A stretch of 64,000 nt of DNA from an uncultured Acidobacteriota bacterium (GCA_963700145.1 OY969474.1:480001-544000), one strand, 5' to 3'; positions 1 to 64,000 are shown, numbered from the stretch's first letter. Notes: generated from the sequence alone by a model not told the origin. Program-made: numbers and translations.

Positions 1-1
1 C

Positions 2-1168
2 TTCGGCGCCCTCGTCGCCGAGCGCATCCGCCGCGCCACGCCGCGGGCGGCGCTGCTCTCGACCCTCGCCGGCATCGCGATGACCTTCATCTCGCTCGGC
101 TTCCTCTTCCGCACCTACGCCCGCCCGCTCGTCGGGCTGACGACGCTGGCGGTCATCCTCCTGGTCTACTTCGGGCGGGTGCGCTTTCGCGGTGGGATTC
201 CCGGCGGGCTGGTGGCGGTGGCGCTGGGGACGCTTTTGGCGTGGCTCACCGGCGCCGCGCCCGGCGGGCCGCTGCCGGCGACGGGCGCGCGTCTCTTCCT
301 GCCCATCCCGGTCGTCGGCGAGCTGTGGGAGGCGCTCACGGCCGGCCACGCGCTGACCTATCTCTCGGTCATCCTGCCGATGGGGCTCTTCAACGTGCTG
401 GGGTCGCTGCAGAACATCGAGTCGGCGGAGGCGGCCGGAGACAGCTACGCGACGCGGCCGTCGCTCGCCGTCAACGGCGTCGGCACGATTGCCGCCGCGC
501 TCTTCGGCTCGTGCTTCCCGACGACGATCTACATCGGCCACCCCGGGTGGAAGGCGCTCGGCGCCCGCGCCGGCTACTCGGTGCTCAACGCGGCGTTTTT
601 CACCGTCGTGCTGCTCTCGGGGACGCTGGCGCACATCGCCTGGGCGGTACCGGTGGACGCCGGGATGGCGATCGTGCTCTGGATCGGCATGGTGATCACC
701 GCCCAGGCCTTCCAGGCGACGCCGCGCGAGCACGCGCCGGCGGTGGTGATGGGCTTGCTGCCGGGGGTGGCGGCGTGGGGGGCGCTGATGCTCAAGAACG
801 GGCTGCGCGCGGCGGGCGTCGGCGCGCCCGGAGGGCCGGAGTTCACGCCGGCGCTCCTCGACGCCTTCCTACGCACCGACACCTGGGCACACGGGGCATT
901 CGCACTGGAGCAGGGGTTCATCCTGACGGCGATGCTGATGTCCGCCGCGACCGTCTGCGTGATCGAGCGCCGCTTCCACACCGCCGCCCTCTGGTGCGCC
1001 GCGGCGGCGGTCTTGGCCACGACCGGCTTGCTGCACGCCTACCGCTGGACCCCGGGCGACACCGCTGTCGCATTGGCCCCGGCTTGGCCGTGGGCTGCGG
1101 GGTATGCGGCGATGGCGGTGGTGTTTTTCTTGGCGCGCTGGCTCACCGAGCCCGGAGAGGGGCACTAA
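2..1168 (+). CDS. NCS2/AzgA-like nucleobase permease, 5' end outside window
   Basis: Open from base 2 (FGALVAERIRRATPRAALLSTLAGIAMTF...). Many TM helices; motifs LQNIESAEAAGD and FPTTIYIGHPGWKALGAR are typical of this permease family. Confidence 0.8.
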   Translation, partial: FGALVAERIRRATPRAALLSTLAGIAMTFISLGFLFRTYARPLVGLTTLAVILLVYFGRVRFRGGIPGGLVAVALGTLLAWLTGAAPGGPLPATGARLFLPIPVVGELWEALTAGHALTYLSVILPMGLFNVLGSLQNIESAEAAGDSYATRPSLAVNGVGTIAAALFGSCFPTTIYIGHPGWKALGARAGYSVLNAAFFTVVLLSGTLAHIAWAVPVDAGMAIVLWIGMVITAQAFQATPREHAPAVVMGLLPGVAAWGALMLKNGLRAAGVGAPGGPEFTPALLDAFLRTDTWAHGAFALEQGFILTAMLMSAATVCVIERRFHTAALWCAAAAVLATTGLLHAYRWTPGDTAVALAPAWPWAAGYAAMAVVFFLARWLTEPGEGH

Positions 1169-1174
1169 CTTCTG

Positions 1175-1766
1175 CTTGCTGCGGACGTTCCGGTGTGGGG
1201 TCCCGCAGGCTCTCCTCCGCGCCGGGCGCTCCTTTGTGTCCGCGCTTCGCGTGCTGGTACAGGGGTGGGTTGCCGGCAAACACGGCGGTGGCTTCGGTGC
1301 CTCGCACGGTGGACTGCGAGGGGGGCGGACGGAGCGCCCGGCGCTCCAGAGATCCTGCGGGCCCTAGAACCGGTGGTGGAGCCACTGCAATGTGGGTGGC
1401 CATCCCGAGCGCCCTCCTTGTCATCCCGAGCGTGAGCGAGGGATCTGGGGGTAGGGTGGCGCGAAGATTCACCAGCATCGCGCCGCCCCCCACCCAGATC
1501 CTTCGCTCTCGCTCAGGATGACAAGGAGGGGGGGTTGCCCCTGTTTTTGCCGGACGTCACTTCAGAGTGTCGAGTCATGGCGCCGCGTGATGTGCCGGGC
1601 CAGAGGCCCGCGAAAGCGTCGCGTTCGGGTGAAGTCACCACCAACGTCCGCGAACGGAGCCGACCTGGCTCTGTCGCCGCTACCGGTCCTGATCTGGAAC
1701 CGCGAAGCGGCGCGACTCTTTCACGGGCCGGGTGGCCCGGCATCTCACGCGGCACTATCCGCCCCG
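1175..1766 (+). repeat. Composite hairpin repeat, copy A (three tandem inverted-repeat modules)
   Basis: Aligns by eye to the reverse complement of 20144-20691. Modules: ~1190-1373, REP pair ~1412-1530, ~1580-1755. Confidence 0.85.
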
Positions 1767-1846
1767 CGCGGGTAACGGTGGGCGGGGTAGACGCCCGAGC
1801 GAGAAGGGGCGTAGACCTTACAACTTACGACTTCTCGGAGATCCGC

Positions 1847-2410
1847 ATGACCGCGATCCGCCGTCTCCTCTCCTTCGCCTTCGCTGCCCTCCTCGCCGCC
1901 GCCGCGCCGGCGCTCGGCGCCCAGCCGGCGCCGCCCCAGCCGCTCATCCGGCTCCATCTCATCGACAGCGGGTGTGACTTTTTCGTCGTCGGCTTCGGCG
2001 CCGACTACTGCAGCCGCTCGATCTTCCTGGAGCGCGACATCACGGTCTTCCGCGACGCCAAAGGGCTCGCGCTCCTCACCAACCAGGAGAGCATCAACGA
2101 CGGGCCCGGACCGTTGGCAGCGGGGCCGGCTACGGCCGAGGTGCGGCGAGGGACCATCCCGCCGGGACGCATGGCGGCCCTGCACGCCGCCCTCGCCGCC
2201 GTCAAGATCGGGACCCAGCGCGGCGGCTGCAACCCGCGCCCCTTCCAACAGCGCTTCGTGTTCCACTACGAGCTCGTCTGGTACGGACAGAACTTCCGGC
2301 ACAACGTCTTCTCGCTCTCGTCGCAGGGCCCCGGGATCTGTTCGTCCGAGATGCGCGGCCTCCTCCAGACCCTCGCCGAGATCGGCGTCTCTCTCCCGCT
2401 AGCGCCCTGA
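1847..2410 (+). CDS. Hypothetical secreted protein
   Basis: ATG at 1847 after GGAG; signal peptide MTAIRRLLSFAFAALLAAAAPALGA; four Cys; host-like codon usage. Confidence 0.65.
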   Translation: MTAIRRLLSFAFAALLAAAAPALGAQPAPPQPLIRLHLIDSGCDFFVVGFGADYCSRSIFLERDITVFRDAKGLALLTNQESINDGPGPLAAGPATAEVRRGTIPPGRMAALHAALAAVKIGTQRGGCNPRPFQQRFVFHYELVWYGQNFRHNVFSLSSQGPGICSSEMRGLLQTLAEIGVSLPLAP

Positions 2411-2416
2411 TCGCCG

Positions 2417-3367
2417 TCAACCAGCGAGCGCCGCGGCGATCTCGACGGCGTTGACCGCGCCGCCTCGCGTCAGGTTGTCCATCACCGCCCAGAGCCAGTA
2501 GCCGCCGGCGCCGCCGGTCTCCTTGCGCACGGCGCCGACCACCACCTTGTCGCTGCCCGGGACCTCGATCGGCCCCAGGTGCTTGGGGTCGTCGGCGAGC
2601 TCGAGCTGCGGGTGCTCGGCAAGCGCGCGGCGGATCGCCTTCGGGCCGGGGTCGGCGGCGCAGCGCAGGTAGAGGCTGGCCGCGAAAGAGTGGAAGACCC
2701 CGCCCTGCACGACGTTGAGCGACACCACGGGCTCGCCGCGCAGCACGGCCGCGAGCTCGGCGGCGATCGGCTCGAGCGGCCCGGGGTGGGGGAGGAGGTT
2801 GAAGGCCAGCTGGTGGCCGAAGATCGGCGTCGGGCGCCGCGCGGTCATCGTCACGATCTGCCGCGTCTGCTCGAACACCTCCTCGAGCCCCGGCTGCCCC
2901 TGCATCGAGGCCGGCTGGACCAGGGTCGCCACCGCCTCCTCGACGCCGACCGCGCGCAGCGGCCAGAGGACGTGCGCGAGGAGGATCACCGCCGGGTGCG
3001 GCGAAAGCACGACGGCGCCGCGCTCGGCGGCCGCCGTGTTGACCCCGGCGACGACCGGGACGCCGTCCTCGGCGGCGGCGTCGAGCGAGAGGACGATGGC
3101 GGTGACGCCGGCGGGGCGGTCGGCCAGGAGCCGCCGAGTGGCCGCCGCCGGGCCGCAGAAGAACGCCACGTCGATGCCGTCGAGGGCCTCCGCGTCCCAG
3201 GCCTGGACGAGCGCCGGCTCGCCGGCCGCTTCGGTGAGCGCGCCGATCTCCTCGCGGTCGTCGGAGAGGAGGCGGACCTCGACGGCGGTCAGCTCCGGGC
3301 GGGCCGCGAGCGTCTCGCGCAGCTCCTTGCCGAGGAGGCCGGTGGGGTGGACGATGGCGCAGCGCAT
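2417..3367 (-). CDS. Aspartate-semialdehyde dehydrogenase-like (USG-type) protein
   Basis: Starts MRCAIVHPTGLLGKEL, overlapping the pssA stop. LAFNLLP and WAVMDNLTRGGAVNAV Asd motifs present; catalytic NPNC region replaced by SPHP. Confidence 0.8.
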   Translation of the reverse strand: MRCAIVHPTGLLGKELRETLAARPELTAVEVRLLSDDREEIGALTEAAGEPALVQAWDAEALDGIDVAFFCGPAAATRRLLADRPAGVTAIVLSLDAAAEDGVPVVAGVNTAAAERGAVVLSPHPAVILLAHVLWPLRAVGVEEAVATLVQPASMQGQPGLEEVFEQTRQIVTMTARRPTPIFGHQLAFNLLPHPGPLEPIAAELAAVLRGEPVVSLNVVQGGVFHSFAASLYLRCAADPGPKAIRRALAEHPQLELADDPKHLGPIEVPGSDKVVVGAVRKETGGAGGYWLWAVMDNLTRGGAVNAVEIAAALAG

Positions 3368-4203
3368 CAGGGCTCGGGGGGCGGCGGCAGGGCCGGCGCC
3401 TCGGCCGCTTCGGCCGGCGCGAAGGCCGGCGGCGCCGGACGGCGGCGGAGCTTGCCGGCGAGGTAGGCGAGCGGCCCGGAGAGGGTGTAGAGCACCGACA
3501 GGACCAGGAAGGTGGCCGGCGGATGGAGCGCCAGCACCAGCACCACCGCGGCCACCGGCAGGAGCACGCGGTAGCTCCAGCGGCGGCGCGGGTCGAGCTG
3601 CTTCGGGCTGCGGTAGCGGATCGTCGACACCATGAGCCCGCCGACGAGGACCAGCGCCGCGAGCATCAGCGCCTCGATCCAGGGGCGCCACTCCGGATCG
3701 GGAGCGAAGAAGAGGATCGAGCAGATCGCCCCCGCCGCGGCCGGCGTCGGCAGGCCGACGAACCAGCGCGCGTCGACGATCTTCTTCTGCACGTTGAAGC
3801 GGGCGAGGCGGGTGGCCGTGCAGACGAGGAAGAAGAGCGGGGCCAGCCACCCGACGCGCTGCCACTCGCCGTCGCCGGCGAAGCCCCAGAGGTAGGCGAG
3901 GAGGGCGGGGGTGGCGCCGAAGGTGACGACGTCGGCGAGGGAGTCGTACTCCTTGCCGAACTCGCTCTCGGTATTGGTGAGGCGAGCGATCCAGCCGTCC
4001 AGGCTGTCGAGCACGGCAGCGGTGAAGACCAGGAGCGCGGCGCGGGTGAAGTCGCCGCGCAGGCCCGTCACCACGGCGTAGAAGCCGAGCAGCATGTTGC
4101 CGATCGTGAACAGGCTCGGGAGGAGATAAGCGCCGCGGCGGGGCACGCGGCGCAGCCGGCGCGTCGGGCGGCGGTCGGGCGGCTCGCGGTCGGCGGCGAT
4201 CAT
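3367..4203 (-). CDS. pssA: CDP-diacylglycerol--serine O-phosphatidyltransferase
   Basis: LPSLFT, DSLDGWIAR...SEFGKEYDSLADVVTFG CDP-alcohol motif, RLARFN, FVGLPTP. Confidence 0.93.
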   Translation of the reverse strand: MIAADREPPDRRPTRRLRRVPRRGAYLLPSLFTIGNMLLGFYAVVTGLRGDFTRAALLVFTAAVLDSLDGWIARLTNTESEFGKEYDSLADVVTFGATPALLAYLWGFAGDGEWQRVGWLAPLFFLVCTATRLARFNVQKKIVDARWFVGLPTPAAAGAICSILFFAPDPEWRPWIEALMLAALVLVGGLMVSTIRYRSPKQLDPRRRWSYRVLLPVAAVVLVLALHPPATFLVLSVLYTLSGPLAYLAGKLRRRPAPPAFAPAEAAEAPALPPPPEP

Positions 4204-4844
4204 CCGCCCGCGCCCCCGGGCGGCTCGGCCATCGCCGTCTCGCCGTTGCGCACCCGGTCCCCCTTGGCCACCAGCACGCGGTAGCCCTCGGGCACCAGCA
4301 GGTCCACCCGCGAGCCGAACTTGATGAGCCCCATCGACTGGCCGCGCTCCACGCGCTCACCCTCCTTCAAATAACAGACCACCCGCCGCGCCAGGAGGCC
4401 GGCGATCTGCCGGACGCCGACCAGGTCGCCGTTCGGCCGCCGGATGACGGTCAGGTGGCGCTGGTTGATCCGGTCGACGTCGCGCTTGAAGGCCGCCACC
4501 TTGCGCCCGGCGGTGTAGCGCGAGACGACGATCTCGCCGGACACCGGTGTGCGCTGGGTGTGGACGTCGAAGACCGAGAGGAAGGTGACGACGCGGTGGT
4601 AGGTGCCGGGGCCGACCTCGGGGTCCTCGACGCGGTCGACGAGGGTGACGAGGCCGTCGGCCGGCGCGAGCACCGTCTCGGGCGGTCCGCCGAAGCGGCG
4701 CGCGGGGTCGCGGAAGAAGAGCAGGACGAGGAGGCCGGCGACGAGCGCCGCGATGGCCCAGCCGGGGCGGCGGAGGAGGGCGAGCGCCCCCGCCAGCAGC
4801 AGGAAGGGGAGGACGAAGGGGAGAGACTCGCGGGCGAAGCGCAA
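4200..4844 (-). CDS. psd: Phosphatidylserine decarboxylase proenzyme
   Basis: FFRDP, APADG, FLSVFDVH, QIAGLLARR and the KFGSRVD self-cleavage motif; coupled to pssA. Confidence 0.93.
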   Translation of the reverse strand: MRFARESLPFVLPFLLLAGALALLRRPGWAIAALVAGLLVLLFFRDPARRFGGPPETVLAPADGLVTLVDRVEDPEVGPGTYHRVVTFLSVFDVHTQRTPVSGEIVVSRYTAGRKVAAFKRDVDRINQRHLTVIRRPNGDLVGVRQIAGLLARRVVCYLKEGERVERGQSMGLIKFGSRVDLLVPEGYRVLVAKGDRVRNGETAMAEPPGGAGG

Positions 4845-4847
4845 CGG

Positions 4848-5081
4848 CTAGGCCGAGACGCGCGACTCGCGGTGGCTGCGCACGATGCTCTCCATCCGGT
4901 CCTTGAGGGTCAGCTTGTGCAGCTTGATCCGCTTCTCCTCGATCTCGTCGTCCTGGGAGAGCATCGACTTGTGGTTGATCTCGGCGAGCCGCCGCTCGTA
5001 CTCCTGGTGCTCCTCGTACAAGCGGCGGAATTCCTCGTCCGTCTGCAGCAGCTCCTCGCGCACGTCGTCGCGGCTCGACAT
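4848..5081 (-). CDS. DUF465/YdcH-like small coiled-coil protein
   Basis: MSSRDDVREELL..EFRRLYEEHQEYE..IKLHKLTLKDRM; GAGGAGG RBS upstream. Confidence 0.8.
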   Translation of the reverse strand: MSSRDDVREELLQTDEEFRRLYEEHQEYERRLAEINHKSMLSQDDEIEEKRIKLHKLTLKDRMESIVRSHRESRVSA

Positions 5082-5310
5082 CGTCGGCGGCCTCCTCGTC
5101 TTGGTTGGGGCGCCCGGGCCGGGCGCCGGGATGGGTGAAGGATTTGGGCGGGTGCCCGGATCACCGGCGCACCGGCCTGCGCTCACAGCCGCAGGAGCGG
5201 GCCGTGGCGCGAAGCGTGGAGGGCGGGTTCAGCATGCCTCGGGTCGCCGGCAGGATAGCACCGGGGACCGGGAGGAGCAACGAACGGCGGGCCCGCGATC
5301 GCCTGCCTGT

Positions 5311-5520
5311 CCTCGGATTACTGGCTTCCGGCCTCGACGTACTGGGTTCTGTCCGCGGTCTACTGGGTTCGTCGGGTGAACGGGCCGGTTCTGTCCTCGA
5401 CGTACTGGGTTCCGTCCGCTACGTACTGAATTCTGACCTCAAGGTACTGGGTTCGCGCCTCGACGTACTGGGTTCCGTCCGCGATCTACTGGCTTCGTCC
5501 GCCGATCCAGCCGCTTCGCT
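5311..5520. repeat. Degenerate 21-bp tandem array, about 10 units
   Basis: Consensus CCTCGACGTACTGGGTTCCGT in exact 21-bp phase, units at 5311, 5332, 5353, 5374, 5395, 5416, 5437, 5458, 5479, 5500. Confidence 0.85.
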
Positions 5521-5978
5521 CACAGATCCAGCGCATAGACCAGCGCATCGGAGCCGTCGCGGTAGTAGGCGCGGCGGCGGCCGTTGGGCTCGAAGCCCAG
5601 CGACTCGTAGAGCGCGATCGCCGGCGTGTTGTCGGGCCGCACCTCCAGAAAGCAGCTCGAGAAGCGCGCGGTGCGCAAGCGGTCGAGCCCGGCGTGCACC
5701 AGCGCCCGGCCGACGCCGCGCCGCCGCTCGCCGTCCGAGACCGCCAGCCGCAGCAGCTCGGCCTCGTCCACGCCCTGCCGGAACGAAACGTACCCCGTGG
5801 CCGGCTCGCCGGCGCGGCTGGCCACCAGGATGAACGAGCGCGGATGGCTCAGCTCGTGCGCCAGGATGGCCGGCGGCCAGGGATCGGGGAACGCGTGCTC
5901 CTCCAGCCAGACGATGCGCGACAGGTCTCCCTGGCCGGCGAGGCGGATGGCGGGGAGATCGTCGTACGCCGCCAGCAT
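5520..5978 (-). CDS. rimI: RimI-like GNAT acetyltransferase
   Basis: FPDPW, RRRGVGRAL, LEVRPDNTPAIALYESLGF, RRAYYRDGSDAL; next to tsaB. Confidence 0.85.
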   Translation of the reverse strand: MLAAYDDLPAIRLAGQGDLSRIVWLEEHAFPDPWPPAILAHELSHPRSFILVASRAGEPATGYVSFRQGVDEAELLRLAVSDGERRRGVGRALVHAGLDRLRTARFSSCFLEVRPDNTPAIALYESLGFEPNGRRRAYYRDGSDALVYALDL

Positions 5979-5988
5979 GCCTGGAAGT

Positions 5989-6708
5989 TTACCGCCGCTG
6001 CGCTCCGGGCGCGGCCGGCGCGGTGACCGCCGGCGGGCGGGCGTAGAGCGGATCGGTAAGCAGCGCCGGGTCCCAATCGAGGGTGAGCCGAGGGAGAAGC
6101 TCGATGGTGACCGGGGCGAGAGGGCCGGGTGAGAGGAGACGGGGCGCATCGTCGCCAGCCGGCCAGCTCGGCAGCGCGGCGAGCGCAGCGATCCCGAAGC
6201 CGACGATCGCCGCCGGGCCACGGCCGGCGAGGTCGGGCGCCGGCACGGTCTCCGCCTCGGCGAGCGCGCGCGGCGGGTCGCCCGCGAACGGCTGCACGGT
6301 CCACTCGCCGCGCAATGCGTCCACGGCGGCGAGAACGACGCGGTCTCGATCGACGCCCGTCTCACCCAGCGTCCTTGCCGCGCTCGCCGCCAGCACCAGC
6401 AACGTCGGCAGCGCCGCCGCCGGCACGCCGAGCGCCAGGTGTAGCCCGAGCGCCGTCGCCAGCCCCACCCGCAGCCCGGTGAAGCTGCCGGGCCCGCGCA
6501 GAGCGACCACCCCGCCCAGCTCTTCGCGCTCCACCCCGGCCTCCGCGAGCACCTCGTCGATCATCTGGAGCAGCCGCTTCGAGGAGCGCGAGATCGCCTC
6601 CGAGCGCGCCGCCAGCACCTCCCCGGCGCGCCCGAGCGCCACGCTCACCGTCGGCGAGCCGGCGTCGAGCGCCAGCACCGGCGCCGCGGGATCGGGGGCC
6701 TGCGTCAT
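5989..6708 (-). CDS. tsaB: tRNA threonylcarbamoyladenosine biosynthesis protein TsaB
   Basis: GPGSFTGLRVG motif, DALRGE, C-terminal PLYAR. Confidence 0.92.
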   Translation of the reverse strand: MTQAPDPAAPVLALDAGSPTVSVALGRAGEVLAARSEAISRSSKRLLQMIDEVLAEAGVEREELGGVVALRGPGSFTGLRVGLATALGLHLALGVPAAALPTLLVLAASAARTLGETGVDRDRVVLAAVDALRGEWTVQPFAGDPPRALAEAETVPAPDLAGRGPAAIVGFGIAALAALPSWPAGDDAPRLLSPGPLAPVTIELLPRLTLDWDPALLTDPLYARPPAVTAPAAPGAQRR

Positions 6709-6770
6709 GCGCCGCAGTATAGGCAGGCGGTGCCCGCCCGCCGCGGCGGCGGGCTCTTATACTCGGTCCC

Positions 6771-9410
6771 GTGCCCCCCGCCGCCGCGCTCACTCCCATG
6801 CTCCGGCAGTACCTGGGGGCCAAGGCGGAGTACCCCGACGCCCTCCTCCTCTTCCGCATGGGGGACTTCTACGAGCTGTTCTACGAAGACGCCGTGCGCG
6901 CCGCGCCGATCCTCGAGGTCCAGCTCACCGCCCGCCACCGCGGCACCGAGAGCGAGGCGCCGATGTGCGGCGTGCCGCACCACGCGCTCGAGAGCTACCT
7001 CGGCAAGCTCATCGCCGCCGGCCTCAAGGTGGCGATCTGCGACCAGGTGGAGGACCCGGCGCAGGCCAAGGGCCTGGTGCGCCGCGCGGTCACGCGCGTC
7101 GTCACGCCCGGCACCCTCTCCGACCCGGCGCTCCTCGAAAGCCGGGAGGAGAACCTCCTCGCCGGCCTCGTCTGGGAGGGAGCGCGCGGCGGCGACGGCG
7201 TGGAGGGCGGGGCCGGCGCCTTCCTCGACGTCTCGACCGGCCGCTTCTTCGTCCGCCGCTGGCGCACCGCCGAGGAGGCGCGCGAGGACCTCGCACTCTT
7301 CCGGCCGCGCGAGGTGCTGGTCGAGGACGGCGCGCTGCCGCGCGAGGTCGCCGAGTGGGTCGAGCGCGAGTGCCCCTGCCGCACCGACCTGCCGGAGGAG
7401 CGCCGCTACGACGCCCGCCGCGGCGCCGAGCTCCTGGCCCGCCAGTTCGGCGCCGCCACCCTGCGCGGCTTCGGCCTGGAGGAGGGGGAGCCGGCGGTGC
7501 GCGCCGCCGCCGAGGCCCTCGCCTACGCCCAGGACACCCAGAAGAGCCCGCTGGAGCACGTGCGCGGCCTGGCGGTGTCGCTCCCCGCCGACCACCTCGT
7601 CCTCGACGCCACGACGCTCGTCAACCTGGAGGTCTTCCGCTCCCAGCGCTTCGAAGGGCCCGGCCGGCGGCGCGGCACGCTCCTCGGCGTCCTCGACCGC
7701 ACCGTCACCCCGCCCGGCGCGCGCGCCCTCCGCGAGTGGCTGCGCCGGCCGCTGCGCGACGGGGCGGCGATCGGCGCCCGCCACGAGGCGGTGGGGGAGC
7801 TGCTCGGCGACCACGGCCGGCGCGCCCGCCTGCGCGAGCAGCTGGCCCGCCTCGGCGACCCCGAGCGGCTCCTCGCCCGCGCCGTCCTGGGGACGCTGGC
7901 GCCGCGCGAGGCGGCGGCCCTGCGCGACGGCCTCGCCGCCGCGCCGGCCCTCCTCGCCGAGCTGGCCGGCGCCGCGGCGCCTCTCCTCGCCGCCCTCGCC
8001 GAGACCGACCCGCTCGCGCCGCTCCACGCCGAGCTGGCGCGCCGCCTGGAGGAAGCCCCCGCCGCCGACCTGGAGCGCGGCGGCGTCGTCGCCGCCGGCG
8101 TCGATCCCGAGCTCGACCGCTACCGGTCGCTGGCCAAGGACAGCAAGCGGCACATCCTGGCCCTCGAGGTGCGCGAGCGCGAGCGCACCGGCATCGCCTC
8201 GCTCAAGATCCGCTACAACCGGGTCTTCGGCTACTACCTGGAGGTCACACGCGCCAACGAGGCGCGGGTGCCGGCCGACTACATCCGCAAGCAGACGCTG
8301 GTCAACGCCGAGCGCTACGTCACCCCCGAGATCAAGGAACTGGAGGAGCAGATCCTCTCGGCCGAAGAGCGGCAGGTGGCGCTGGAGCGCGAGCAGTACC
8401 GGCGGCTGCTGACCGAGATCGCCGCCGCCGGCGCCGGGCTGACCGCTCTCGCCGCCGCCGTCGGCACGCTCGACGCCCTCGCCGCCTTCGCCGAGGCGGC
8501 GGCCAAGCACCGCTACGTCCGCCCGATGATGGGCGCGCCCGGCGGGCCGATCGTCATCCGCGAGGGGCGCCACCCGGTCGTCGAGCAGGCGGGCCGCGAG
8601 CCGTTCGTGCCCAACGACGCCGAGCTGGACGGCGAGAGCGCGCAGATCGTGCTGCTCACCGGTCCCAACATGGGCGGCAAGTCCACCTACCTGCGGCAAG
8701 TGGCGCTGATCGTCCTGATGGCGCAGGCCGGCAGCTTCGTCCCCGCCGAGGCGGCGGCCCTCGGCGTCGTGGACCGCATCTTCACCCGCGTCGGCGCCTC
8801 CGACGACCTGGCGCGCGGCGAGTCGACCTTCATGGTCGAGATGATCGAGACCGCCAACATCCTCCGCCACGCCACGGCCGAAAGCCTGGTCGTGCTCGAC
8901 GAGGTGGGGCGCGGCACGGCGACCTTCGACGGCCTGTCGCTGGCCTGGGCGATCGTCGAGTACCTGCACGAGACCGGGCGCCCGAAGACCCTCTTCGCCA
9001 CCCACTACCACGAGCTGACCGAGCTGGCGGCGCTGCTGCCGCGGGTGGTCAACCGCACGATGGCGGTCAAGGAGTGGGAGGAGCGCATCCTCTTCCTGCG
9101 CCGCGTGGTGCCGGGGAGCGCCGACAAGTCCTACGGCCTGCACGTGGCGCGGCTGGCGGGGCTGCCGCCCGAGGTCATCCGGCGCGCCGCCGAGGTGCTG
9201 GCCAACCTGGAGTCGCAGGAGTACGACCTGACCGGCCGGCCGCGCCTGGCGCGCGGCGGCGGGCCGCCGGGCGAGGGCCCCGATCAGCTCGTGCTCTTCA
9301 CCCCGCCCGAGCAGGTCGTGGCGGCGCTGCTGCGCGAGGTGGACACGGAGCGCTTGACGCCGCTCGCCGCGCTCAACCTGATCGCCAGCCTAAAATCGCG
9401 CCTCGGATGA
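6771..9410 (+). CDS. mutS: DNA mismatch repair protein MutS
   Basis: TPMLRQY, FRMGDFYELF, TGPNMGGKSTYLRQ, STFMVEM, DEVGRGT, FATHYHEL. Alternative ATG at 6798. Confidence 0.98.
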   Translation: MPPAAALTPMLRQYLGAKAEYPDALLLFRMGDFYELFYEDAVRAAPILEVQLTARHRGTESEAPMCGVPHHALESYLGKLIAAGLKVAICDQVEDPAQAKGLVRRAVTRVVTPGTLSDPALLESREENLLAGLVWEGARGGDGVEGGAGAFLDVSTGRFFVRRWRTAEEAREDLALFRPREVLVEDGALPREVAEWVERECPCRTDLPEERRYDARRGAELLARQFGAATLRGFGLEEGEPAVRAAAEALAYAQDTQKSPLEHVRGLAVSLPADHLVLDATTLVNLEVFRSQRFEGPGRRRGTLLGVLDRTVTPPGARALREWLRRPLRDGAAIGARHEAVGELLGDHGRRARLREQLARLGDPERLLARAVLGTLAPREAAALRDGLAAAPALLAELAGAAAPLLAALAETDPLAPLHAELARRLEEAPAADLERGGVVAAGVDPELDRYRSLAKDSKRHILALEVRERERTGIASLKIRYNRVFGYYLEVTRANEARVPADYIRKQTLVNAERYVTPEIKELEEQILSAEERQVALEREQYRRLLTEIAAAGAGLTALAAAVGTLDALAAFAEAAAKHRYVRPMMGAPGGPIVIREGRHPVVEQAGREPFVPNDAELDGESAQIVLLTGPNMGGKSTYLRQVALIVLMAQAGSFVPAEAAALGVVDRIFTRVGASDDLARGESTFMVEMIETANILRHATAESLVVLDEVGRGTATFDGLSLAWAIVEYLHETGRPKTLFATHYHELTELAALLPRVVNRTMAVKEWEERILFLRRVVPGSADKSYGLHVARLAGLPPEVIRRAAEVLANLESQEYDLTGRPRLARGGGPPGEGPDQLVLFTPPEQVVAALLREVDTERLTPLAALNLIASLKSRLG

Positions 9411-10474
9411 GACCGGCCGACCTGGTCTTCGTCGGCATCCCGGGCGAGACGCTCGACCGGGCCACCGCCGCGCTCCTCGCCGAGCACCAGCCGGGGGGGA
9501 TCGTCCTCTTCGGCCGCAACATCGACAGCCCCGAGCAGTTCCTCGAGCTGGTGACCGAGCTGCGCCGCATCCTGCCCGAGGCGGTCTTCGCGATCGACGC
9601 CGAGGGCGGGCGCGTGGACCGGCTGCGCGACGTCGTGGCGCCGGCGCCGGCGGGCGAGCTGCTGGCCCGCAACCCGCCGCAGATCGCCTACCAGGCCGGG
9701 CGCTGGATCGGCCAGGCGCTCCGCCTCTTCGACCTCGACATGGACTTCGCGCCGGTCGTCGACCTCGACCGCGGCGAGCGCGACAACTCGCTGCGAGGCC
9801 GCTACCTCGGCGCGCGGCCGGAGGAGGTGGTCGAGCGCGCGCGGGCCTTCCTGCGCGGCCTCCACGCCGGCGGCGTCGGCGGCTGCGTCAAGCACTTCCC
9901 GGGGCTCGGCGGGGCGGGGGAGGACACCCACTTCCGCGGCTCGGCGGTCTACCTGCCGGCCTCCGAGCTGCAGGCCGACCTCGAGCCGTTCGCGACGCTC
10001 GCGCCGCTGGCCGGCGCGGTCATGGTCTCGCACGGCGTCTACCCGGCCTACGACGGCGAGCAGCGCCCGGCGACGCTGTCGCCGCCGATCCTCGGCGGCC
10101 TGCTGCGCGGGCGGCTGGGCTTCGAGGGGCTGGCCTTCTCGGACGACCTGGAGATGGAGGCGCTGGCGCCCTGGGGCGACCTCGCCGAGCGCTCCCAGGC
10201 CTCCTTCGCCGCCGGCTGCGACGCGCTGCCGATCTGCCACCACTGCGAGGTGCTGCCCGAGGTCGTGGCGCGCCTCGACGACCTCGGCCTCGCCTCCCGC
10301 CGCATGGAGGCCTACGCCCGCCTCGACCGCTACCGCCAGCGCCTCCGCACCCTGCACGAAGCCCACGAGCACACCACCACCCACCGCCCCGGCCACACCA
10401 GCCATCGCCTGGAAGAGATCCGCCAGCGGCTCGCGGAGCTGGGGGAGATCGCGGGGCGGGTGGAGAGGGCGTAG
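9407..10474 (+). CDS. nagZ: GH3 beta-N-acetylhexosaminidase (NagZ-like)
   Basis: ATGA overlap with mutS; GGIVLFGRN, AIDAEGGRVDRL, APVVDL, KHFPGLG...DTH, SDDLEM. Confidence 0.88.
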   Translation: MRPADLVFVGIPGETLDRATAALLAEHQPGGIVLFGRNIDSPEQFLELVTELRRILPEAVFAIDAEGGRVDRLRDVVAPAPAGELLARNPPQIAYQAGRWIGQALRLFDLDMDFAPVVDLDRGERDNSLRGRYLGARPEEVVERARAFLRGLHAGGVGGCVKHFPGLGGAGEDTHFRGSAVYLPASELQADLEPFATLAPLAGAVMVSHGVYPAYDGEQRPATLSPPILGGLLRGRLGFEGLAFSDDLEMEALAPWGDLAERSQASFAAGCDALPICHHCEVLPEVVARLDDLGLASRRMEAYARLDRYRQRLRTLHEAHEHTTTHRPGHTSHRLEEIRQRLAELGEIAGRVERA

Positions 10475-10479
10475 GGCGA

Positions 10480-11823
10480 TTGACCATGCCAGGTCCTAGC
10501 ACGCTGTTCACCAAATTCGGGCGGGCATTCCATGCTCTGCTTCACGGCATTACGGCACTTCTCCGACGGCTCCACTTCCTGCGAGCCCCGCATCCACGAG
10601 CTGCTTCATGGGCATTCTTTGTCCGTGTGACCATGCGAGGACCGCAGGAACTCCGGCCTGCGCTCGGGCTTGACGAGGCTGCCTTCCGAGGAGTTGCAGG
10701 CTTCTCTCACTCCGACAGCCGTGCGTACTATCTGTATGCGGTGCTCGATGAGATTGGCAAGACCAGTGTTGCACTTCAGCGATGGTCGGAGTTCCTGGAC
10801 AGTCCCGACAAAGCCGATCCCGGTGAAAACCTGACTCGCATGATACTTGAATCAGTGTTGGACGAGCAGGACGCGAGAAGGCGCCGACTCCTTGAACTTC
10901 TTGTTGACCTCATTTGCTTCCGCACAACCAATGAGCAGGAATACTACCGCCACTACATGCTTCTACAGGACGCACGGCGTACTCTCTCCGCGCATATCGA
11001 TTATAGGCGCTTCTATGGCATTGACAATCAGCGGCTTCGCGCGCAGGCGCAACCTACGCTTCAATGGATTAGCCAACTTGAGGCCGGACCAGTCAACGTC
11101 GCGCTATGCTGGTATCGGGATCAGCGCGCCCGGCCACAGGCCCAGCCAGAACCAGGGCGGATGCTTTCTAGCGTTCGCTCGCGGCTCCAAATTGCACTGG
11201 CGCAGGCTACGGAGCACGAAAAGATCGCGCTGGGCCTTAGCTATGCCGCGTACTCAGCCGCAAGTGCTGGAGTCCACTTTGATCCGAGTCGTTTGCGGTA
11301 CGCCGACTGGCTCGAACAAGCTGGCAGATCGATGACTGTGATCGGAATTCTCGCACTCAACTGCCTCGTCGGGGTCCAGAAGCTGCTTGGCATTACACCA
11401 CTAGGTGTCAGTAACAAGGTCCGCGAGATCCTGGAGGGTGAGGAAATAGTGCGAATGTCCGAGGCCCTGGTGGGGCGGCGAGCAGAAGCAGGCGATTTCG
11501 TGTTGGCGTATGGTGACAGATTGGCAGAAGTCAGTCAGGTGAAGAAAAACCAATTTGGCTATGAGTCGTACTGCGTGTATTTCCTCGAGCCAAACCCGCC
11601 AAGCGGTATTTACGAGGATTGGCTGCCACCACACCAGGTCACGAGGCTGAAGAAACTCGACCAGCTAATGATTGCGGTGCGTGAGGAGCTGATTGCGAAT
11701 AGCGTACCCGCTGGCCAGCTAAACGCCGCTACCCTTAGAGAGCCGATCAGGGGAGCAATGGTGGATGTCTGGAACGCCGGACTTCGAGACCACGTGCTGA
11801 GCGAAGGTAGGCAGCGTAGCTGA
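10480..11823 (+). CDS. Low-GC hypothetical protein, possible HEPN-like helical domain plus SH3-like C-terminus (probable start ATG 10633)
   Basis: Long ORF with visibly AT-richer codons than its neighbours; Y-x3-S-x3-H motif (YSAASAGVH); C-terminal GDFVLAYG..AEV..YCVYFL..EDWLP beta-barrel-like pattern. Confidence 0.65.
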   Translation: MTMPGPSTLFTKFGRAFHALLHGITALLRRLHFLRAPHPRAASWAFFVRVTMRGPQELRPALGLDEAAFRGVAGFSHSDSRAYYLYAVLDEIGKTSVALQRWSEFLDSPDKADPGENLTRMILESVLDEQDARRRRLLELLVDLICFRTTNEQEYYRHYMLLQDARRTLSAHIDYRRFYGIDNQRLRAQAQPTLQWISQLEAGPVNVALCWYRDQRARPQAQPEPGRMLSSVRSRLQIALAQATEHEKIALGLSYAAYSAASAGVHFDPSRLRYADWLEQAGRSMTVIGILALNCLVGVQKLLGITPLGVSNKVREILEGEEIVRMSEALVGRRAEAGDFVLAYGDRLAEVSQVKKNQFGYESYCVYFLEPNPPSGIYEDWLPPHQVTRLKKLDQLMIAVREELIANSVPAGQLNAATLREPIRGAMVDVWNAGLRDHVLSEGRQRS

Positions 11824-12051
11824 GCCGGACGGCCCTGGCCTGGTCGCCGACTTCGCCGCGGAGCGCGGGGAAGGGATCATGAGTTTGAGCGTCCCGGTCG
11901 GCGACCTTGAGGCCGCGCTCGACCTCGTCAATGGCAACACTGGCCGGGGCGTAGTGACCTTCGAGTACAACGGCCGGGACCGCTTCCTGATCCCGGCTTC
12001 GCTGACTCACGAGCTTCTGATCGAGATCGTCGAGGCGGAGTAGCCCTCAGC
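11822..12051 (+). pseudogene. 3'-end remnant of a VOC-family gene (diverged copy of 13557-13786)
   Basis: Translates EPDGPGLVADFAAERGEGIMSLSV...RDRFLIPASLTHELLIEIVEAE*, matching the C-terminus of 12792-13778; 5' part absent. Confidence 0.88.
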
Positions 12052-12541
12052 GCTTGTCCTCTTCCAGCCGCAGCCTGAGGAACTGCACGTCGGCGCGGTC
12101 GCTGTCCCGGACCGTCTGTTTCATGCGGATCAACAAGGGCTTGCTCGCGATGGGGATCGAGACGCCTTCGACCTCCCGCCGTTCGATGCCCTCAGCCGCC
12201 GCCTGTTCGTAGTTGATGCCGCAGGCCGCCGCCATGAGGTCGATGACGATCTCGTCGGCTACGCGCACCACTTGGTACTTGCCGACCTCGTCGTCCGCGA
12301 CCGCGGCCACGGCGTTGTCGGGGAGCGTCGAAAGGGCGCGCTTGACGGCCTGGACGTTCTCGGGCGCCGTGTCCACGAGTAGATCGATGTCCTTCGTGCC
12401 GCGGACGTAACCGTGGAGGATGACGGCAAAGCCGCCGATGAGAACGTAGCGCGCGCCCTCGCGGTTGAGGGCGGCGCAGAGGCTCAGGAGGTCTTCGAGC
12501 TCCGGCGCGCGTGAGTAGCCGCGATCTGGCGCATCATCCAT
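12047..12541 (-). CDS. Minimal nucleotidyltransferase (Pol-beta superfamily, DUF6036-like)
   Basis: YVLIGGFAVILHGYVRGTKDIDLL and LIRMKQTVRDSDRADV motifs; ATG at 12541. Confidence 0.8.
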   Translation of the reverse strand: MDDAPDRGYSRAPELEDLLSLCAALNREGARYVLIGGFAVILHGYVRGTKDIDLLVDTAPENVQAVKRALSTLPDNAVAAVADDEVGKYQVVRVADEIVIDLMAAACGINYEQAAAEGIERREVEGVSIPIASKPLLIRMKQTVRDSDRADVQFLRLRLEEDKR

Positions 12542-12693
12542 TCGTCGGCTTCCTCGTGGCTGGTGAAGCGGTACACCCCGCGCGGCACGAGCGCGCCGCC
12601 TCGCAGCCGGTTGATCGTGCGCTGGAGGATGGCGATGTCGCGGACCGGGTCGCCGCCTTCGGGCCGCACCGAGATCCGCTTGTAGGCGCGCAC
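12484..12693 (-). CDS. Small partner protein upstream of the nucleotidyltransferase
   Basis: 69 aa with PRGVYRFTSHEEADEW; overlaps the NTase start, a two-gene TA-like layout. Confidence 0.6.
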   Translation of the reverse strand: MRAYKRISVRPEGGDPVRDIAILQRTINRLRGGALVPRGVYRFTSHEEADEWMMRQIAATHARRSSKTS

Positions 12694-12791
12694 GGGTGGA
12701 TGATACCGCCCTCGGCTCGCCCCGCTGTCCCCTTATCGCCCGCATCCGATACCTGGCTTGTAGATCAACTTCGCAGGAAGGGCGGTGAACC

Positions 12792-13778
12792 ATGAACGCG
12801 CGGCGGATTCGGTGGACGGCGGTGTGGGCGCTGCTGGCGCTGGCGCTCGGGGGCCAGGCGGCGGCGCAGGGGCTGGGCGACGGTCGGGGGATCGATCACG
12901 TCGCCTTGCTGGTCCGGTTGGAGAACTTCGACCAAGCGGTCGATGTCCTGACCGAGGAGCTCGGCTTCGCGGCCACGGCGGCCCTGCTCAACCCCTTGGG
13001 GGCCAAGAACCGGCTGATCTGGTTCGACGACGAGACCTACCTGGAGGTCGTGGCGTTCACCGAGCTGAACGACTTCACGGCACCCTTCCTGGCCTTCCTG
13101 GAAGACCACGAGGGCGCCAAGTTCTACGGCACCGACGTGGTGGACGCCGACCAGGCGATCGCGTTCCTGACCGACGCCGGCTATCCCAACGTCGGCCCGG
13201 TCCCGGCGCCGCCTTTGACCATCGAAGAGACCGGCGACGTCGTCGGGCTCACCCCGCTGTGGCGCTCGATCATCCTCACCGAGCGCCTCGCCCCCGACAA
13301 CTCGAACTTCTTCGTCGACTACGACGAGGCCCAGGTCGAGCAGATGCTCGCCGACTTCCCGGTCCTGGCCCCGCAGCCGCATCCCAACACGGCGCAGAGG
13401 ATGGACACGCTCTGGCTGGTGGTCGCGGACCTCGACGCGGCGATCGAGTTCTACGAGGGCCTCGGGCTCCTGGTCGAAGCCAAGCACCAGAAGATCCACT
13501 ACCTTGGTGGCCGCGGCGCGCTGGTGCGGTACCACAACAACACCCTGGCTCTGCTGGAGCCGGACGGCCCCGGCCCGGTCGCCGATTTCGCCGCCGATCG
13601 AGGCGAAGGGATCATGGGCGTGAGCATTCAGGTCGCCGATTTCGGGGCCGCCCTCGCCCTCGTCAACGGCAACACCGGACTGGCGCTGGAGAGCTTCCAG
13701 TACAAGGGGCGGGACCGCTTCCTGATCCCGGCGTCCCTGACCCACGAGTTTCTGATCGAGATGGTCGAGGCGGAGTAA
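12792..13778 (+). CDS. Secreted VOC/glyoxalase-like protein
   Basis: Signal peptide; GIDHVALLV, GAKNRLIWF, YLEVVA, DLDAAIEFYEGLG. Confidence 0.8.
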   Translation: MNARRIRWTAVWALLALALGGQAAAQGLGDGRGIDHVALLVRLENFDQAVDVLTEELGFAATAALLNPLGAKNRLIWFDDETYLEVVAFTELNDFTAPFLAFLEDHEGAKFYGTDVVDADQAIAFLTDAGYPNVGPVPAPPLTIEETGDVVGLTPLWRSIILTERLAPDNSNFFVDYDEAQVEQMLADFPVLAPQPHPNTAQRMDTLWLVVADLDAAIEFYEGLGLLVEAKHQKIHYLGGRGALVRYHNNTLALLEPDGPGPVADFAADRGEGIMGVSIQVADFGAALALVNGNTGLALESFQYKGRDRFLIPASLTHEFLIEMVEAE

Positions 13779-13781
13779 CCC

Positions 13782-16740
13782 TCAGCTCCCCGGCAGGGCA
13801 GCAGTGTCGCCGCGGCTGGCGAGGCGGCCGGAGGGGTTTTCGTAGCGGGCCGTGCGGCCGGTCGCGGTGTCGGTGACGGTGAGGGTGTACTCGACGCTCG
13901 ACAGGGCACCGTAGAAGACCCAGAACTTGCCGTTGAGGCCGCGGCCGTCGAGGACCTTCACCATCAGCTCGACGTTGGCGGCGTCGAAGAACCAGAAGCT
14001 GCCGGTGTCGGCGGTCAAGGGCACGGCGCGGCCGGTGCCGCGGTTGCCGTCGAAGTCGCGCCAGGCGACCTCGACGGCGAAGCGGCCGCCCTGGAGGCAG
14101 AGCCGGGTGGCGGCGGCGACGCAGGCGCCGGCCGGCGCGGGAACGGCCGCCACGCCCGCGGACACGCCTGTTTGACCGGCCGCCGCGACGGACGCCGCCG
14201 CCGGCAGCGCCTGCGTGTCGCCGACGCTGGCCATCGTGCCCGCCGGGTTGCGGTAGGTCTTCGCCGCGCCGGTCTGGGTGTCGGTGACGGTCAGCGTGTA
14301 CTCGACGCTCGACAGCGCGCCGTAGAAGACCCAGAACTTGCCGTTGAGGCCGCGCCCGTCCAGCACCTTGACCGCCAGCTCCAGGTTGTCGTCGTCGAAG
14401 AACCAGAAGGCGCCGGTGTCAGCGGTGAGCGGCACGGCATGCCCGGCGCCGGTCTTGCCGTCGAAGTCGCGCCAGGAGACCTCCAGCTTGAAGCGCCCGC
14501 CGCGCAGGCAGAGGCGCGTCGGGCTGGCGACGCACGGCCCCGGCGCCTCGCCGCTCGCCTTCCAGGCGCGGAGCAGGCGCGCCAGCGCCTCCGGCTCGTT
14601 GGCCGCCGCCGGCCGCCCCTCCTGATCCTTGCTGGACGGCCCGTGGCAGGCGGGGCAGACGCGCACCTCGCCGGCCTGCACCGTCAGCCAGTACCGCTCC
14701 CGCACCACCGCCTCGCCGGCCGGATCGGTGAGCTGCCAGGTGACCGCGCGGTGCGCCGGCACGAAGGCGGCGACCGAGCCGTCCGGCGCCACCGCCGCGT
14801 TCTCCGCCGCGCCGCCGGCGAGCCGGTTCGCCGCGGCCGCGGCGGCGTCGTGCAACACGCGCGCGAGCACCCGCCGCCCTCGCCTCGGGTCGGCAGTGCC
14901 GCCCAGCCCGCGCACCTGGTCGCCCTGGAAGAGCTGGAGGTGGCTCACCGCGTATTCGCGGCCGGCGCTGCCGCGCGAGGCCGCGCCGCCGCCGGCGACG
15001 CGCAGGTTGAACGGCTGCTGGCGGTCGAGGGCGTCGCGGGTGGTGACGTTGCGGGTGACGACGAGGCCCAGGCCGCGCGCCCGCAGGTAGTCGCGGAAGG
15101 CCTCCGGGTCCACCCCCTCGCGGGCGAAGACCGCCGCCTCTGGCGCCGGCAGCGGCGCGCCGCGCGTCGCCGGCTTGGCGCGCGGGCGGACCGCCACCGG
15201 GTCGAGCTCCCAGAGCTCGCCGGTGTGCTCGACCAGCTCGTCGGGGTCCCAGTAGGAGATCGTCTCGCGGATCCCGGGCGTCAGCGGCGCGCCGGCGGTC
15301 CAGTAGGCGCCGGCCTGCTCCAGGCGCTTCAAGCGGAAGGCGTAGCGCGAGCGCGGGCGCTGCCGGGTACCCTCGTTGCGGTCCTCGCGGGTCTCGGCGG
15401 CGTGGACGGCGACCAGCGTGCCGTCGGCGAGCGGCAGCGGGTTGCGGTAGTGGCCGCTGTGGCCGGCCGCCGGGCTCTCCCCCTCGGACGTCGTTTCGCG
15501 GGTCGCCGGGTGGGTCAGGTACTCGACCGCGATCGCGTCGGCGGCGCGCTCGCGGCGCGGCGAGCGCCACGATCCGCCCGGAGGCGTGGGTCTCGAACTC
15601 CGGCGCGTCGATGCCGAGGTAGCGCCCCGGCGCGCGCGGGTCCTCGGCGATCTGCAGGAGGTTCTCGAGCGGGTTGGGGTTGACGCGCTCGACGTTGTAG
15701 CCGATGAGCTCCTCGAGGTCGTCGTCGTCGTGGCGGCTGCGGTTGAAGTACTCGTGCAGCTCGTGCCGGCCGAGGTGGTTGAGGGTCTCGAGCTCGCTGC
15801 CGTCCTCGTTGATCTGCCAGGGGAAGAAGTGGTTGAAGCTGTGCCCTTCGAGCGGCGTGCCGGCGAGGAGGTCCTCGCGCACCCGGCGCGGCTCGGGGAA
15901 GATCTCCTCGCGCCGCGGCAGCCGCGCCGCGCCCGCGCTCTCGTCGGCGTAGTCGAAGGTGCCGTAGTTGTCGCCTTCGAGGGCGTCGGCGTCGGCCTGC
16001 TGGTCGCGCTCCAGGTGGTCCCAGCGGGTGTAGACGACCCGCCCGAAGCTGTCGACGAGCGGCCGGAAGGCGCCGGAGGGCGCGTGGTCGAGGAGCCGCA
16101 GGTCGCCGCTCGCCGGATCGAGGCTCCAGAGGCCGGTGTTGGTCGGCACCTCCTCGTACTCGTCGAGCTGCGGGTAGAGGTGGCGCTCGCCCGAGCGCGG
16201 GCGGTCGGAGGTGAAGATCACGCGGCCGTTGGTGCCGTAGACCGGGCTGACGTTGTTGGCGTCGGCCGGCTGGCCGGGGAGCTTGCGCACCTGCGCCGTC
16301 TCACCCGGGGCGAGGCCGGTCACCTCGTAGATTTGCCACCAGGTGGTGACGTACTCGTAGCGCTCGGTCGTGGCGCCGACGACCATGCTGAAGAGGGCCT
16401 TCGTCCCGGTCCAATCGACGGAGGGCTCACGCACCGCGATGGCGCCCGCGCCCTGGAAGCCCTCGACGCCGAAGCCGGCCTCTTTCGTCAGGTTCCGCAG
16501 CTGCCCGCTCGGGTAGAGGATCCAGAGGTCGCCGCCGCGGCCGGCGGAGTCGACGTCCGGCAGGTGGTTGCCGAAGACCGAGCCGATGGTCGTGAAGTCC
16601 GCCGGGATCGGCACCTGCGTCACGAAGAGGATGGGGTAGGGGAGCGGGGCGGCGGCGGGCGCGGGCAGGTGAGCGGGCGCCGAGCCGCCGGGGGCGGCGA
16701 CGAGCGCGCAGCAGGCGAAGAGGGCGAGGGCCCGGGCCAT
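13782..16740 (-). CDS. Secreted HzsA-related beta-propeller/heme-c protein with two C-terminal repeat domains; frameshift near 15552
   Basis: Signal peptide at 16740; YTRWDH, SFNHFFPWQIN.DG. The frame changes at ...VALAAP|ERAADAIAVEYLTHP; the second frame carries RERYWLTVQAGEVRVCPACHG (CxxCH). Confidence 0.75.
13790..14540 (-). repeat. Two tandem copies of a ~105-aa Cys-containing domain
   Basis: CV...TRLCL.GGRF..EV.WRDFDG..G.G.AVPLTADTG.FWFFD..N.EL.VKVLDGRGLNGKFWVFYGALSSVEYTLTVTDT occurs twice. Confidence 0.9.
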
Positions 16741-16811
16741 GGAGTCGCTGCTTCGATAGACGAGCGCGCATAGATTAGCACCGCCGCCCGCTGCTACACT
16801 GCGCCGCCCGC

Positions 16812-19343
16812 ATGCGAAGCCGCCGGTTTGCCGCCGTCCTCCTGCCTTTGTTGACCCTCGCCGCGGCGCTCCCGGCCGCGGCCGCGCCCCCTCCCGAGCC
16901 ACTGCCGAAGATCGCCGCCAGGACCGCCGGCCTCGAGCGCCGGCCGGGGCTCCTGGTGACCTATCTCGACCGCCAGCGCGGGCGGGTGTGGTTGGAGGTG
17001 CCGAAGGCGGCGGGGCCGCGCGGCGAGGTGGGGAGCTACCTCTACGTCGAGGGCCTCCTCTCGGGGCTCGGCTCGAACCCGGTGGGGCTCGACCGCGGCC
17101 AGCTCGGCGAGACGCGCGTCGTCACCTTGCGCCGCGTCGGTGACCGCCTCCTGGTCGAGCAGCAGAACCTCGCCTTCCGCGCCTTGACCGACCGCCCCGA
17201 GGAGCTGCGCGCGGTGCGCGAGTCGTTCGCGCCGTCGGTCCTCTGGGCCGGGGAGATCGCAGCCCTCGACCCCGACGGCCGGGCGCTCGTCGATCTGACG
17301 CCCTTCCTGGTGCGCGACGCGCACGACGTCGTCGCCACGCTCAAGGCGACCGGCCAGGGGACTTGGTCGCTCGACGCGGCGCGCAGCGCCCTCGACCCCG
17401 AGGCCTGCCTCGCCTTCCCCGAGAACCTGGAGCTCGAGGCCCTCCTGACCTACCAGTCGGCTGAGCCGGGAGAGGAGGTGCGGAACACGGCGCCCTCGCC
17501 GGGCGCGATCACCCTCGTCCAGCACCACTCGCTCCTCCGCCTGCCGGGTCCCGGCTACACGCCGCGCCGCTACGACCCGCGCGCCGGCTCCTTCGACGTC
17601 CGCTTCTTCGACTACGCGGCGCCGCTCGGGGCACCGATCGAGACCCGCTGGATCGTCCGCCACCGGCTGGAGAAGACGAACCCGGCGGCGGCGACCTCGC
17701 CGGCCAAGGAGCCGATCGTCTTCTACGTCGATTCCGGGGCGCCCGAGCCGGTGCGCAGCGCGCTCGTCGAGGGCGCCTCCTGGTGGGCGCAGGCGTTCGC
17801 GGCGGCGGGGTTCGAGAACGCCTACCGGGTGGAGATCCTGCCGGCCGACGCGCACCCGCTCGACGCGCGTTACAACGTCATCCAGTGGGTGCACCGCGCG
17901 ACCCGCGGCTGGTCGTACGGCGGCGGGGTCGTCGATCCGCGCACCGGCGAGATGGTCAAGGGGCACGTGACGCTCGGCTCGCTGCGGGTGCGGCAGGACC
18001 GCCTGCTCTTCGAAGGGTTGGTCGGCGCCGACGCGACCGGCACGGGAGGCGCGAACGACCCGCTCGTCTATGCCCTGGCGCGCATCCGCCAGCTCGCCGC
18101 GCACGAGGTCGGGCACGCGCTCGGCTTCGCCCACAACTTCGCCGCCAGCACCTACGGCCGCGCCTCCGTCATGGACTACCCGGCGCCGCTGGTGCGGGTG
18201 ACGGCGGCGGGGGAGCTGGACCTCTCGCAGGCTTACGCGGCCGGCGCCGGCGCCTGGGACAAGCACGCGGCGCGCTACGCCTACAGCCAGTTCCCGCCCG
18301 GCGCGGACGAGGCGGCGGCGCTCGCGGCGATCGTGCAGGAGGGGCTGGCGCAAGGGCTCCTCTTCCTCGGCGACGAGGACGCCCGCGCCCCCGGCTCGTC
18401 GCACCCGCTCGCCCACCTCTGGGACAACGGCCTCGACGCCACCGCCGGGCTCGAGCAGGCGCTGGCGGTGCGCGCCGTCGCCCTCGCCAAGTTCGGCGCC
18501 CACAACGTCGCCGCCGGCCGGCCGCTGGCCTGGCTCCAGGAGGTGCTGGCGCCGGTCTACTTCCACCACCGCTACCAGCTCGAGGCGGCGGCCAAGCTGG
18601 TGGCCGGGCTCGACTACCGCCACGCCGCGCGCGGCGACGGCCAGCCGGCGGCGCAGCCGGTGGACGCCGTGCGGCAGCGCAAGGCGCTCGCCGCTCTCCT
18701 CTCGACGCTCGATCCCGCCACCCTCGACCTGCCCGAGCCGGTCCTCGCCCTCCTCCTGCCGCGCCCCCCCGGCGAGCCGCCCAACCGCGAGCTCTTCCCC
18801 GGCCGCACCGACCCCGCCTTCGACCCGCTCGCCGCCGCCGCCGCCGCCGCGGACATGACGGTCGATCTCCTCCTCCAGCCGCAGCGCGCGGCGCGGCTCG
18901 TCGACCTCCACCGCCGCCAGCCGGCGCTGCCGGGGCTCGAGGAGGTGCTGGCGGCGCTGGTCGAGAAGGTGTTCGGCGGGCCGCAGCCGCCGGACGAGCG
19001 GCGGCGCGAGGTGCGGCGGGCGGTGCAGTGGGTGGCGGCCGAGGGGCTGCTCGAGCTGGCGCGGAGCCCCGAGGCCTCGGCCGCGGTCGTCGCGCGCACC
19101 GACGACGCGCTGCGCGACCTCGTCGCGCGCCTCCGGCCGCTGACGCTGCGCGACGGCGGGCTGGGATGGGTCGCCGGCGCCGACGGGCCGCACGCGATGT
19201 ACCTGATCGCGCGCATCGAGCGCTATCTGAAGCGCGGGCAGGAGGAGACGGCCGCCGCCGGCCCGAAGCCGCCGCCGCCGCCGCCCGGCGCGCCGATCGG
19301 CGGGGCCGCACCCGCCCTGGCCGGCTGCTCGTGGGACGAGTAG
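16812..19343 (+). CDS. Secreted zinc-dependent metalloprotease (EcxA/DUF4953-DUF5117 type)
   Basis: HEVGHALGFAHN zinc motif, SVMDY Met-turn, DPRTGE, signal peptide. Confidence 0.9.
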   Translation: MRSRRFAAVLLPLLTLAAALPAAAAPPPEPLPKIAARTAGLERRPGLLVTYLDRQRGRVWLEVPKAAGPRGEVGSYLYVEGLLSGLGSNPVGLDRGQLGETRVVTLRRVGDRLLVEQQNLAFRALTDRPEELRAVRESFAPSVLWAGEIAALDPDGRALVDLTPFLVRDAHDVVATLKATGQGTWSLDAARSALDPEACLAFPENLELEALLTYQSAEPGEEVRNTAPSPGAITLVQHHSLLRLPGPGYTPRRYDPRAGSFDVRFFDYAAPLGAPIETRWIVRHRLEKTNPAAATSPAKEPIVFYVDSGAPEPVRSALVEGASWWAQAFAAAGFENAYRVEILPADAHPLDARYNVIQWVHRATRGWSYGGGVVDPRTGEMVKGHVTLGSLRVRQDRLLFEGLVGADATGTGGANDPLVYALARIRQLAAHEVGHALGFAHNFAASTYGRASVMDYPAPLVRVTAAGELDLSQAYAAGAGAWDKHAARYAYSQFPPGADEAAALAAIVQEGLAQGLLFLGDEDARAPGSSHPLAHLWDNGLDATAGLEQALAVRAVALAKFGAHNVAAGRPLAWLQEVLAPVYFHHRYQLEAAAKLVAGLDYRHAARGDGQPAAQPVDAVRQRKALAALLSTLDPATLDLPEPVLALLLPRPPGEPPNRELFPGRTDPAFDPLAAAAAAADMTVDLLLQPQRAARLVDLHRRQPALPGLEEVLAALVEKVFGGPQPPDERRREVRRAVQWVAAEGLLELARSPEASAAVVARTDDALRDLVARLRPLTLRDGGLGWVAGADGPHAMYLIARIERYLKRGQEETAAAGPKPPPPPPGAPIGGAAPALAGCSWDE

Positions 19344-20155
19344 CGGCGGCCGCGCTCCTCGCCCTGCTCGGCTGCCGGCAGCCCGCCGCGCCGCCGGCGC
19401 AGCCGCCACAGCCGGCGGCCGAGCGCCGCGCCCCCGCTCCCGCGCCCCCCGAGCGGCTGCGCGTGCGCGTCGTCGCGACCTATCCGCACGACACCGACGC
19501 CTACACCCAGGGCCTCCTCTGGCACGACGGCACGCTCTACGAGAGCACCGGCCAGTACGGCGAGTCGACGGTCAGGCAGGTCGAGCTGGCGACCGGCCGC
19601 GTGCTGCGCCAGGCCGAGCTGCCGCGGGAGTACTTCGGCGAGGGTCTGGCGTTGGTGGGGGACCGGCTGGTGCAGCTCACCTGGCAGGAGGGGGTGGCGC
19701 TGATCTGGGGGCTGGCCGACTTCGCACCGCGCGGGGAGCACCGGTACACCGGCGAAGGGTGGGGGCTGTGCTACGACGGCCGGCGCCTGGTGATGAGCGA
19801 CGGGTCGGCGCGGCTGACGTTTCGCGATCCGGAGAGCTTCGCGGTGACGGGTGGCGTCGACGTGGCGGTCGCCGGCGTGCCGGCGGATCGGCTGAACGAG
19901 CTGGAGTGCGTGGAGGGCGTGGTCTACGCCAACGTCTGGAGGGACCAGGAGATCTTCCGCATCGACCCCGACAATGGGCGGGTGACGGCGGTGATCGACG
20001 CGTCTGGGCTGCTGAGTGCGAAGGAGCGCCTCCCGGCGGATGTCTTGAACGGGATTGCTTATCGGCCGGAGACGGGGACGTTCTTTGTTACGGGGAAGTT
20101 GTGGCCCAAGCTCTTCGAAGTGGTATTTGAGGGTGGAGCCGCTCGGGGCGGATAG
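19331..20155 (+). CDS. Glutaminyl-peptide cyclotransferase (lipoprotein)
   Basis: YPHD..AYTQGL, ESTGQYG, FGEG, QLTW, GEGWGLC, NELE, YANVW, VLNGIA, VTGKLWP; LLGC lipobox. Start codon uncertain. Confidence 0.92.
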   Translation: MGRVAAAALLALLGCRQPAAPPAQPPQPAAERRAPAPAPPERLRVRVVATYPHDTDAYTQGLLWHDGTLYESTGQYGESTVRQVELATGRVLRQAELPREYFGEGLALVGDRLVQLTWQEGVALIWGLADFAPRGEHRYTGEGWGLCYDGRRLVMSDGSARLTFRDPESFAVTGGVDVAVAGVPADRLNELECVEGVVYANVWRDQEIFRIDPDNGRVTAVIDASGLLSAKERLPADVLNGIAYRPETGTFFVTGKLWPKLFEVVFEGGAARGG

Positions 20156-20691
20156 TGCCGCGTGAGATGCCGGGCCACCCGGCCCGCGAAGAGGCGCGCC
20201 CGCTTCGCGGGTCCTGGTTGGAAGAGGTGGTGGCTGGTTAGCGGGTGGAGGCTTCGCCGCTAACGCACGGTGGCCCCCTAACCGACACGCGCCGCTTCGC
20301 GGGCCTCTGGCCCGGCACATCACGCGGCGCCATGACTCGAATCTCTGAAGTGACGTCCAGCGGAGAAAGAGGCATCCCGAGCGAGAGCGAGGGATCTGGG
20401 CGGGGGGCGGCGCGATGCTGGTGGGTCCTCGCGCCACCCTGCCCCCAGATCCCTCGCTCACGCTCGGGATGACATGGGCAGGGGCTCCACCGCCGGTTCT
20501 AGGGCCCGCAGGATCTCTGGAGCGCCGGGCGCTCCGTCCGCTCCCCCTGGCAGGCCACCGTGCGAGGCGACGAAGGCAAGACCGTGTTTGCCGGCAAGGC
20601 GCCTCTGTACCAGCACGCGAAGCGCGGACATCAAGGAGCGCCCGGCGCGGAGGAGACCTGCGGGACCCCACACCGGAACGGCCGCAGCAAG
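20144..20691 (-). repeat. Composite hairpin repeat, copy B (inverted relative to copy A)
   Basis: Same three modules in the same order as 1175-1766; its end supplies the TAG stop of the cyclotransferase. Confidence 0.85.
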
Positions 20692-20713
20692 AGGGGTGGG
20701 GGTAGGGCTGGAA

Positions 20714-20989
20714 CTAAGAAACGGTGCTGAGCTCGATCTTGAGCATCCGCGCCCAGGCGGAGCGGAGGTTCTCGGGGAGCTCTAGGGAGGGGAAGATCTC
20801 GCGAACCTCTTCGCGGCTGACGTAGGCCCAGATGTCGTCCCACTGGGCGTAGCGGAGGAGGTGGGAGATCGCCCAGGCTCTCTGCTCCTGCGTGCCGCGG
20901 GTGAGGATGTCGCGCAGCTCCACGGCGGTCACGCGGCGGTCGGGGAAAAAGTACAGGCCGTCGTCCCGCGGCTTGCCGGGCGGGTGCAT
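20714..20989 (-). CDS. Small helical hypothetical protein
   Basis: MHPPGKPRDDGLYFFPDR...RAWAISHLLRYAQWDDIW; GAGG RBS; protein-like composition. Confidence 0.65.
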   Translation of the reverse strand: MHPPGKPRDDGLYFFPDRRVTAVELRDILTRGTQEQRAWAISHLLRYAQWDDIWAYVSREEVREIFPSLELPENLRSAWARMLKIELSTVS

Positions 20990-21061
20990 GGCCTCAGTAT
21001 GAGGGCTCCGCCGCGAGCGCGCAAGCCGTTGCGGTGCCGGCAAACTCCGCGCCATCGCCCC

Positions 21062-21090
21062 TTGACCCACCCCTGCCGCTCGGCTAGATT
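21062..21090 (+). promoter_or_regulatory. Sigma70-type promoter of tRNA-Gly(CCC)
   Basis: TTGACC-17 bp-TAGATT, 23 bp upstream of the tRNA. Confidence 0.65.
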
Positions 21091-21113
21091 GACGCTTCGT
21101 TCGAAGCCTTCGA

Positions 21114-21189
21114 GCGGGCATAACTCAGCTGGTAGAGTGCAAGCTTCCCAAGCTTGATGTCGCGGGTTCGAGTCCCGTTGCCCGCTCCA
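21114..21189 (+). tRNA. tRNA-Gly(CCC)
   Basis: Cloverleaf, anticodon arm CAAGC-TTCCCAA-GCTTG, GGTTCGAGTCC T-arm, encoded CCA. Confidence 0.97.
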
Positions 21190-21208
21190 CTTCCGAGCTC
21201 CGCCCTCC

Positions 21209-21628
21209 GTGTCCATCTTCCGCCGCCAGGAGAGCCGCCCGCCCGCCGACGAGGCGGCGGCGGCTGGCGCCGAGCGCACCCTGATCGCCGCCGGGTCGCT
21301 GGTGCGCGGTGAGATCTCCGGCCTGACCGAGCTGGTCGTCGAGGGGCGGGTCGAAGGCGAGGTGCGGGTGGACGCGGGAGTGGCGATCGGACCGCGCGGC
21401 GAGATCGTCGGCCCGGTGCGCGGCCGCACCGTGCGGATCGCCGGCCGGGTGGTCGGCCGGGTCGAAGCGGAGGAACGGGTCGAGCTGCTGCCGGAAGGGT
21501 GTCTCGAAGGGGACATCTCGGCGCCGCGCATCGTGGTCGGCGAGGGCGCCTTCTTCAAGGGCGTGGTCGAGATGCACGTGCAAGAACGCGGGCAAGAGGA
21601 GCGGCAGCGCGACGAGAGGGGCGGCTGA
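21209..21628 (+). CDS. Bactofilin (polymer-forming cytoskeletal protein)
   Basis: TLIAAGSLVRGEI, VEGRVEGEV, GDISAPRIVVGEGAFFKG. Confidence 0.88.
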   Translation: MSIFRRQESRPPADEAAAAGAERTLIAAGSLVRGEISGLTELVVEGRVEGEVRVDAGVAIGPRGEIVGPVRGRTVRIAGRVVGRVEAEERVELLPEGCLEGDISAPRIVVGEGAFFKGVVEMHVQERGQEERQRDERGG

Positions 21629-21660
21629 CCTGCGGGAGCTGCTGTAGAAACCTCTACTGC

Positions 21661-21746
21661 TGTCATCCCGAGCGTTAGCGAGGGATCTGGGGGTTGGGGC
21701 GGCGCGAAGAACCCCCGCCCAGATCCTTCGCTTCGCTCAGGATGAC
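21661..21746. repeat. REP-like inverted pair
   Basis: GTCATCCCGAGCGTTAGCGAGGGATCTGGG...CCCAGATCCTTCGCTTCGCTCAGGATGAC; same family as 1420-1522. Confidence 0.9.
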
Positions 21747-22703
21747 GTCGATCGGGCTTCCCGCAACTTCTTCCCAGAGCGCTTTCACGTCCTCCGCTAC
21801 CGGCGCTTCGAAGGCGACCGGCTCGCCGGTCGCCGGGTGGCGGAAGGCGAGGCGCCAGGCGTGGAGGGCCGGGCGTGGGAAGCCTTCGAGCGTGCGGCGC
21901 ACGGGAGCCGGCAGACCCTTCCACCGCGCCTCGCCGTAGACCGGGTCGCCGACCAGCGGGTGGCCGAGGTGCTTCAGGTGCACGCGGATCTGGTGCGTGC
22001 GTCCGGTCGCGAGGTCCAGCTCGAGGAGCGCGATCCCGGCCGCCGCGGCGAGGGTGCGGTAGCCGGTCGCCGCCGGGCGGCCGTCGCGCCGCACCGTCAT
22101 CTCCTTGCGCCGCGACGGATGGCGGCCGATCGGCGCCTCGATCCGGCCCGCCGGCGGGCGCGGCGCGCCGTAGGCGATGGCGAGATACCGCTTCTCGACC
22201 TCGCGCGCCGCGAAGGCGCGGGCGAGCCGCTCGTAGGCCGCGGCGGTGCGCGCGGCGACGAGGACGCCGCTGGTGTCCTTGTCGAGCCGGTGGACGATCC
22301 CCGGCCGCCCGGGGCCGCCGACGCCGGCCATCTCCGGGTAGCGGGCGAGGAGACGGTGGGCCAGGGTGCCGGTCGCGCGGCCGGCGCCGGGATGGACGGT
22401 GAGCCCCGCCGGCTTGTCCAGCACCACGAGGTGCGGATCCTCGTGCAGCACGGCGAGCGGCGCCTCTTCGGGCGCGATCCGCTCCTCGGTCGCGGGCGGC
22501 GGCACGCAGTCGATCCGCTCGCCGGCCGCGACCGGCGTCGAGGGCTTCGCCGGCGCGCCGCCGACGCGCACCAGCCCGGCCTCGATCCAGCGCCGCACCT
22601 GGTTGCGCGGGCGGTCGAGGCGCGCCGCGACGTGGCGGTCGAGCCGCTCGCCGGCCGCCTCCGGCGGCACGGTCCAGCGGTGGGCCGAGGCGGGCGGGGT
22701 CAG
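21675..22703 (-). CDS. rluD: RluA-family (RluD-like) 23S rRNA pseudouridine synthase
   Basis: S4 domain (GERLD), DKPAGLTVHPG, HRLDKDTSG, TGRTHQIRVH, GDPVYG, ALHA. Start uncertain (22703 or 22670); downstream of lspA. Confidence 0.9.
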   Translation of the reverse strand: MTPPASAHRWTVPPEAAGERLDRHVAARLDRPRNQVRRWIEAGLVRVGGAPAKPSTPVAAGERIDCVPPPATEERIAPEEAPLAVLHEDPHLVVLDKPAGLTVHPGAGRATGTLAHRLLARYPEMAGVGGPGRPGIVHRLDKDTSGVLVAARTAAAYERLARAFAAREVEKRYLAIAYGAPRPPAGRIEAPIGRHPSRRKEMTVRRDGRPAATGYRTLAAAAGIALLELDLATGRTHQIRVHLKHLGHPLVGDPVYGEARWKGLPAPVRRTLEGFPRPALHAWRLAFRHPATGEPVAFEAPVAEDVKALWEEVAGSPIDVILSEAKDLGGGSSRRPNPQIPR

Positions 22704-23245
22704 GTCTTGCGCGCGCGCCCGCCGCGCAGGCTGTCGAGCGCCATCAGCACGATGCCCACCGAGATGGCGCTGTCGGCGACGTTGAAGGCCGGCCAGTGGC
22801 GGGTGCCGACGTAGACGTCGACGAAGTCGGTCACCGCGCCGCTCGCCACGCGGTCGATGAGGTTGCCGAGGGCGCCGCCGACGACCAGGGCCAGCGCCAC
22901 CAGCAGGACGCGGTCGTGGGCCGAGGCGAGCCAGAAGTAGGCGAGGACGGCGGCGAGGGCGGCCACGCCGAGCGCGGTCAGCAGCCAGGAGTTGCCGCCG
23001 CCGTCGCTGGCGAAGAGGCCGAAGGCGACGCCGTTGTTGCGGATGTGGGTGAGGTTGATGAAGCCGGGAACCACCGGGTGCGCGCTGTGCGGCGGCAGGT
23101 GGACCTCGACCAGCCACTTCGTCCACTGGTCGGCCACCAGCACGGCGAGGGCGACGAGCAGGTAGCGGAGCTTCGCCGCGCCGCTGAGCGCGGCGGCCGC
23201 CGCCCCGTCGAGCGCCGTGCCGGTCGTCAAGGTCTCGCCGTTCAC
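22700..23245 (-). CDS. lspA: Lipoprotein signal peptidase II
   Basis: DQWTK, NNGVAFG, GGALGNLIDR, VTDF, FNVADSAI. Confidence 0.96.
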   Translation of the reverse strand: MNGETLTTGTALDGAAAAALSGAAKLRYLLVALAVLVADQWTKWLVEVHLPPHSAHPVVPGFINLTHIRNNGVAFGLFASDGGGNSWLLTALGVAALAAVLAYFWLASAHDRVLLVALALVVGGALGNLIDRVASGAVTDFVDVYVGTRHWPAFNVADSAISVGIVLMALDSLRGGRARKT

Positions 23246-23895
23246 TGGTCCTCCGGTGCGCTCCCGGCGCGCTTCGCCGCCGCGAAGGCGCGGCGGGCGG
23301 CGGCCACGACCGCCGGGAGCTCCTCCTCCCGCTGGAAGAGGCGGATGCCGGCCGCGCCGGCCGCGCCCGCCTCGGCCACCTCCGGGATACGCTCGATTGT
23401 AATGCCTCCGAGGGCGAGGACGGGGACGCCGAGCGCCGCCGCCCGCCGCAGCGCCGAGAGCCCCTGCGGCGCGCCCTTCCCCGGCGTCTCCCAGACCGGG
23501 CCGAAGAGGACGTAGTCGGCGCCCTCGTCGCGGGCGCGCTCGACCTCGTCGAGGGTGTGGGTGGAGCGGCCGAGGAGCGGGCGCGGGCCGAAGGCGCGGC
23601 GCAGCGGCGCGAGCGGCAGGCCGTCGGCGGGGAGGTGGGCGCCGTCGGCGCCGGCGGCGCAGGCGATGTCGAGGCGGCCGTTGAGGAGGAGGCGCACGGC
23701 GGGGGGAAGGGCGGCGCGGGCGCGGCGGGCGAGGCCGTAGAGGGCGCGGTCGTCGAGGTCTTTCTCGCGCAGCACGAGGGCGCCGGCGCCGGCGGCGCCG
23801 AGGGCGTGGAGCCAGCGCGTCATGGGGTCTTCCCAGGCGCGGCCGAAGGCGTGGCGGTCGCTGATGGCTAGGAGGTGGAAGTCAGGATTGGGCAC
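23242..23895 (-). CDS. thiE: Thiamine phosphate synthase/TenI family protein
   Basis: LREKDL, NGRLDIA, GAHL, GRSTH, DYVLFGPVWETPGK, ALGGIT. Confidence 0.8.
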   Translation of the reverse strand: MPNPDFHLLAISDRHAFGRAWEDPMTRWLHALGAAGAGALVLREKDLDDRALYGLARRARAALPPAVRLLLNGRLDIACAAGADGAHLPADGLPLAPLRRAFGPRPLLGRSTHTLDEVERARDEGADYVLFGPVWETPGKGAPQGLSALRRAAALGVPVLALGGITIERIPEVAEAGAAGAAGIRLFQREEELPAVVAAARRAFAAAKRAGSAPEDQ

Positions 23896-24139
23896 GGGGG
23901 GTGCGGCGGAGGGCGAGGAGGGCGTCGAGGTCGTGGGCGCCCCAGACGAGGTGGACTAAGCCGAAGCCGGTTACTGCGCCGCGGGCGGCGGGGTGGAGGG
24001 CTAGGGTGCGGAGGGCGGCTAGCGGGATCTGGACGATGTTGCGGTCCCAGACTGGGCTCCAGGGGGCCATGATCAGGAACAGGCCTGCTTCCACGCAGTA
24101 GAGGATGAAGAGTAGGCGGAAGAGGACCTCTAGGCGCAT
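23882..24139 (-). CDS. Small membrane protein
   Basis: MRLEVLFRLLFILYCVEAGLFLIMAPWSPVWDRN...RGAVTGFGLVHL; two TM segments; overlaps the thiE start. Confidence 0.7.
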   Translation of the reverse strand: MRLEVLFRLLFILYCVEAGLFLIMAPWSPVWDRNIVQIPLAALRTLALHPAARGAVTGFGLVHLVWGAHDLDALLALRRTPRAQS

Positions 24140-24199
24140 GGGAGGCGGGATTGTAGCTGGGGGGAGGGAGAGGGGGAGGATGATGGAGGGTTCGCGTGG

Positions 24200-24360
24200 G
24201 GCCGGGCGCGGGGTGCTCCGGCCGGGACCGGCGCGCGCTTTGAAGACTGCGGGGGGTGGCGCGCGCCTGCGCTTCGCTGCGCGCGGGGTCGGTGGGGGAC
24301 TGCGGTGGGCGTTGCTGGCGCTTGCGAAGAGCTCCCGGCCGGAGCACCCCGCGTCCGGCC
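24200..24360. repeat. REPIN/MITE-like hairpin (28-bp arms, ~105-nt spacer)
   Basis: GGCCGGGCGCGGGGTGCTCCGGCCGGGA (24200-24227) pairs with TCCCGGCCGGAGCACCCCGCGTCCGGCC (24333-24360). Confidence 0.75.
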
Positions 24361-24381
24361 TGGGCACCGCCTACTTGAAAC

Positions 24382-24472
24382 GCCCCCGCCCAGATCCTTC
24401 GCTACGCTGCGCTCCGCTCAGGATGACGTGTAGCCGTCATCCTGAGCGAAGCGAAGGATCTGGGTGGGGGGC
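24382..24472. repeat. REP-like inverted pair, arms in swapped orientation
   Basis: CCCAGATCCTTCGCT...CGCTCAGGATGAC-gtgtagcc-GTCATCCTGAGCGAAGCGAAGGATCTGGG. Confidence 0.88.
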
Positions 24473-24474
24473 CT

Positions 24475-26781
24475 CTAGTCGTCCCCGTCCCCGTCGCCGC
24501 GGCTGCGGCTGCGGGGCTGACGGCTCGAAGAGCTCGGCGGGGAGTCGGAGCCTCGCGAGCGCGGGGCTGCCGAGCGACCGCCGCCGCTGCTGCTCGGGGG
24601 GGACGAGGCGCGCGGGGCGCTGGGGCGCGCGGGGGGAGGTGAGTAGCTGCCGGAGCGGCCCGCGGGTGGGGACGAGGGGCGGTAGCTCGGGCGTGAGCGG
24701 ACCTCTGGCGCGCTGGGGGCCGGGCGGGACGGGGGGGCGGAGCGGATGGTGGGAGCGCTCTCGTCCCGGCGGGGGGCGCGGCGGAGCTCTCGGCCGGCGT
24801 CGCTCTCGGGGCGGGCCTGGCGCGGCTCGGCCGTCGAGCGGAATGAACGCTGGGGCGGCTCGCGGTCGGCTGCTCGGGGGCGGCTCTCGCGGGCTTCGCC
24901 GTCGGAGCGGCTGCCGCTGTCGTCGCGCTCGCGGACGCGCCAGGACTCGCCGCCGGAGTCGCTCTCCGCCGGCGGGGTGCGGCGGTCCTCGGGAGCGGCG
25001 CGCGGCGTGTCGCTGCTGCCGCCGTCACTCTCGGGCGGGTTGACGCGGCGCTCGGGGACGGCGCGCGGGGCGTCGCTGGCGCCGGCTTCGCCGTCGTCGC
25101 GGCGGCGGACCCGCCAGGCCTCGGGGGCGGTGTCGCTCTCGGGCGGACGGGCCGGACGCGCGGGGACGGCGCGCGGGGCGTCGCTGGCACCGCTCTCGCC
25201 GTCGTCCCGACGGTCGCGGGGGCGGACGCGCCAGGCGTCGCCGCCGCTGTCGGTGGCCGGGGTGTCGGGGCGGGCCGGGACGGCGCGTGGGGTGTCGCCT
25301 ACGACGCGCGGGCCTTCGCCGGCGCCACCCGCACCGCCGTCGCGGCGGTCGACGGCGATGCGCGGCCGCAGCGGCGAGCCTTCGGGTGCGTCGCCGGGGC
25401 GCTCGACGGCGACGCGGCGCATCACCTCGGGCGGCAGCTCGTTGCGCCGCTCGATGAAGGGGGTGACGTCCGGCAGGTCGCCGCCGGCCGCGCGGCGCGG
25501 GGTGACGTCGCGGCGGCGGAGGACCTCCTGGACGTCGCGCGGGTTGCCCAGGCGGTCGGGGGTGAGCGACCGCGTGTCGGTCGTCAGGATGCCGCGGCCG
25601 AGCCCGCCGGGGCGGGTCTCGCGCAGGTCGCGGCCGCCGCGCGCCCAGCGGTAGAGGTCGCGCCGCTGGAAGTGGTCGTAGCCCACGAAGCTCCAGTCGT
25701 CGTAGGGTCCCCAGCCGCCGCCCACCCAGCCGTAGACGCCGTGGCGGAAGCCGCCGCCCCAGCCGCGGTTGTACCAGTGGGTGTAGTAGCCCACCGGGCA
25801 CCAGCCGACGTGGCTCGAGCCCCAGTACCAGTAGACCCAGGCGGGCGCGAAGGTGCGGCCCGGGTACCAGACCCAGCCGTAGGCCGGCGCGTAGTCCCAG
25901 GTGCCGTAGTGGTAGGGCACCCAGCCCCACGGCTCGGAGGTGACCCAGAAGTAGCCGGCCGGCGTGTAGGCCCAGCGGCCGAGGTGGTAGGGGCGCCAGC
26001 CGAGGGCGACGCGCGGCCGCCAGACCCAGGAGCGGTTGTAGTTGACCCAGGAGCCGTAGCGGTGGAGCGACGAGCCCTGGTAGCGGAGATCGGGGTCGAG
26101 GTAGGCGTAGCGGTCGCCGTCGCTCTCGTACTCGTCGTCGAGGCGCTCGGCCCAGCGCTCCAGCCCGTCGCGCCCGTCGGCGTCCTGCACGTCCACCCGC
26201 GGGTCGCGCACGCCGTCGACCCAGGCCTGCTCGTCCTCGCGCACCACGGCCGAGCCGCGCTCGGTCACCACCTCGGCGTACCCCTCGCGCACCACGACCT
26301 CGGTCCACTCCTCGTCGCCGGTGCCGATGCGGTAGCTGCCTTCGTCCTGCACGTAGACGGTGGCGTTCGGCGTGTCGATGCGCGGCGGCTCGCCGCCGCC
26401 CCGCCGCACGACGAGCTGGATGTTGCCGTCGAGCAGGCGCAGCACGGTCTGGCGGTCGTTGCTCTCGGGCGAGTCGGCGAGGCGCTCGAAGAGGAGCTCC
26501 GTGCCGCCGTCCACGCGCAGCAGGTTGCCGTCGGAGAGGACCACCTCGAGGCGGCCGTTCCGCGGCACCCAGAGGCGGTCGCCGGCGAGCACCGGCTGGT
26601 TGAGCTCGGCGGCGGCGCGGCCGCCGGAGCCGGCCTGGGTGACCGTGGCGGAGCCCTCGATCACCCGGAAGTAGCCGTAGCTGCCGTCGCGGTCGGCGGC
26701 GGCCGGGGCGGCCAGCAGCAGCAGCAGGGCGGCGGCGGCCCACAGGGTGTGGAGGGAGCGGGACGGGACGCTGGCGGGCAT
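24475..26781 (-). CDS. FecR + DUF6600 domain exported protein with a low-complexity repeat tail
   Basis: Signal peptide; N.PV..GDRL and IDTPNA FecR features; WRPY..GRW, EPWGWVPYHYGTW, WVWYPG..FAPAWV; C-terminal SDAPRAVP repeats. Confidence 0.85.
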   Translation of the reverse strand: MPASVPSRSLHTLWAAAALLLLLAAPAAADRDGSYGYFRVIEGSATVTQAGSGGRAAAELNQPVLAGDRLWVPRNGRLEVVLSDGNLLRVDGGTELLFERLADSPESNDRQTVLRLLDGNIQLVVRRGGGEPPRIDTPNATVYVQDEGSYRIGTGDEEWTEVVVREGYAEVVTERGSAVVREDEQAWVDGVRDPRVDVQDADGRDGLERWAERLDDEYESDGDRYAYLDPDLRYQGSSLHRYGSWVNYNRSWVWRPRVALGWRPYHLGRWAYTPAGYFWVTSEPWGWVPYHYGTWDYAPAYGWVWYPGRTFAPAWVYWYWGSSHVGWCPVGYYTHWYNRGWGGGFRHGVYGWVGGGWGPYDDWSFVGYDHFQRRDLYRWARGGRDLRETRPGGLGRGILTTDTRSLTPDRLGNPRDVQEVLRRRDVTPRRAAGGDLPDVTPFIERRNELPPEVMRRVAVERPGDAPEGSPLRPRIAVDRRDGGAGGAGEGPRVVGDTPRAVPARPDTPATDSGGDAWRVRPRDRRDDGESGASDAPRAVPARPARPPESDTAPEAWRVRRRDDGEAGASDAPRAVPERRVNPPESDGGSSDTPRAAPEDRRTPPAESDSGGESWRVRERDDSGSRSDGEARESRPRAADREPPQRSFRSTAEPRQARPESDAGRELRRAPRRDESAPTIRSAPPSRPAPSAPEVRSRPSYRPSSPPAGRSGSYSPPPARPSAPRASSPPSSSGGGRSAAPRSRGSDSPPSSSSRQPRSRSRGDGDGDD

Positions 26782-27040
26782 CGTGTTCTCCTCGGTTTGC
26801 ACCGTATACCTCTGCCGGCGCGGAGAGCAACCCTCGCGCCATCTTGGCCGGGCTCGCCCGGCGGCGCCTCGGCGAGGGCGCGCACGGCCGGACAGCCTTG
26901 CGCCAACTGTAGTTACCGGCGCTTGGCCCTATAATGGCCGCTCCCCGCGGCGGTCCCCCGATGTCCACCGCAGACGTCGCCGGCGTCCACTCGGCGCCGC
27001 AGCGGACAGGGGGCCGGCCGCGGCGGTCCCGGGAGGCGGC

Positions 27041-27919
27041 GTGGCGTTCAAGAGCTGGTTCCGCGGCGGCGGCGGTGCGCAGCAGCCGCAGCAGGAGTAC
27101 ACGATTGACGATCTCATCGTCCTCGAGCGGTACGAGGAGGCGGAGCTGCGCCTGCGCGCCAAGCTGCGCACCAACCCCGAGGATCTCCACTCGCGGCTCA
27201 AGCTCGCCGAGGTCTACAGCCAGCTCCAGCAGTACGAGAAAGCGGTCGAGGAGTACTCGCTGGTCGCCGAGGAGTACGCCCAGGACGGCTTCTACGAGAA
27301 GGGGGTCGCCCTCCTCGCCAAGGCGCAGAAGCTGGCGCCGCTCGACCAGTCGATCCGCTTCAAGGTCGAGCGCTACCAGCGCGAGAAGAGCATGGAGCAC
27401 GTGCGGGCGCTGGCCATTGAAGGGCTGCGCCAGGCCGGCGGGCAGAAGGCGGGGACCTCGGCGGTCGAGCTGCAGCGGCTCTGGCACAACCTGGCGAGCA
27501 GCCGGCTCGTCCAGCGGCTCACGCCCGAGCAGCTCAAGCGCCTCCTCTCGACCATGCAGCTCGCCCACTGCAAGGAGGGGACGCAGCTCGCCGAGGAGGG
27601 GAGCCGCGACGGCGAGCTGCTGCTCATCGTGCGCGGCGTCCTCGAGGCCTTCGTGGACGGCCCGGAGAAGAAGCCGCTCGGCGTGCGCAGCTTCACCTCC
27701 GGCGACATCGTCGGCGAGGGTGTGCTGCTCGAGCGCGGCGCCTGGCCCGCCAGCTACCGGGCGAGCGAGAACGCCACCGTCCTCAAGCTCGACCGCGAGG
27801 GGCTGGAGCAGAACCTGGTCGGCAACTCCGATCCGCGCGCCTTCCTCGAGGCCCTGCGCGAGCAGCACAACGACCGCGACGTGGGCGTGGCCGTGCGCCG
27901 GCTGCGGGGCGGCGGCTAG
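27041..27919 (+). CDS. TPR-like plus cyclic nucleotide-binding domain protein
   Basis: GTG after GGGAGG; helical N-terminus; EEGSRDGELLLIVRG..GDIVGEGVLL..ASYRA cNMP fold. Confidence 0.8.
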   Translation: MAFKSWFRGGGGAQQPQQEYTIDDLIVLERYEEAELRLRAKLRTNPEDLHSRLKLAEVYSQLQQYEKAVEEYSLVAEEYAQDGFYEKGVALLAKAQKLAPLDQSIRFKVERYQREKSMEHVRALAIEGLRQAGGQKAGTSAVELQRLWHNLASSRLVQRLTPEQLKRLLSTMQLAHCKEGTQLAEEGSRDGELLLIVRGVLEAFVDGPEKKPLGVRSFTSGDIVGEGVLLERGAWPASYRASENATVLKLDREGLEQNLVGNSDPRAFLEALREQHNDRDVGVAVRRLRGGG

Positions 27920-27944
27920 GGGCTCCTGGCCGGCAGCCGGCGGC

Positions 27945-28466
27945 ATGGCGATCCTCCCGATCCGCATCTACCCGGACCCGGTGCTGCGCGAAGTCTGCCC
28001 CCGAGTGACAGACTTCGGCGGTGCCGCGCTGCGCCAGCTGGCGCGCGACATGGTGGAGACCATGCATGCGGCGCCCGGGGTGGGGCTGGCGGCGCCGCAG
28101 GTCGGCCTGACGGTGCGGCTGGCGGTGGTGGACCTGACGGTGGGCAAGGAGCCGGAGGAGCTGAGAGTGCTGGTCAACCCGGAAGTGTTGGAGCCGGAGG
28201 GCAAAGAGGTGGAGGAGGAGGGGTGCCTCTCGATCCCCGGCCTGCTCGACAAGGTCGAGCGCCCGGCGCGAGTGCGGGTGCGGGCGCAGGACGTGGACGG
28301 CACGCCCTTCGAGCTCGTCGCCGAGGGGTGGCTGGCGCGCGCCGTCTGCCACGAGGTGGACCACCTCGACGGCGTGCTCTTCACTGACCGGCTGCGCGGG
28401 CTGCGCCGGGAGCGGGCGAAGCGCCAGCTCCGGCGCCTCGCGGCGACGCACGAGGTGACGGTGTGA
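27945..28466 (+). CDS. def: Peptide deformylase
   Basis: GVGLAAPQVG, EGCLS, HEVDHLDG. Confidence 0.97.
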   Translation: MAILPIRIYPDPVLREVCPRVTDFGGAALRQLARDMVETMHAAPGVGLAAPQVGLTVRLAVVDLTVGKEPEELRVLVNPEVLEPEGKEVEEEGCLSIPGLLDKVERPARVRVRAQDVDGTPFELVAEGWLARAVCHEVDHLDGVLFTDRLRGLRRERAKRQLRRLAATHEVTV

Positions 28467-29029
28467 AGAGCCTCAAGGCGCCGCTCGCCGGCGCGCTCCT
28501 GCTGGCGTTCGTCGCCGCGGCCTGCGGCGGCGGCGGGGGGGGCGGGCCGACGCAGCCACCGCCGCCACCGCCCCCGCAGCCTGGCATCACCTTCACGGCG
28601 GCGGGCACGGCGCCGGCCAACAGCGTCGCGCTTGGCAGCGGCGCCGGCGGCACGGCGACGACGCTGGCCCTCGAGGTGCGCGCCACCCAGGTGACCAACC
28701 TCTACGGCGTCTCCTTCGACCTCCAATACCCGGCGACGGTCCTGCGCTACGACGGCGCCACCGAAGGGACGCTGCTCAACGCCAACGGCACGGTCCAGAC
28801 GAGCCTGCAGGTCGTCGAGAGCCCGGCCGGCACGCTGGTCGTCGGCTTCACGCGCCTCGGCACCGCCGGCGGCGTCAGCGGCTCCGGGACGCTCCTGACC
28901 CTGAGGTTCTCGGCCCGCGCGGCCGGGACCGGGCCCTTCACCTTCGTCGCCCCGGCGGGGGTCGATCCGAGCGGGCAGGCGCTGACCGGGCTCGGCTTCG
29001 TGGCGGGCTCGGCCGAGGTCCGCCAGTGA
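28463..29029 (+). CDS. Cohesin-domain lipoprotein
   Basis: Lipobox VAAAC; LYGVSFDLQYPATVLRY..EGTLL, GVSGSGTLLTLRF. Confidence 0.78.
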   Translation: MKSLKAPLAGALLLAFVAAACGGGGGGGPTQPPPPPPPQPGITFTAAGTAPANSVALGSGAGGTATTLALEVRATQVTNLYGVSFDLQYPATVLRYDGATEGTLLNANGTVQTSLQVVESPAGTLVVGFTRLGTAGGVSGSGTLLTLRFSARAAGTGPFTFVAPAGVDPSGQALTGLGFVAGSAEVRQ

Positions 29030-30477
29030 GCGACGGCGGAGAAGCGCGCCGCGGCCGCCCCGAGCTCGTCCTCTTCAACACGCTGGGCCGCCGCCGCCAG
29101 CCCTTCCGGCCGCTGGCGCCCGGGGAGGCGCGCGTCTACACCTGCGGCCCGACGGTCTACAACGAGATCCACATCGGCAACCTCCGCACCTTCCTCTTCG
29201 AGGACCTGCTGCGGCGGGCGCTGCGCTACCTGGGCTGGCGCGTCAACCAGGTGATGAACATCACCGACGTCGACGACAAGACGATCAACGGCGCGCGCGC
29301 CGCCGGCGTCTCGCTCGACGACTACACCGCCCCCTTCATCGAGGGCTTCCTGCGCGACCTCGACACGCTGCACGTCGAGCGCGCCGAGCGCTACCCGCGC
29401 GCCACCCACCACGTCCCCGAGATGATCGCGCTGATCGCCCGCCTCCTCGAGAAGCAGGTGGCCTACGAGGCCGACGGCTCGGTCTGGTTCCGCATCAGCG
29501 CCGTCCCCGACTACGGCAAGCTCTCCGGCTTCGACCTGACGCAGGCGCGGCGCGGCGAGCGGGTGGCGAGCGACGAGTACGAGAAGGAGGACGTGCGCGA
29601 CTTCGTCCTCTGGAAGGGCGCCAAGCCCGAGGAGCCGGCCTGGGACTCGCCGTGGGGTCGCGGCCGGCCGGGGTGGCACATCGAGTGCTCCGCGATGGCG
29701 ATGAAATACCTCGGCGAGACCCTCGACCTCCACTGCGGCGGCGTCGACAACATCTTCCCGCACCATGAGAACGAGATCGCGCAGAGCGAGGCGGCGACCG
29801 GCAAGCCCTTCGTCAGAACCTGGCTCCACTCCGAGCACCTGATCGTCGACGGCGAGAAGATGTCGAAGTCGCTCGGCAACCAGTACACGCTGGCAGACCT
29901 GCTGGCCCGTGGCGCGGCGCCGCGCGCCATCCGCTATCTGCTGCTCTCCGTCCACTACCGGCAGAAGCTCAACTTCACCTGGGACTCGCTGGAGGCGGCG
30001 GCAGGCGCGCTGCGGCGGGTGGACGAGATGCTCTTCCGGCTGGTGCATGCGCGCGAGTCCGGCGAGCCGATCGGCACCCTCGGCGACGCCGCCGAGACCG
30101 TGCAGCGCGACTTCACCGCCGCCCTCGCTGACGACCTCAACGTCGCCGAGGCGCTGGCCGCCGTCTTCCGCTTCGTCAAGGAGGTCAACGTGGCGATCGA
30201 GGACCGGCGGCTCGGGGCCGGCGACCACGAGCGGGTGATCGAGGCGCTGGCGGACGTGGACCGCGTGCTCGGGGTGCTCGATGCGGACGAGTGGGCGGGG
30301 GAGGAGGAGGGGAGGAGCGCGGTGCCCGAGGAGGACATCGGCCGGCTCGTCGCCGAGCGCGAGGCGGCGCGGAAGGCGCGCGACTGGGCCGCCGCCGACC
30401 GGCTGCGCGGCGAGCTGACGGCGCTCGGGGTGACCGTCGAGGACACGCCCAACGGACCGCGCTGGAAGCGCGGGTAG
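29026..30477 (+). CDS. cysS: Cysteine--tRNA ligase
   Basis: CGPTVY..HIGN, NITDVDDK, GRPGWHIECSAM, FPHHENE, KMSKS. Confidence 0.98.
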   Translation: MSDGGEARRGRPELVLFNTLGRRRQPFRPLAPGEARVYTCGPTVYNEIHIGNLRTFLFEDLLRRALRYLGWRVNQVMNITDVDDKTINGARAAGVSLDDYTAPFIEGFLRDLDTLHVERAERYPRATHHVPEMIALIARLLEKQVAYEADGSVWFRISAVPDYGKLSGFDLTQARRGERVASDEYEKEDVRDFVLWKGAKPEEPAWDSPWGRGRPGWHIECSAMAMKYLGETLDLHCGGVDNIFPHHENEIAQSEAATGKPFVRTWLHSEHLIVDGEKMSKSLGNQYTLADLLARGAAPRAIRYLLLSVHYRQKLNFTWDSLEAAAGALRRVDEMLFRLVHARESGEPIGTLGDAAETVQRDFTAALADDLNVAEALAAVFRFVKEVNVAIEDRRLGAGDHERVIEALADVDRVLGVLDADEWAGEEEGRSAVPEEDIGRLVAEREAARKARDWAAADRLRGELTALGVTVEDTPNGPRWKRG

Positions 30478-30489
30478 GGCGCGCGGGAG

Positions 30490-30873
30490 ATGTCGGGCGC
30501 CTTCCAGCCGGGGACGCACACCCGCGGCCGCGGCCGGGCGGGGGAAGACCAGGCGGTGCGCTGGCTGGAGCGCCAGGGCTACCGCATCCTCGACCGCAAC
30601 GTCGTCAACCGCGGCGGCGAGATCGACGTCGTGGCCCGCGACGGCGACACCATCTGCTTCGTCGAGATCAAGGCCCGCGGCGGCGCCGCCTACGGCGCGG
30701 CGCTCGCCGCGGTGACCCCGGCCAAGCAGCGCCGGCTGGCCCGCGCCGCGGCCCTGCATCTGGCGCTGCACGGGCTCCAGGGCGCCTGCCGCTTCGACGT
30801 CCTGGGCCTCGACTGGACCGCGAACGGCTGGGAATACAGCCTCGTCCGGGACGCGTTCTCGGTCCCGGGTTGA
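30490..30873 (+). CDS. yraN: YraN family protein
   Basis: GRAGED.A, GEIDVV, FVEIKAR, RFDVL. Confidence 0.92.
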   Translation: MSGAFQPGTHTRGRGRAGEDQAVRWLERQGYRILDRNVVNRGGEIDVVARDGDTICFVEIKARGGAAYGAALAAVTPAKQRRLARAAALHLALHGLQGACRFDVLGLDWTANGWEYSLVRDAFSVPG

Positions 30874-30916
30874 GCCCGGTAAGTTCCTGTACGATCGTGG
30901 CTTACGGGACTCCGGG

Positions 30917-30945
30917 TTGACAGCGCGGAGGGGGGCCGATATCCT
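30917..30945 (+). promoter_or_regulatory. Sigma70-type promoter of the tRNA-Gly/Cys operon
   Basis: TTGACA-17 bp-TATCCT. Confidence 0.75.
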
Positions 30946-30958
30946 CCCCCGCTCGTGA

Positions 30959-31033
30959 GCGGGAATAGCTCAGTGGTAGAGCACAACCTTGCCAAGGTTG
31001 GGGTCGCGGGTTCAAATCCCGTTTCCCGCTCCA
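30959..31033 (+). tRNA. tRNA-Gly(GCC)
   Basis: Cloverleaf, anticodon arm CAACC-TTGCCAA-GGTTG, encoded CCA. Confidence 0.97.
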
Positions 31034-31109
31034 GTTCTCTTCCCTCCCGGCAGTAGCGACCAGCCGGGGCGGTCGCGCAGCCCAGGGCCGCGCGGCCTCG
31101 GTTCTTTCA

Positions 31110-31184
31110 GGCGACGTAGCCAAGTGGTAAGGCGAGGGTCTGCAAAACCCTTATACGGCGGTTCGAATCCGCCCGTCGCCTCCA
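31110..31184 (+). tRNA. tRNA-Cys(GCA)
   Basis: GGCGACG acceptor stem, AGGGT-CTGCAAA-ACCCT anticodon arm, U73 discriminator, CCA. Confidence 0.97.
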
Positions 31185-31217
31185 GTCACCATCGAGCGCA
31201 CGCTCTTGGCCAGGTAA

Positions 31218-32423
31218 ATGCTCCCTGCTCCTGATCGCAGCACCGGCGTGCGCCTCGCCGGCTGGGCGCGGGAGCTGGACACGATGGCGCTGCGTGAGAT
31301 CCTCGAGCTGACCGCGCGGCCCGGCATCCTCTCGCTCGCTCTGGGGCTTCCCGACCCAGACCTTTTCCCGGCCGCAGCCCTCGCCAGGGCAGGCGAGCGG
31401 CTCCTCACCTCCGATCCGCGCTGTCTGCAGCTCGGAATCCCCTTCGCACCGCTCAAGCGCCAGGTGGTGGCGCTGATGGCCAAGCGCGGCGTCGTCTGCC
31501 GCGAGGACCAGGTGCTGCTCACTGCGGGGGCGCAGCAGGGGTTGTCGCTCGTGACACGGCTGCTGCTGGAGCCGGGGAGCCGGGTCCTCCTCGAGGAGGT
31601 GAGCTACACCGGACTCCACCAGATGTTACGGCCGTTCCCGGCCGTCCCGATCACCGTTCCCACCGGCCTCGACGGCGGCATGGACATCGAGGCCGTCGAG
31701 GCCGCGCTCGCGCGTGGCCGTCCCGCCTTCGTGTACGTGATGGCGGTGGCACACAACCCACTCGGGATCGACCTGCCGGCCGGACCCCGCGAGCAGCTCG
31801 TGGACCTCGCACGCCGCTACGAAGTACCGATCGTCGAGGACGACCCCTACGGGTTCCTGTGGTACGACGCGGCTCCCACGCCCCCGCTGCGCGCCTTGGA
31901 CGGCGACTGGGTGCTCTACCTCGGCACCTTCTCCAAGATCCTCGCGCCGGCGCTGCGGGTGGGCTGGGCGGTGCTTCCCGAGGCGCTGGTTCCCAAGCTG
32001 GCGCTGGTCAAGGACATGACCGATATCGACTGTGCCACCTTCGCGCAGCGGGTCGTCTCGGAGTTCGTCACTGCCGGCGACCTGGAGGCGCATATTCCTG
32101 TCCTCCGCCAGGCCTACGCGCTCCGCCGCGACGTGCTACTCGCCGCACTCGCTCGCCACATGCCGGAAGGCACTCGGTGGTCTCGCCCGAGCAGCGGCAT
32201 GTTCGTATGGGTCGAGCTGCCGGGGGGAATCGACACCTCCGCGCTCTTGCGCCAGGCGATCGAGAACGAGCGGGTGGCGTTCGTGCCCGGAGCCGCTTTC
32301 TCGCTGGATGGCCATGCCGGCCGGCACGCCCTACGTCTCAACTTTTCCAACCGCGGCATCGCCGATATCGAGGAGGGCGTGGAGCGGCTCGGCAGGGCGG
32401 TGCGTGCGGCGATCGCCGGCTAG
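31218..32423 (+). CDS. PLP-dependent class I/II aminotransferase (LysN/ARO8-like)
   Basis: TAGAQQGL, HNPLG, EDDPY, GTFSKILAPALRVGW, LRLNFS. Confidence 0.9.
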   Translation: MLPAPDRSTGVRLAGWARELDTMALREILELTARPGILSLALGLPDPDLFPAAALARAGERLLTSDPRCLQLGIPFAPLKRQVVALMAKRGVVCREDQVLLTAGAQQGLSLVTRLLLEPGSRVLLEEVSYTGLHQMLRPFPAVPITVPTGLDGGMDIEAVEAALARGRPAFVYVMAVAHNPLGIDLPAGPREQLVDLARRYEVPIVEDDPYGFLWYDAAPTPPLRALDGDWVLYLGTFSKILAPALRVGWAVLPEALVPKLALVKDMTDIDCATFAQRVVSEFVTAGDLEAHIPVLRQAYALRRDVLLAALARHMPEGTRWSRPSSGMFVWVELPGGIDTSALLRQAIENERVAFVPGAAFSLDGHAGRHALRLNFSNRGIADIEEGVERLGRAVRAAIAG

Positions 32424-32453
32424 AGACGGCTCGCTACCGAATGAAAGGATCGT

Positions 32454-34937
32454 ATGCTTCTGGAGTGGTGGCATGATTTTCGGTTCGGGCTGCGGTTGCT
32501 CTATCGCAGCCCCGTGTTCGCTCTAGTCGCCATCGTCACACTGGCCGTTGGCATCGGCGCCAACACTGCCATCTTCAGCCTGATCAACGCCGTCCTGCTG
32601 AGGCCGCTCCCGTTCGCGGATGCTGGCGCATTGACCATGGTCTGGGAATCGCTTCCCGAGCTGGGTGCCGACAAGATTTCGTTTTCGGCCCCGGACCTGA
32701 GGGATTTCAAGGAGCGGCAGCGGTCGTTCAAGAGTATCGCGACGTTCCAGAACAAACATGTCGAGTTCTCCATCTCGGGGGCGGCCGAGCGCATCGTCGC
32801 CGCCCGGGCGTCGGCCAGCCTTCTTCCTCTCCTCGGCGTCTCTCCGAGCCGCGGTCGGTGGTTCACCAAGCAGGAGGACGAGAGCGGCACCAGACTGGTA
32901 GTCCTCAGCCATGGGCTGTGGCGGCGCCGGTTCAATGGCGACCCAGGCATCCTCGGAAGGGCAGTTTCGATCGATCGCGTGCCTTATACCGTCGTCGGCG
33001 TCATGCCGCGCGGCTTTCGGTTTCCGCCGCCCGGCCCGCCGTTCAACAACATGCCCGCAGAGCTCTGGCTGCCCATGTCGTTCACACAGTCCGAGCTGGA
33101 GTCGCGGGGCGACATGTACAACCACAGCGTCATCGGACGTCTGCGCAAGGGCATGACCCTCGAGCGTGCCCGCGCGGAGGCACGGTCTCTCGCGACCCAG
33201 ATCCAGCAGGAGTATCCGGCGGAGCTCAATCAGGCCTTCGGCGGCGCCCGCCTACGGCTCGAGGTCGTGCCCCTGCGGGACGAGCTGGTCGGGCCGTCGC
33301 GCGCCCTGCTGCTCATCCTGATGGCGGCCGTCGGCATGGTCTTGCTGATCGCCTGCGCCAACATCGCCAACCTGCTCCTGGCACGAACCACCGGTCGCGG
33401 GCGCGAGATGGCCCTGCGAGTCGCTTTCGGAGCCGGACGCAAGCGTCTGTTCCGCCAGATGTTGTTGGAGGCGTTGTCCCTGGCGCTGCCGGGAGGGGCG
33501 CTGGGACTGGTCCTCGCCCACCTTGCGGTCGTGGCGTTCTCGCGCTTGATTCCGTCGCAATTCGCGATGCCCGAGGAGATTCAGCTCGACGGAACAGTGC
33601 TGCTGATGACGCTGCTGCTCTCGCTCGGCAGCGCGGTGCTGTTCGGCGTGGCCCCAGGCCTCCAGGTATCGCGGCGCGAGATCCAGTCGGAGCTCAACGA
33701 AGGCGGGCGCACCGTCACGGCGAGCCGCGGTCTCCGGGCCGTGCAGAACACGTTCGTCGTATCGCAGTTCGCATTGGCGTTGCTGTTGCTGGTCGCCGCC
33801 GGGCTGCTCGTGCGCAGCTTCCTCCGCCTCCTCGCCACCGATCCCGGGTTCGAGCCCGATCGCGTGTTGACGTTCTCGGTCACCCTCCCTCCCACCGCCT
33901 ATGCGCGGGCTTCCGATGTCCGCTCGTTCTACCGCGATCTCCTGGAGCGCTTGGCGACCTTGCCCGACGTAACGGCCGCGGGAGCCGCGAGCGATCTCCC
34001 TCTCGCGGGCCGCGAGGTCCGCGCGTTCCGAGCCGAGGGGAGCCCTCGCGACTCCTCGAGCGCTCCCGTCGCTTCGCATAGCTGGGTCAGCGGCGAGTAC
34101 TTCGATGCCTTCGGCATCCCCCTGCTCCGCGGCCGCCGGTTCACCGAGGGTGACCGCCGTGAGACTGCGCCCGTGGCCATCGTCAGCGAAACCCTCGCGC
34201 AGGGGCTGTGGCCGGGGCAGGACCCCATCGGCAAGAGGATCCGATGGACGTGGGACGAGGCACCCTGGCTCACGGTCGTGGGCGTCGTGGGCGACGTCAA
34301 GGATGGTCCTCTACAGAGCGAGCCGCGGCTCCATACCTATACGCCTTACGCCCAGGAGGAGGACTGGGTGATCGAAGATGCCGTCGTCGGCCAGCTGCGC
34401 TCGCTCAACTTCGTCGTGCACGCCGAAGAGGACCTCGCCGCTCTGCTGCCGTCCGTGCGCGAGGTCGTACGCGAGCTGGACCCGGGCCTCGCCGTCGCCA
34501 ACGTCCAACCCATGGCAGAGATCCTGCGCGAGTCCGTCGGGCCGCAGAGGTTCAGCGCCCTCCTCGTGGGGCAATTCGCCCTCGCCGCCCTGTTCTTGGC
34601 CGCGATCGGCATTTACGGCGTCATGGCCTATGGTGTCACTCAGCGCTACCACGAGATCGGCATCCGTCTTGCGGTCGGGAGCCAGACCCGCGACGTCCTG
34701 CGCTTGGTGAGCCTGCAAGGGCTGAAGCTCGCAGGCGTAGGGATAGGCCTGGGATTGCTCTGTGCCGCCGTCGCGACGAGGCTGATGCGGAGCCTCCTCT
34801 TCGGCGTCGAGGCCACCGATCCCGCGACCTTCGTCATTACACCGCTGGTGCTGGCGGCGGTGGCGCTCGCGGCCTGCTACTTCCCGGCTCGACGCGCTAC
34901 CCGGGTCGACCCTCTGATAGTCATGCGCAAACAGTGA
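32454..34937 (+). CDS. Duplicated MacB/FtsX-type ABC permease (ADOP-like)
   Basis: GIGANTAIFS, LLIACANIANLLLAR, EIGIRLAVG, PARRATRVDP; no ATPase gene adjacent. Confidence 0.9.
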   Translation: MLLEWWHDFRFGLRLLYRSPVFALVAIVTLAVGIGANTAIFSLINAVLLRPLPFADAGALTMVWESLPELGADKISFSAPDLRDFKERQRSFKSIATFQNKHVEFSISGAAERIVAARASASLLPLLGVSPSRGRWFTKQEDESGTRLVVLSHGLWRRRFNGDPGILGRAVSIDRVPYTVVGVMPRGFRFPPPGPPFNNMPAELWLPMSFTQSELESRGDMYNHSVIGRLRKGMTLERARAEARSLATQIQQEYPAELNQAFGGARLRLEVVPLRDELVGPSRALLLILMAAVGMVLLIACANIANLLLARTTGRGREMALRVAFGAGRKRLFRQMLLEALSLALPGGALGLVLAHLAVVAFSRLIPSQFAMPEEIQLDGTVLLMTLLLSLGSAVLFGVAPGLQVSRREIQSELNEGGRTVTASRGLRAVQNTFVVSQFALALLLLVAAGLLVRSFLRLLATDPGFEPDRVLTFSVTLPPTAYARASDVRSFYRDLLERLATLPDVTAAGAASDLPLAGREVRAFRAEGSPRDSSSAPVASHSWVSGEYFDAFGIPLLRGRRFTEGDRRETAPVAIVSETLAQGLWPGQDPIGKRIRWTWDEAPWLTVVGVVGDVKDGPLQSEPRLHTYTPYAQEEDWVIEDAVVGQLRSLNFVVHAEEDLAALLPSVREVVRELDPGLAVANVQPMAEILRESVGPQRFSALLVGQFALAALFLAAIGIYGVMAYGVTQRYHEIGIRLAVGSQTRDVLRLVSLQGLKLAGVGIGLGLLCAAVATRLMRSLLFGVEATDPATFVITPLVLAAVALAACYFPARRATRVDPLIVMRKQ

Positions 34938-34968
34938 CCGCGCCCGTCCACGGCGACGGTGCGGGACG

Positions 34969-36225
34969 TCACGCCGAGTCCAGCTCCTCGGCGGCCTCCT
35001 CCGCCACGTCGGCCGGGGAGAGCAGCAGCGGCAGAGAGGCGATCGCGGCCACCAGATAGAGGCACGCCGCCACGTTCAACATCACCGTCGCTCCGGTGAC
35101 GTCCGCCAGGGTGCTGCCGAGCCCCATCCCGGCGAGCATCGTCAGCGAGATCACGGTGGTGTAGGCGCCGAAGACCCGCCCCCGGTACTCGTCCGTGGTG
35201 CTGGTCTGGAGCAGGATCTGCGCCCCGACCAGCCAGGCCATCGCCGGAAGGCCGACGATCACCAGCAGAACCAGGGTCAGCCAGAACGACGGCACGTTGA
35301 CAATGACCAGGAAGATCAGGCCGAGGCTGAGCAGGCCTAGTCCGACCAGGCGAGCCGCACGGACGTTGCTGCTGGTGTGGCCAATGACGAACCCGCCGAG
35401 CATTCCACCCAGGCCTCGCGCCGTGAGCAGCCAGCCGAACTCTGCGGCTCCGACCTTCAGGCCGTCCTTGACGAAGACGACGAGCAGGGCGGTGAGGATG
35501 CTGTCGCCGAAGGTGGAGATGCCCTGCACCAGGAAGAGCCAAAGAACCCGCCGATTGCGGGAGAGCAGACGGAGACCCTCGATCCACTCGCTTCCCCAAC
35601 CGGTCCCGCGGCGGCGAGAGACGTCGGCGGGAGCTCCCTCGACGGCCGGTACAGGGGCGGTCCGCCCCCCCATGAAGGAGAGGAACAACGCCGACACAAG
35701 GAAGGAGGCCGAATCGAGCACCACGACGCCGGACAGACCCACCACCCCGAGCAGTCCGCCGCCCACCAACGGGCCGATGAGCCGGGCGATGTTGTCGCTC
35801 AGGGCGTCGAGCGAGTTCGCGGCCCCGAGCTGGCGCTTGCCCACCAGCAGCGGGATCAGGGAGAACTTGGCGGGGACGAAGAACAGCGAAACGAGCGCGC
35901 TCAGGAACGCCACCACGTAGAGAATCCAGACCGTGTCAGCCGAGCGCGCCAGCAGGAAGAAGGGGACGAGCACGGCACGCAGGATGTCGCAGACGATGAG
36001 CGTGGATTTGCGGTTCCAGCGGTCCACGAAGACGCCTGCCAGGGAGGACAAGAAGAGCCCCGGCAGCAGCTGCGTGACGAAAAGGGTTCCCGTGATCGTC
36101 GCTGATCCGGTCAGCTCATAGGCGTAGAAGGGAAGGGCGGTGATGCGCACCCAATCCCCGATCGCGGAGATGACCTGGCCGATGAGCAGCAGCGAGAAGT
36201 CGCGCTGCCGCAGGACTTCCCACAT
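34969..36225 (-). CDS. MFS transporter (DHA3-like exporter)
   Basis: About 12 TM helices; GQVISAIGDW, AGVFVDRWNRK, YRGRVFG. Alternative TTG start at 36270 overlaps the NRPS stop. Confidence 0.9.
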   Translation of the reverse strand: MWEVLRQRDFSLLLIGQVISAIGDWVRITALPFYAYELTGSATITGTLFVTQLLPGLFLSSLAGVFVDRWNRKSTLIVCDILRAVLVPFFLLARSADTVWILYVVAFLSALVSLFFVPAKFSLIPLLVGKRQLGAANSLDALSDNIARLIGPLVGGGLLGVVGLSGVVVLDSASFLVSALFLSFMGGRTAPVPAVEGAPADVSRRRGTGWGSEWIEGLRLLSRNRRVLWLFLVQGISTFGDSILTALLVVFVKDGLKVGAAEFGWLLTARGLGGMLGGFVIGHTSSNVRAARLVGLGLLSLGLIFLVIVNVPSFWLTLVLLVIVGLPAMAWLVGAQILLQTSTTDEYRGRVFGAYTTVISLTMLAGMGLGSTLADVTGATVMLNVAACLYLVAAIASLPLLLSPADVAEEAAEELDSA

Positions 36226-36266
36226 CGCCAGCCGGTCGGCTTTTCTCTGTCGTGCGTTCTCGCTGT

Positions 36267-39200
36267 TCAAGTTCGGTCCTCGGCCATGTTGAGGCATTCG
36301 GTGAGCCGGCTGGCCAGGGACCGCACCCGCGGCTCGATCATCATCGTGCTGTGGCTGCCCGGGACGTCGAGGACGACCAGGGGTTCGGAGGTGAGAGCCT
36401 GCCAACCCGACCACAGCTCGGGGCTCCCGAGACCCGGATGGTCCACCAGCTCGCGCAGCCAGGGGTCCTCCTCCGGTGCGCGGAGTATGGTGATGCGCCC
36501 GGAGTAGACCCGCGGCACGAACTGCCGGAGGACGCTGAGCGCGCTGAGGTGGATCTTGAAGATGCGCCGCATGTGCTCCCTGCCGGCCGGCGGCAACACC
36601 CCGGCGGCGAGCAGGCGCTCCAACGCCCAGTCCAGCCGCCGCGTCGGCTCCACGGCGCGAATCTCGTCGAGGTCGACGTCCGGCGAGCTGCCGTGCAAAC
36701 GGGCCGCGGCGGCCATCAGCTCGACGAGGACGGCCTCGTCCGCCGCCACGGCTTCGGACAGGATCAGCCGCCCGCGGTGGATCGGGGACCAGACGTCGAG
36801 CAACGCCAGCAGCGCCACCTGCTGGCCCCGCTCGCACAACTGCCGCGCCATCTCGAAGGCGACGAAGCCGCCGAAGGAGAACCCGCCCAGCAGATAGGGC
36901 CCCTGCGGTTGGAGCTGCCGGATCTCGTCCAGGTAACAGGCCGCCATGTCCTCGACGGACGTGAGCGGCTCGCGAGTGCCGTCGAGGCCCACCGCCTGGA
37001 GCGCATAGAACGGCCGTTCGGGGTCGAAGTGCCGCGCCAAGTCGGCGAAGCTCAGGACGTTGCCGCCCGCGGGATGAACGCAGAAGAAGGGACGGCGGCT
37101 GCCGCCGGGCTTGATCGCCACCAGCGGCGACCACGCTGCCAGATCCTTGCGCTCACGGAGGCGGGCGGCAAGCTCCCGGGGCGTGGTCGCGGACAGCAGT
37201 ACCGACAGCGGCAGATCGTGCCCGAACTGCTCACGGATGCGCGTCATCAGCGCGATGGCCAGGACGGAGGTGCCGCCTAGTTCGAAAAAGTCGTCGGTGG
37301 CCGCGATCGGGCGGAGTCCGAACACCGTTTCCCAGAGCGCGGCGAGCTGGATCTCCAGGACGTCCACTCCGGCGAGGTCCCGCTGCAGGCTGCCGCGCCT
37401 CGCTTCGCCATGGACCGCGTCGGGGTCCGGCAGAGAGCCCGCAGCCAGCTCGCCGGCGGCGTCGCGCGGCAGAGCGTCGAGGAACACGAAGTCGGTGGGC
37501 AGCCGGCGGCCGTCGACGCGCTCGCGCAGCCAGCTCCGCAGCACCGCGGCGGAAGGGCGTGCCTGGCCTGAAGACACGACATAGGCCACCAGGGCGGTGC
37601 CCCGGCTCACCACTGCAACGTCCCGCACGTCCGGACGTTGGCGCAGAGCCGCTTCCAGCTCCTCGTCCGCCGCAGCGGGGCTGGAAACCTCGCTGGCGCA
37701 GAGCTGACTCCTCTCCTGCGCGTCGAGAAGCGGCAGCTCTCCGAGCCGGGTCTCCGGCGGGCCCGTCATGCCCTCCAGCAGGCTGCGGACCCGGCCCAAG
37801 ATGCGCTGCGCCGTCGCGGCGTCGAAGCGCCGGCAGTCGTAAGCGAGGGACAACGGAAGTGCCGGCGCCGGCTCGGCAAGCAGGGTCAGGGCGCTACTGG
37901 TGCGGCTGCCGAAGTGATACACCTGCTCTGTGACCAAGCTCCGGGGGCCGGAGGCGTCGCTCTCCACCGGGTAGTTTTCGAACACCACCATGCTCTCATA
38001 GAGCGGCAGGTGGGCCGGTACCTCGCTGCCGGCGCGGATCCGCGCTTGGGAGAGATACTCGTAGGAACGCTGGCGGACCTGCCGATCCAGGAGCTCCCGC
38101 AGCCAGGGGATCAACTCCGCGTCGAGTCTGACCGGCACGCGCAGCGGCACGTTGTTGAGGAAGGGGCCGAGGATGGCCTCGACACCCGGCAGGTCCGGTG
38201 GACGGCCGGAAACCGTGATCCCGAAGATCGCCTCCTCTTCGCCGCTCGAGCGCGCGAGGCAGAGGGCCCAGGCGCCTTGCACGAGAGTCCCGAGCGTCAA
38301 GCGGTCGGAGCGCGCCCGGTCGCGCAGCGCCGCGGACAGCTCCGGGCTGAGCAGGAGTCGTGCCTCGCCGAAGCCCGTCGCCGTCGGGTCCCGGTGGACG
38401 CCGTCCAGGGGCAGCGGCGTGGGCGCGCCGAACCCCTCGAGGGCTTGGCGCCAGAAGGTTTCGGCCTCACGCTCGTCCTGCCGCTGCAGCCAGGCGATGA
38501 AGTCGCGGTACGACCTCGCAGGGGGAAGCTGCGGCTCCTCTCCGGCGGCGAGCGCTTCGTAGAGCCGGAAGACCTCGGCCACCAGGCGGGCGTGCCCCCA
38601 GCCGTCGAGCAGGAGATGATGCACGGTCCACAGCAGATGGTGCTCGCGCTCGCCCGTACGCACGAGAGTGAGCCGCATGAGGGGAGGGCGGTCCAGAGCC
38701 AGGCCGCGGCGCCGGTCCTCCAAGCAGAGGGCTTCGAGAGCCGTCGGCCTTCGAGCTTCGGGCAGCGCGCTCCAGTCCAGTGTCTCCCACGGCAGCCGCG
38801 GCGCACGGCAGACGGCCTGCAGCGGCTCTCGCAGGTCGCGCCAGAGGAAGGCCGTGCGCAGCATTCCATGGCGTTCCATGGCCCGCTGCCAGCTCGCCCG
38901 GAGGGTCTCGCCGTCGAGAGGACCTTGCAGGCGCCAGAGGAATTGGAGCACCCCGAGATCCGAGTGGGCGACGGCCACGGCATGGATCAGCATATCGAGC
39001 TGCATGGGCGACAGAGGGAGCAGGTCCACGATCGCCGGTTCGCTGCGGAGAAGGCGATCGAGGGTGCCCTGGTCCACGCGCGCGAGGGGGAAATCGGAAG
39101 GGGTCGCGCCTCCTGGCTCCACTTCCAGGCAATGCGCAATCAGCGTGCGCAAGGCGGCGGTGAAGCCCGCGCAGATCCATTGGATCCGCGCGTCGTCGTG

Positions 39201-42200
39201 CAGCTCGGGGCTGTAGGTCCAATCGACCCGGAGTTCGCCGGCGAAGACCATGGCCAGGATCTCGAAGGCGTGCACACGGCGGTTGCGGGGGCTCCGATAC
39301 GGTCCGACGGGCTCCGGCGCAGGGGCGAGGAGGCTCTCGCGGGACAGCGGGGAGTCGATGCGGCCCAGATAATTGAAGCTGACCGTGGCCGGCGGCAGCT
39401 CACGGAGCGACCGCGCGACGGACTCGTCCGCGCAGAGGTACCGCAGGACGCCGAAGCCCAGCCCGTGCAGCGGCACGGAACGCAGCCGCTCCTTGACGGC
39501 CTTCAACAGCTCGCCCGGCCCCGTGGCTCCATCGCGGCAGAGGGTGACCGGATAGAGCGCGGTGAACCACCCGACCGTCCGGGACAGGTCCACGTCGGCG
39601 AAGAGCGGCTCGCGTCCGTGCGCTTCCAGGTCGATGCGCAGCCCGCTCCCCTCGCCGCACCACTCCTCGAAGACGAGCAACAGAGCCGTCAGCAGCACGT
39701 CGTCGACGCGGTTGCGGTAGGCCCGCGGCACCTGCTGCAGCAGCGCCTGCGTCTCCTCGGCGGTGAGCGATACCGAGAGCGTGCGAGTGGAAGTTGGCAC
39801 GCCGCTGCCGCCGCGGTCGACCGGCACCGGAACCACCGGCCTGGCTCCCTCCGCGAGCCAGAAGCCCAGCTCTTGCAGCGCCGCCGGCGTCGCGGCGTAG
39901 GCCTCGAGTCGGGTGCTCCAATCCCGCCAGGACGTCGTCTTGGCCGCGAGCCGGAGGTTGCGGCTGCCACCCTCGATGCGCAGCGCGGTCTCCAGGTCCT
40001 CCAAGAGGATGGACCAGGAGACGGTGTCGACGACGAGGTGGTGGATGACAATCAACAGCCGGCCGTCCCGGTCCGGACCCAGGTCGAACCACGCGGCCCG
40101 CAGGAGGGGACCGGCGGTGAGATCGAGGCCCGTTTGCAGACCGGCCGCTGCGGCCGTCACGGTCGCCGCCTGCTGGTGGACGCCCAGAGCGGACAGGTCG
40201 GCGTGCGAGAACGACACCGGCTCTCCAGGGGCGCCGCCGGTCGGTTCCCACGTGTCGCCGCGGCGAGCGAAACGCAGCCGCAGAGCGTCATGACGTTCGA
40301 GCAGACCGGCCAGAGCGCGCTCCAGCGCCCGTGGCGAGACGCGATGCCGCACGACGAGCAGCGCCGCCTGGTTGAAGTGCCAGGGCTCTGCGAAGTCCTG
40401 CTCGAAGAACCAGCGCTGGATCGGAGTGAGCGTCACCGCATCGGTGACGGCCTCTTGCTCGGTCCGGAGCGTCGAGGCCGGCTCGGTGAGCGCCGCCAGC
40501 TCGCTGACCGTCGGGCAGCGGAAGAGGGAGAGCGGAGGCAGGCCGAGGCCGATCTCGTGACCGCGGGCGCTGATCCGGATGGCAAGGATCGAGTCGCCAC
40601 CGAGCTCGAAGAAGTTGTCGTGGATCCCGATGCCTTCGATGCCGAGGACGGCGCTCCAGATCTCGATCAGGTGTCTCTCGACCGCCGTCCTCGGCGCCGC
40701 ATAGGGGACTGCCAGGTCGGGGCGAGTGGGATCCGGGAGCGGCAGGAGCCGCCGGTTCACCTTGCCGGTGGGGGTTAGGGGGAGAGCGTCGAGCAGGACG
40801 AAGGCAGCGGGCACCATGTACGACGGCAGTTGACCGCTCAGGGCGTTGCGCAGCTCGGCGCGCGTCGGATTGGCCTCCCGAGCTGGGACGACATAGGCAG
40901 TGAGACGCCGGTCGCCTGGGCGAGGCTCGAACACCGTGACCGCGCTCGCGGCGACGCCGGGGTGCCGCGACAGCGCCGCTTCGACGTCTCCGAGCTCGAT
41001 CCGGAAGCCGCGGACCTTTACTTGATGGTCGGTCCGGCCGAGGAACTCCAGACTGCCGTCGGTCCGATGGCGGGCGCGGTCTCCCGTCCGATACAGCCGC
41101 GCTCCGGGTTGACCGCCGAACGGGTCTGGAACGAAGCGCTCCGCCGTCAGATCGGGCCGGCCGCCGTAACCCCGCGCCAGGCAATCGCCGCCGACGAAGA
41201 TCTCGCCGGCGGCCCCTTGCGGGACCAGCTCGCCGTGGGAGCCCAGCAGGTAGAGGCGCACGTTGTCGACGGGGTAGCCGAGCGACGGCGGCTCGGCACT
41301 GCCTGCTGGGACGAGACCGGCGGTGGCCAGGACCGTCGTCTCCGTCGGCCCGAAGCAGTTGTACACCTCGAAGGGGATGCCCGGGCGGTGCGCCTGCCGC
41401 ATCCAGTCTCCGCCGACGAGCAGGCTGCGCAGCGCCGTCGGTTCCGGCCACGGCAGTCTCAGCACCGCTTCGGCCAGGGGTGTGACCAGCAGATGGACCT
41501 TGATCCCTTCCGCCACCAGCCAGTCGCGCAGACGTTCCGGCTGCTGGCGCTCCTCATCTCCGGCGATGTGGACGCTCCCCCCCGACGTGAGGCTCGGCCA
41601 GATCTCGCCGACCGACGAGTCGAAGGAGAAACTGGCCGTCTTGCCCGAGCGGTCACCGGGGCCGACGGCGAAGCGGCGGCGGTGGAAGGTGATGTAGTTG
41701 ACGACACTGCGGTGCTCGACCTGGATGCCCTTGGGCTCTCCCGTCGAGCCCGACGTATAGATGACGTAAGCCAGGTGACGCGGCGAGCGCGGGCCCGGCG
41801 GGCGCTCCGTTGTCCCCTGGTGCGACTCCGGGCCGTCCAGCAGCAGCCGGGGAACGCGGGTCCGTGACACGCGCGCCACCAGGTGCTCCTGGGTGAGCAG
41901 CGCCGCCGCCCCGGAGTCCTCCAGCATGACGCGCAGCCTCTCCTCGGGATAGGAAGGATCGAGCGGCAGGTAGGCTCCTCCGGCCTTGAGCACCGCCAGA
42001 GCGGCGACGATCATCTCGAGGCTCGGATCGGTGGCGATCCCCACTGGCACGTCGGGGCCGACGCCGAGCCGCCGTAAGCGCCATGCCAGATGGTTCGCCC
42101 GGCGCTCCAGCTCGCCGTAGGTCAGGCATCGACCCGGCTCGGAGACGGCGAGCGCGTCGGGGGAGGCCGCCGCCTGCTCTTCGAACAGCTCGTGGACGCA

Positions 42201-43697
42201 ACGGTCGTGCGGGTACGCCGCCGATGTCGCGTTCCTCTCCACCCGCAGGACGTGGAGCTCGGACGGCGAGAGGAGGGGCAGGTCGGCGAGCCGCCGCTCC
42301 GGCTCGTTGACGATGCCCTGGAGCAGGGTCAGGAAGCGCTCGGTGAACAGTGCCGCCGTGCTGTCGAAGTGCAGGTCGGGGTTGTACTCCAGATGCCCGA
42401 CGAACTCCGTCGGCGTCTGATACATCTCCAGGGTCAGATCGAACTTGGCCTGACCGCTGTTTACGGGCAGCGGCTCCACCTCGAGGCCCGGCAGGTCCAG
42501 CTCGGCCTCCTGCAGGGTGTGGAGCACGAAGGCGGCCTGGAAGATCGGATTGCGGCTGGCGTCACGCTCGAGATGGAGCTCCTTGACCAGCTTGTCGAAG
42601 CCGATCTCCTGATGGGCGAATGCCTCCACGAGGTTGCTCTGGATGCGCTCCAGGAGCTCACGGAACGGCGGATCGCCGGCGAGATCACAGCGCATCACCA
42701 GCGTGCTCGGGAAGCAGCCGATGATCTGCTGCAGCTCGGGCCGCCCGCGGTTCGCACTGGGGATGCCGATAAGTAGGTCGGTCTGCGAGGTGTGGCGGTG
42801 CAGCCATATCGCGTAGGCCGTGAGCAAGATGGCGAATGGCGTGACTCGCTGCTGCCGGCCGAGGGCGCGGAGCGCTTGGCTCACCCGCCGATCGCCGGCG
42901 AACCTGCGATAGGCGCCGCGAAAGGTCTGGACCTTCGGCCGCGGCCGATCGAGGGGTAGGGCGAGCACTGGCAGGGATGCCTCGAGCCGGCGCAGCCAAT
43001 AGTCCATTTGGTCCCGGAGCTCGCCGGCCTGCCAGCGGCGCGACTCCCAATCGGCGTAATCGGCGTACTGGATGGACAGCGGCTGGAGCGCCGGCGGCAC
43101 TCCTGTCCCATGGCTGCGGTAGACCGCCGACAGCTCCTGCAGCAGCAGTCCTTGAGACCAACCGTCGAGGATCGTGTGGTGGGCGCTGAGCAGCAGCGCG
43201 TGGCGGTCCGGCTCCTGCCGCAGCAACAGGGCCCGCAACAAGGGGCCGTGGACCAGGTCGAAGGGCCGGCGAGCCTCGGCGTCCAGCACGCGCCGGCACT
43301 CGCCGGTGCGCACGGACGCGGGCAGCGCCGCGAGATCGATCAGGGGGAGGGGGGTCGACCCGGCGTGAGGCGAGACCTTCTGTCGCGGTTCGCCGTCGAC
43401 GATCTCGAACGTGGTGCGGAGAGCCTCATGACGTCCGACGACCACGGACAAGCCGTGGGCCAGCGCCGATCGGTTCAGCACGCCCTGGAGATTCAGGGCC
43501 AGAGGCAGGTTATAGAAAGAGCTGCCCGGATCCAGGGTCGAGAGAATCCAGATCCGCTGCTGCGACGACGACAGGGGTGCGGGCTCGACGCTCTCGCGCC
43601 GCGTGATCGCCTGCGGCCGGACTGCGGACAGGCCTTCCTCTCGGCGCCACGTCTCCAGCAAGGCGCGTTTTCGCGGCGAGAGCTGGAAGCGGCTCAC
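36267..43697 (-). CDS. Terminal NRPS: C-A(X)-T-E-C-(A-sub remnant)-T-TE
   Basis: GTG start overlaps the upstream stop. HHTILDG, YTSGSTG, GGDS, E domain HHLVVDTVSW/DLEAHGRE/RTVGWFT, HHLLLDG, GGTS, TE GFSFG. Confidence 0.93.
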   Translation of the reverse strand: MSRFQLSPRKRALLETWRREEGLSAVRPQAITRRESVEPAPLSSSQQRIWILSTLDPGSSFYNLPLALNLQGVLNRSALAHGLSVVVGRHEALRTTFEIVDGEPRQKVSPHAGSTPLPLIDLAALPASVRTGECRRVLDAEARRPFDLVHGPLLRALLLRQEPDRHALLLSAHHTILDGWSQGLLLQELSAVYRSHGTGVPPALQPLSIQYADYADWESRRWQAGELRDQMDYWLRRLEASLPVLALPLDRPRPKVQTFRGAYRRFAGDRRVSQALRALGRQQRVTPFAILLTAYAIWLHRHTSQTDLLIGIPSANRGRPELQQIIGCFPSTLVMRCDLAGDPPFRELLERIQSNLVEAFAHQEIGFDKLVKELHLERDASRNPIFQAAFVLHTLQEAELDLPGLEVEPLPVNSGQAKFDLTLEMYQTPTEFVGHLEYNPDLHFDSTAALFTERFLTLLQGIVNEPERRLADLPLLSPSELHVLRVERNATSAAYPHDRCVHELFEEQAAASPDALAVSEPGRCLTYGELERRANHLAWRLRRLGVGPDVPVGIATDPSLEMIVAALAVLKAGGAYLPLDPSYPEERLRVMLEDSGAAALLTQEHLVARVSRTRVPRLLLDGPESHQGTTERPPGPRSPRHLAYVIYTSGSTGEPKGIQVEHRSVVNYITFHRRRFAVGPGDRSGKTASFSFDSSVGEIWPSLTSGGSVHIAGDEERQQPERLRDWLVAEGIKVHLLVTPLAEAVLRLPWPEPTALRSLLVGGDWMRQAHRPGIPFEVYNCFGPTETTVLATAGLVPAGSAEPPSLGYPVDNVRLYLLGSHGELVPQGAAGEIFVGGDCLARGYGGRPDLTAERFVPDPFGGQPGARLYRTGDRARHRTDGSLEFLGRTDHQVKVRGFRIELGDVEAALSRHPGVAASAVTVFEPRPGDRRLTAYVVPAREANPTRAELRNALSGQLPSYMVPAAFVLLDALPLTPTGKVNRRLLPLPDPTRPDLAVPYAAPRTAVERHLIEIWSAVLGIEGIGIHDNFFELGGDSILAIRISARGHEIGLGLPPLSLFRCPTVSELAALTEPASTLRTEQEAVTDAVTLTPIQRWFFEQDFAEPWHFNQAALLVVRHRVSPRALERALAGLLERHDALRLRFARRGDTWEPTGGAPGEPVSFSHADLSALGVHQQAATVTAAAAGLQTGLDLTAGPLLRAAWFDLGPDRDGRLLIVIHHLVVDTVSWSILLEDLETALRIEGGSRNLRLAAKTTSWRDWSTRLEAYAATPAALQELGFWLAEGARPVVPVPVDRGGSGVPTSTRTLSVSLTAEETQALLQQVPRAYRNRVDDVLLTALLLVFEEWCGEGSGLRIDLEAHGREPLFADVDLSRTVGWFTALYPVTLCRDGATGPGELLKAVKERLRSVPLHGLGFGVLRYLCADESVARSLRELPPATVSFNYLGRIDSPLSRESLLAPAPEPVGPYRSPRNRRVHAFEILAMVFAGELRVDWTYSPELHDDARIQWICAGFTAALRTLIAHCLEVEPGGATPSDFPLARVDQGTLDRLLRSEPAIVDLLPLSPMQLDMLIHAVAVAHSDLGVLQFLWRLQGPLDGETLRASWQRAMERHGMLRTAFLWRDLREPLQAVCRAPRLPWETLDWSALPEARRPTALEALCLEDRRRGLALDRPPLMRLTLVRTGEREHHLLWTVHHLLLDGWGHARLVAEVFRLYEALAAGEEPQLPPARSYRDFIAWLQRQDEREAETFWRQALEGFGAPTPLPLDGVHRDPTATGFGEARLLLSPELSAALRDRARSDRLTLGTLVQGAWALCLARSSGEEEAIFGITVSGRPPDLPGVEAILGPFLNNVPLRVPVRLDAELIPWLRELLDRQVRQRSYEYLSQARIRAGSEVPAHLPLYESMVVFENYPVESDASGPRSLVTEQVYHFGSRTSSALTLLAEPAPALPLSLAYDCRRFDAATAQRILGRVRSLLEGMTGPPETRLGELPLLDAQERSQLCASEVSSPAAADEELEAALRQRPDVRDVAVVSRGTALVAYVVSSGQARPSAAVLRSWLRERVDGRRLPTDFVFLDALPRDAAGELAAGSLPDPDAVHGEARRGSLQRDLAGVDVLEIQLAALWETVFGLRPIAATDDFFELGGTSVLAIALMTRIREQFGHDLPLSVLLSATTPRELAARLRERKDLAAWSPLVAIKPGGSRRPFFCVHPAGGNVLSFADLARHFDPERPFYALQAVGLDGTREPLTSVEDMAACYLDEIRQLQPQGPYLLGGFSFGGFVAFEMARQLCERGQQVALLALLDVWSPIHRGRLILSEAVAADEAVLVELMAAAARLHGSSPDVDLDEIRAVEPTRRLDWALERLLAAGVLPPAGREHMRRIFKIHLSALSVLRQFVPRVYSGRITILRAPEEDPWLRELVDHPGLGSPELWSGWQALTSEPLVVLDVPGSHSTMMIEPRVRSLASRLTECLNMAEDRT

Positions 43698-46600
43698 AAC
43701 GCCGCTCCTTCCGCTTCCGTGTCGCTCGGCTCGAACAGCGCCGCCGCCTCCTCGTCCGAGAGGCCGGCCAGGCGCAGGAACAGCTCCGCCTCGCGCAGCA
43801 GGCGCCGGCCCTCGACCGGGTCCTGCGTCAGCGCCGCCGCCAGGCTCGCCACCGTCGGGTTCTTGAAGATGGCATCGGGAGTGATCTCGACCTGCAGCGC
43901 CTCCTGGATCTGCAAGGCGGCACGCAGTGCGAGCAGAGAGTCGCCGCCGCGCTCGACGAAGTGGTCCTCGACGCCCAGCCTCGGGACCTCCAGGACTTCG
44001 GCCCAGACATCGGCCAGGACCTCCTCCAGAGGCGTGCGCGGCACGTGGCGCAGTGAGACCTCCACCGTGGCCTCCTCCGGCGGCACCAGCGCCTTGCGGT
44101 CCACCTTGCCGTTGGGCGTCAGCGGGAAGGCCGGCAGCGGCACGAACCGGGAAGGGAGCATGTACTCGGGCAGGCTCTGCCGCAGCCATGCGCGGAACTC
44201 CGGCGCATCCGGCGTGCGCGACTCCGGCACGAACCAGGCCACGAGCTGGAGGTCGGCGACGGGGCCGGTCCGTCGGTGGGCGGTGACGACCGCCTGTTTG
44301 ACTTCCGCATGGCGGCAGAGGGCCGACTCGATCTCGCCGACCTCGATGCGGAAGCCGTGGCGCTTCACCTGCCGGTCGCTGCGTCCGAGGAAGATCAAGG
44401 CGCCGTCCCGCCGGCGGCGAGCGACGTCGCCCGTGTCGTAGAGCCGGCCGCCGGGCGAGTCGGCGAAGGGGTCGGGCACGAAGCGCTCGGCCGTGAGCCC
44501 GGTCAGCCCATGGTAGCCGCGCGCCAGCCCGCCGCCGCCGATGAAGAGAGAGCCGGCGGCGCCGAGGGGCAGGAGCTGCATGCTCGGGTCGAGGACGTAG
44601 AACCGAGTGTCGTCGATCGGCCGGCCGAGAGGGATCGTCGCCTCCGTCTCCGCCTCCGCCCTGATCCGCTCCATGGACGACCAGACGGTGGTCTCGGTGG
44701 GACCATAGACGTTCCACAGCGCGGCGCTACGCTCGCGCAACGCCGACGCCAACTCGCCGGGCAGCGCCTCGCCGCCGCACAGAGCGGTCAGACCAGGGGC
44801 GCCCTCCCACCCGGCCTCGATCAGCGCCCGCCACGTGGCCGGGGTCGCCTGCAGGAGCGTGGTGCCTTCCCGCTCCATCCGTGCCAGCAGCCGCAGGGCG
44901 TCCGGGACCTCGTCGGCTGCGGCGATCGCCAGCCGCGCGCCGCTGATCAGCGGCAGGAAGATCTCCAGGGCCGCAATGTCGAACGACACGGTGGTGACGG
45001 CCAAGAGGACGTCGCCGGCGGTGGGCTGCAGGCGTCGCTGCATGGCGGTGAGCAGGTTGGAGAGCGCCGAGTGCGGCACGGCGACGCCCTTGGGGCGCCC
45101 GGTGGAGCCGGAAGTGTAGATGACGTATGCGAGATTGGAGGGCAGGACGGCCGGTGTGGCGCCCGCCGCCGCCGGAGACGGTCCGGCCAACGGAAGGTCC
45201 TCCCACGCCAGCACCTGGGCGGCACCGGTCGGCAGCGCGGCGACCAGGCGGCGCTCCGTCAGGAGCACCGCGGGACCGGCGTCCTCCAGCATCAGCGCGA
45301 GACGTTGCCGCGGGAACTTGGGATCGAGGGGGACGTAGGCGCCACCGGCGGCGAGGACGCCGAGAAGGGCCAGGGGCAGTCGCTCGGAGCGGTCCAGGAA
45401 GACTCCGACGCGGATCTCGGGACCGACGCCGCGGGCGCGCAGACATTCCGCCAGTCGGCGAACCCGCCGGCTCACCTCGGCCCTCGTCAGGGTGACGTCC
45501 CCGAAGCTGACGGCGACGGCGTCCGGCGCCGCGGCGGCGCTGATCGCGAAGAGGTCGTGGACGCAGAGCCGGTCGGCCGCCGCGACCTCGGTGTCGTTCA
45601 GCTCGCGGAGGAGAAACCGCTCCTCGGAACGACCCAGCATGGGCACGGCGCCGAGGGCGCGGCCGGGGCTCGCCACGAGACCGTGGAGGACGTGGACCAG
45701 GTGGGAGAGGAGCCGCTCCATGTCCATACCGTCGAAGCGGCGCTGGTCGTACGACAGGCGAAGGAGCATCTCCTGGTCCGGCACGACGACCAGGGCCAGC
45801 GGGTAGTTCATCTGCTCGCGCGTGTGCAGGTGATGGAGCTCGAGACCGCAGTCCGCAGCGCCGGTCGCCGGTGCGGCGGGGTAGCTCTCGTAGATCACCA
45901 GGGTTTCGAAGAGCGGCGTGCCGGTCCGCACCCCGCTCCAGCCCTGGATCTGAGGCAGGGGAGTGGACTCGTGCTCGCGCATCTCCGCCTGCAGGCGCTG
46001 GAGCCCCTGCAGCCATGGCCGCACCGGCGACTGGGCCGGCACGCGGACGCGCGTTGGGAGGGTGTTGATGAACAGCCCGACGGTGTCTTCCATCCCGCCC
46101 GCGGAGCGCCCGGAGACGGTCGTGCCGAAGACCACGTCCTCGACACCGCAGTAGCGGCTGAGGAGGAGCGCCCAGCTGCCCTGGACGAGCGTGTTGAGCG
46201 TCACCTGGAGGCCGAGGGCGCCGGCCTGCAGCGCGGCCGTCTGTTCGGCGTCGAGGCGCAGCCCCCGCTCGCCCGGTTCCCCCGCCGGCGGACCGCTGCC
46301 GCTGCGCGGGCTGTCGAGCTCGATGGACAAGGGTTCCGCGAAGCCCTCGAGCAGCCTCGCCCAGAACGCCCGCGACCTCTCGCTGTCCTGGGCCTGCAGG
46401 GACAGGATGTGATCGCGGAACGGGCGCGGGCGTTCGAGCGGCGGCACGCCGCCGCGCCGGACCTCGGCGTAGGCGGCGAACAGATCAGGGAGGACAATGG
46501 CGATGGACCAGCCGTCCATCAGGATGTGATGAAAAGTCCACAGGAAGTAGTGGAGCCGCGGTGCGGCGCGCGCGACCGCCACGCGCAGGAGGGGTGCTTG

Positions 46601-46957
46601 GGCGAAGTCGAAGCGCTGCCGCCGGTCGCTCGCCAGCAGCTCCGCGAGTCGGCGTTCCCGATCGCTCTCCGCGATGTCGCTCCAGTCGTGCACGATCAGA
46701 GGCAGCTCGACCTCCCGATGCACCACCTGCAGCGGCTTGCCGGCGCCCTGCCAATGGAGCGACGTGCGCAGCACCTCGTGTCGCTGCAGCACGTGACGCC
46801 AAGCTGCGGTGAAGGCCGGCAGGTCCAGGTCGCCGGCGAGGGCGTAGGCGAACTGCTCGAGGTAGATCCCCGGACGGGGGTCCGAGAGGCAGTGGAACAG
46901 CATCCCTTCCTGGAGGGGGGAGAGCTCGTAGATGTCCTCGACGTCCGTCACCGTCAT
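43694..46957 (-). CDS. NRPS module: C(DCL)-A(Gly)-T
   Basis: EDIYELSPLQEG start; HHILMDG; A-domain code read as DILQLGVVWK (Gly type); GGDS carrier. Confidence 0.93.
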   Translation of the reverse strand: MTVTDVEDIYELSPLQEGMLFHCLSDPRPGIYLEQFAYALAGDLDLPAFTAAWRHVLQRHEVLRTSLHWQGAGKPLQVVHREVELPLIVHDWSDIAESDRERRLAELLASDRRQRFDFAQAPLLRVAVARAAPRLHYFLWTFHHILMDGWSIAIVLPDLFAAYAEVRRGGVPPLERPRPFRDHILSLQAQDSERSRAFWARLLEGFAEPLSIELDSPRSGSGPPAGEPGERGLRLDAEQTAALQAGALGLQVTLNTLVQGSWALLLSRYCGVEDVVFGTTVSGRSAGGMEDTVGLFINTLPTRVRVPAQSPVRPWLQGLQRLQAEMREHESTPLPQIQGWSGVRTGTPLFETLVIYESYPAAPATGAADCGLELHHLHTREQMNYPLALVVVPDQEMLLRLSYDQRRFDGMDMERLLSHLVHVLHGLVASPGRALGAVPMLGRSEERFLLRELNDTEVAAADRLCVHDLFAISAAAAPDAVAVSFGDVTLTRAEVSRRVRRLAECLRARGVGPEIRVGVFLDRSERLPLALLGVLAAGGAYVPLDPKFPRQRLALMLEDAGPAVLLTERRLVAALPTGAAQVLAWEDLPLAGPSPAAAGATPAVLPSNLAYVIYTSGSTGRPKGVAVPHSALSNLLTAMQRRLQPTAGDVLLAVTTVSFDIAALEIFLPLISGARLAIAAADEVPDALRLLARMEREGTTLLQATPATWRALIEAGWEGAPGLTALCGGEALPGELASALRERSAALWNVYGPTETTVWSSMERIRAEAETEATIPLGRPIDDTRFYVLDPSMQLLPLGAAGSLFIGGGGLARGYHGLTGLTAERFVPDPFADSPGGRLYDTGDVARRRRDGALIFLGRSDRQVKRHGFRIEVGEIESALCRHAEVKQAVVTAHRRTGPVADLQLVAWFVPESRTPDAPEFRAWLRQSLPEYMLPSRFVPLPAFPLTPNGKVDRKALVPPEEATVEVSLRHVPRTPLEEVLADVWAEVLEVPRLGVEDHFVERGGDSLLALRAALQIQEALQVEITPDAIFKNPTVASLAAALTQDPVEGRRLLREAELFLRLAGLSDEEAAALFEPSDTEAEGAAL

Positions 46958-46963
46958 CGATCC

Positions 46964-49900
46964 CTAACCGATCCGTGCGATCAGCCGGTTGAGCTTGGCC
47001 TGGCTCAGCCGCGCGGCCGGGAAGCTCTCGGCCTCGTGAGCCTGCTCTGGGGCGCCGGCTTCGAGCAGCCGGTCGACGGCGTCCTCGAAGTCGCGAGCCA
47101 ATCCGAGGAGGGTTTCGGGCCGATGCAGGTTGGCACTGTGGCGGAATTCGAGCCGCAGCCGGTCGTCGGCGACGCTGCCGTCGATCTCGATCACATACGG
47201 CCGCATGTTCCGCGGCGAGCGTCGTGGGCCGGCAGGCTCACGGGCCCATACGAACGGGCGCGCGCCGCCCTCCGTTACGCCGGGGCGAGCGGAGAAGTTG
47301 AACACCACCTCGGCGCGGGGGAGCGCCCGCAACATGGATGCCCCTTCGCCTCGTCCGTCGGCGTAACGCAGCAGACCGTATCCGATGCCGCCGCGCCGTA
47401 CGCGCCGCAGCTCCCGGCGCACAGCGGCGAGGGTCTCGGCCGGAGAGCCGTCGCCGGCGGCGAGGAGCACGGGATAGATGCAGGTGAACCAGCCGGCGGT
47501 GCGCGACGTGTCGAGGTCGGGGAAGAGATCCTCCCGGCCGTGCCCTTCGAGGTCGACCAGCAAGGGGACGGCGCCGAGGCGGCGCGCGAAGGCCTGAGCA
47601 ACTGCCGCCAGGACCAGCGTGCTCACCTGGACGCGCAGCCTCCCGGCCTGCTGCCGGAGCCGACGAGTCCGCTCGGCGTCGAGCTCGCCGGCGATGCTGC
47701 GTGCCGAGGCCTCGGTGTTCGCCGCGCCGGAGAAGTCCACCGCGAGCCGCCCGGCGTGGGCGCGGGCGGGATCCAGCCAGAAGGAGAGCTCGGCCAGGAT
47801 CTCGGGAGAACGCGCGAGATCCGGCAGTCTCTCGGCCCAGCGCCGGAACGGTGCCGTGCGAGACGGCAGGACAGGCCGCCGCCCGCCAGTCCACTGGCGC
47901 GCCGCTTCCAGCAAGTCCGCCAGCAGGAAAGGCCAGGAGGCGTCGTCGGTCACCGCGTGGTGGAGGACGACGAAGAGACGACGGCCCGAGTCGGCGGTCT
48001 CGAACAGGACGATCCGGACGAGCGGACCGCGGGTCAGGTCCAAGCTCGCCTGCAGCGCGGCGGCGGCCGTTTCGAGCGCGCGCATTCTGGCCGGCGCGGG
48101 CAGCGCGGAGAGATCGATCGATGAGAAAGAGCACGCGATCTCCGGCGGCACTTGGAACGCGCGCCAGCCGTCTCGGGTAGCCGCGAACCGCAGGCACAGG
48201 CTGTCATGGTGTGCCGCCAGCGCGCCCGCGGCCAGGCGCAGGCTCCACGCCGGAAGGGGATCGTGCAGCTCCATCAACACGGACTGGTTCCAGTGATGGG
48301 GATCAGTCAGCTCCTGCTCGAACAGCCAGCGCTGGATCGGGGTCAGCGGCAGCTCACCGCCGCCTATCCCGGCGGCGTCGGGCTCCACTAGGGCCGCCAG
48401 CTCGGCGAGGACCGGCCGCTGGAAGATCTGCGTGGGCGTCACACGGACTCCGACCTGTCCGGCGCGCACCGCCACACGCACCGCCGCGATGGAGTCCCCG
48501 CCCCGCGTGATGAAGTGGTCGAAACGTTGCACGCTTTCAATTCCGAGGACTTCTTCCCACACCCCGGCGAGCGCCCGCTCGGTCCTCGTCAGTGGAGCGG
48601 CGAAGGATGTGGCGCTTGACGCCGGGATGGCGCTTGGGAACGGTAACGCTTGCCGGTCCAGCTTTCCGTTCGGAGTGAGTGGGAGCTCCCTCAGCTCGAC
48701 GAACGCCGCCGGCAGCATGTTGGCGGGCAGGGAGTCCTGCAGGAAGGCGCGCAGCTCGGCCGCGGTGGGAACGGCCGGCCCGCGAGGGACGATGTAGGCC
48801 ACCAACCGTCCGTCGGGCCCATCGCCGCGCACGGCGGCGGCGGCGGCGGCCACCGCGGGGTGGCGGCCCAGGACCCTCTCGATCTCCCCCAGCTCGATGC
48901 GCGAGCCGTGGATCTTCACCTGGTCGTCCATCCGCCCCAGGATCTCGAGGCGCCCTCCTGGCCGGAGACGGCCACGATCACCGGTGCGATAGAGACGCCG
49001 CCCGTCGGCGGCAAAGGGGTCCGGCACGAAGCGTTCCGCGGTGAGCTGCGGGTTGCCTACGTAGCCGCGGGCGAGACCGCCGCCGCCGATGTAGACCTCT
49101 CCCACTACCCCCGGGGGCACGACCTCCAGATCGGCGTCCAGCACGCGGACGCTGGTATCGGCGATCGGCCGGCCGGCGGTCACCGGTCCGCCGCCAGGCT
49201 CGATCCGCTCGACGGTGGACCAGATCGTGGTCTCGGTCGGCCCGTAGACGTTCCACACCGCCTCCGCCGAAGTGAGCAGCGCGTCGGCTAGGGGGCGCGG
49301 CAACCCTTCGCCGCCGCAGAGCACCCTGAATGAGCCCGCTCCCCGCCAGTCCGCCGCCAGCAGCATGCGCCAGGTGGACGGCGTGGCTTGCATCACCGTG
49401 GCGCCCGAATCAGCCAGAGCGTCCCTCAGCGCCAGCCCGTCCCGCGCCATACCCTCGGTGGCGATCTCCACCCGGCCACCCGCGAGGAGCGGTAGGAACA
49501 GCTCCAGAGCGGCGATGTCGAAGGCGAGCGTAGTCACCGCCAGGAGCGAGTCGTCGGCGGTGAGGCCGGGGCGCTCGAGCATCGAGGCGAGACAGTTGGT
49601 CAGGGCCGAGTGAGGGACCGGTACACCTTTGGGCTCTCCTGTCGAGCCGGAGGTGTAGAGGACGTACGCGAGGTTCGCGGCGCCAGCGGCGGGCAGCGGA
49701 CGCGCGTCCGGCTCGCGGTCGATGAGCGGCGCCTCCCGATCGAGCAGAAGCGCGCGGCCGCCGAGCGTGGCGGCCCAGGCCTCGCGCCCGCTCCAGGTCA
49801 CGATGATGACCGGCCTGGAGCTGCGCACGATGTGCTGGAGGCGCCGGTCCGGATGGCCGGGGTCCAGCGGCACGTAGGCGCCGCCGGCCTTGAGCACCGC

Positions 49901-52900
49901 CAGCAGGGCGACCAACAGGTCCGCCGAGCGCTCGAGACAGATACCGACGGTTGCCTCCGGTCCGACGCCGAGCCGGCGAAGGTAATGGGCCAGGCGGTTG
50001 GCGGCGCGGTCGAGTCCCGCATACGTCAGGTGACGACCTGCGGCAGTCGCCGCAACCGTGTCGGGGTGCAGGTCCACCCGGGCTTCGATCCTCTGCGGCA
50101 GGCAGACGTCCGGACGAGCGACCCGCTCGCTGCAGGCCGTCTCGGCCAAGATCTGCTCCCACTCGTCCGGGCGGAGTAGGGGCAGGCGCCGGATCGTCTC
50201 GTCGGGATGCGCGAGCGCGCTGTCGAGGAGGGTCTCGAGGTGCCTGAGCCAGCGCCCGACCGTGGTGAGGTCGAAGAGGGCTAGGTCGTGCTCGCAGGCG
50301 ATCTCGACGGCGTGGTCGCCCAGCGTCAGGTCGAGGTAGAGATCGTCCTTGGCGCCGCCGTTGTGCCGGGACGACACCCGCGCCTCGAGGTCGCCGAGCC
50401 GCATCCGCTCGTCCCGCACCCGGTCCATGTTGAAAAGCACCGAGACGAGAGGCGAGCGATTGGCAGCACGGGGGAGCTTGAGCTGGCGAACCAGGCGGTG
50501 GAACGGGTAGTCCTGGTGCTCATACGCATCCAGCAGCGCGCGCTGCACGCCGGCAAGGTATGCACGCCACGGCGGATCTCCTTGGACGCGGCTGCGGATG
50601 GGCAAGAGGTTTACGCAGTACCCGACCGGCGGCGTCTCGCCCAAGGTCGCCTGACCTGCCGCGGTGACGCCGACCACCACGTCGCTCTGTCCCGACAAAC
50701 GGTGGAGCAGGAGCTGCCAGGCCGCCAGCAGGAGAGTGAACACCGTGGTGCTTTGGCGCGCGGCGGCAGCACGCAGCCGGTCGTGAACGCGCGGGCCTAA
50801 GGTCGCCGTCTGGCGTGCGCCGAGGAAACTCCGCACCGCCGGCCGCGGCCGGTCGGACGGGAGCTCCAAGGGGGCCGGGGGATCGACAAAGGCCTGCAGC
50901 CAGTAGGCCTCGCTCTCCGCCAGGGTCTCCGCGCGCTGCCGTTCCGATTGCCAGCTCACGAACGCGCTGAAGGGGACGGCTGCAGGAAGCTCCGCCTTGC
51001 CGCCGGTACGCTCGGACGCGTAGAGCAGGCCCAACTCCCGCAGCAGCACGCCATTGGAGAGGCCGTCGGTGATCAGGTGATGGAGCGTCAAGCCGAGGAT
51101 GTGGCTGCGAGGCTCCAGACGAAGCAGCCGCGCACGTGCCAGCGGACCACGCTCGAAGTCGAACGACTCACGGGCGTCGCGACCCAGGATCTCGGCGGCG
51201 GCACGTCGGCGGCTCTCCTCGTCCAGGCTCGAGAGGTCCTGGAACGCCAGGTCGAGGCGCATCCGCGGCTGGACGATCTGCGCGTCTCCCAGGGGACTGA
51301 AGGTCGTTCGCAGGGCCTCGTGACGGTCGGCGAGCCGCTGCAGCGCGCGCTGCAGGCTCTCCTCCCGGAGGTCGCCCACCAACTCGATCTCCAGGGACTC
51401 GTGATAGGCGCGGGCGGCCTCGTCGCTGATCTGAACGACGGCCCACAGGGCTGTCTGCGCCTCGGTCATCGGAATGCGGTACGGCCCGGCGGGCGGCCGC
51501 CGCTGGGCGCGCGGCGGCAGGAAGCCACCCTCCCGCATGGCATCGACGGTCCGGCGGACCGCCGCCTTCACGCTCTCCAGGTCCGCATCGGTGTGGGCGG
51601 TCGAGACATAGCAGGCCCTCCCCTCCCACACGTACACGCCGTTGTCCAGGAGATGGAAGAAGAAAAGGTCCGGATACTGATAGCCGCGCTCGAAGACGAA
51701 GCGGAAGAGAGAGCCGATGTGCATCATGCGGATCGGCACCTCCTGCTCCTCGAAAAGAGCGTCGAGCTCCGCCACCAGGCGCTCGGTGCGCCGGGTGAGC
51801 CCCTCCTGCAGCTCAGGGCCGGCCTGCCGCAGATGCTCCAGCGAGGCGCAGACCGCCGCCATTGTCAGCGGGTGCTTGATATAGGTGCCGGCGATGTATG
51901 TCGTCTCCTCGCGGGGGTAGGAGGAGTCGCCGTACTGCCACTGGCCGCCGTCGACGCCGTCCATGAAGGCTCGCTTGCCGGCCACCGCGCCGATCGGGAT
52001 GCCGCCGCCAATCGCCTTGCCGTAGGTGACCAGGTCCGCCTGCACGCCGTAGAGGGCCTGGGCGCCGCCCGGGTGCATGCGGAAGCCGGTGATGACCTCG
52101 TCGAAGATCAGCGTCGCGCCGGACTCGGTGGTCACCCGGCGCAACGCGCGCAAGAAGTCGGCGGTCTCGAATCCGGGCCGGCGGCTCTGCTGCGGCTCGA
52201 CCAGCACGGCGGCGAGCTCGTGAGCGCGAGCCCGGACGGCCTCGACCGAAGCGGGACTGCAGTAGTCGAAAATGAGCACGTTGTCCGAAACGTGAGGGGA
52301 AACCCCCGGCGCCATGGGCGCGGCGCGGGTGCCGCCGTCCGGAGTGCGCTCCATGCGCACCATCACCTCGTCCGACCAGCCGTGGTACGAGCCGGCGAAG
52401 ACCGCGATGCGGGTGCGGCGCGTGCGAGCCCGGGCCAGGCGCAGCGCCACCATGACGGCCTCCGTCCCGGAATTGAAGAACGCGGCCCGATCCAGGCCGG
52501 TCATCTCGCAGATCAGACGCGCCGCGTGTCCGGCCAGCGGTGAGAGCAGGCCGATCTGGATGCCGCGTGACAGATGCTCTTGGATGGCTTCCAGGATGAA
52601 CGGAGGGGAGTGGCCGTACAGCAGCGAGCCGAAGCCCATGGTGATGTCGACGTACTCGTTGCCGTCCACGTCCCATACTCGCGCGCCGGCGGCGCGCTGG
52701 GTATGGATCGGATACTGGAGCTCTTTCCAGATCTGTCGGAAGCCGGCCACGCTCCGCTCATCGGCCAGAAAGGGGCGGCTCTCCATCGCCATGCGCTTGG
52801 ACCCAGGGGTCTTGCTCCCGAGCCGTGCAACCAGAGCCGTCAGATGCTGCTGCTGGTGAGGGGTGAGTCCCCCCTCGGGGCCGCGTTCGATCTTGCGGTA

Positions 52901-55900
52901 AGCGACATAGGGGTCCGGCAGGTACCTGGGAGCGAGGCCGGGCAGGTCGGCCGCTGCCGGTTGGGAAGCGGCTGCCACGGCGACCGCCGCGGCGGACGCA
53001 GCCGCCGCGGGTGCCACGATCGCCGGGACCTCGACCGTGGGAGCTCCCGCGGCCATCACGGTACGCAGCAGGCTGAGCTGCTCGGACATGAGCTGGAGCA
53101 GCGGCGCCAGAGCTCCACCGGCGGGTCCGGCGGCCAGAGCGGTCGCCGCCTCGCCCAGGCCGGCAACGGTGAGGGCCAGGTCCGGCGACGGAAGTGGAGC
53201 GGAGGTGGTAGGCGCCGGCGGCTCGGGAGGGAGCTCCTGGAGGAGATGGTTGGCCAACTCCGCCACGGACTGGTGCTCTTCCACCAAGCGGCGAAAGGGA
53301 ATCCGCACGCCGAACGCCCGCTCGAGGCTCTGCGCGGCCTGCAGGAGGGTCAGCGAGTCCGCGCCGAGCGCGAAGAAGGAAGACGTCGGAACGACCTCGT
53401 CCGCCGGAATGCCCAGAAGGTTGCCGAAGATCTCCGCCACTCGGAGAACGAGCTTGTCGCGGCGCATGTCCTGCACTCCGTCAACCGACAGCACCGGCTC
53501 CGGTGTGCGAGCGTCTCGGCGCGCATCCGAGCCGTTCGAGCCAGGGACTTCTGGCGCGAGCGGCTGTGCCGCGCGCCGGTGGGGGGCACCCAGCCAACTG
53601 GAGCCGGGAGATGGAGACTCTATCCAGAACCGCTGGCGCTCGAAGGGATAGGTGGGCAGGGGGCACCGGCGGCGGCGCTCGCCGGCGTGGAAGCCGGCCC
53701 AATCGATCGCGGCTCCGGCCAGCCAGAGGCGGCCAAGCGCCTCGACGAGCGCCGCCTGATCGCCGTCGCCGTCCGCCGCCGCCAGCGACGCGACGACGGA
53801 CTGCCCCTCTGCGCGCGCGGGATGCCGCCGAGCGAACCCCGCCAGGGTCCGGCCGGGCCCGACCTCCAGGAGGATCCGCTCCGGCTCCGCGAGCAGCACG
53901 GCGGCGGCGTCGAGGAAGCGGACCGTGCCGCGCATCTGTCGCGCCCAGTAGCCCGGGTCCTGGGCCTCACCGGCGGTGATCCAGGTACCGGTCAGGGTGG
54001 AAACCCAGGGAATTGCGGGCGGGCTCAGCGCGACACGCTCGAGCTCTCGCCGGAACGGCTCCATCAGCGGCTCGACCGTCGGCGAATGGAAGGCGTGGGA
54101 GGTCTCGAGACGGCGGCAGGCCGTGTGCCGCCGCGCCAACCTCGCCTCGAGAGCCGCTACCGCCGCGGGCGGTCCAGCGACGACGACCCGGCCCGGTTCG
54201 TTGACGGCCGCGACGCAGAGGTCCTCACTCTCCAGCAGGGGGGCCACGTCGTCGACCGAGGCCGCAACCGCGAGCATCGTGCCGCCCGGGAGCGCGTCCA
54301 TCAGCCGGCCGCGGACGGCGAGCAGCCGCAAGGCGTCGGGTAACGAGAACACCCCGCCGAGGCAGGCGGCCACGTACTCGCCCACGCTGTGGCCGAGCAG
54401 GGCCTGCGGCAGGACTCCCCAAGACATCCAGAGCTTCGCCAGCGCGTACTCGACGACGAACAGCGCGGGTTGCGCGAAACGCGTCTGTCGCAAGAGCTCA
54501 CGGGCGGTCTCTTCGCCGCCCGGCGGCGGGTACAGCACCTCCAGCAGGTCGCGCTCGAGCAGCGGATGCAGCACCTCCGCGCAGGCTGCGAGCTCGCCGC
54601 GAAAAGCCGGCTCGGCGAGCAGCTCACGGCCCATGTTGACGTGCTGCGCTCCCTGGCCTGGGAAGAGGAACGCCACCGGCCGATCGCCGCGGTCCTGGAG
54701 TCCGTCCAGCACGCGCCCGGCGTCGCCGCCGCGGAGAGCTGCGATCGCTTCGTCGCGGTTGGGGCAGCGGACCACGCGGCGGTGCCTGAAGACACGACGG
54801 CCGATCTGGAGCGTGAAGGCGACATCGGGCAGCGCCACCTCCGGATGGGACTCGAGATGCCGGGCGAGGTTGCGGGCGGCGGTGTCCAGGCCGGCGGCAC
54901 TGCGTGCGGAGAGCGGCAGGAGCTGCCACGAGCGGGAGGGTTCCGGCGGCTCGGTCGCGGGAGCCTCCTCCAGCACGACGTGCGCGTTGGTGCCGCCGAT
55001 TCCGAACGAGCTGACGCCGGCGCGGCGCGGCAGGGCCGGCGGGCTCCATTCCCGCAGCTCGGTATTGACGTAGAACGGCCCGCTGGCGAAGTCGATGCGC
55101 GGGTTGGGGCGCTCGAAATGGAGGCTGGGGGGGATCTGGCGCTTCTCGAGAGCCAGGACTGTCTTGATCAGGCCGGCCACCCCGGCGGCGGTGTCCAGAT
55201 GCCCGACGTTGCTCTTGATCGAGCCGAGAGCGCAGGAGCCCTGCCCGGCCGCGGCCCCGAAGACCTGGTGCAGCGCTGCGACCTCGATGGGGTCTCCCAA
55301 GGCGGTGCCGGTGCCATGGGTCTCGACGTAGGTGATGTCTGCGGCAGCGCAGCCGGCCGCCGTCTGTGCCGCGGCGATCACCCGGCTCTGGCCCTCGATG
55401 CTGGGCGCCGTGTAGCCCACCTTCGCGGCGCCGTCGTTGTTGATGGCGCTGCCTTTGATCACGGCACGGACGCGAAAGCCCCCGGCGATGGCGGCGTCCA
55501 AGCGTTGCAGGACCACCACCCCCGCGCCGTTGCCGAAGGTCGTGCCTTGCGCGCGCTCGTCGAACGCGCGGCAGTGGCCGTCCGGCGACGCGATGCCGCC
55601 CTCCTGGTAGAGATAGCCGGCTTCCTGCGGGAAGCTGATGGTCACCCCGCCGGCGCAGGCCACCTCGCACTCGCCGTCGAGGAGGCTCTTGCAGGCGAGG
55701 TGAACGGCGACCAGGGAGGTGGAGCAGGCCGTCTGCACCGCGACGCTCGGCCCCCGCAGGTCAAGCTTGTAGGAGACCCGGGTCGGCATGAAGTCCTTGT
55801 CGTTGGCGACGCAGAGCTGATAGCCGCCGACCGCCGACCGGATGCCGGGATGAGGAGCGAGGTTCGCGAGCAGATAGGTGTTGAGCCCGGTCCCGGCGAA

Positions 55901-58900
55901 GACTCCCACCCGCCCTGGATAGCGGGCGGGGTCGAGCCCTGCGTCCTCCAGCGCTTCCGACACCGTCTCGAGGAAGACGCGTTGCTGCGGGTCGGTGATC
56001 TCCGCCTCCCTGCGGCTCATGCCGAAGAAGGCGGCGTCGAACTCGTCGGCCCCTCGCAGCACCCCTTTCGCCCGGACGTAGTCGGGGTTCTGCAGGAGCT
56101 CCGGCTCGACCCCCGCCGCCGCCAGCTCCTGGTGCGAGAAGAAGGAGATGGACTCGACGCCCCGGCACAGGTTGTCCCAGAGCTCGTCGACGCCGGCGGC
56201 GCCGGGAAAGCGCCCGGCCATGCCGATCACGGCCACGGCGGTGGTCTGTGAGATCGGGCCCTCGGCGGGACCGGGGGCCGGAGCTGCGGCGGCAGGCTCC
56301 GCGATAGCGAGAGCCGCGGCGGCCAGGAAGGTCGCCTGCGCCTTGACGGTGGGATGCCTGAACAGCTCGACGAGCGGGAAGTCGTGGCCGCACCGCTCCA
56401 CGAGGCGGGTGTGGAGCTGCGCCAAGCGCAGAGAGTGGCCGCCGAGGTCGAAGAAGTTGTCGTAGAGGCCTACGCTCTCGGTCTTCAGCACCTCCTGCCA
56501 GAGAGCGGCGATCGTGCGCTCGAGCGCGGTGGTGGGAGGTCTGTGGGCGAGGGTCGTGACCTGCCTGCCGGCAGGCGCGGGCAGCGCCTCGCGGTTCACC
56601 TTCCCGTTCGGCGTCAGCGGGAGCGAGTCGAGGCGCACGAACGCCGCCGGCATCATGAAGGTGGGGAGCCGCGAAGCCAGAGAGCCCCGCAGCGCGTCCT
56701 CGGCCCCGGCCGCCCCTGCGCTGGCGACCCAGTAGGCCACCAGGGAAAGCTCCCCCGTGACCGGCCAGTCGCGCCGCGCCACGACGGCTGCCTGTGCCAC
56801 CTCCGGCAAGCCCGTCAGGAGGGCCTCGACCTCCCCCGGCTCGATCCGGAACCCGCGGATCTTCACCTGGGTGTCGATGCGGCCGAGGAACTCGAGCTGG
56901 CCGTCGGCGAGAGGCCGCGCCAGGTCTCCCGTGCGATACAGGCGCGCGCCGGGAATGGGCGCGAACGGATCGGGCACGAACCTCTCGGCCGTCAGGTCGG
57001 CGCGGTCGAGGTAGCCGCGGGCGAGACCCGCACCGCCGAGAAATAGCTCGCCGCGGACGCCGATCGGCACCGGCTGCAGGTGGCGGTCGAGAAGGTGAGC
57101 GCGGGTTCCCGCGACCGGTCTGCCGATCGTCGGCTGCCGCTGGGCTCCACGTTCGACGGTCGTCCACGTCGAGTAGGTGGTGGCTTCCGAGGGGCCGTAG
57201 AGGTTCAACACCCGCTCGACGCCCGGCCGACGATAGAGCTGATCGCTCAGCTCGCGCTGCAGCGGCTCGCCGGCGAGGTTGACCGTGCGGACCGAGGCGG
57301 GTAGACGCCCGCCATCGACTAGGGCAGCCGCCGCCGACGGCACCGTGTTGAGCAGCCGCACCTCCGCCGCGGCCGGATGAGAGGGCAGGGCGAGCGCATC
57401 CTCGCCGACGATGACTCGACCGCCCCACGCGAGGGGCACGAAGATCTCGAAGACCGACAGGTCGAAGCAGATGGAGGTGGAGGCGAAGACGCCACCGAGA
57501 TCGTCGTCGGAGAAAACCCCGCGCGCCCAGCGCGCAAAGGTCACCGCGCTCCGGTGCTCGATGGCCACGCCCTTGGGCCTCCCCGTCGAGCCCGAGGTGT
57601 AAATGAGGTAGGCCAGGTTCTCCGGGCCGGCCTCCGCCACCGGCCACGGCTCGGCCTCCTCCGCGAGCACGTCGTCGAGCCATACCACCGCGCCCGCCCA
57701 GGCGCCGCGCTCGCGCAGGATGTGCTCGACGACCGCAGCGCCGGATCGGCGGGTGGCCACCAGAACTCGCGACCGCGAGTCCGCGAGCATCAGGACGAGG
57801 CGCTCGCGCGGGTAGAGCGGGTCGAGCGGCAGGTAGGCGCCCCCGGCCCTGAGGATGCCCAGCATGGACGCCACCATCGCGACCGACCGGTCGCCCAACA
57901 GACCGACGACGACCTCGGGTCCCACGCCCACCCGCGCCAGCCGCCACGCGACCCGGTTCGCCAGCCGGTCCAGCTCCGCGTACGTGACGCTGCCTCGACG
58001 GTCGACCACCGCCACGGCGTCAGGGCGCGCCGCCACCTGCGCCGCGAAGAGCTCGTCTAGGCGGCACCCGCTCGGCTCGTCGCCGGACGTGCCGTGCCAC
58101 TCGACGAGGATCTGGTGCTTCTCCGCGGGCGTCACCAACGGCAGCTCCGACAGGCGGCTCACCGGCGACGCCGCGGCCGCGTCGAGCAGCGTCCGGAAGC
58201 GCTCCAGAAGCCGTACCGCCGTGGTCTCGTCGAACAGGTCGGTGGAGTACTGGAGATAGCCGGTGAGCCCTTGCCGGTCCTCAGCCAGCGTCAGAGCGAG
58301 ATCGAAAGGGGTGGTCTCCGGTTCGAGGTCGAGAGAGGAGAGCTCGAGCGCCTCCAGCGCCAGAGCGGGCCGCGGCGCGTTCTGCAACTGGAACATCACC
58401 TGGACCAACGGCTGGCGGTCGAGGCTCCGCTCGGGCTGGAGGACCTCCACCAGCTTCTCGAAGGGCGCGTCCTGGTGGTCGAAATCCTCCAGACAGGAGC
58501 TCCGCACCCGCTCGAGGTGGGCGCGGAAGGTCGGGTCGCCGGAGAGGTCCGCGCGCAGCACCAAGGTGTTGACGAACAGGCCGATCAGCGGCTCGACCTC
58601 CGTGCGGTTCCGGTTCGCGATCGGAGATCCGACGGCCAGGTCCATCTGATCGGTGTGACGGAAGAGCAGGACCTGGAAGACCGCGAGCAGCGTCATGAAC
58701 GGCGTTGCTCCACAGCGGCGGCCGACCGTCTTGACGGTTTCCCAGCGGGCACCGGGAAGGGCAAAGGGGACAAGCGCCCCACGGAAGCTCAGGACCGCCG
58801 GCCGCGGTCGGTCCACCGGGAGGTCCAATCCACCCGCCAGACCGGCGAGCCGCCGTTTCCAGTAGGCGAGCTGCGTCTCCAAGCGCGCCGCATGGGCCTC

Positions 58901-59626
58901 GCCGTGCTGCGCGATCGCGTAGTCCACGTACTGGAGCGGGAGCTCGGGGAGCGGTGACGGCAGGCCGCGCCGGAACGCGGAGTACAGGGTCGCCAGCTCC
59001 TGCAGCAGGATGCCTGCCGACCAGCCGTCCGAGACGATGTGATGGAGGCTCAGCAGCAGGACGTGAGCGTCGTCGCCGGTGTGCACCAGGATCGCGCGCA
59101 GCAGCGGCGCGCGGCTCAGGTCGAAGGGTCGGCTCGCCGCGTGCCGCAGCAGGCGCGGCAGCTCGTCGCGGCGCGCTGCCGCGGGCAGATGGGCGAGCTC
59201 GATCGCATGCAGCGGCGCCGCGGCATCGGGCACGACTACCTGGACCGGCTCGCCATCCCGAACCTCGAAGCGGGTGCGGAGAACGGCGTGCCGCCGCACG
59301 ATCTCCGCCAGACTGCGCGCCAGCGCCGTGCGATCCAGCGCGCCGTCGATGGCGATGGGCCACGCGACGTTGTAGACGCGCTTGTCCGCGGCAAGGCGGT
59401 GAACGAACCACAGGCGTCGCTGCGGGAACGAGAGCGGGAACGGGCCGGTGCCGCCGTGGGCGACGAGGGGAGCGTCGTCGACTGCGAGCCCCTGCTGCGC
59501 CAGCAGGACTTCCAGGGCGCGGCGGCGCTCGGGACTCAGCCGGGAGAGATCCACGGTCAGGCCCTCGGGCACTCGACCCTCCTCATCCCTCGCCTGCCCC
59601 TCTCTCGGTGTGGTCAGACTCTGCAC
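46964..59626 (-). CDS. Hybrid NRPS-PKS: C-A(Ala)-T-KS-AT-ACP-AMT-C-A(Gly)-T-E
   Basis: A1 code DLFNNALTYK; KS TACSTS/HGTGT/GHLD; AT GHSVG+HAFH; ACP GADS; class III aminotransferase FDEVITGFR/TYGKAIGGG; A2 code DILQLGVIWK; E domain. Alternative GTG start at 59572. Confidence 0.94.
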   Translation of the reverse strand: MQSLTTPREGQARDEEGRVPEGLTVDLSRLSPERRRALEVLLAQQGLAVDDAPLVAHGGTGPFPLSFPQRRLWFVHRLAADKRVYNVAWPIAIDGALDRTALARSLAEIVRRHAVLRTRFEVRDGEPVQVVVPDAAAPLHAIELAHLPAAARRDELPRLLRHAASRPFDLSRAPLLRAILVHTGDDAHVLLLSLHHIVSDGWSAGILLQELATLYSAFRRGLPSPLPELPLQYVDYAIAQHGEAHAARLETQLAYWKRRLAGLAGGLDLPVDRPRPAVLSFRGALVPFALPGARWETVKTVGRRCGATPFMTLLAVFQVLLFRHTDQMDLAVGSPIANRNRTEVEPLIGLFVNTLVLRADLSGDPTFRAHLERVRSSCLEDFDHQDAPFEKLVEVLQPERSLDRQPLVQVMFQLQNAPRPALALEALELSSLDLEPETTPFDLALTLAEDRQGLTGYLQYSTDLFDETTAVRLLERFRTLLDAAAASPVSRLSELPLVTPAEKHQILVEWHGTSGDEPSGCRLDELFAAQVAARPDAVAVVDRRGSVTYAELDRLANRVAWRLARVGVGPEVVVGLLGDRSVAMVASMLGILRAGGAYLPLDPLYPRERLVLMLADSRSRVLVATRRSGAAVVEHILRERGAWAGAVVWLDDVLAEEAEPWPVAEAGPENLAYLIYTSGSTGRPKGVAIEHRSAVTFARWARGVFSDDDLGGVFASTSICFDLSVFEIFVPLAWGGRVIVGEDALALPSHPAAAEVRLLNTVPSAAAALVDGGRLPASVRTVNLAGEPLQRELSDQLYRRPGVERVLNLYGPSEATTYSTWTTVERGAQRQPTIGRPVAGTRAHLLDRHLQPVPIGVRGELFLGGAGLARGYLDRADLTAERFVPDPFAPIPGARLYRTGDLARPLADGQLEFLGRIDTQVKIRGFRIEPGEVEALLTGLPEVAQAAVVARRDWPVTGELSLVAYWVASAGAAGAEDALRGSLASRLPTFMMPAAFVRLDSLPLTPNGKVNREALPAPAGRQVTTLAHRPPTTALERTIAALWQEVLKTESVGLYDNFFDLGGHSLRLAQLHTRLVERCGHDFPLVELFRHPTVKAQATFLAAAALAIAEPAAAAPAPGPAEGPISQTTAVAVIGMAGRFPGAAGVDELWDNLCRGVESISFFSHQELAAAGVEPELLQNPDYVRAKGVLRGADEFDAAFFGMSRREAEITDPQQRVFLETVSEALEDAGLDPARYPGRVGVFAGTGLNTYLLANLAPHPGIRSAVGGYQLCVANDKDFMPTRVSYKLDLRGPSVAVQTACSTSLVAVHLACKSLLDGECEVACAGGVTISFPQEAGYLYQEGGIASPDGHCRAFDERAQGTTFGNGAGVVVLQRLDAAIAGGFRVRAVIKGSAINNDGAAKVGYTAPSIEGQSRVIAAAQTAAGCAAADITYVETHGTGTALGDPIEVAALHQVFGAAAGQGSCALGSIKSNVGHLDTAAGVAGLIKTVLALEKRQIPPSLHFERPNPRIDFASGPFYVNTELREWSPPALPRRAGVSSFGIGGTNAHVVLEEAPATEPPEPSRSWQLLPLSARSAAGLDTAARNLARHLESHPEVALPDVAFTLQIGRRVFRHRRVVRCPNRDEAIAALRGGDAGRVLDGLQDRGDRPVAFLFPGQGAQHVNMGRELLAEPAFRGELAACAEVLHPLLERDLLEVLYPPPGGEETARELLRQTRFAQPALFVVEYALAKLWMSWGVLPQALLGHSVGEYVAACLGGVFSLPDALRLLAVRGRLMDALPGGTMLAVAASVDDVAPLLESEDLCVAAVNEPGRVVVAGPPAAVAALEARLARRHTACRRLETSHAFHSPTVEPLMEPFRRELERVALSPPAIPWVSTLTGTWITAGEAQDPGYWARQMRGTVRFLDAAAVLLAEPERILLEVGPGRTLAGFARRHPARAEGQSVVASLAAADGDGDQAALVEALGRLWLAGAAIDWAGFHAGERRRRCPLPTYPFERQRFWIESPSPGSSWLGAPHRRAAQPLAPEVPGSNGSDARRDARTPEPVLSVDGVQDMRRDKLVLRVAEIFGNLLGIPADEVVPTSSFFALGADSLTLLQAAQSLERAFGVRIPFRRLVEEHQSVAELANHLLQELPPEPPAPTTSAPLPSPDLALTVAGLGEAATALAAGPAGGALAPLLQLMSEQLSLLRTVMAAGAPTVEVPAIVAPAAAASAAAVAVAAASQPAAADLPGLAPRYLPDPYVAYRKIERGPEGGLTPHQQQHLTALVARLGSKTPGSKRMAMESRPFLADERSVAGFRQIWKELQYPIHTQRAAGARVWDVDGNEYVDITMGFGSLLYGHSPPFILEAIQEHLSRGIQIGLLSPLAGHAARLICEMTGLDRAAFFNSGTEAVMVALRLARARTRRTRIAVFAGSYHGWSDEVMVRMERTPDGGTRAAPMAPGVSPHVSDNVLIFDYCSPASVEAVRARAHELAAVLVEPQQSRRPGFETADFLRALRRVTTESGATLIFDEVITGFRMHPGGAQALYGVQADLVTYGKAIGGGIPIGAVAGKRAFMDGVDGGQWQYGDSSYPREETTYIAGTYIKHPLTMAAVCASLEHLRQAGPELQEGLTRRTERLVAELDALFEEQEVPIRMMHIGSLFRFVFERGYQYPDLFFFHLLDNGVYVWEGRACYVSTAHTDADLESVKAAVRRTVDAMREGGFLPPRAQRRPPAGPYRIPMTEAQTALWAVVQISDEAARAYHESLEIELVGDLREESLQRALQRLADRHEALRTTFSPLGDAQIVQPRMRLDLAFQDLSSLDEESRRRAAAEILGRDARESFDFERGPLARARLLRLEPRSHILGLTLHHLITDGLSNGVLLRELGLLYASERTGGKAELPAAVPFSAFVSWQSERQRAETLAESEAYWLQAFVDPPAPLELPSDRPRPAVRSFLGARQTATLGPRVHDRLRAAAARQSTTVFTLLLAAWQLLLHRLSGQSDVVVGVTAAGQATLGETPPVGYCVNLLPIRSRVQGDPPWRAYLAGVQRALLDAYEHQDYPFHRLVRQLKLPRAANRSPLVSVLFNMDRVRDERMRLGDLEARVSSRHNGGAKDDLYLDLTLGDHAVEIACEHDLALFDLTTVGRWLRHLETLLDSALAHPDETIRRLPLLRPDEWEQILAETACSERVARPDVCLPQRIEARVDLHPDTVAATAAGRHLTYAGLDRAANRLAHYLRRLGVGPEATVGICLERSADLLVALLAVLKAGGAYVPLDPGHPDRRLQHIVRSSRPVIIVTWSGREAWAATLGGRALLLDREAPLIDREPDARPLPAAGAANLAYVLYTSGSTGEPKGVPVPHSALTNCLASMLERPGLTADDSLLAVTTLAFDIAALELFLPLLAGGRVEIATEGMARDGLALRDALADSGATVMQATPSTWRMLLAADWRGAGSFRVLCGGEGLPRPLADALLTSAEAVWNVYGPTETTIWSTVERIEPGGGPVTAGRPIADTSVRVLDADLEVVPPGVVGEVYIGGGGLARGYVGNPQLTAERFVPDPFAADGRRLYRTGDRGRLRPGGRLEILGRMDDQVKIHGSRIELGEIERVLGRHPAVAAAAAAVRGDGPDGRLVAYIVPRGPAVPTAAELRAFLQDSLPANMLPAAFVELRELPLTPNGKLDRQALPFPSAIPASSATSFAAPLTRTERALAGVWEEVLGIESVQRFDHFITRGGDSIAAVRVAVRAGQVGVRVTPTQIFQRPVLAELAALVEPDAAGIGGGELPLTPIQRWLFEQELTDPHHWNQSVLMELHDPLPAWSLRLAAGALAAHHDSLCLRFAATRDGWRAFQVPPEIACSFSSIDLSALPAPARMRALETAAAALQASLDLTRGPLVRIVLFETADSGRRLFVVLHHAVTDDASWPFLLADLLEAARQWTGGRRPVLPSRTAPFRRWAERLPDLARSPEILAELSFWLDPARAHAGRLAVDFSGAANTEASARSIAGELDAERTRRLRQQAGRLRVQVSTLVLAAVAQAFARRLGAVPLLVDLEGHGREDLFPDLDTSRTAGWFTCIYPVLLAAGDGSPAETLAAVRRELRRVRRGGIGYGLLRYADGRGEGASMLRALPRAEVVFNFSARPGVTEGGARPFVWAREPAGPRRSPRNMRPYVIEIDGSVADDRLRLEFRHSANLHRPETLLGLARDFEDAVDRLLEAGAPEQAHEAESFPAARLSQAKLNRLIARIG

Positions 59627-59635
59627 GGCTGCACC

Positions 59636-61248
59636 TCACGCCACGAGCGAGATCTGCGTGTCGACCCAACTCTGCAGCTCCGCGCCCGACAGCACCTCAC
59701 GCACCGCCGCGAGGTGCTGGACGAAGGGAATGTCGTCCTCGTAGCGCGGGATGCGGCCGGCGAACTCGTCGTGGAACTTGCGCAGCGGAGCGCTGAACGC
59801 GGCGCCGTCGAGGAAGTGGTAGGCCTGATGGCAGGACGCGGCGAGGATGGTCAGCACCGTCGAGACGTTGCGGGCGAGCTGCAGCGAGCGCCGGGCCGAG
59901 GTCATGCCCATGCTGACGACGTCCTGGTTCTGGCCGTTCGACGGCAGCGACTTGATGGAGGCAGGCGCCGCGAGGTCGAGGTTCTCGGCCGCGATGCTGG
60001 TGGCGAGGTACTGGCCGCCTTCGAACCCGCAGGCAAGACCCGGAGCGCCGTGGCTCAGGAACGGCGGCAGGGGCTTGTTCAGGTGGGGATCGAGAACGCG
60101 GTTGATCTGCCGCTCCGCGAGCACGCCGATTTCGGCGAGAGCCACGTTGAGGTGGTCGCAGGCCATGGCCACGTACTGGCCGTGGAAGTTGGCGCCGTGG
60201 AAGGTGTTGTCCGGGCTGTCGAAGATCAGCGGGTTGTCGTTGCAGGAGTTGACCTCTTCCTCGACGATCCGGCGGCAGAAGTCGAGGGTGTCCAGGACGG
60301 CGCCGAGGACCTGCGGCATGCTGCGGAGCGAATAGGCGTTCTGCAGATAGATGGTGCTGTCGAAGACCTCGCTCGACCCACCGCTCTTGGCGTGGATGGC
60401 GCGCATGATCTCGCCGTGCTCGCGGGTCAGCCGGCTCCCCGCGAGGAGCTGCCGCATCTCACGGGCGATCACGATCTGGCCGGAGTGGTTCTTGAGCACG
60501 TGGCCGCGCGGATCGAAGGGGCGGTCCGAAGCGCGCATGCACTGGACGATGTCGGCGGAGGTCAGGACGGCGAGCTTGAGCAGGCGGTAGGCCTCCACCA
60601 GAGCGAGACACGCGGCGCCGGTCATGGCCGAGGTGCCGTTGACGAGCGCGAGGCCTTCCTTGTACCCCAGCGTCGGCGGGGTGAGCCCGCGCTCCTGGAG
60701 CACCTCGGCCGTCGGACGCACCCGCCCGTCGGTCCGTACCAAGCCGCCGCCGATGACCGACAGCGCCATGTGGGAGAGGGGCGCCAGATCGCCGCTGGCG
60801 CCTAGCGACCCCTGCTGCGGGATCACCGGATGAATCCGTCCGTTGAGGAACTCACGCAGGAGCGTCAGGGCCGCCGGGCTGACGCCGGAGTACCCCTTGA
60901 TCAGGCAGTTCAGGCGCACCGTGAGAATGGCCCGCACCACGTGATCCTCGAGGGGCTCGCCGCCGCCTGCCGCGTGGGTGCGGATCAGGTTCTCCTGCAA
61001 CTGCGTCTTGAACGGCGCCGGGACGATCATGTGGATCATCTCGCCGAACCCGGTGTTGACGCCGTAGATCGGATACCCGGCCTCGCCCCATTCCTGGACG
61101 CGCTCGTGAGCACGGGCGACCGCGGCCAGCTGCGTCGGATCCAGATCGACTGTGTCTCCCTGCACGGCGGCGCGGTAGACGTCATAGATCGTCAGGTCTT
61201 CTCCCGTGAGGCTCACCGTCCCCATCGTTCTCGTCTCGTCGATTACGG

Positions 61249-61252
<4 letters not shown>
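59636..61252 (-). CDS. MIO-dependent tyrosine 2,3-aminomutase (aromatic ammonia-lyase family)
   Basis: YGVNTGFG, LQENLIRTHAAGGG, GASG MIO motif, NGTS, NDNP, HGANFHGQY, NQDVVSMG; GTGA-coupled to the upstream NRPS. Confidence 0.85.
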
Positions 61253-63999
<2,747 letters not shown>

Positions 64000-64000
64000 G

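Follow-up and report, generated by a model that had tools for sequence, protein, structure and literature searches.

The closest described systems are MycA and ItuA of mycosubtilin and iturin, with the order AL-ACP-KS-AT-ACP-AMT-C-A-T; the MycA KS receives a fatty acyl starter from an acyl-ligase/ACP pair, and in iturins the amine introduced by the AMT is the ring-closing nucleophile. McyE/NdaF-type proteins (Adda of microcystin and nodularin) contain an AMT that aminates a β-keto thioester at the PKS-to-NRPS junction, the substrate being a long reduced polyketide. In biotin biosynthesis, BioF produces an α-amino ketone from Ala, from which the class III aminotransferase BioA forms a vicinal diamine (8-amino-7-oxononanoate to 7,8-diaminononanoate). 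Extension of NRPS-bound Ala by one malonyl or methylmalonyl unit is known from BlmVIII (bleomycin), GlbC (glidobactin) and the lyngbyastatin Ibu unit, modules that reduce, dehydrate or retain the ketone and are not known to contain an AMT, and the diamine of guadinomine probably originates from an aminomalonyl extender. The review PMC6963908 describes guadinomine as a PKS–NRPS product in which the vicinal diamine is important for activity. Biochemical characterisation established the MycA AMT as a β-ketothioester aminotransferase that takes its amine from Gln (Aron et al. 2005, cited from PMC3870968).

We analyzed a 64,000-nucleotide stretch from an uncultured Acidobacteriota bacterium (the window), in which a related module belongs to a nine-gene, twelve-module NRPS–PKS line on the minus strand (genome 516267–563011). 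The window covers the downstream two thirds of this cluster, and all features below lie on the minus strand. The gene of interest, G7 (46964–59626), has a stop-free translation of 4220 aa (the public gene call P0126, 4202 aa, starts 18 codons downstream) and encodes a hybrid NRPS–PKS with the order C-A-T-KS-AT-ACP-AMT-C-A-T-E, comprising modules M7, M8 and M9. The cluster is real and orphan, a variant of the MycA-type aminating module: G7 shares with MycA/ItuA a non-reducing KS-AT-ACP followed by a class III PLP AMT and then a C domain, whereas its KS would be primed by peptidyl-Ala from C-A-T. Such priming places the ketone next to an amide-bearing carbon and would therefore yield a 3,4-diamino acid, in contrast to the β-amino fatty acid of MycA. 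The predicted substrate, an amino-acid-derived diketide, also differs from that of the McyE/NdaF type. The chemical logic is that of BioF/BioA; the biotin enzymes are free-standing and work on a free acid bearing a free amine with SAM as donor, whereas the G7 AMT is embedded and would meet a carrier-bound substrate with an N-acylated neighbour. An iturin-family lipopeptide synthetase was ruled out as an identity for G7, as its KS is preceded by a complete C-A-T whose A domain is of the amino-acid type, and not by FAAL/ACP. With the M7 A domain as probe, FAAL-like priming partners scored 13–44 bits versus 1038 for G7, and the FAAL-like partners among the proteins classified (11 of 121) scored 17–37 bits.

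G7 opens with the M7 C domain (58106–59440; aa 63–507, HHIVSDG), which would condense the upstream peptide with Ala, followed by A (56597–58039; aa 530–1010, pocket DLFNNALTY) and T (PCP, 56312–56524; LGGHS, aa 1061). The KS (55112–56239; aa 1130–1505) retains a complete Cys-His-His triad (TACST with Cys1301, HGTGT 1437, NVGH 1473). The AT (53828–54670; aa 1653–1933) carries GHSVG (1745) and HAFH (1844), the latter being the textbook mark of a malonyl-type enzyme. The ACP (53222–53464; LGADS, aa 2087) leads into the AMT (51527–52909; aa 2240–2700), a class III PLP aminotransferase domain, and the protein ends with the C-A-T-E of M9 (47027–51484; C HHLITDG 2849, A 3181–3650 with the Gly-type code DILQLGVIW, T RGGDS 3708, E HHAVTDD 3889). 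Pfam searches recovered Condensation (4.6e-244), AMP-binding (3.2e-159), ketoacyl-synt (4.6e-74), Acyl_transf_1 (6.2e-50), Aminotran_3 (7.2e-50) and three PP-binding stretches; at E ≤ 0.001, no KR, DH, ER or MT family appeared in G7. The Ala/Pro-rich linkers between AT and ACP (~120 aa) and between ACP and AMT (~105 aa) are too short for a KR to fit. Reductive domains are absent in cis, and none turned up in the ~17 kb that precede the cluster or in those window genes downstream of it that were scanned; the flanking genes covered (window 26747–37134 and genome 563001–580000) likewise gave no KR, DH, SDR or trans-AT gene. The initial annotation had flagged positions 51500–58100, which correspond to A-T-KS-AT-ACP-AMT (51527–58039), as a malonyl-type KS-AT-ACP without KR or DH ahead of an AMT, and motifs, Pfam and linker lengths uphold this description.

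The AMT immediately follows the ACP of a module that lacks KR, DH and ER, and a C domain comes right after it. It aligns with the crystallized MycA AMT (6kfm/6kfu) at 470 bits (E 4.8e-140), and its PLP lysine, K2537 (codon 52016–52018, in LVTYGKAIGGG), aligns with its counterpart in both MycA AMT (6kfm) and GSA aminomutase (2e7u). Among columns at least 95% conserved across 139 AMT domains, 75 of 76 are kept, the sole deviation being T2488 where the family has Pro. The G7 AMT is accordingly an intact, MycA-like predicted β-ketothioester aminotransferase. Pocket positions of the M7 A domain were placed by motif anchoring after Stachelhaus et al. 1999, and DLFNNALTY is identical to the pocket of McyA (chain 8jbr) at all nine motif-anchored positions, within an ungapped 201-aa alignment of 234 bits. 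In a hydroxylamine-release assay, L-Ala was the best substrate of McyA2 C-A and C-A-PCP (bioRxiv 10.1101/2023.11.13.566838). A literature search by the literal specificity codes gave no match. The intact lysine and the Ala code, both already proposed from the initial reading, were borne out by these comparisons.

Judged from domain content, collinear Ala–malonyl extension and transamination would rather probably furnish a 4-N-acyl-3,4-diaminopentanoyl unit. M7 (C-A-T) would join L-Ala to the upstream peptide; the KS would take peptidyl-Ala from T and condense it with the malonyl group that the cis AT has placed on the ACP, giving peptidyl-NH-CH(CH3)-CO-CH2-CO-S-ACP. The MycA-type AMT would then transaminate the unreduced β-ketone to 4-(N-peptidyl)-3,4-diaminopentanoyl-S-ACP, and the next C domain would couple the carboxyl of this unit to Gly on M9, with Gly, D-Xaa, the last module and finally TE to follow. 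Given an Ala-type A domain, a malonyl-type AT, no reduction, an intact AMT and an onward C domain, the 3,4-diaminopentanoyl unit is the most economical reading; we infer from these features that the chain passes collinearly, that this substrate is transaminated and that the intermediate bears a free 3-amine. Transfer from G5 past G6 to G7 is assumed to be collinear.

A search of 300 genomes of the order revealed a syntenic G7 ortholog in a member of another GTDB family (G165); among 40 close relatives none was found. The gene order G5-G6-G7-G8-G9 is kept there, running from ...A-MT-T-C-A-MT-T through the MIO gene, G7, G8 and G9 as far as the TE, with 58–88% identity per domain of G7. dN/dS was 0.17 in both AMT and KS versus 0.26–0.59 in the other twelve segments, values that are unreliable in absolute terms because they derive from a single sequence pair with GC3 of about 87–93%. 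The preserved layout in a second genome, together with the strongest constraint on AMT and KS, argues for a working module.

These data bear differently on the alternatives. Were M7 to load a residue other than Ala, such as Gly or Ser, another 3,4-diamino acid would arise; the remaining in-line examples all have Gly-like codes and specificity codes are predictions only, but the full pocket match to the experimentally L-Ala-specific McyA2, and the retention of DLFNNALTY as an Ala code in the G165 ortholog, make this very unlikely. An equally small chance attaches to a non-collinear line, in which G7 initiates a separate chain or M8 is bypassed, so that the AMT would receive a free Ala-derived ketide or nothing. 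The tailoring gene G6 does separate G5 from G7, and several modules are non-canonical (a KS-ACP lacking an AT, an E domain in a Gly module, a last module without an A core), so that the cluster does not fully follow textbook rules. However, G7 opens with a full C domain whose HHxxxDG is intact and which scores like elongation C domains (G1, G4 and G5, 333–386 bits; first C of G9, 351), the gene order is preserved in G165, and KS and AMT are the segments under the strongest constraint.

The fate of the β-ketone and of the amine allows two further readings. A mature product lacking the amination, because the AMT handles a peptidyl substrate poorly or because the ketone is first reduced by an enzyme encoded at another locus of the 5.46-Mb genome, seems unlikely to us, though less so than the two preceding alternatives. 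Ala-primed ketides elsewhere do end as keto, hydroxyl or ene (bleomycin, glidobactin, the lyngbyastatin Ibu unit), and the literature consulted describes no AMT assayed with, or accepting, an N-acyl-γ-amino-β-keto thioester; against this stand the intact PLP lysine, the 75 of 76 near-invariant positions, the constraint on AMT and KS, and the lack of any KR or SDR in the cluster and scanned flanking genes. The unaminated unit would be 4-amino-3-oxo- or statine-like 4-amino-3-hydroxy-pentanoate. A more substantial possibility, though at less than even odds, is that the amine is installed and then consumed, by imidazoline formation with the preceding amide carbonyl, by an N-to-N acyl shift or as a macrolactam nitrogen. 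A 1,2-diamine is well placed to close a five-membered ring, the line terminates in a TE and in iturins the AMT-derived amine closes the macrocycle; yet no Cy or other cyclodehydratase domain was found in the scanned cluster proteins, and TE regiochemistry is not readable from sequence. All fates of the 3-amine are speculative, but by analogy with iturins we consider attack at the TE the most likely, which would form a macrolactam with a 13- or 16-membered ring and a seven-module N-terminal tail; a role as imidazoline or protease-inhibitor isostere is a further speculation. The M1 pocket keeps Asp235, so the N-terminus may be a rival free amine for ring closure.

The layout bearing the proposed 3,4-diaminopentanoyl unit recurs elsewhere, and is less novel than the initial annotation had implied. 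Table 2 of a 2013 survey (PMC3870968) already lists a Gly-primed C-A-CP-KS-AT-CP-PLP protein, F7QBN5 of Salinisphaera shabanensis (C-A-CP-KS-AT-CP-PLP1-C-A-CP, predicted Gly-Mal). In metagenomic data, amino-acid-primed AMT modules are fairly common: three further proteins, P0008 (from an Acidobacteriota MAG), P0240 and P0253, annotated by local phmmer, have in-line C-A-T-KS-AT-ACP-AMT-C with Gly-like codes. Loading forms of the type A-T-KS-AT-ACP-AMT are numerous and carry other NRPS-type codes (Pro-, Thr-, Val/Ile-like). The AMTs of P0001, P0007 and P0008 form one clade (support 0.96 and 0.99 in two trees), with that of P0008 sister to the window's AMT clade; those of P0240 and P0253 fall in a separate clade, and the P0253 AT has GHAVG instead of GHSxG. 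In the KS tree, amino-acid-primed KS domains are not set apart, the nearest neighbours all being KS-first proteins with the upstream partner off-sequence. Among the best 80 of 598 confirmed stretches in a scan of genome contigs, the first 21 are AMT-domain loci and the other 59, at 30–37% identity, resemble stand-alone GSA-aminomutase-type genes. We tentatively suggest, with somewhat less than even confidence, that amino-acid-primed KS-AT-ACP-AMT modules constitute an unrecognised, widespread β,γ-diamino acid (‘aza-statine’) class, in-line with Gly or Ala and as loaders with the other codes, whose 3-amine would here close a small macrolactam to give a lariat peptide with a β-Tyr- and N-methyl-rich tail.

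Searches of the literature on NRPS–PKS products returned no 3,4-diamino acid building block, and no product of the in-line homologs or loading forms. If the proposed route is correct, one extra domain lets nonribosomal lines place a vicinal diamine in a peptide backbone; vicinal diamines are metal-binding, protease-resistant and heterocycle-prone, which could make the products unusual in both chemistry and pharmacology. For engineering, the module would offer a compact part, exchange of KR for AMT turning a statine into an amino-statine. To our knowledge, Acidobacteriota have almost no characterised natural products, and since many uncultured bacteria share the layout, a single characterised case would annotate the whole class.

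The remaining genes complete the line. G5 (61249–64000, continuing past the window end) encodes C-A (DPAQLALVA)-T, module M6. G6 (59636–61255) encodes a MIO enzyme (ASGDLAPLSH, with the Ala-Ser-Gly triad present in the translation) nearest to the tyrosine 2,3-aminomutase SgcC4, matching 2ohy/2rjr at 417 bits, above every lyase; it probably supplies β-Tyr to M6. G8 (43694–46957) comprises C-A (DILQLGVVW, Gly-type)-T, module M10, and G9 (36267–43700) comprises C-A-T-E-C-(A, C-terminal stub only)-T-TE, which makes up M11 and M12 and includes the chain-releasing step. Directly downstream of G9, an MFS_3 (EntS-like) transporter gene (34972–36200, start provisional) probably encodes the exporter.

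Within the 5.46-Mb source genome, a single contig of ~71% G+C, G7 occupies window positions 46964–59626 on the minus strand and gives a stop-free translation of 4220 aa. Pfam and motif scans resolved the domain order C-A-T-KS-AT-ACP-AMT-C-A-T-E, in which AMT is a class III PLP aminotransferase domain. Motif scanning recovered the KS triad (TACST, HGTGT, NVGH), the AT signatures GHSVG and HAFH, three carrier-domain serines (LGGHS, LGADS, RGGDS), two C-domain motifs (HHIVSDG, HHLITDG) and the E-domain motif HHAVTDD, whereas no KR, DH, ER or MT family matched G7 in Pfam at E ≤ 0.001. Ala/Pro-rich linkers separate the AT from the ACP (~120 residues) and the ACP from the AMT (~105 residues). The initial annotation had drawn an aminating unit lacking KR and DH at 51500–58100; this span correctly frames A-T-KS-AT-ACP-AMT, whose domains lie at 51527–58039, the Pfam result agrees with the absence of both reductive families, and the observation as a whole is confirmed.

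The substrate signatures of this unit hold as well. In textbook terms, an AT that combines GHSVG and HAFH is malonyl-specific, and G7 has both motifs, in agreement with the malonyl-type AT claimed earlier. Motif anchoring of the first A domain yielded the pocket code DLFNNALTY, read at positions that are reportedly those of Stachelhaus et al. 1999; substrate names attached below to codes other than this one are ones we presume. The best single-domain PDB match of this A domain is McyA (chain 8jbr), which aligns with G7 residues 700–900 without gaps over 201 aa and is identical at 9/9 pocket residues. A preprint citing 8JBR describes a crystal structure of McyA2 (C-A-PCP), and in its assays L-Ala was activated best by McyA2 constructs (bioRxiv 10.1101/2023.11.13.566838). 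Because the complete pocket is shared with this assayed relative, the Ala code assigned in the initial annotation is upheld. The AMT of G7 matched crystal structures of the MycA AMT (mycosubtilin synthetase subunit A; 6kfm and 6kfu) with an E of 4.8e-140 and 470 bits, versus ~190 bits for GSA aminomutases, and K2537 in its LVTYGK motif coincides with the Schiff-base Lys of either enzyme type, as expected from the intact PLP lysine noted before. When 139 AMT domains were aligned, the G7 domain retained 75 of the 76 columns conserved at ≥95%, the sole deviation being T2488, where 135 of the 139 carry Pro. According to the summary in PMC3870968, the MycA AMT aminates a fatty β-ketothioester.

The economical reading of these domains is collinear: M7, the first module of G7, would join the upstream peptide to Ala, the KS would add malonate to peptidyl-Ala, the AMT would turn the 3-ketone into an amine as MycA does on its fatty β-ketothioester, and the next C domain would hand the acyl group to Gly. 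The resulting unit would be 3,4-diaminopentanoate, with the 4-N bearing the chain and the 3-N free on the assembly line. In biotin synthesis, a class III aminotransferase likewise turns an Ala-derived amino ketone into a vicinal diamine; the chemistry is the same, but the substrate there is free. The interpretation offered initially survives in part: its premises hold at the sequence level and the predicted 3,4-diamino unit is well founded, whereas the fate of the 3-amine, as a lactam, an imidazoline or otherwise, is speculative. By analogy with the iturins, the amine could be the nucleophile in a TE-mediated closure to a lactam of 13 or 16 members; domain scans of G7 and the cluster genes returned no cyclodehydratase domain, which leaves the imidazoline idea without such support. 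The G7 module is a variation on the aminating module of MycA and belongs to an orphan cluster; we found no product for any member of this layout in open-access papers and preprints.

To place this layout among relatives, 121 proteins were classified: G7 as the query, P0006 as a truncated duplicate of it, and the 119 further homologs listed for the ACP-AMT region. The N-terminus lies at the KS in 52 and at ACP-AMT in 48, so that no priming partner is visible in these; the remainder carry a FAAL-like partner (11/121), an ACP partner (2/121), an A-T loader whose A domain is of NRPS type (3/121), C-T-KS (1/121) or in-line C-A-T-KS (4/121: G7, P0006, the ortholog P0007 and P0008). The best 150 AMT matches among 50%-identity representatives added 133 new proteins, and two (P0240, P0253) of the 13 whose AMT starts beyond residue 1300, for which architectures were obtained, are in-line C-A-T-KS. 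At the genome level, 21 AMT-type loci were annotated from 80 of 598 confirmed stretches: seven hold A-T-KS-AT-ACP-AMT loaders, with one further partial copy, two C-A-T-E-C-T-KS and three FAAL-like partners, and eight have no assigned architecture. G7, P0007 and P0008 form a supported AMT clade (0.96 in one tree, 0.99 in another) and P0240 and P0253 a separate one; the in-line context is therefore shared by two or more AMT lineages. The closest named relative of P0008 is labelled Acidobacteriota, in keeping with the phylum given for the source genome. The in-line A-domain code of P0008 is DILQLGLIW, and those of P0240 and P0253 are similar with two positions uncertainly aligned; we take all three to be Gly-like. 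Table 2 of a 2013 survey lists Salinisphaera F7QBN5 as C-A-CP-KS-AT-CP-PLP1-C-A-CP, predicted Gly-Mal, its product uncommented there (PMC3870968). Since the layout recurs and was already tabulated, that of G7 is not a one-off.

Within P0253 (residues ~1480–2010), the AT region reads GHAVG in place of GHSxG and the rest of C-A-T-KS-AT*-ACP-AMT is intact; this AT is probably inactive. The A-T-KS-AT-ACP-AMT loaders (loci L013, L016, L023, L025 and L022; proteins P0021 and P0026) come from Bacteroidota, Acidobacteriota and other MAGs, with codes DVQFIAHVV/A, DFWNIGMVH and DAFFLGGTF, presumably Pro-like, Thr-like and Val/Ile-like, respectively. Such loaders would supply free 3,4-diamino acid starters, for example 3-amino-3-(pyrrolidin-2-yl)propanoate.

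Among 300 genomes searched within the order, a single ortholog emerged, in a genome of another GTDB family (G165), and its AMT is 85% identical. Across the compared spans (G165:C2:1511484–1546978 versus source genome 516267–554795), gene order matches all the way from the N-methylating modules down to the TE, the E domain again follows a Gly-type module, and DLFNNALTY is unchanged. Identity per G7 segment ranges from 58% (ACP-AMT linker) to 88% (KS), and dN/dS is 0.168 for the KS and 0.173 for the AMT versus 0.257–0.592 for the other twelve segments, values that are indicative only, coming from one sequence pair at extreme GC3. For CysS, by contrast, the two genomes' best match, possibly a paralog, is only 41% identical, and its disparity with the 58–88% of G7 suggests horizontal movement of the cluster.

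Mapped on the genome with the scans extended past the window, the cluster spans ~47 kb (genome 516267–563011) and comprises nine co-directional genes. G1 (A-T-C-A(Gly-type)-T) is followed by G2, a KS-ACP protein without AT in which a KS-AT-type linker is present (L006:12339–14999 = genome 555336–557999, minus strand); no ketoreductase or free-standing AT (trans-AT) gene was detected among the flanking genes scanned. G3 (L006:10808–12358 = genome 553805–555358, minus strand, ~10 kb past the window end) is a second MIO enzyme inside the NRPS operon and resembles histidine ammonia-lyases most: it scores 348 bits to P. putida HAL versus 258 to SgcC4 and has retained 'SH' and 'QEDHVSM' motifs of the HAL type. 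A building block derived from His, such as urocanate, is thereby hinted at. The other MIO enzyme, G6, is closest to the tyrosine aminomutase SgcC4 (417 bits). G4 (C-A-MT-T-C-A-MT-T; L006:1692–11795, minus strand) contains two successive modules, each with a methyltransferase domain inserted and both with the same unusual A-domain code, DACQLALVL. This code resembles the DPAQLALVA of M6 in G5 (C-A-T), which we take to be close to the β-tyrosine code of SgcC1; a literature search on this code comparison returned nothing. In the part of G7 at window 47027–50086 (minus strand), the second A domain reads DILQLGVIW, presumably a Gly-type code, yet precedes the E domain with its intact motif; the following protein, G8 (C-A(Gly-type)-T), begins with the D-donor-type C-domain motif LSPLQEGMLFH, and G165 shows the same arrangement. 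G9 (C-A-T-E-C-(A stub)-T-TE) precedes an MFS_3 transporter gene. Its last module (window 36267–38100, minus strand) retains an ~80-aa A C-terminal subdomain between C and T-TE, the A core being absent. The G165 ortholog has this stub too, and P0240 likewise ends in C-T-TE, which argues that, on sequence comparison, the stub is a designed feature rather than a recent deletion.
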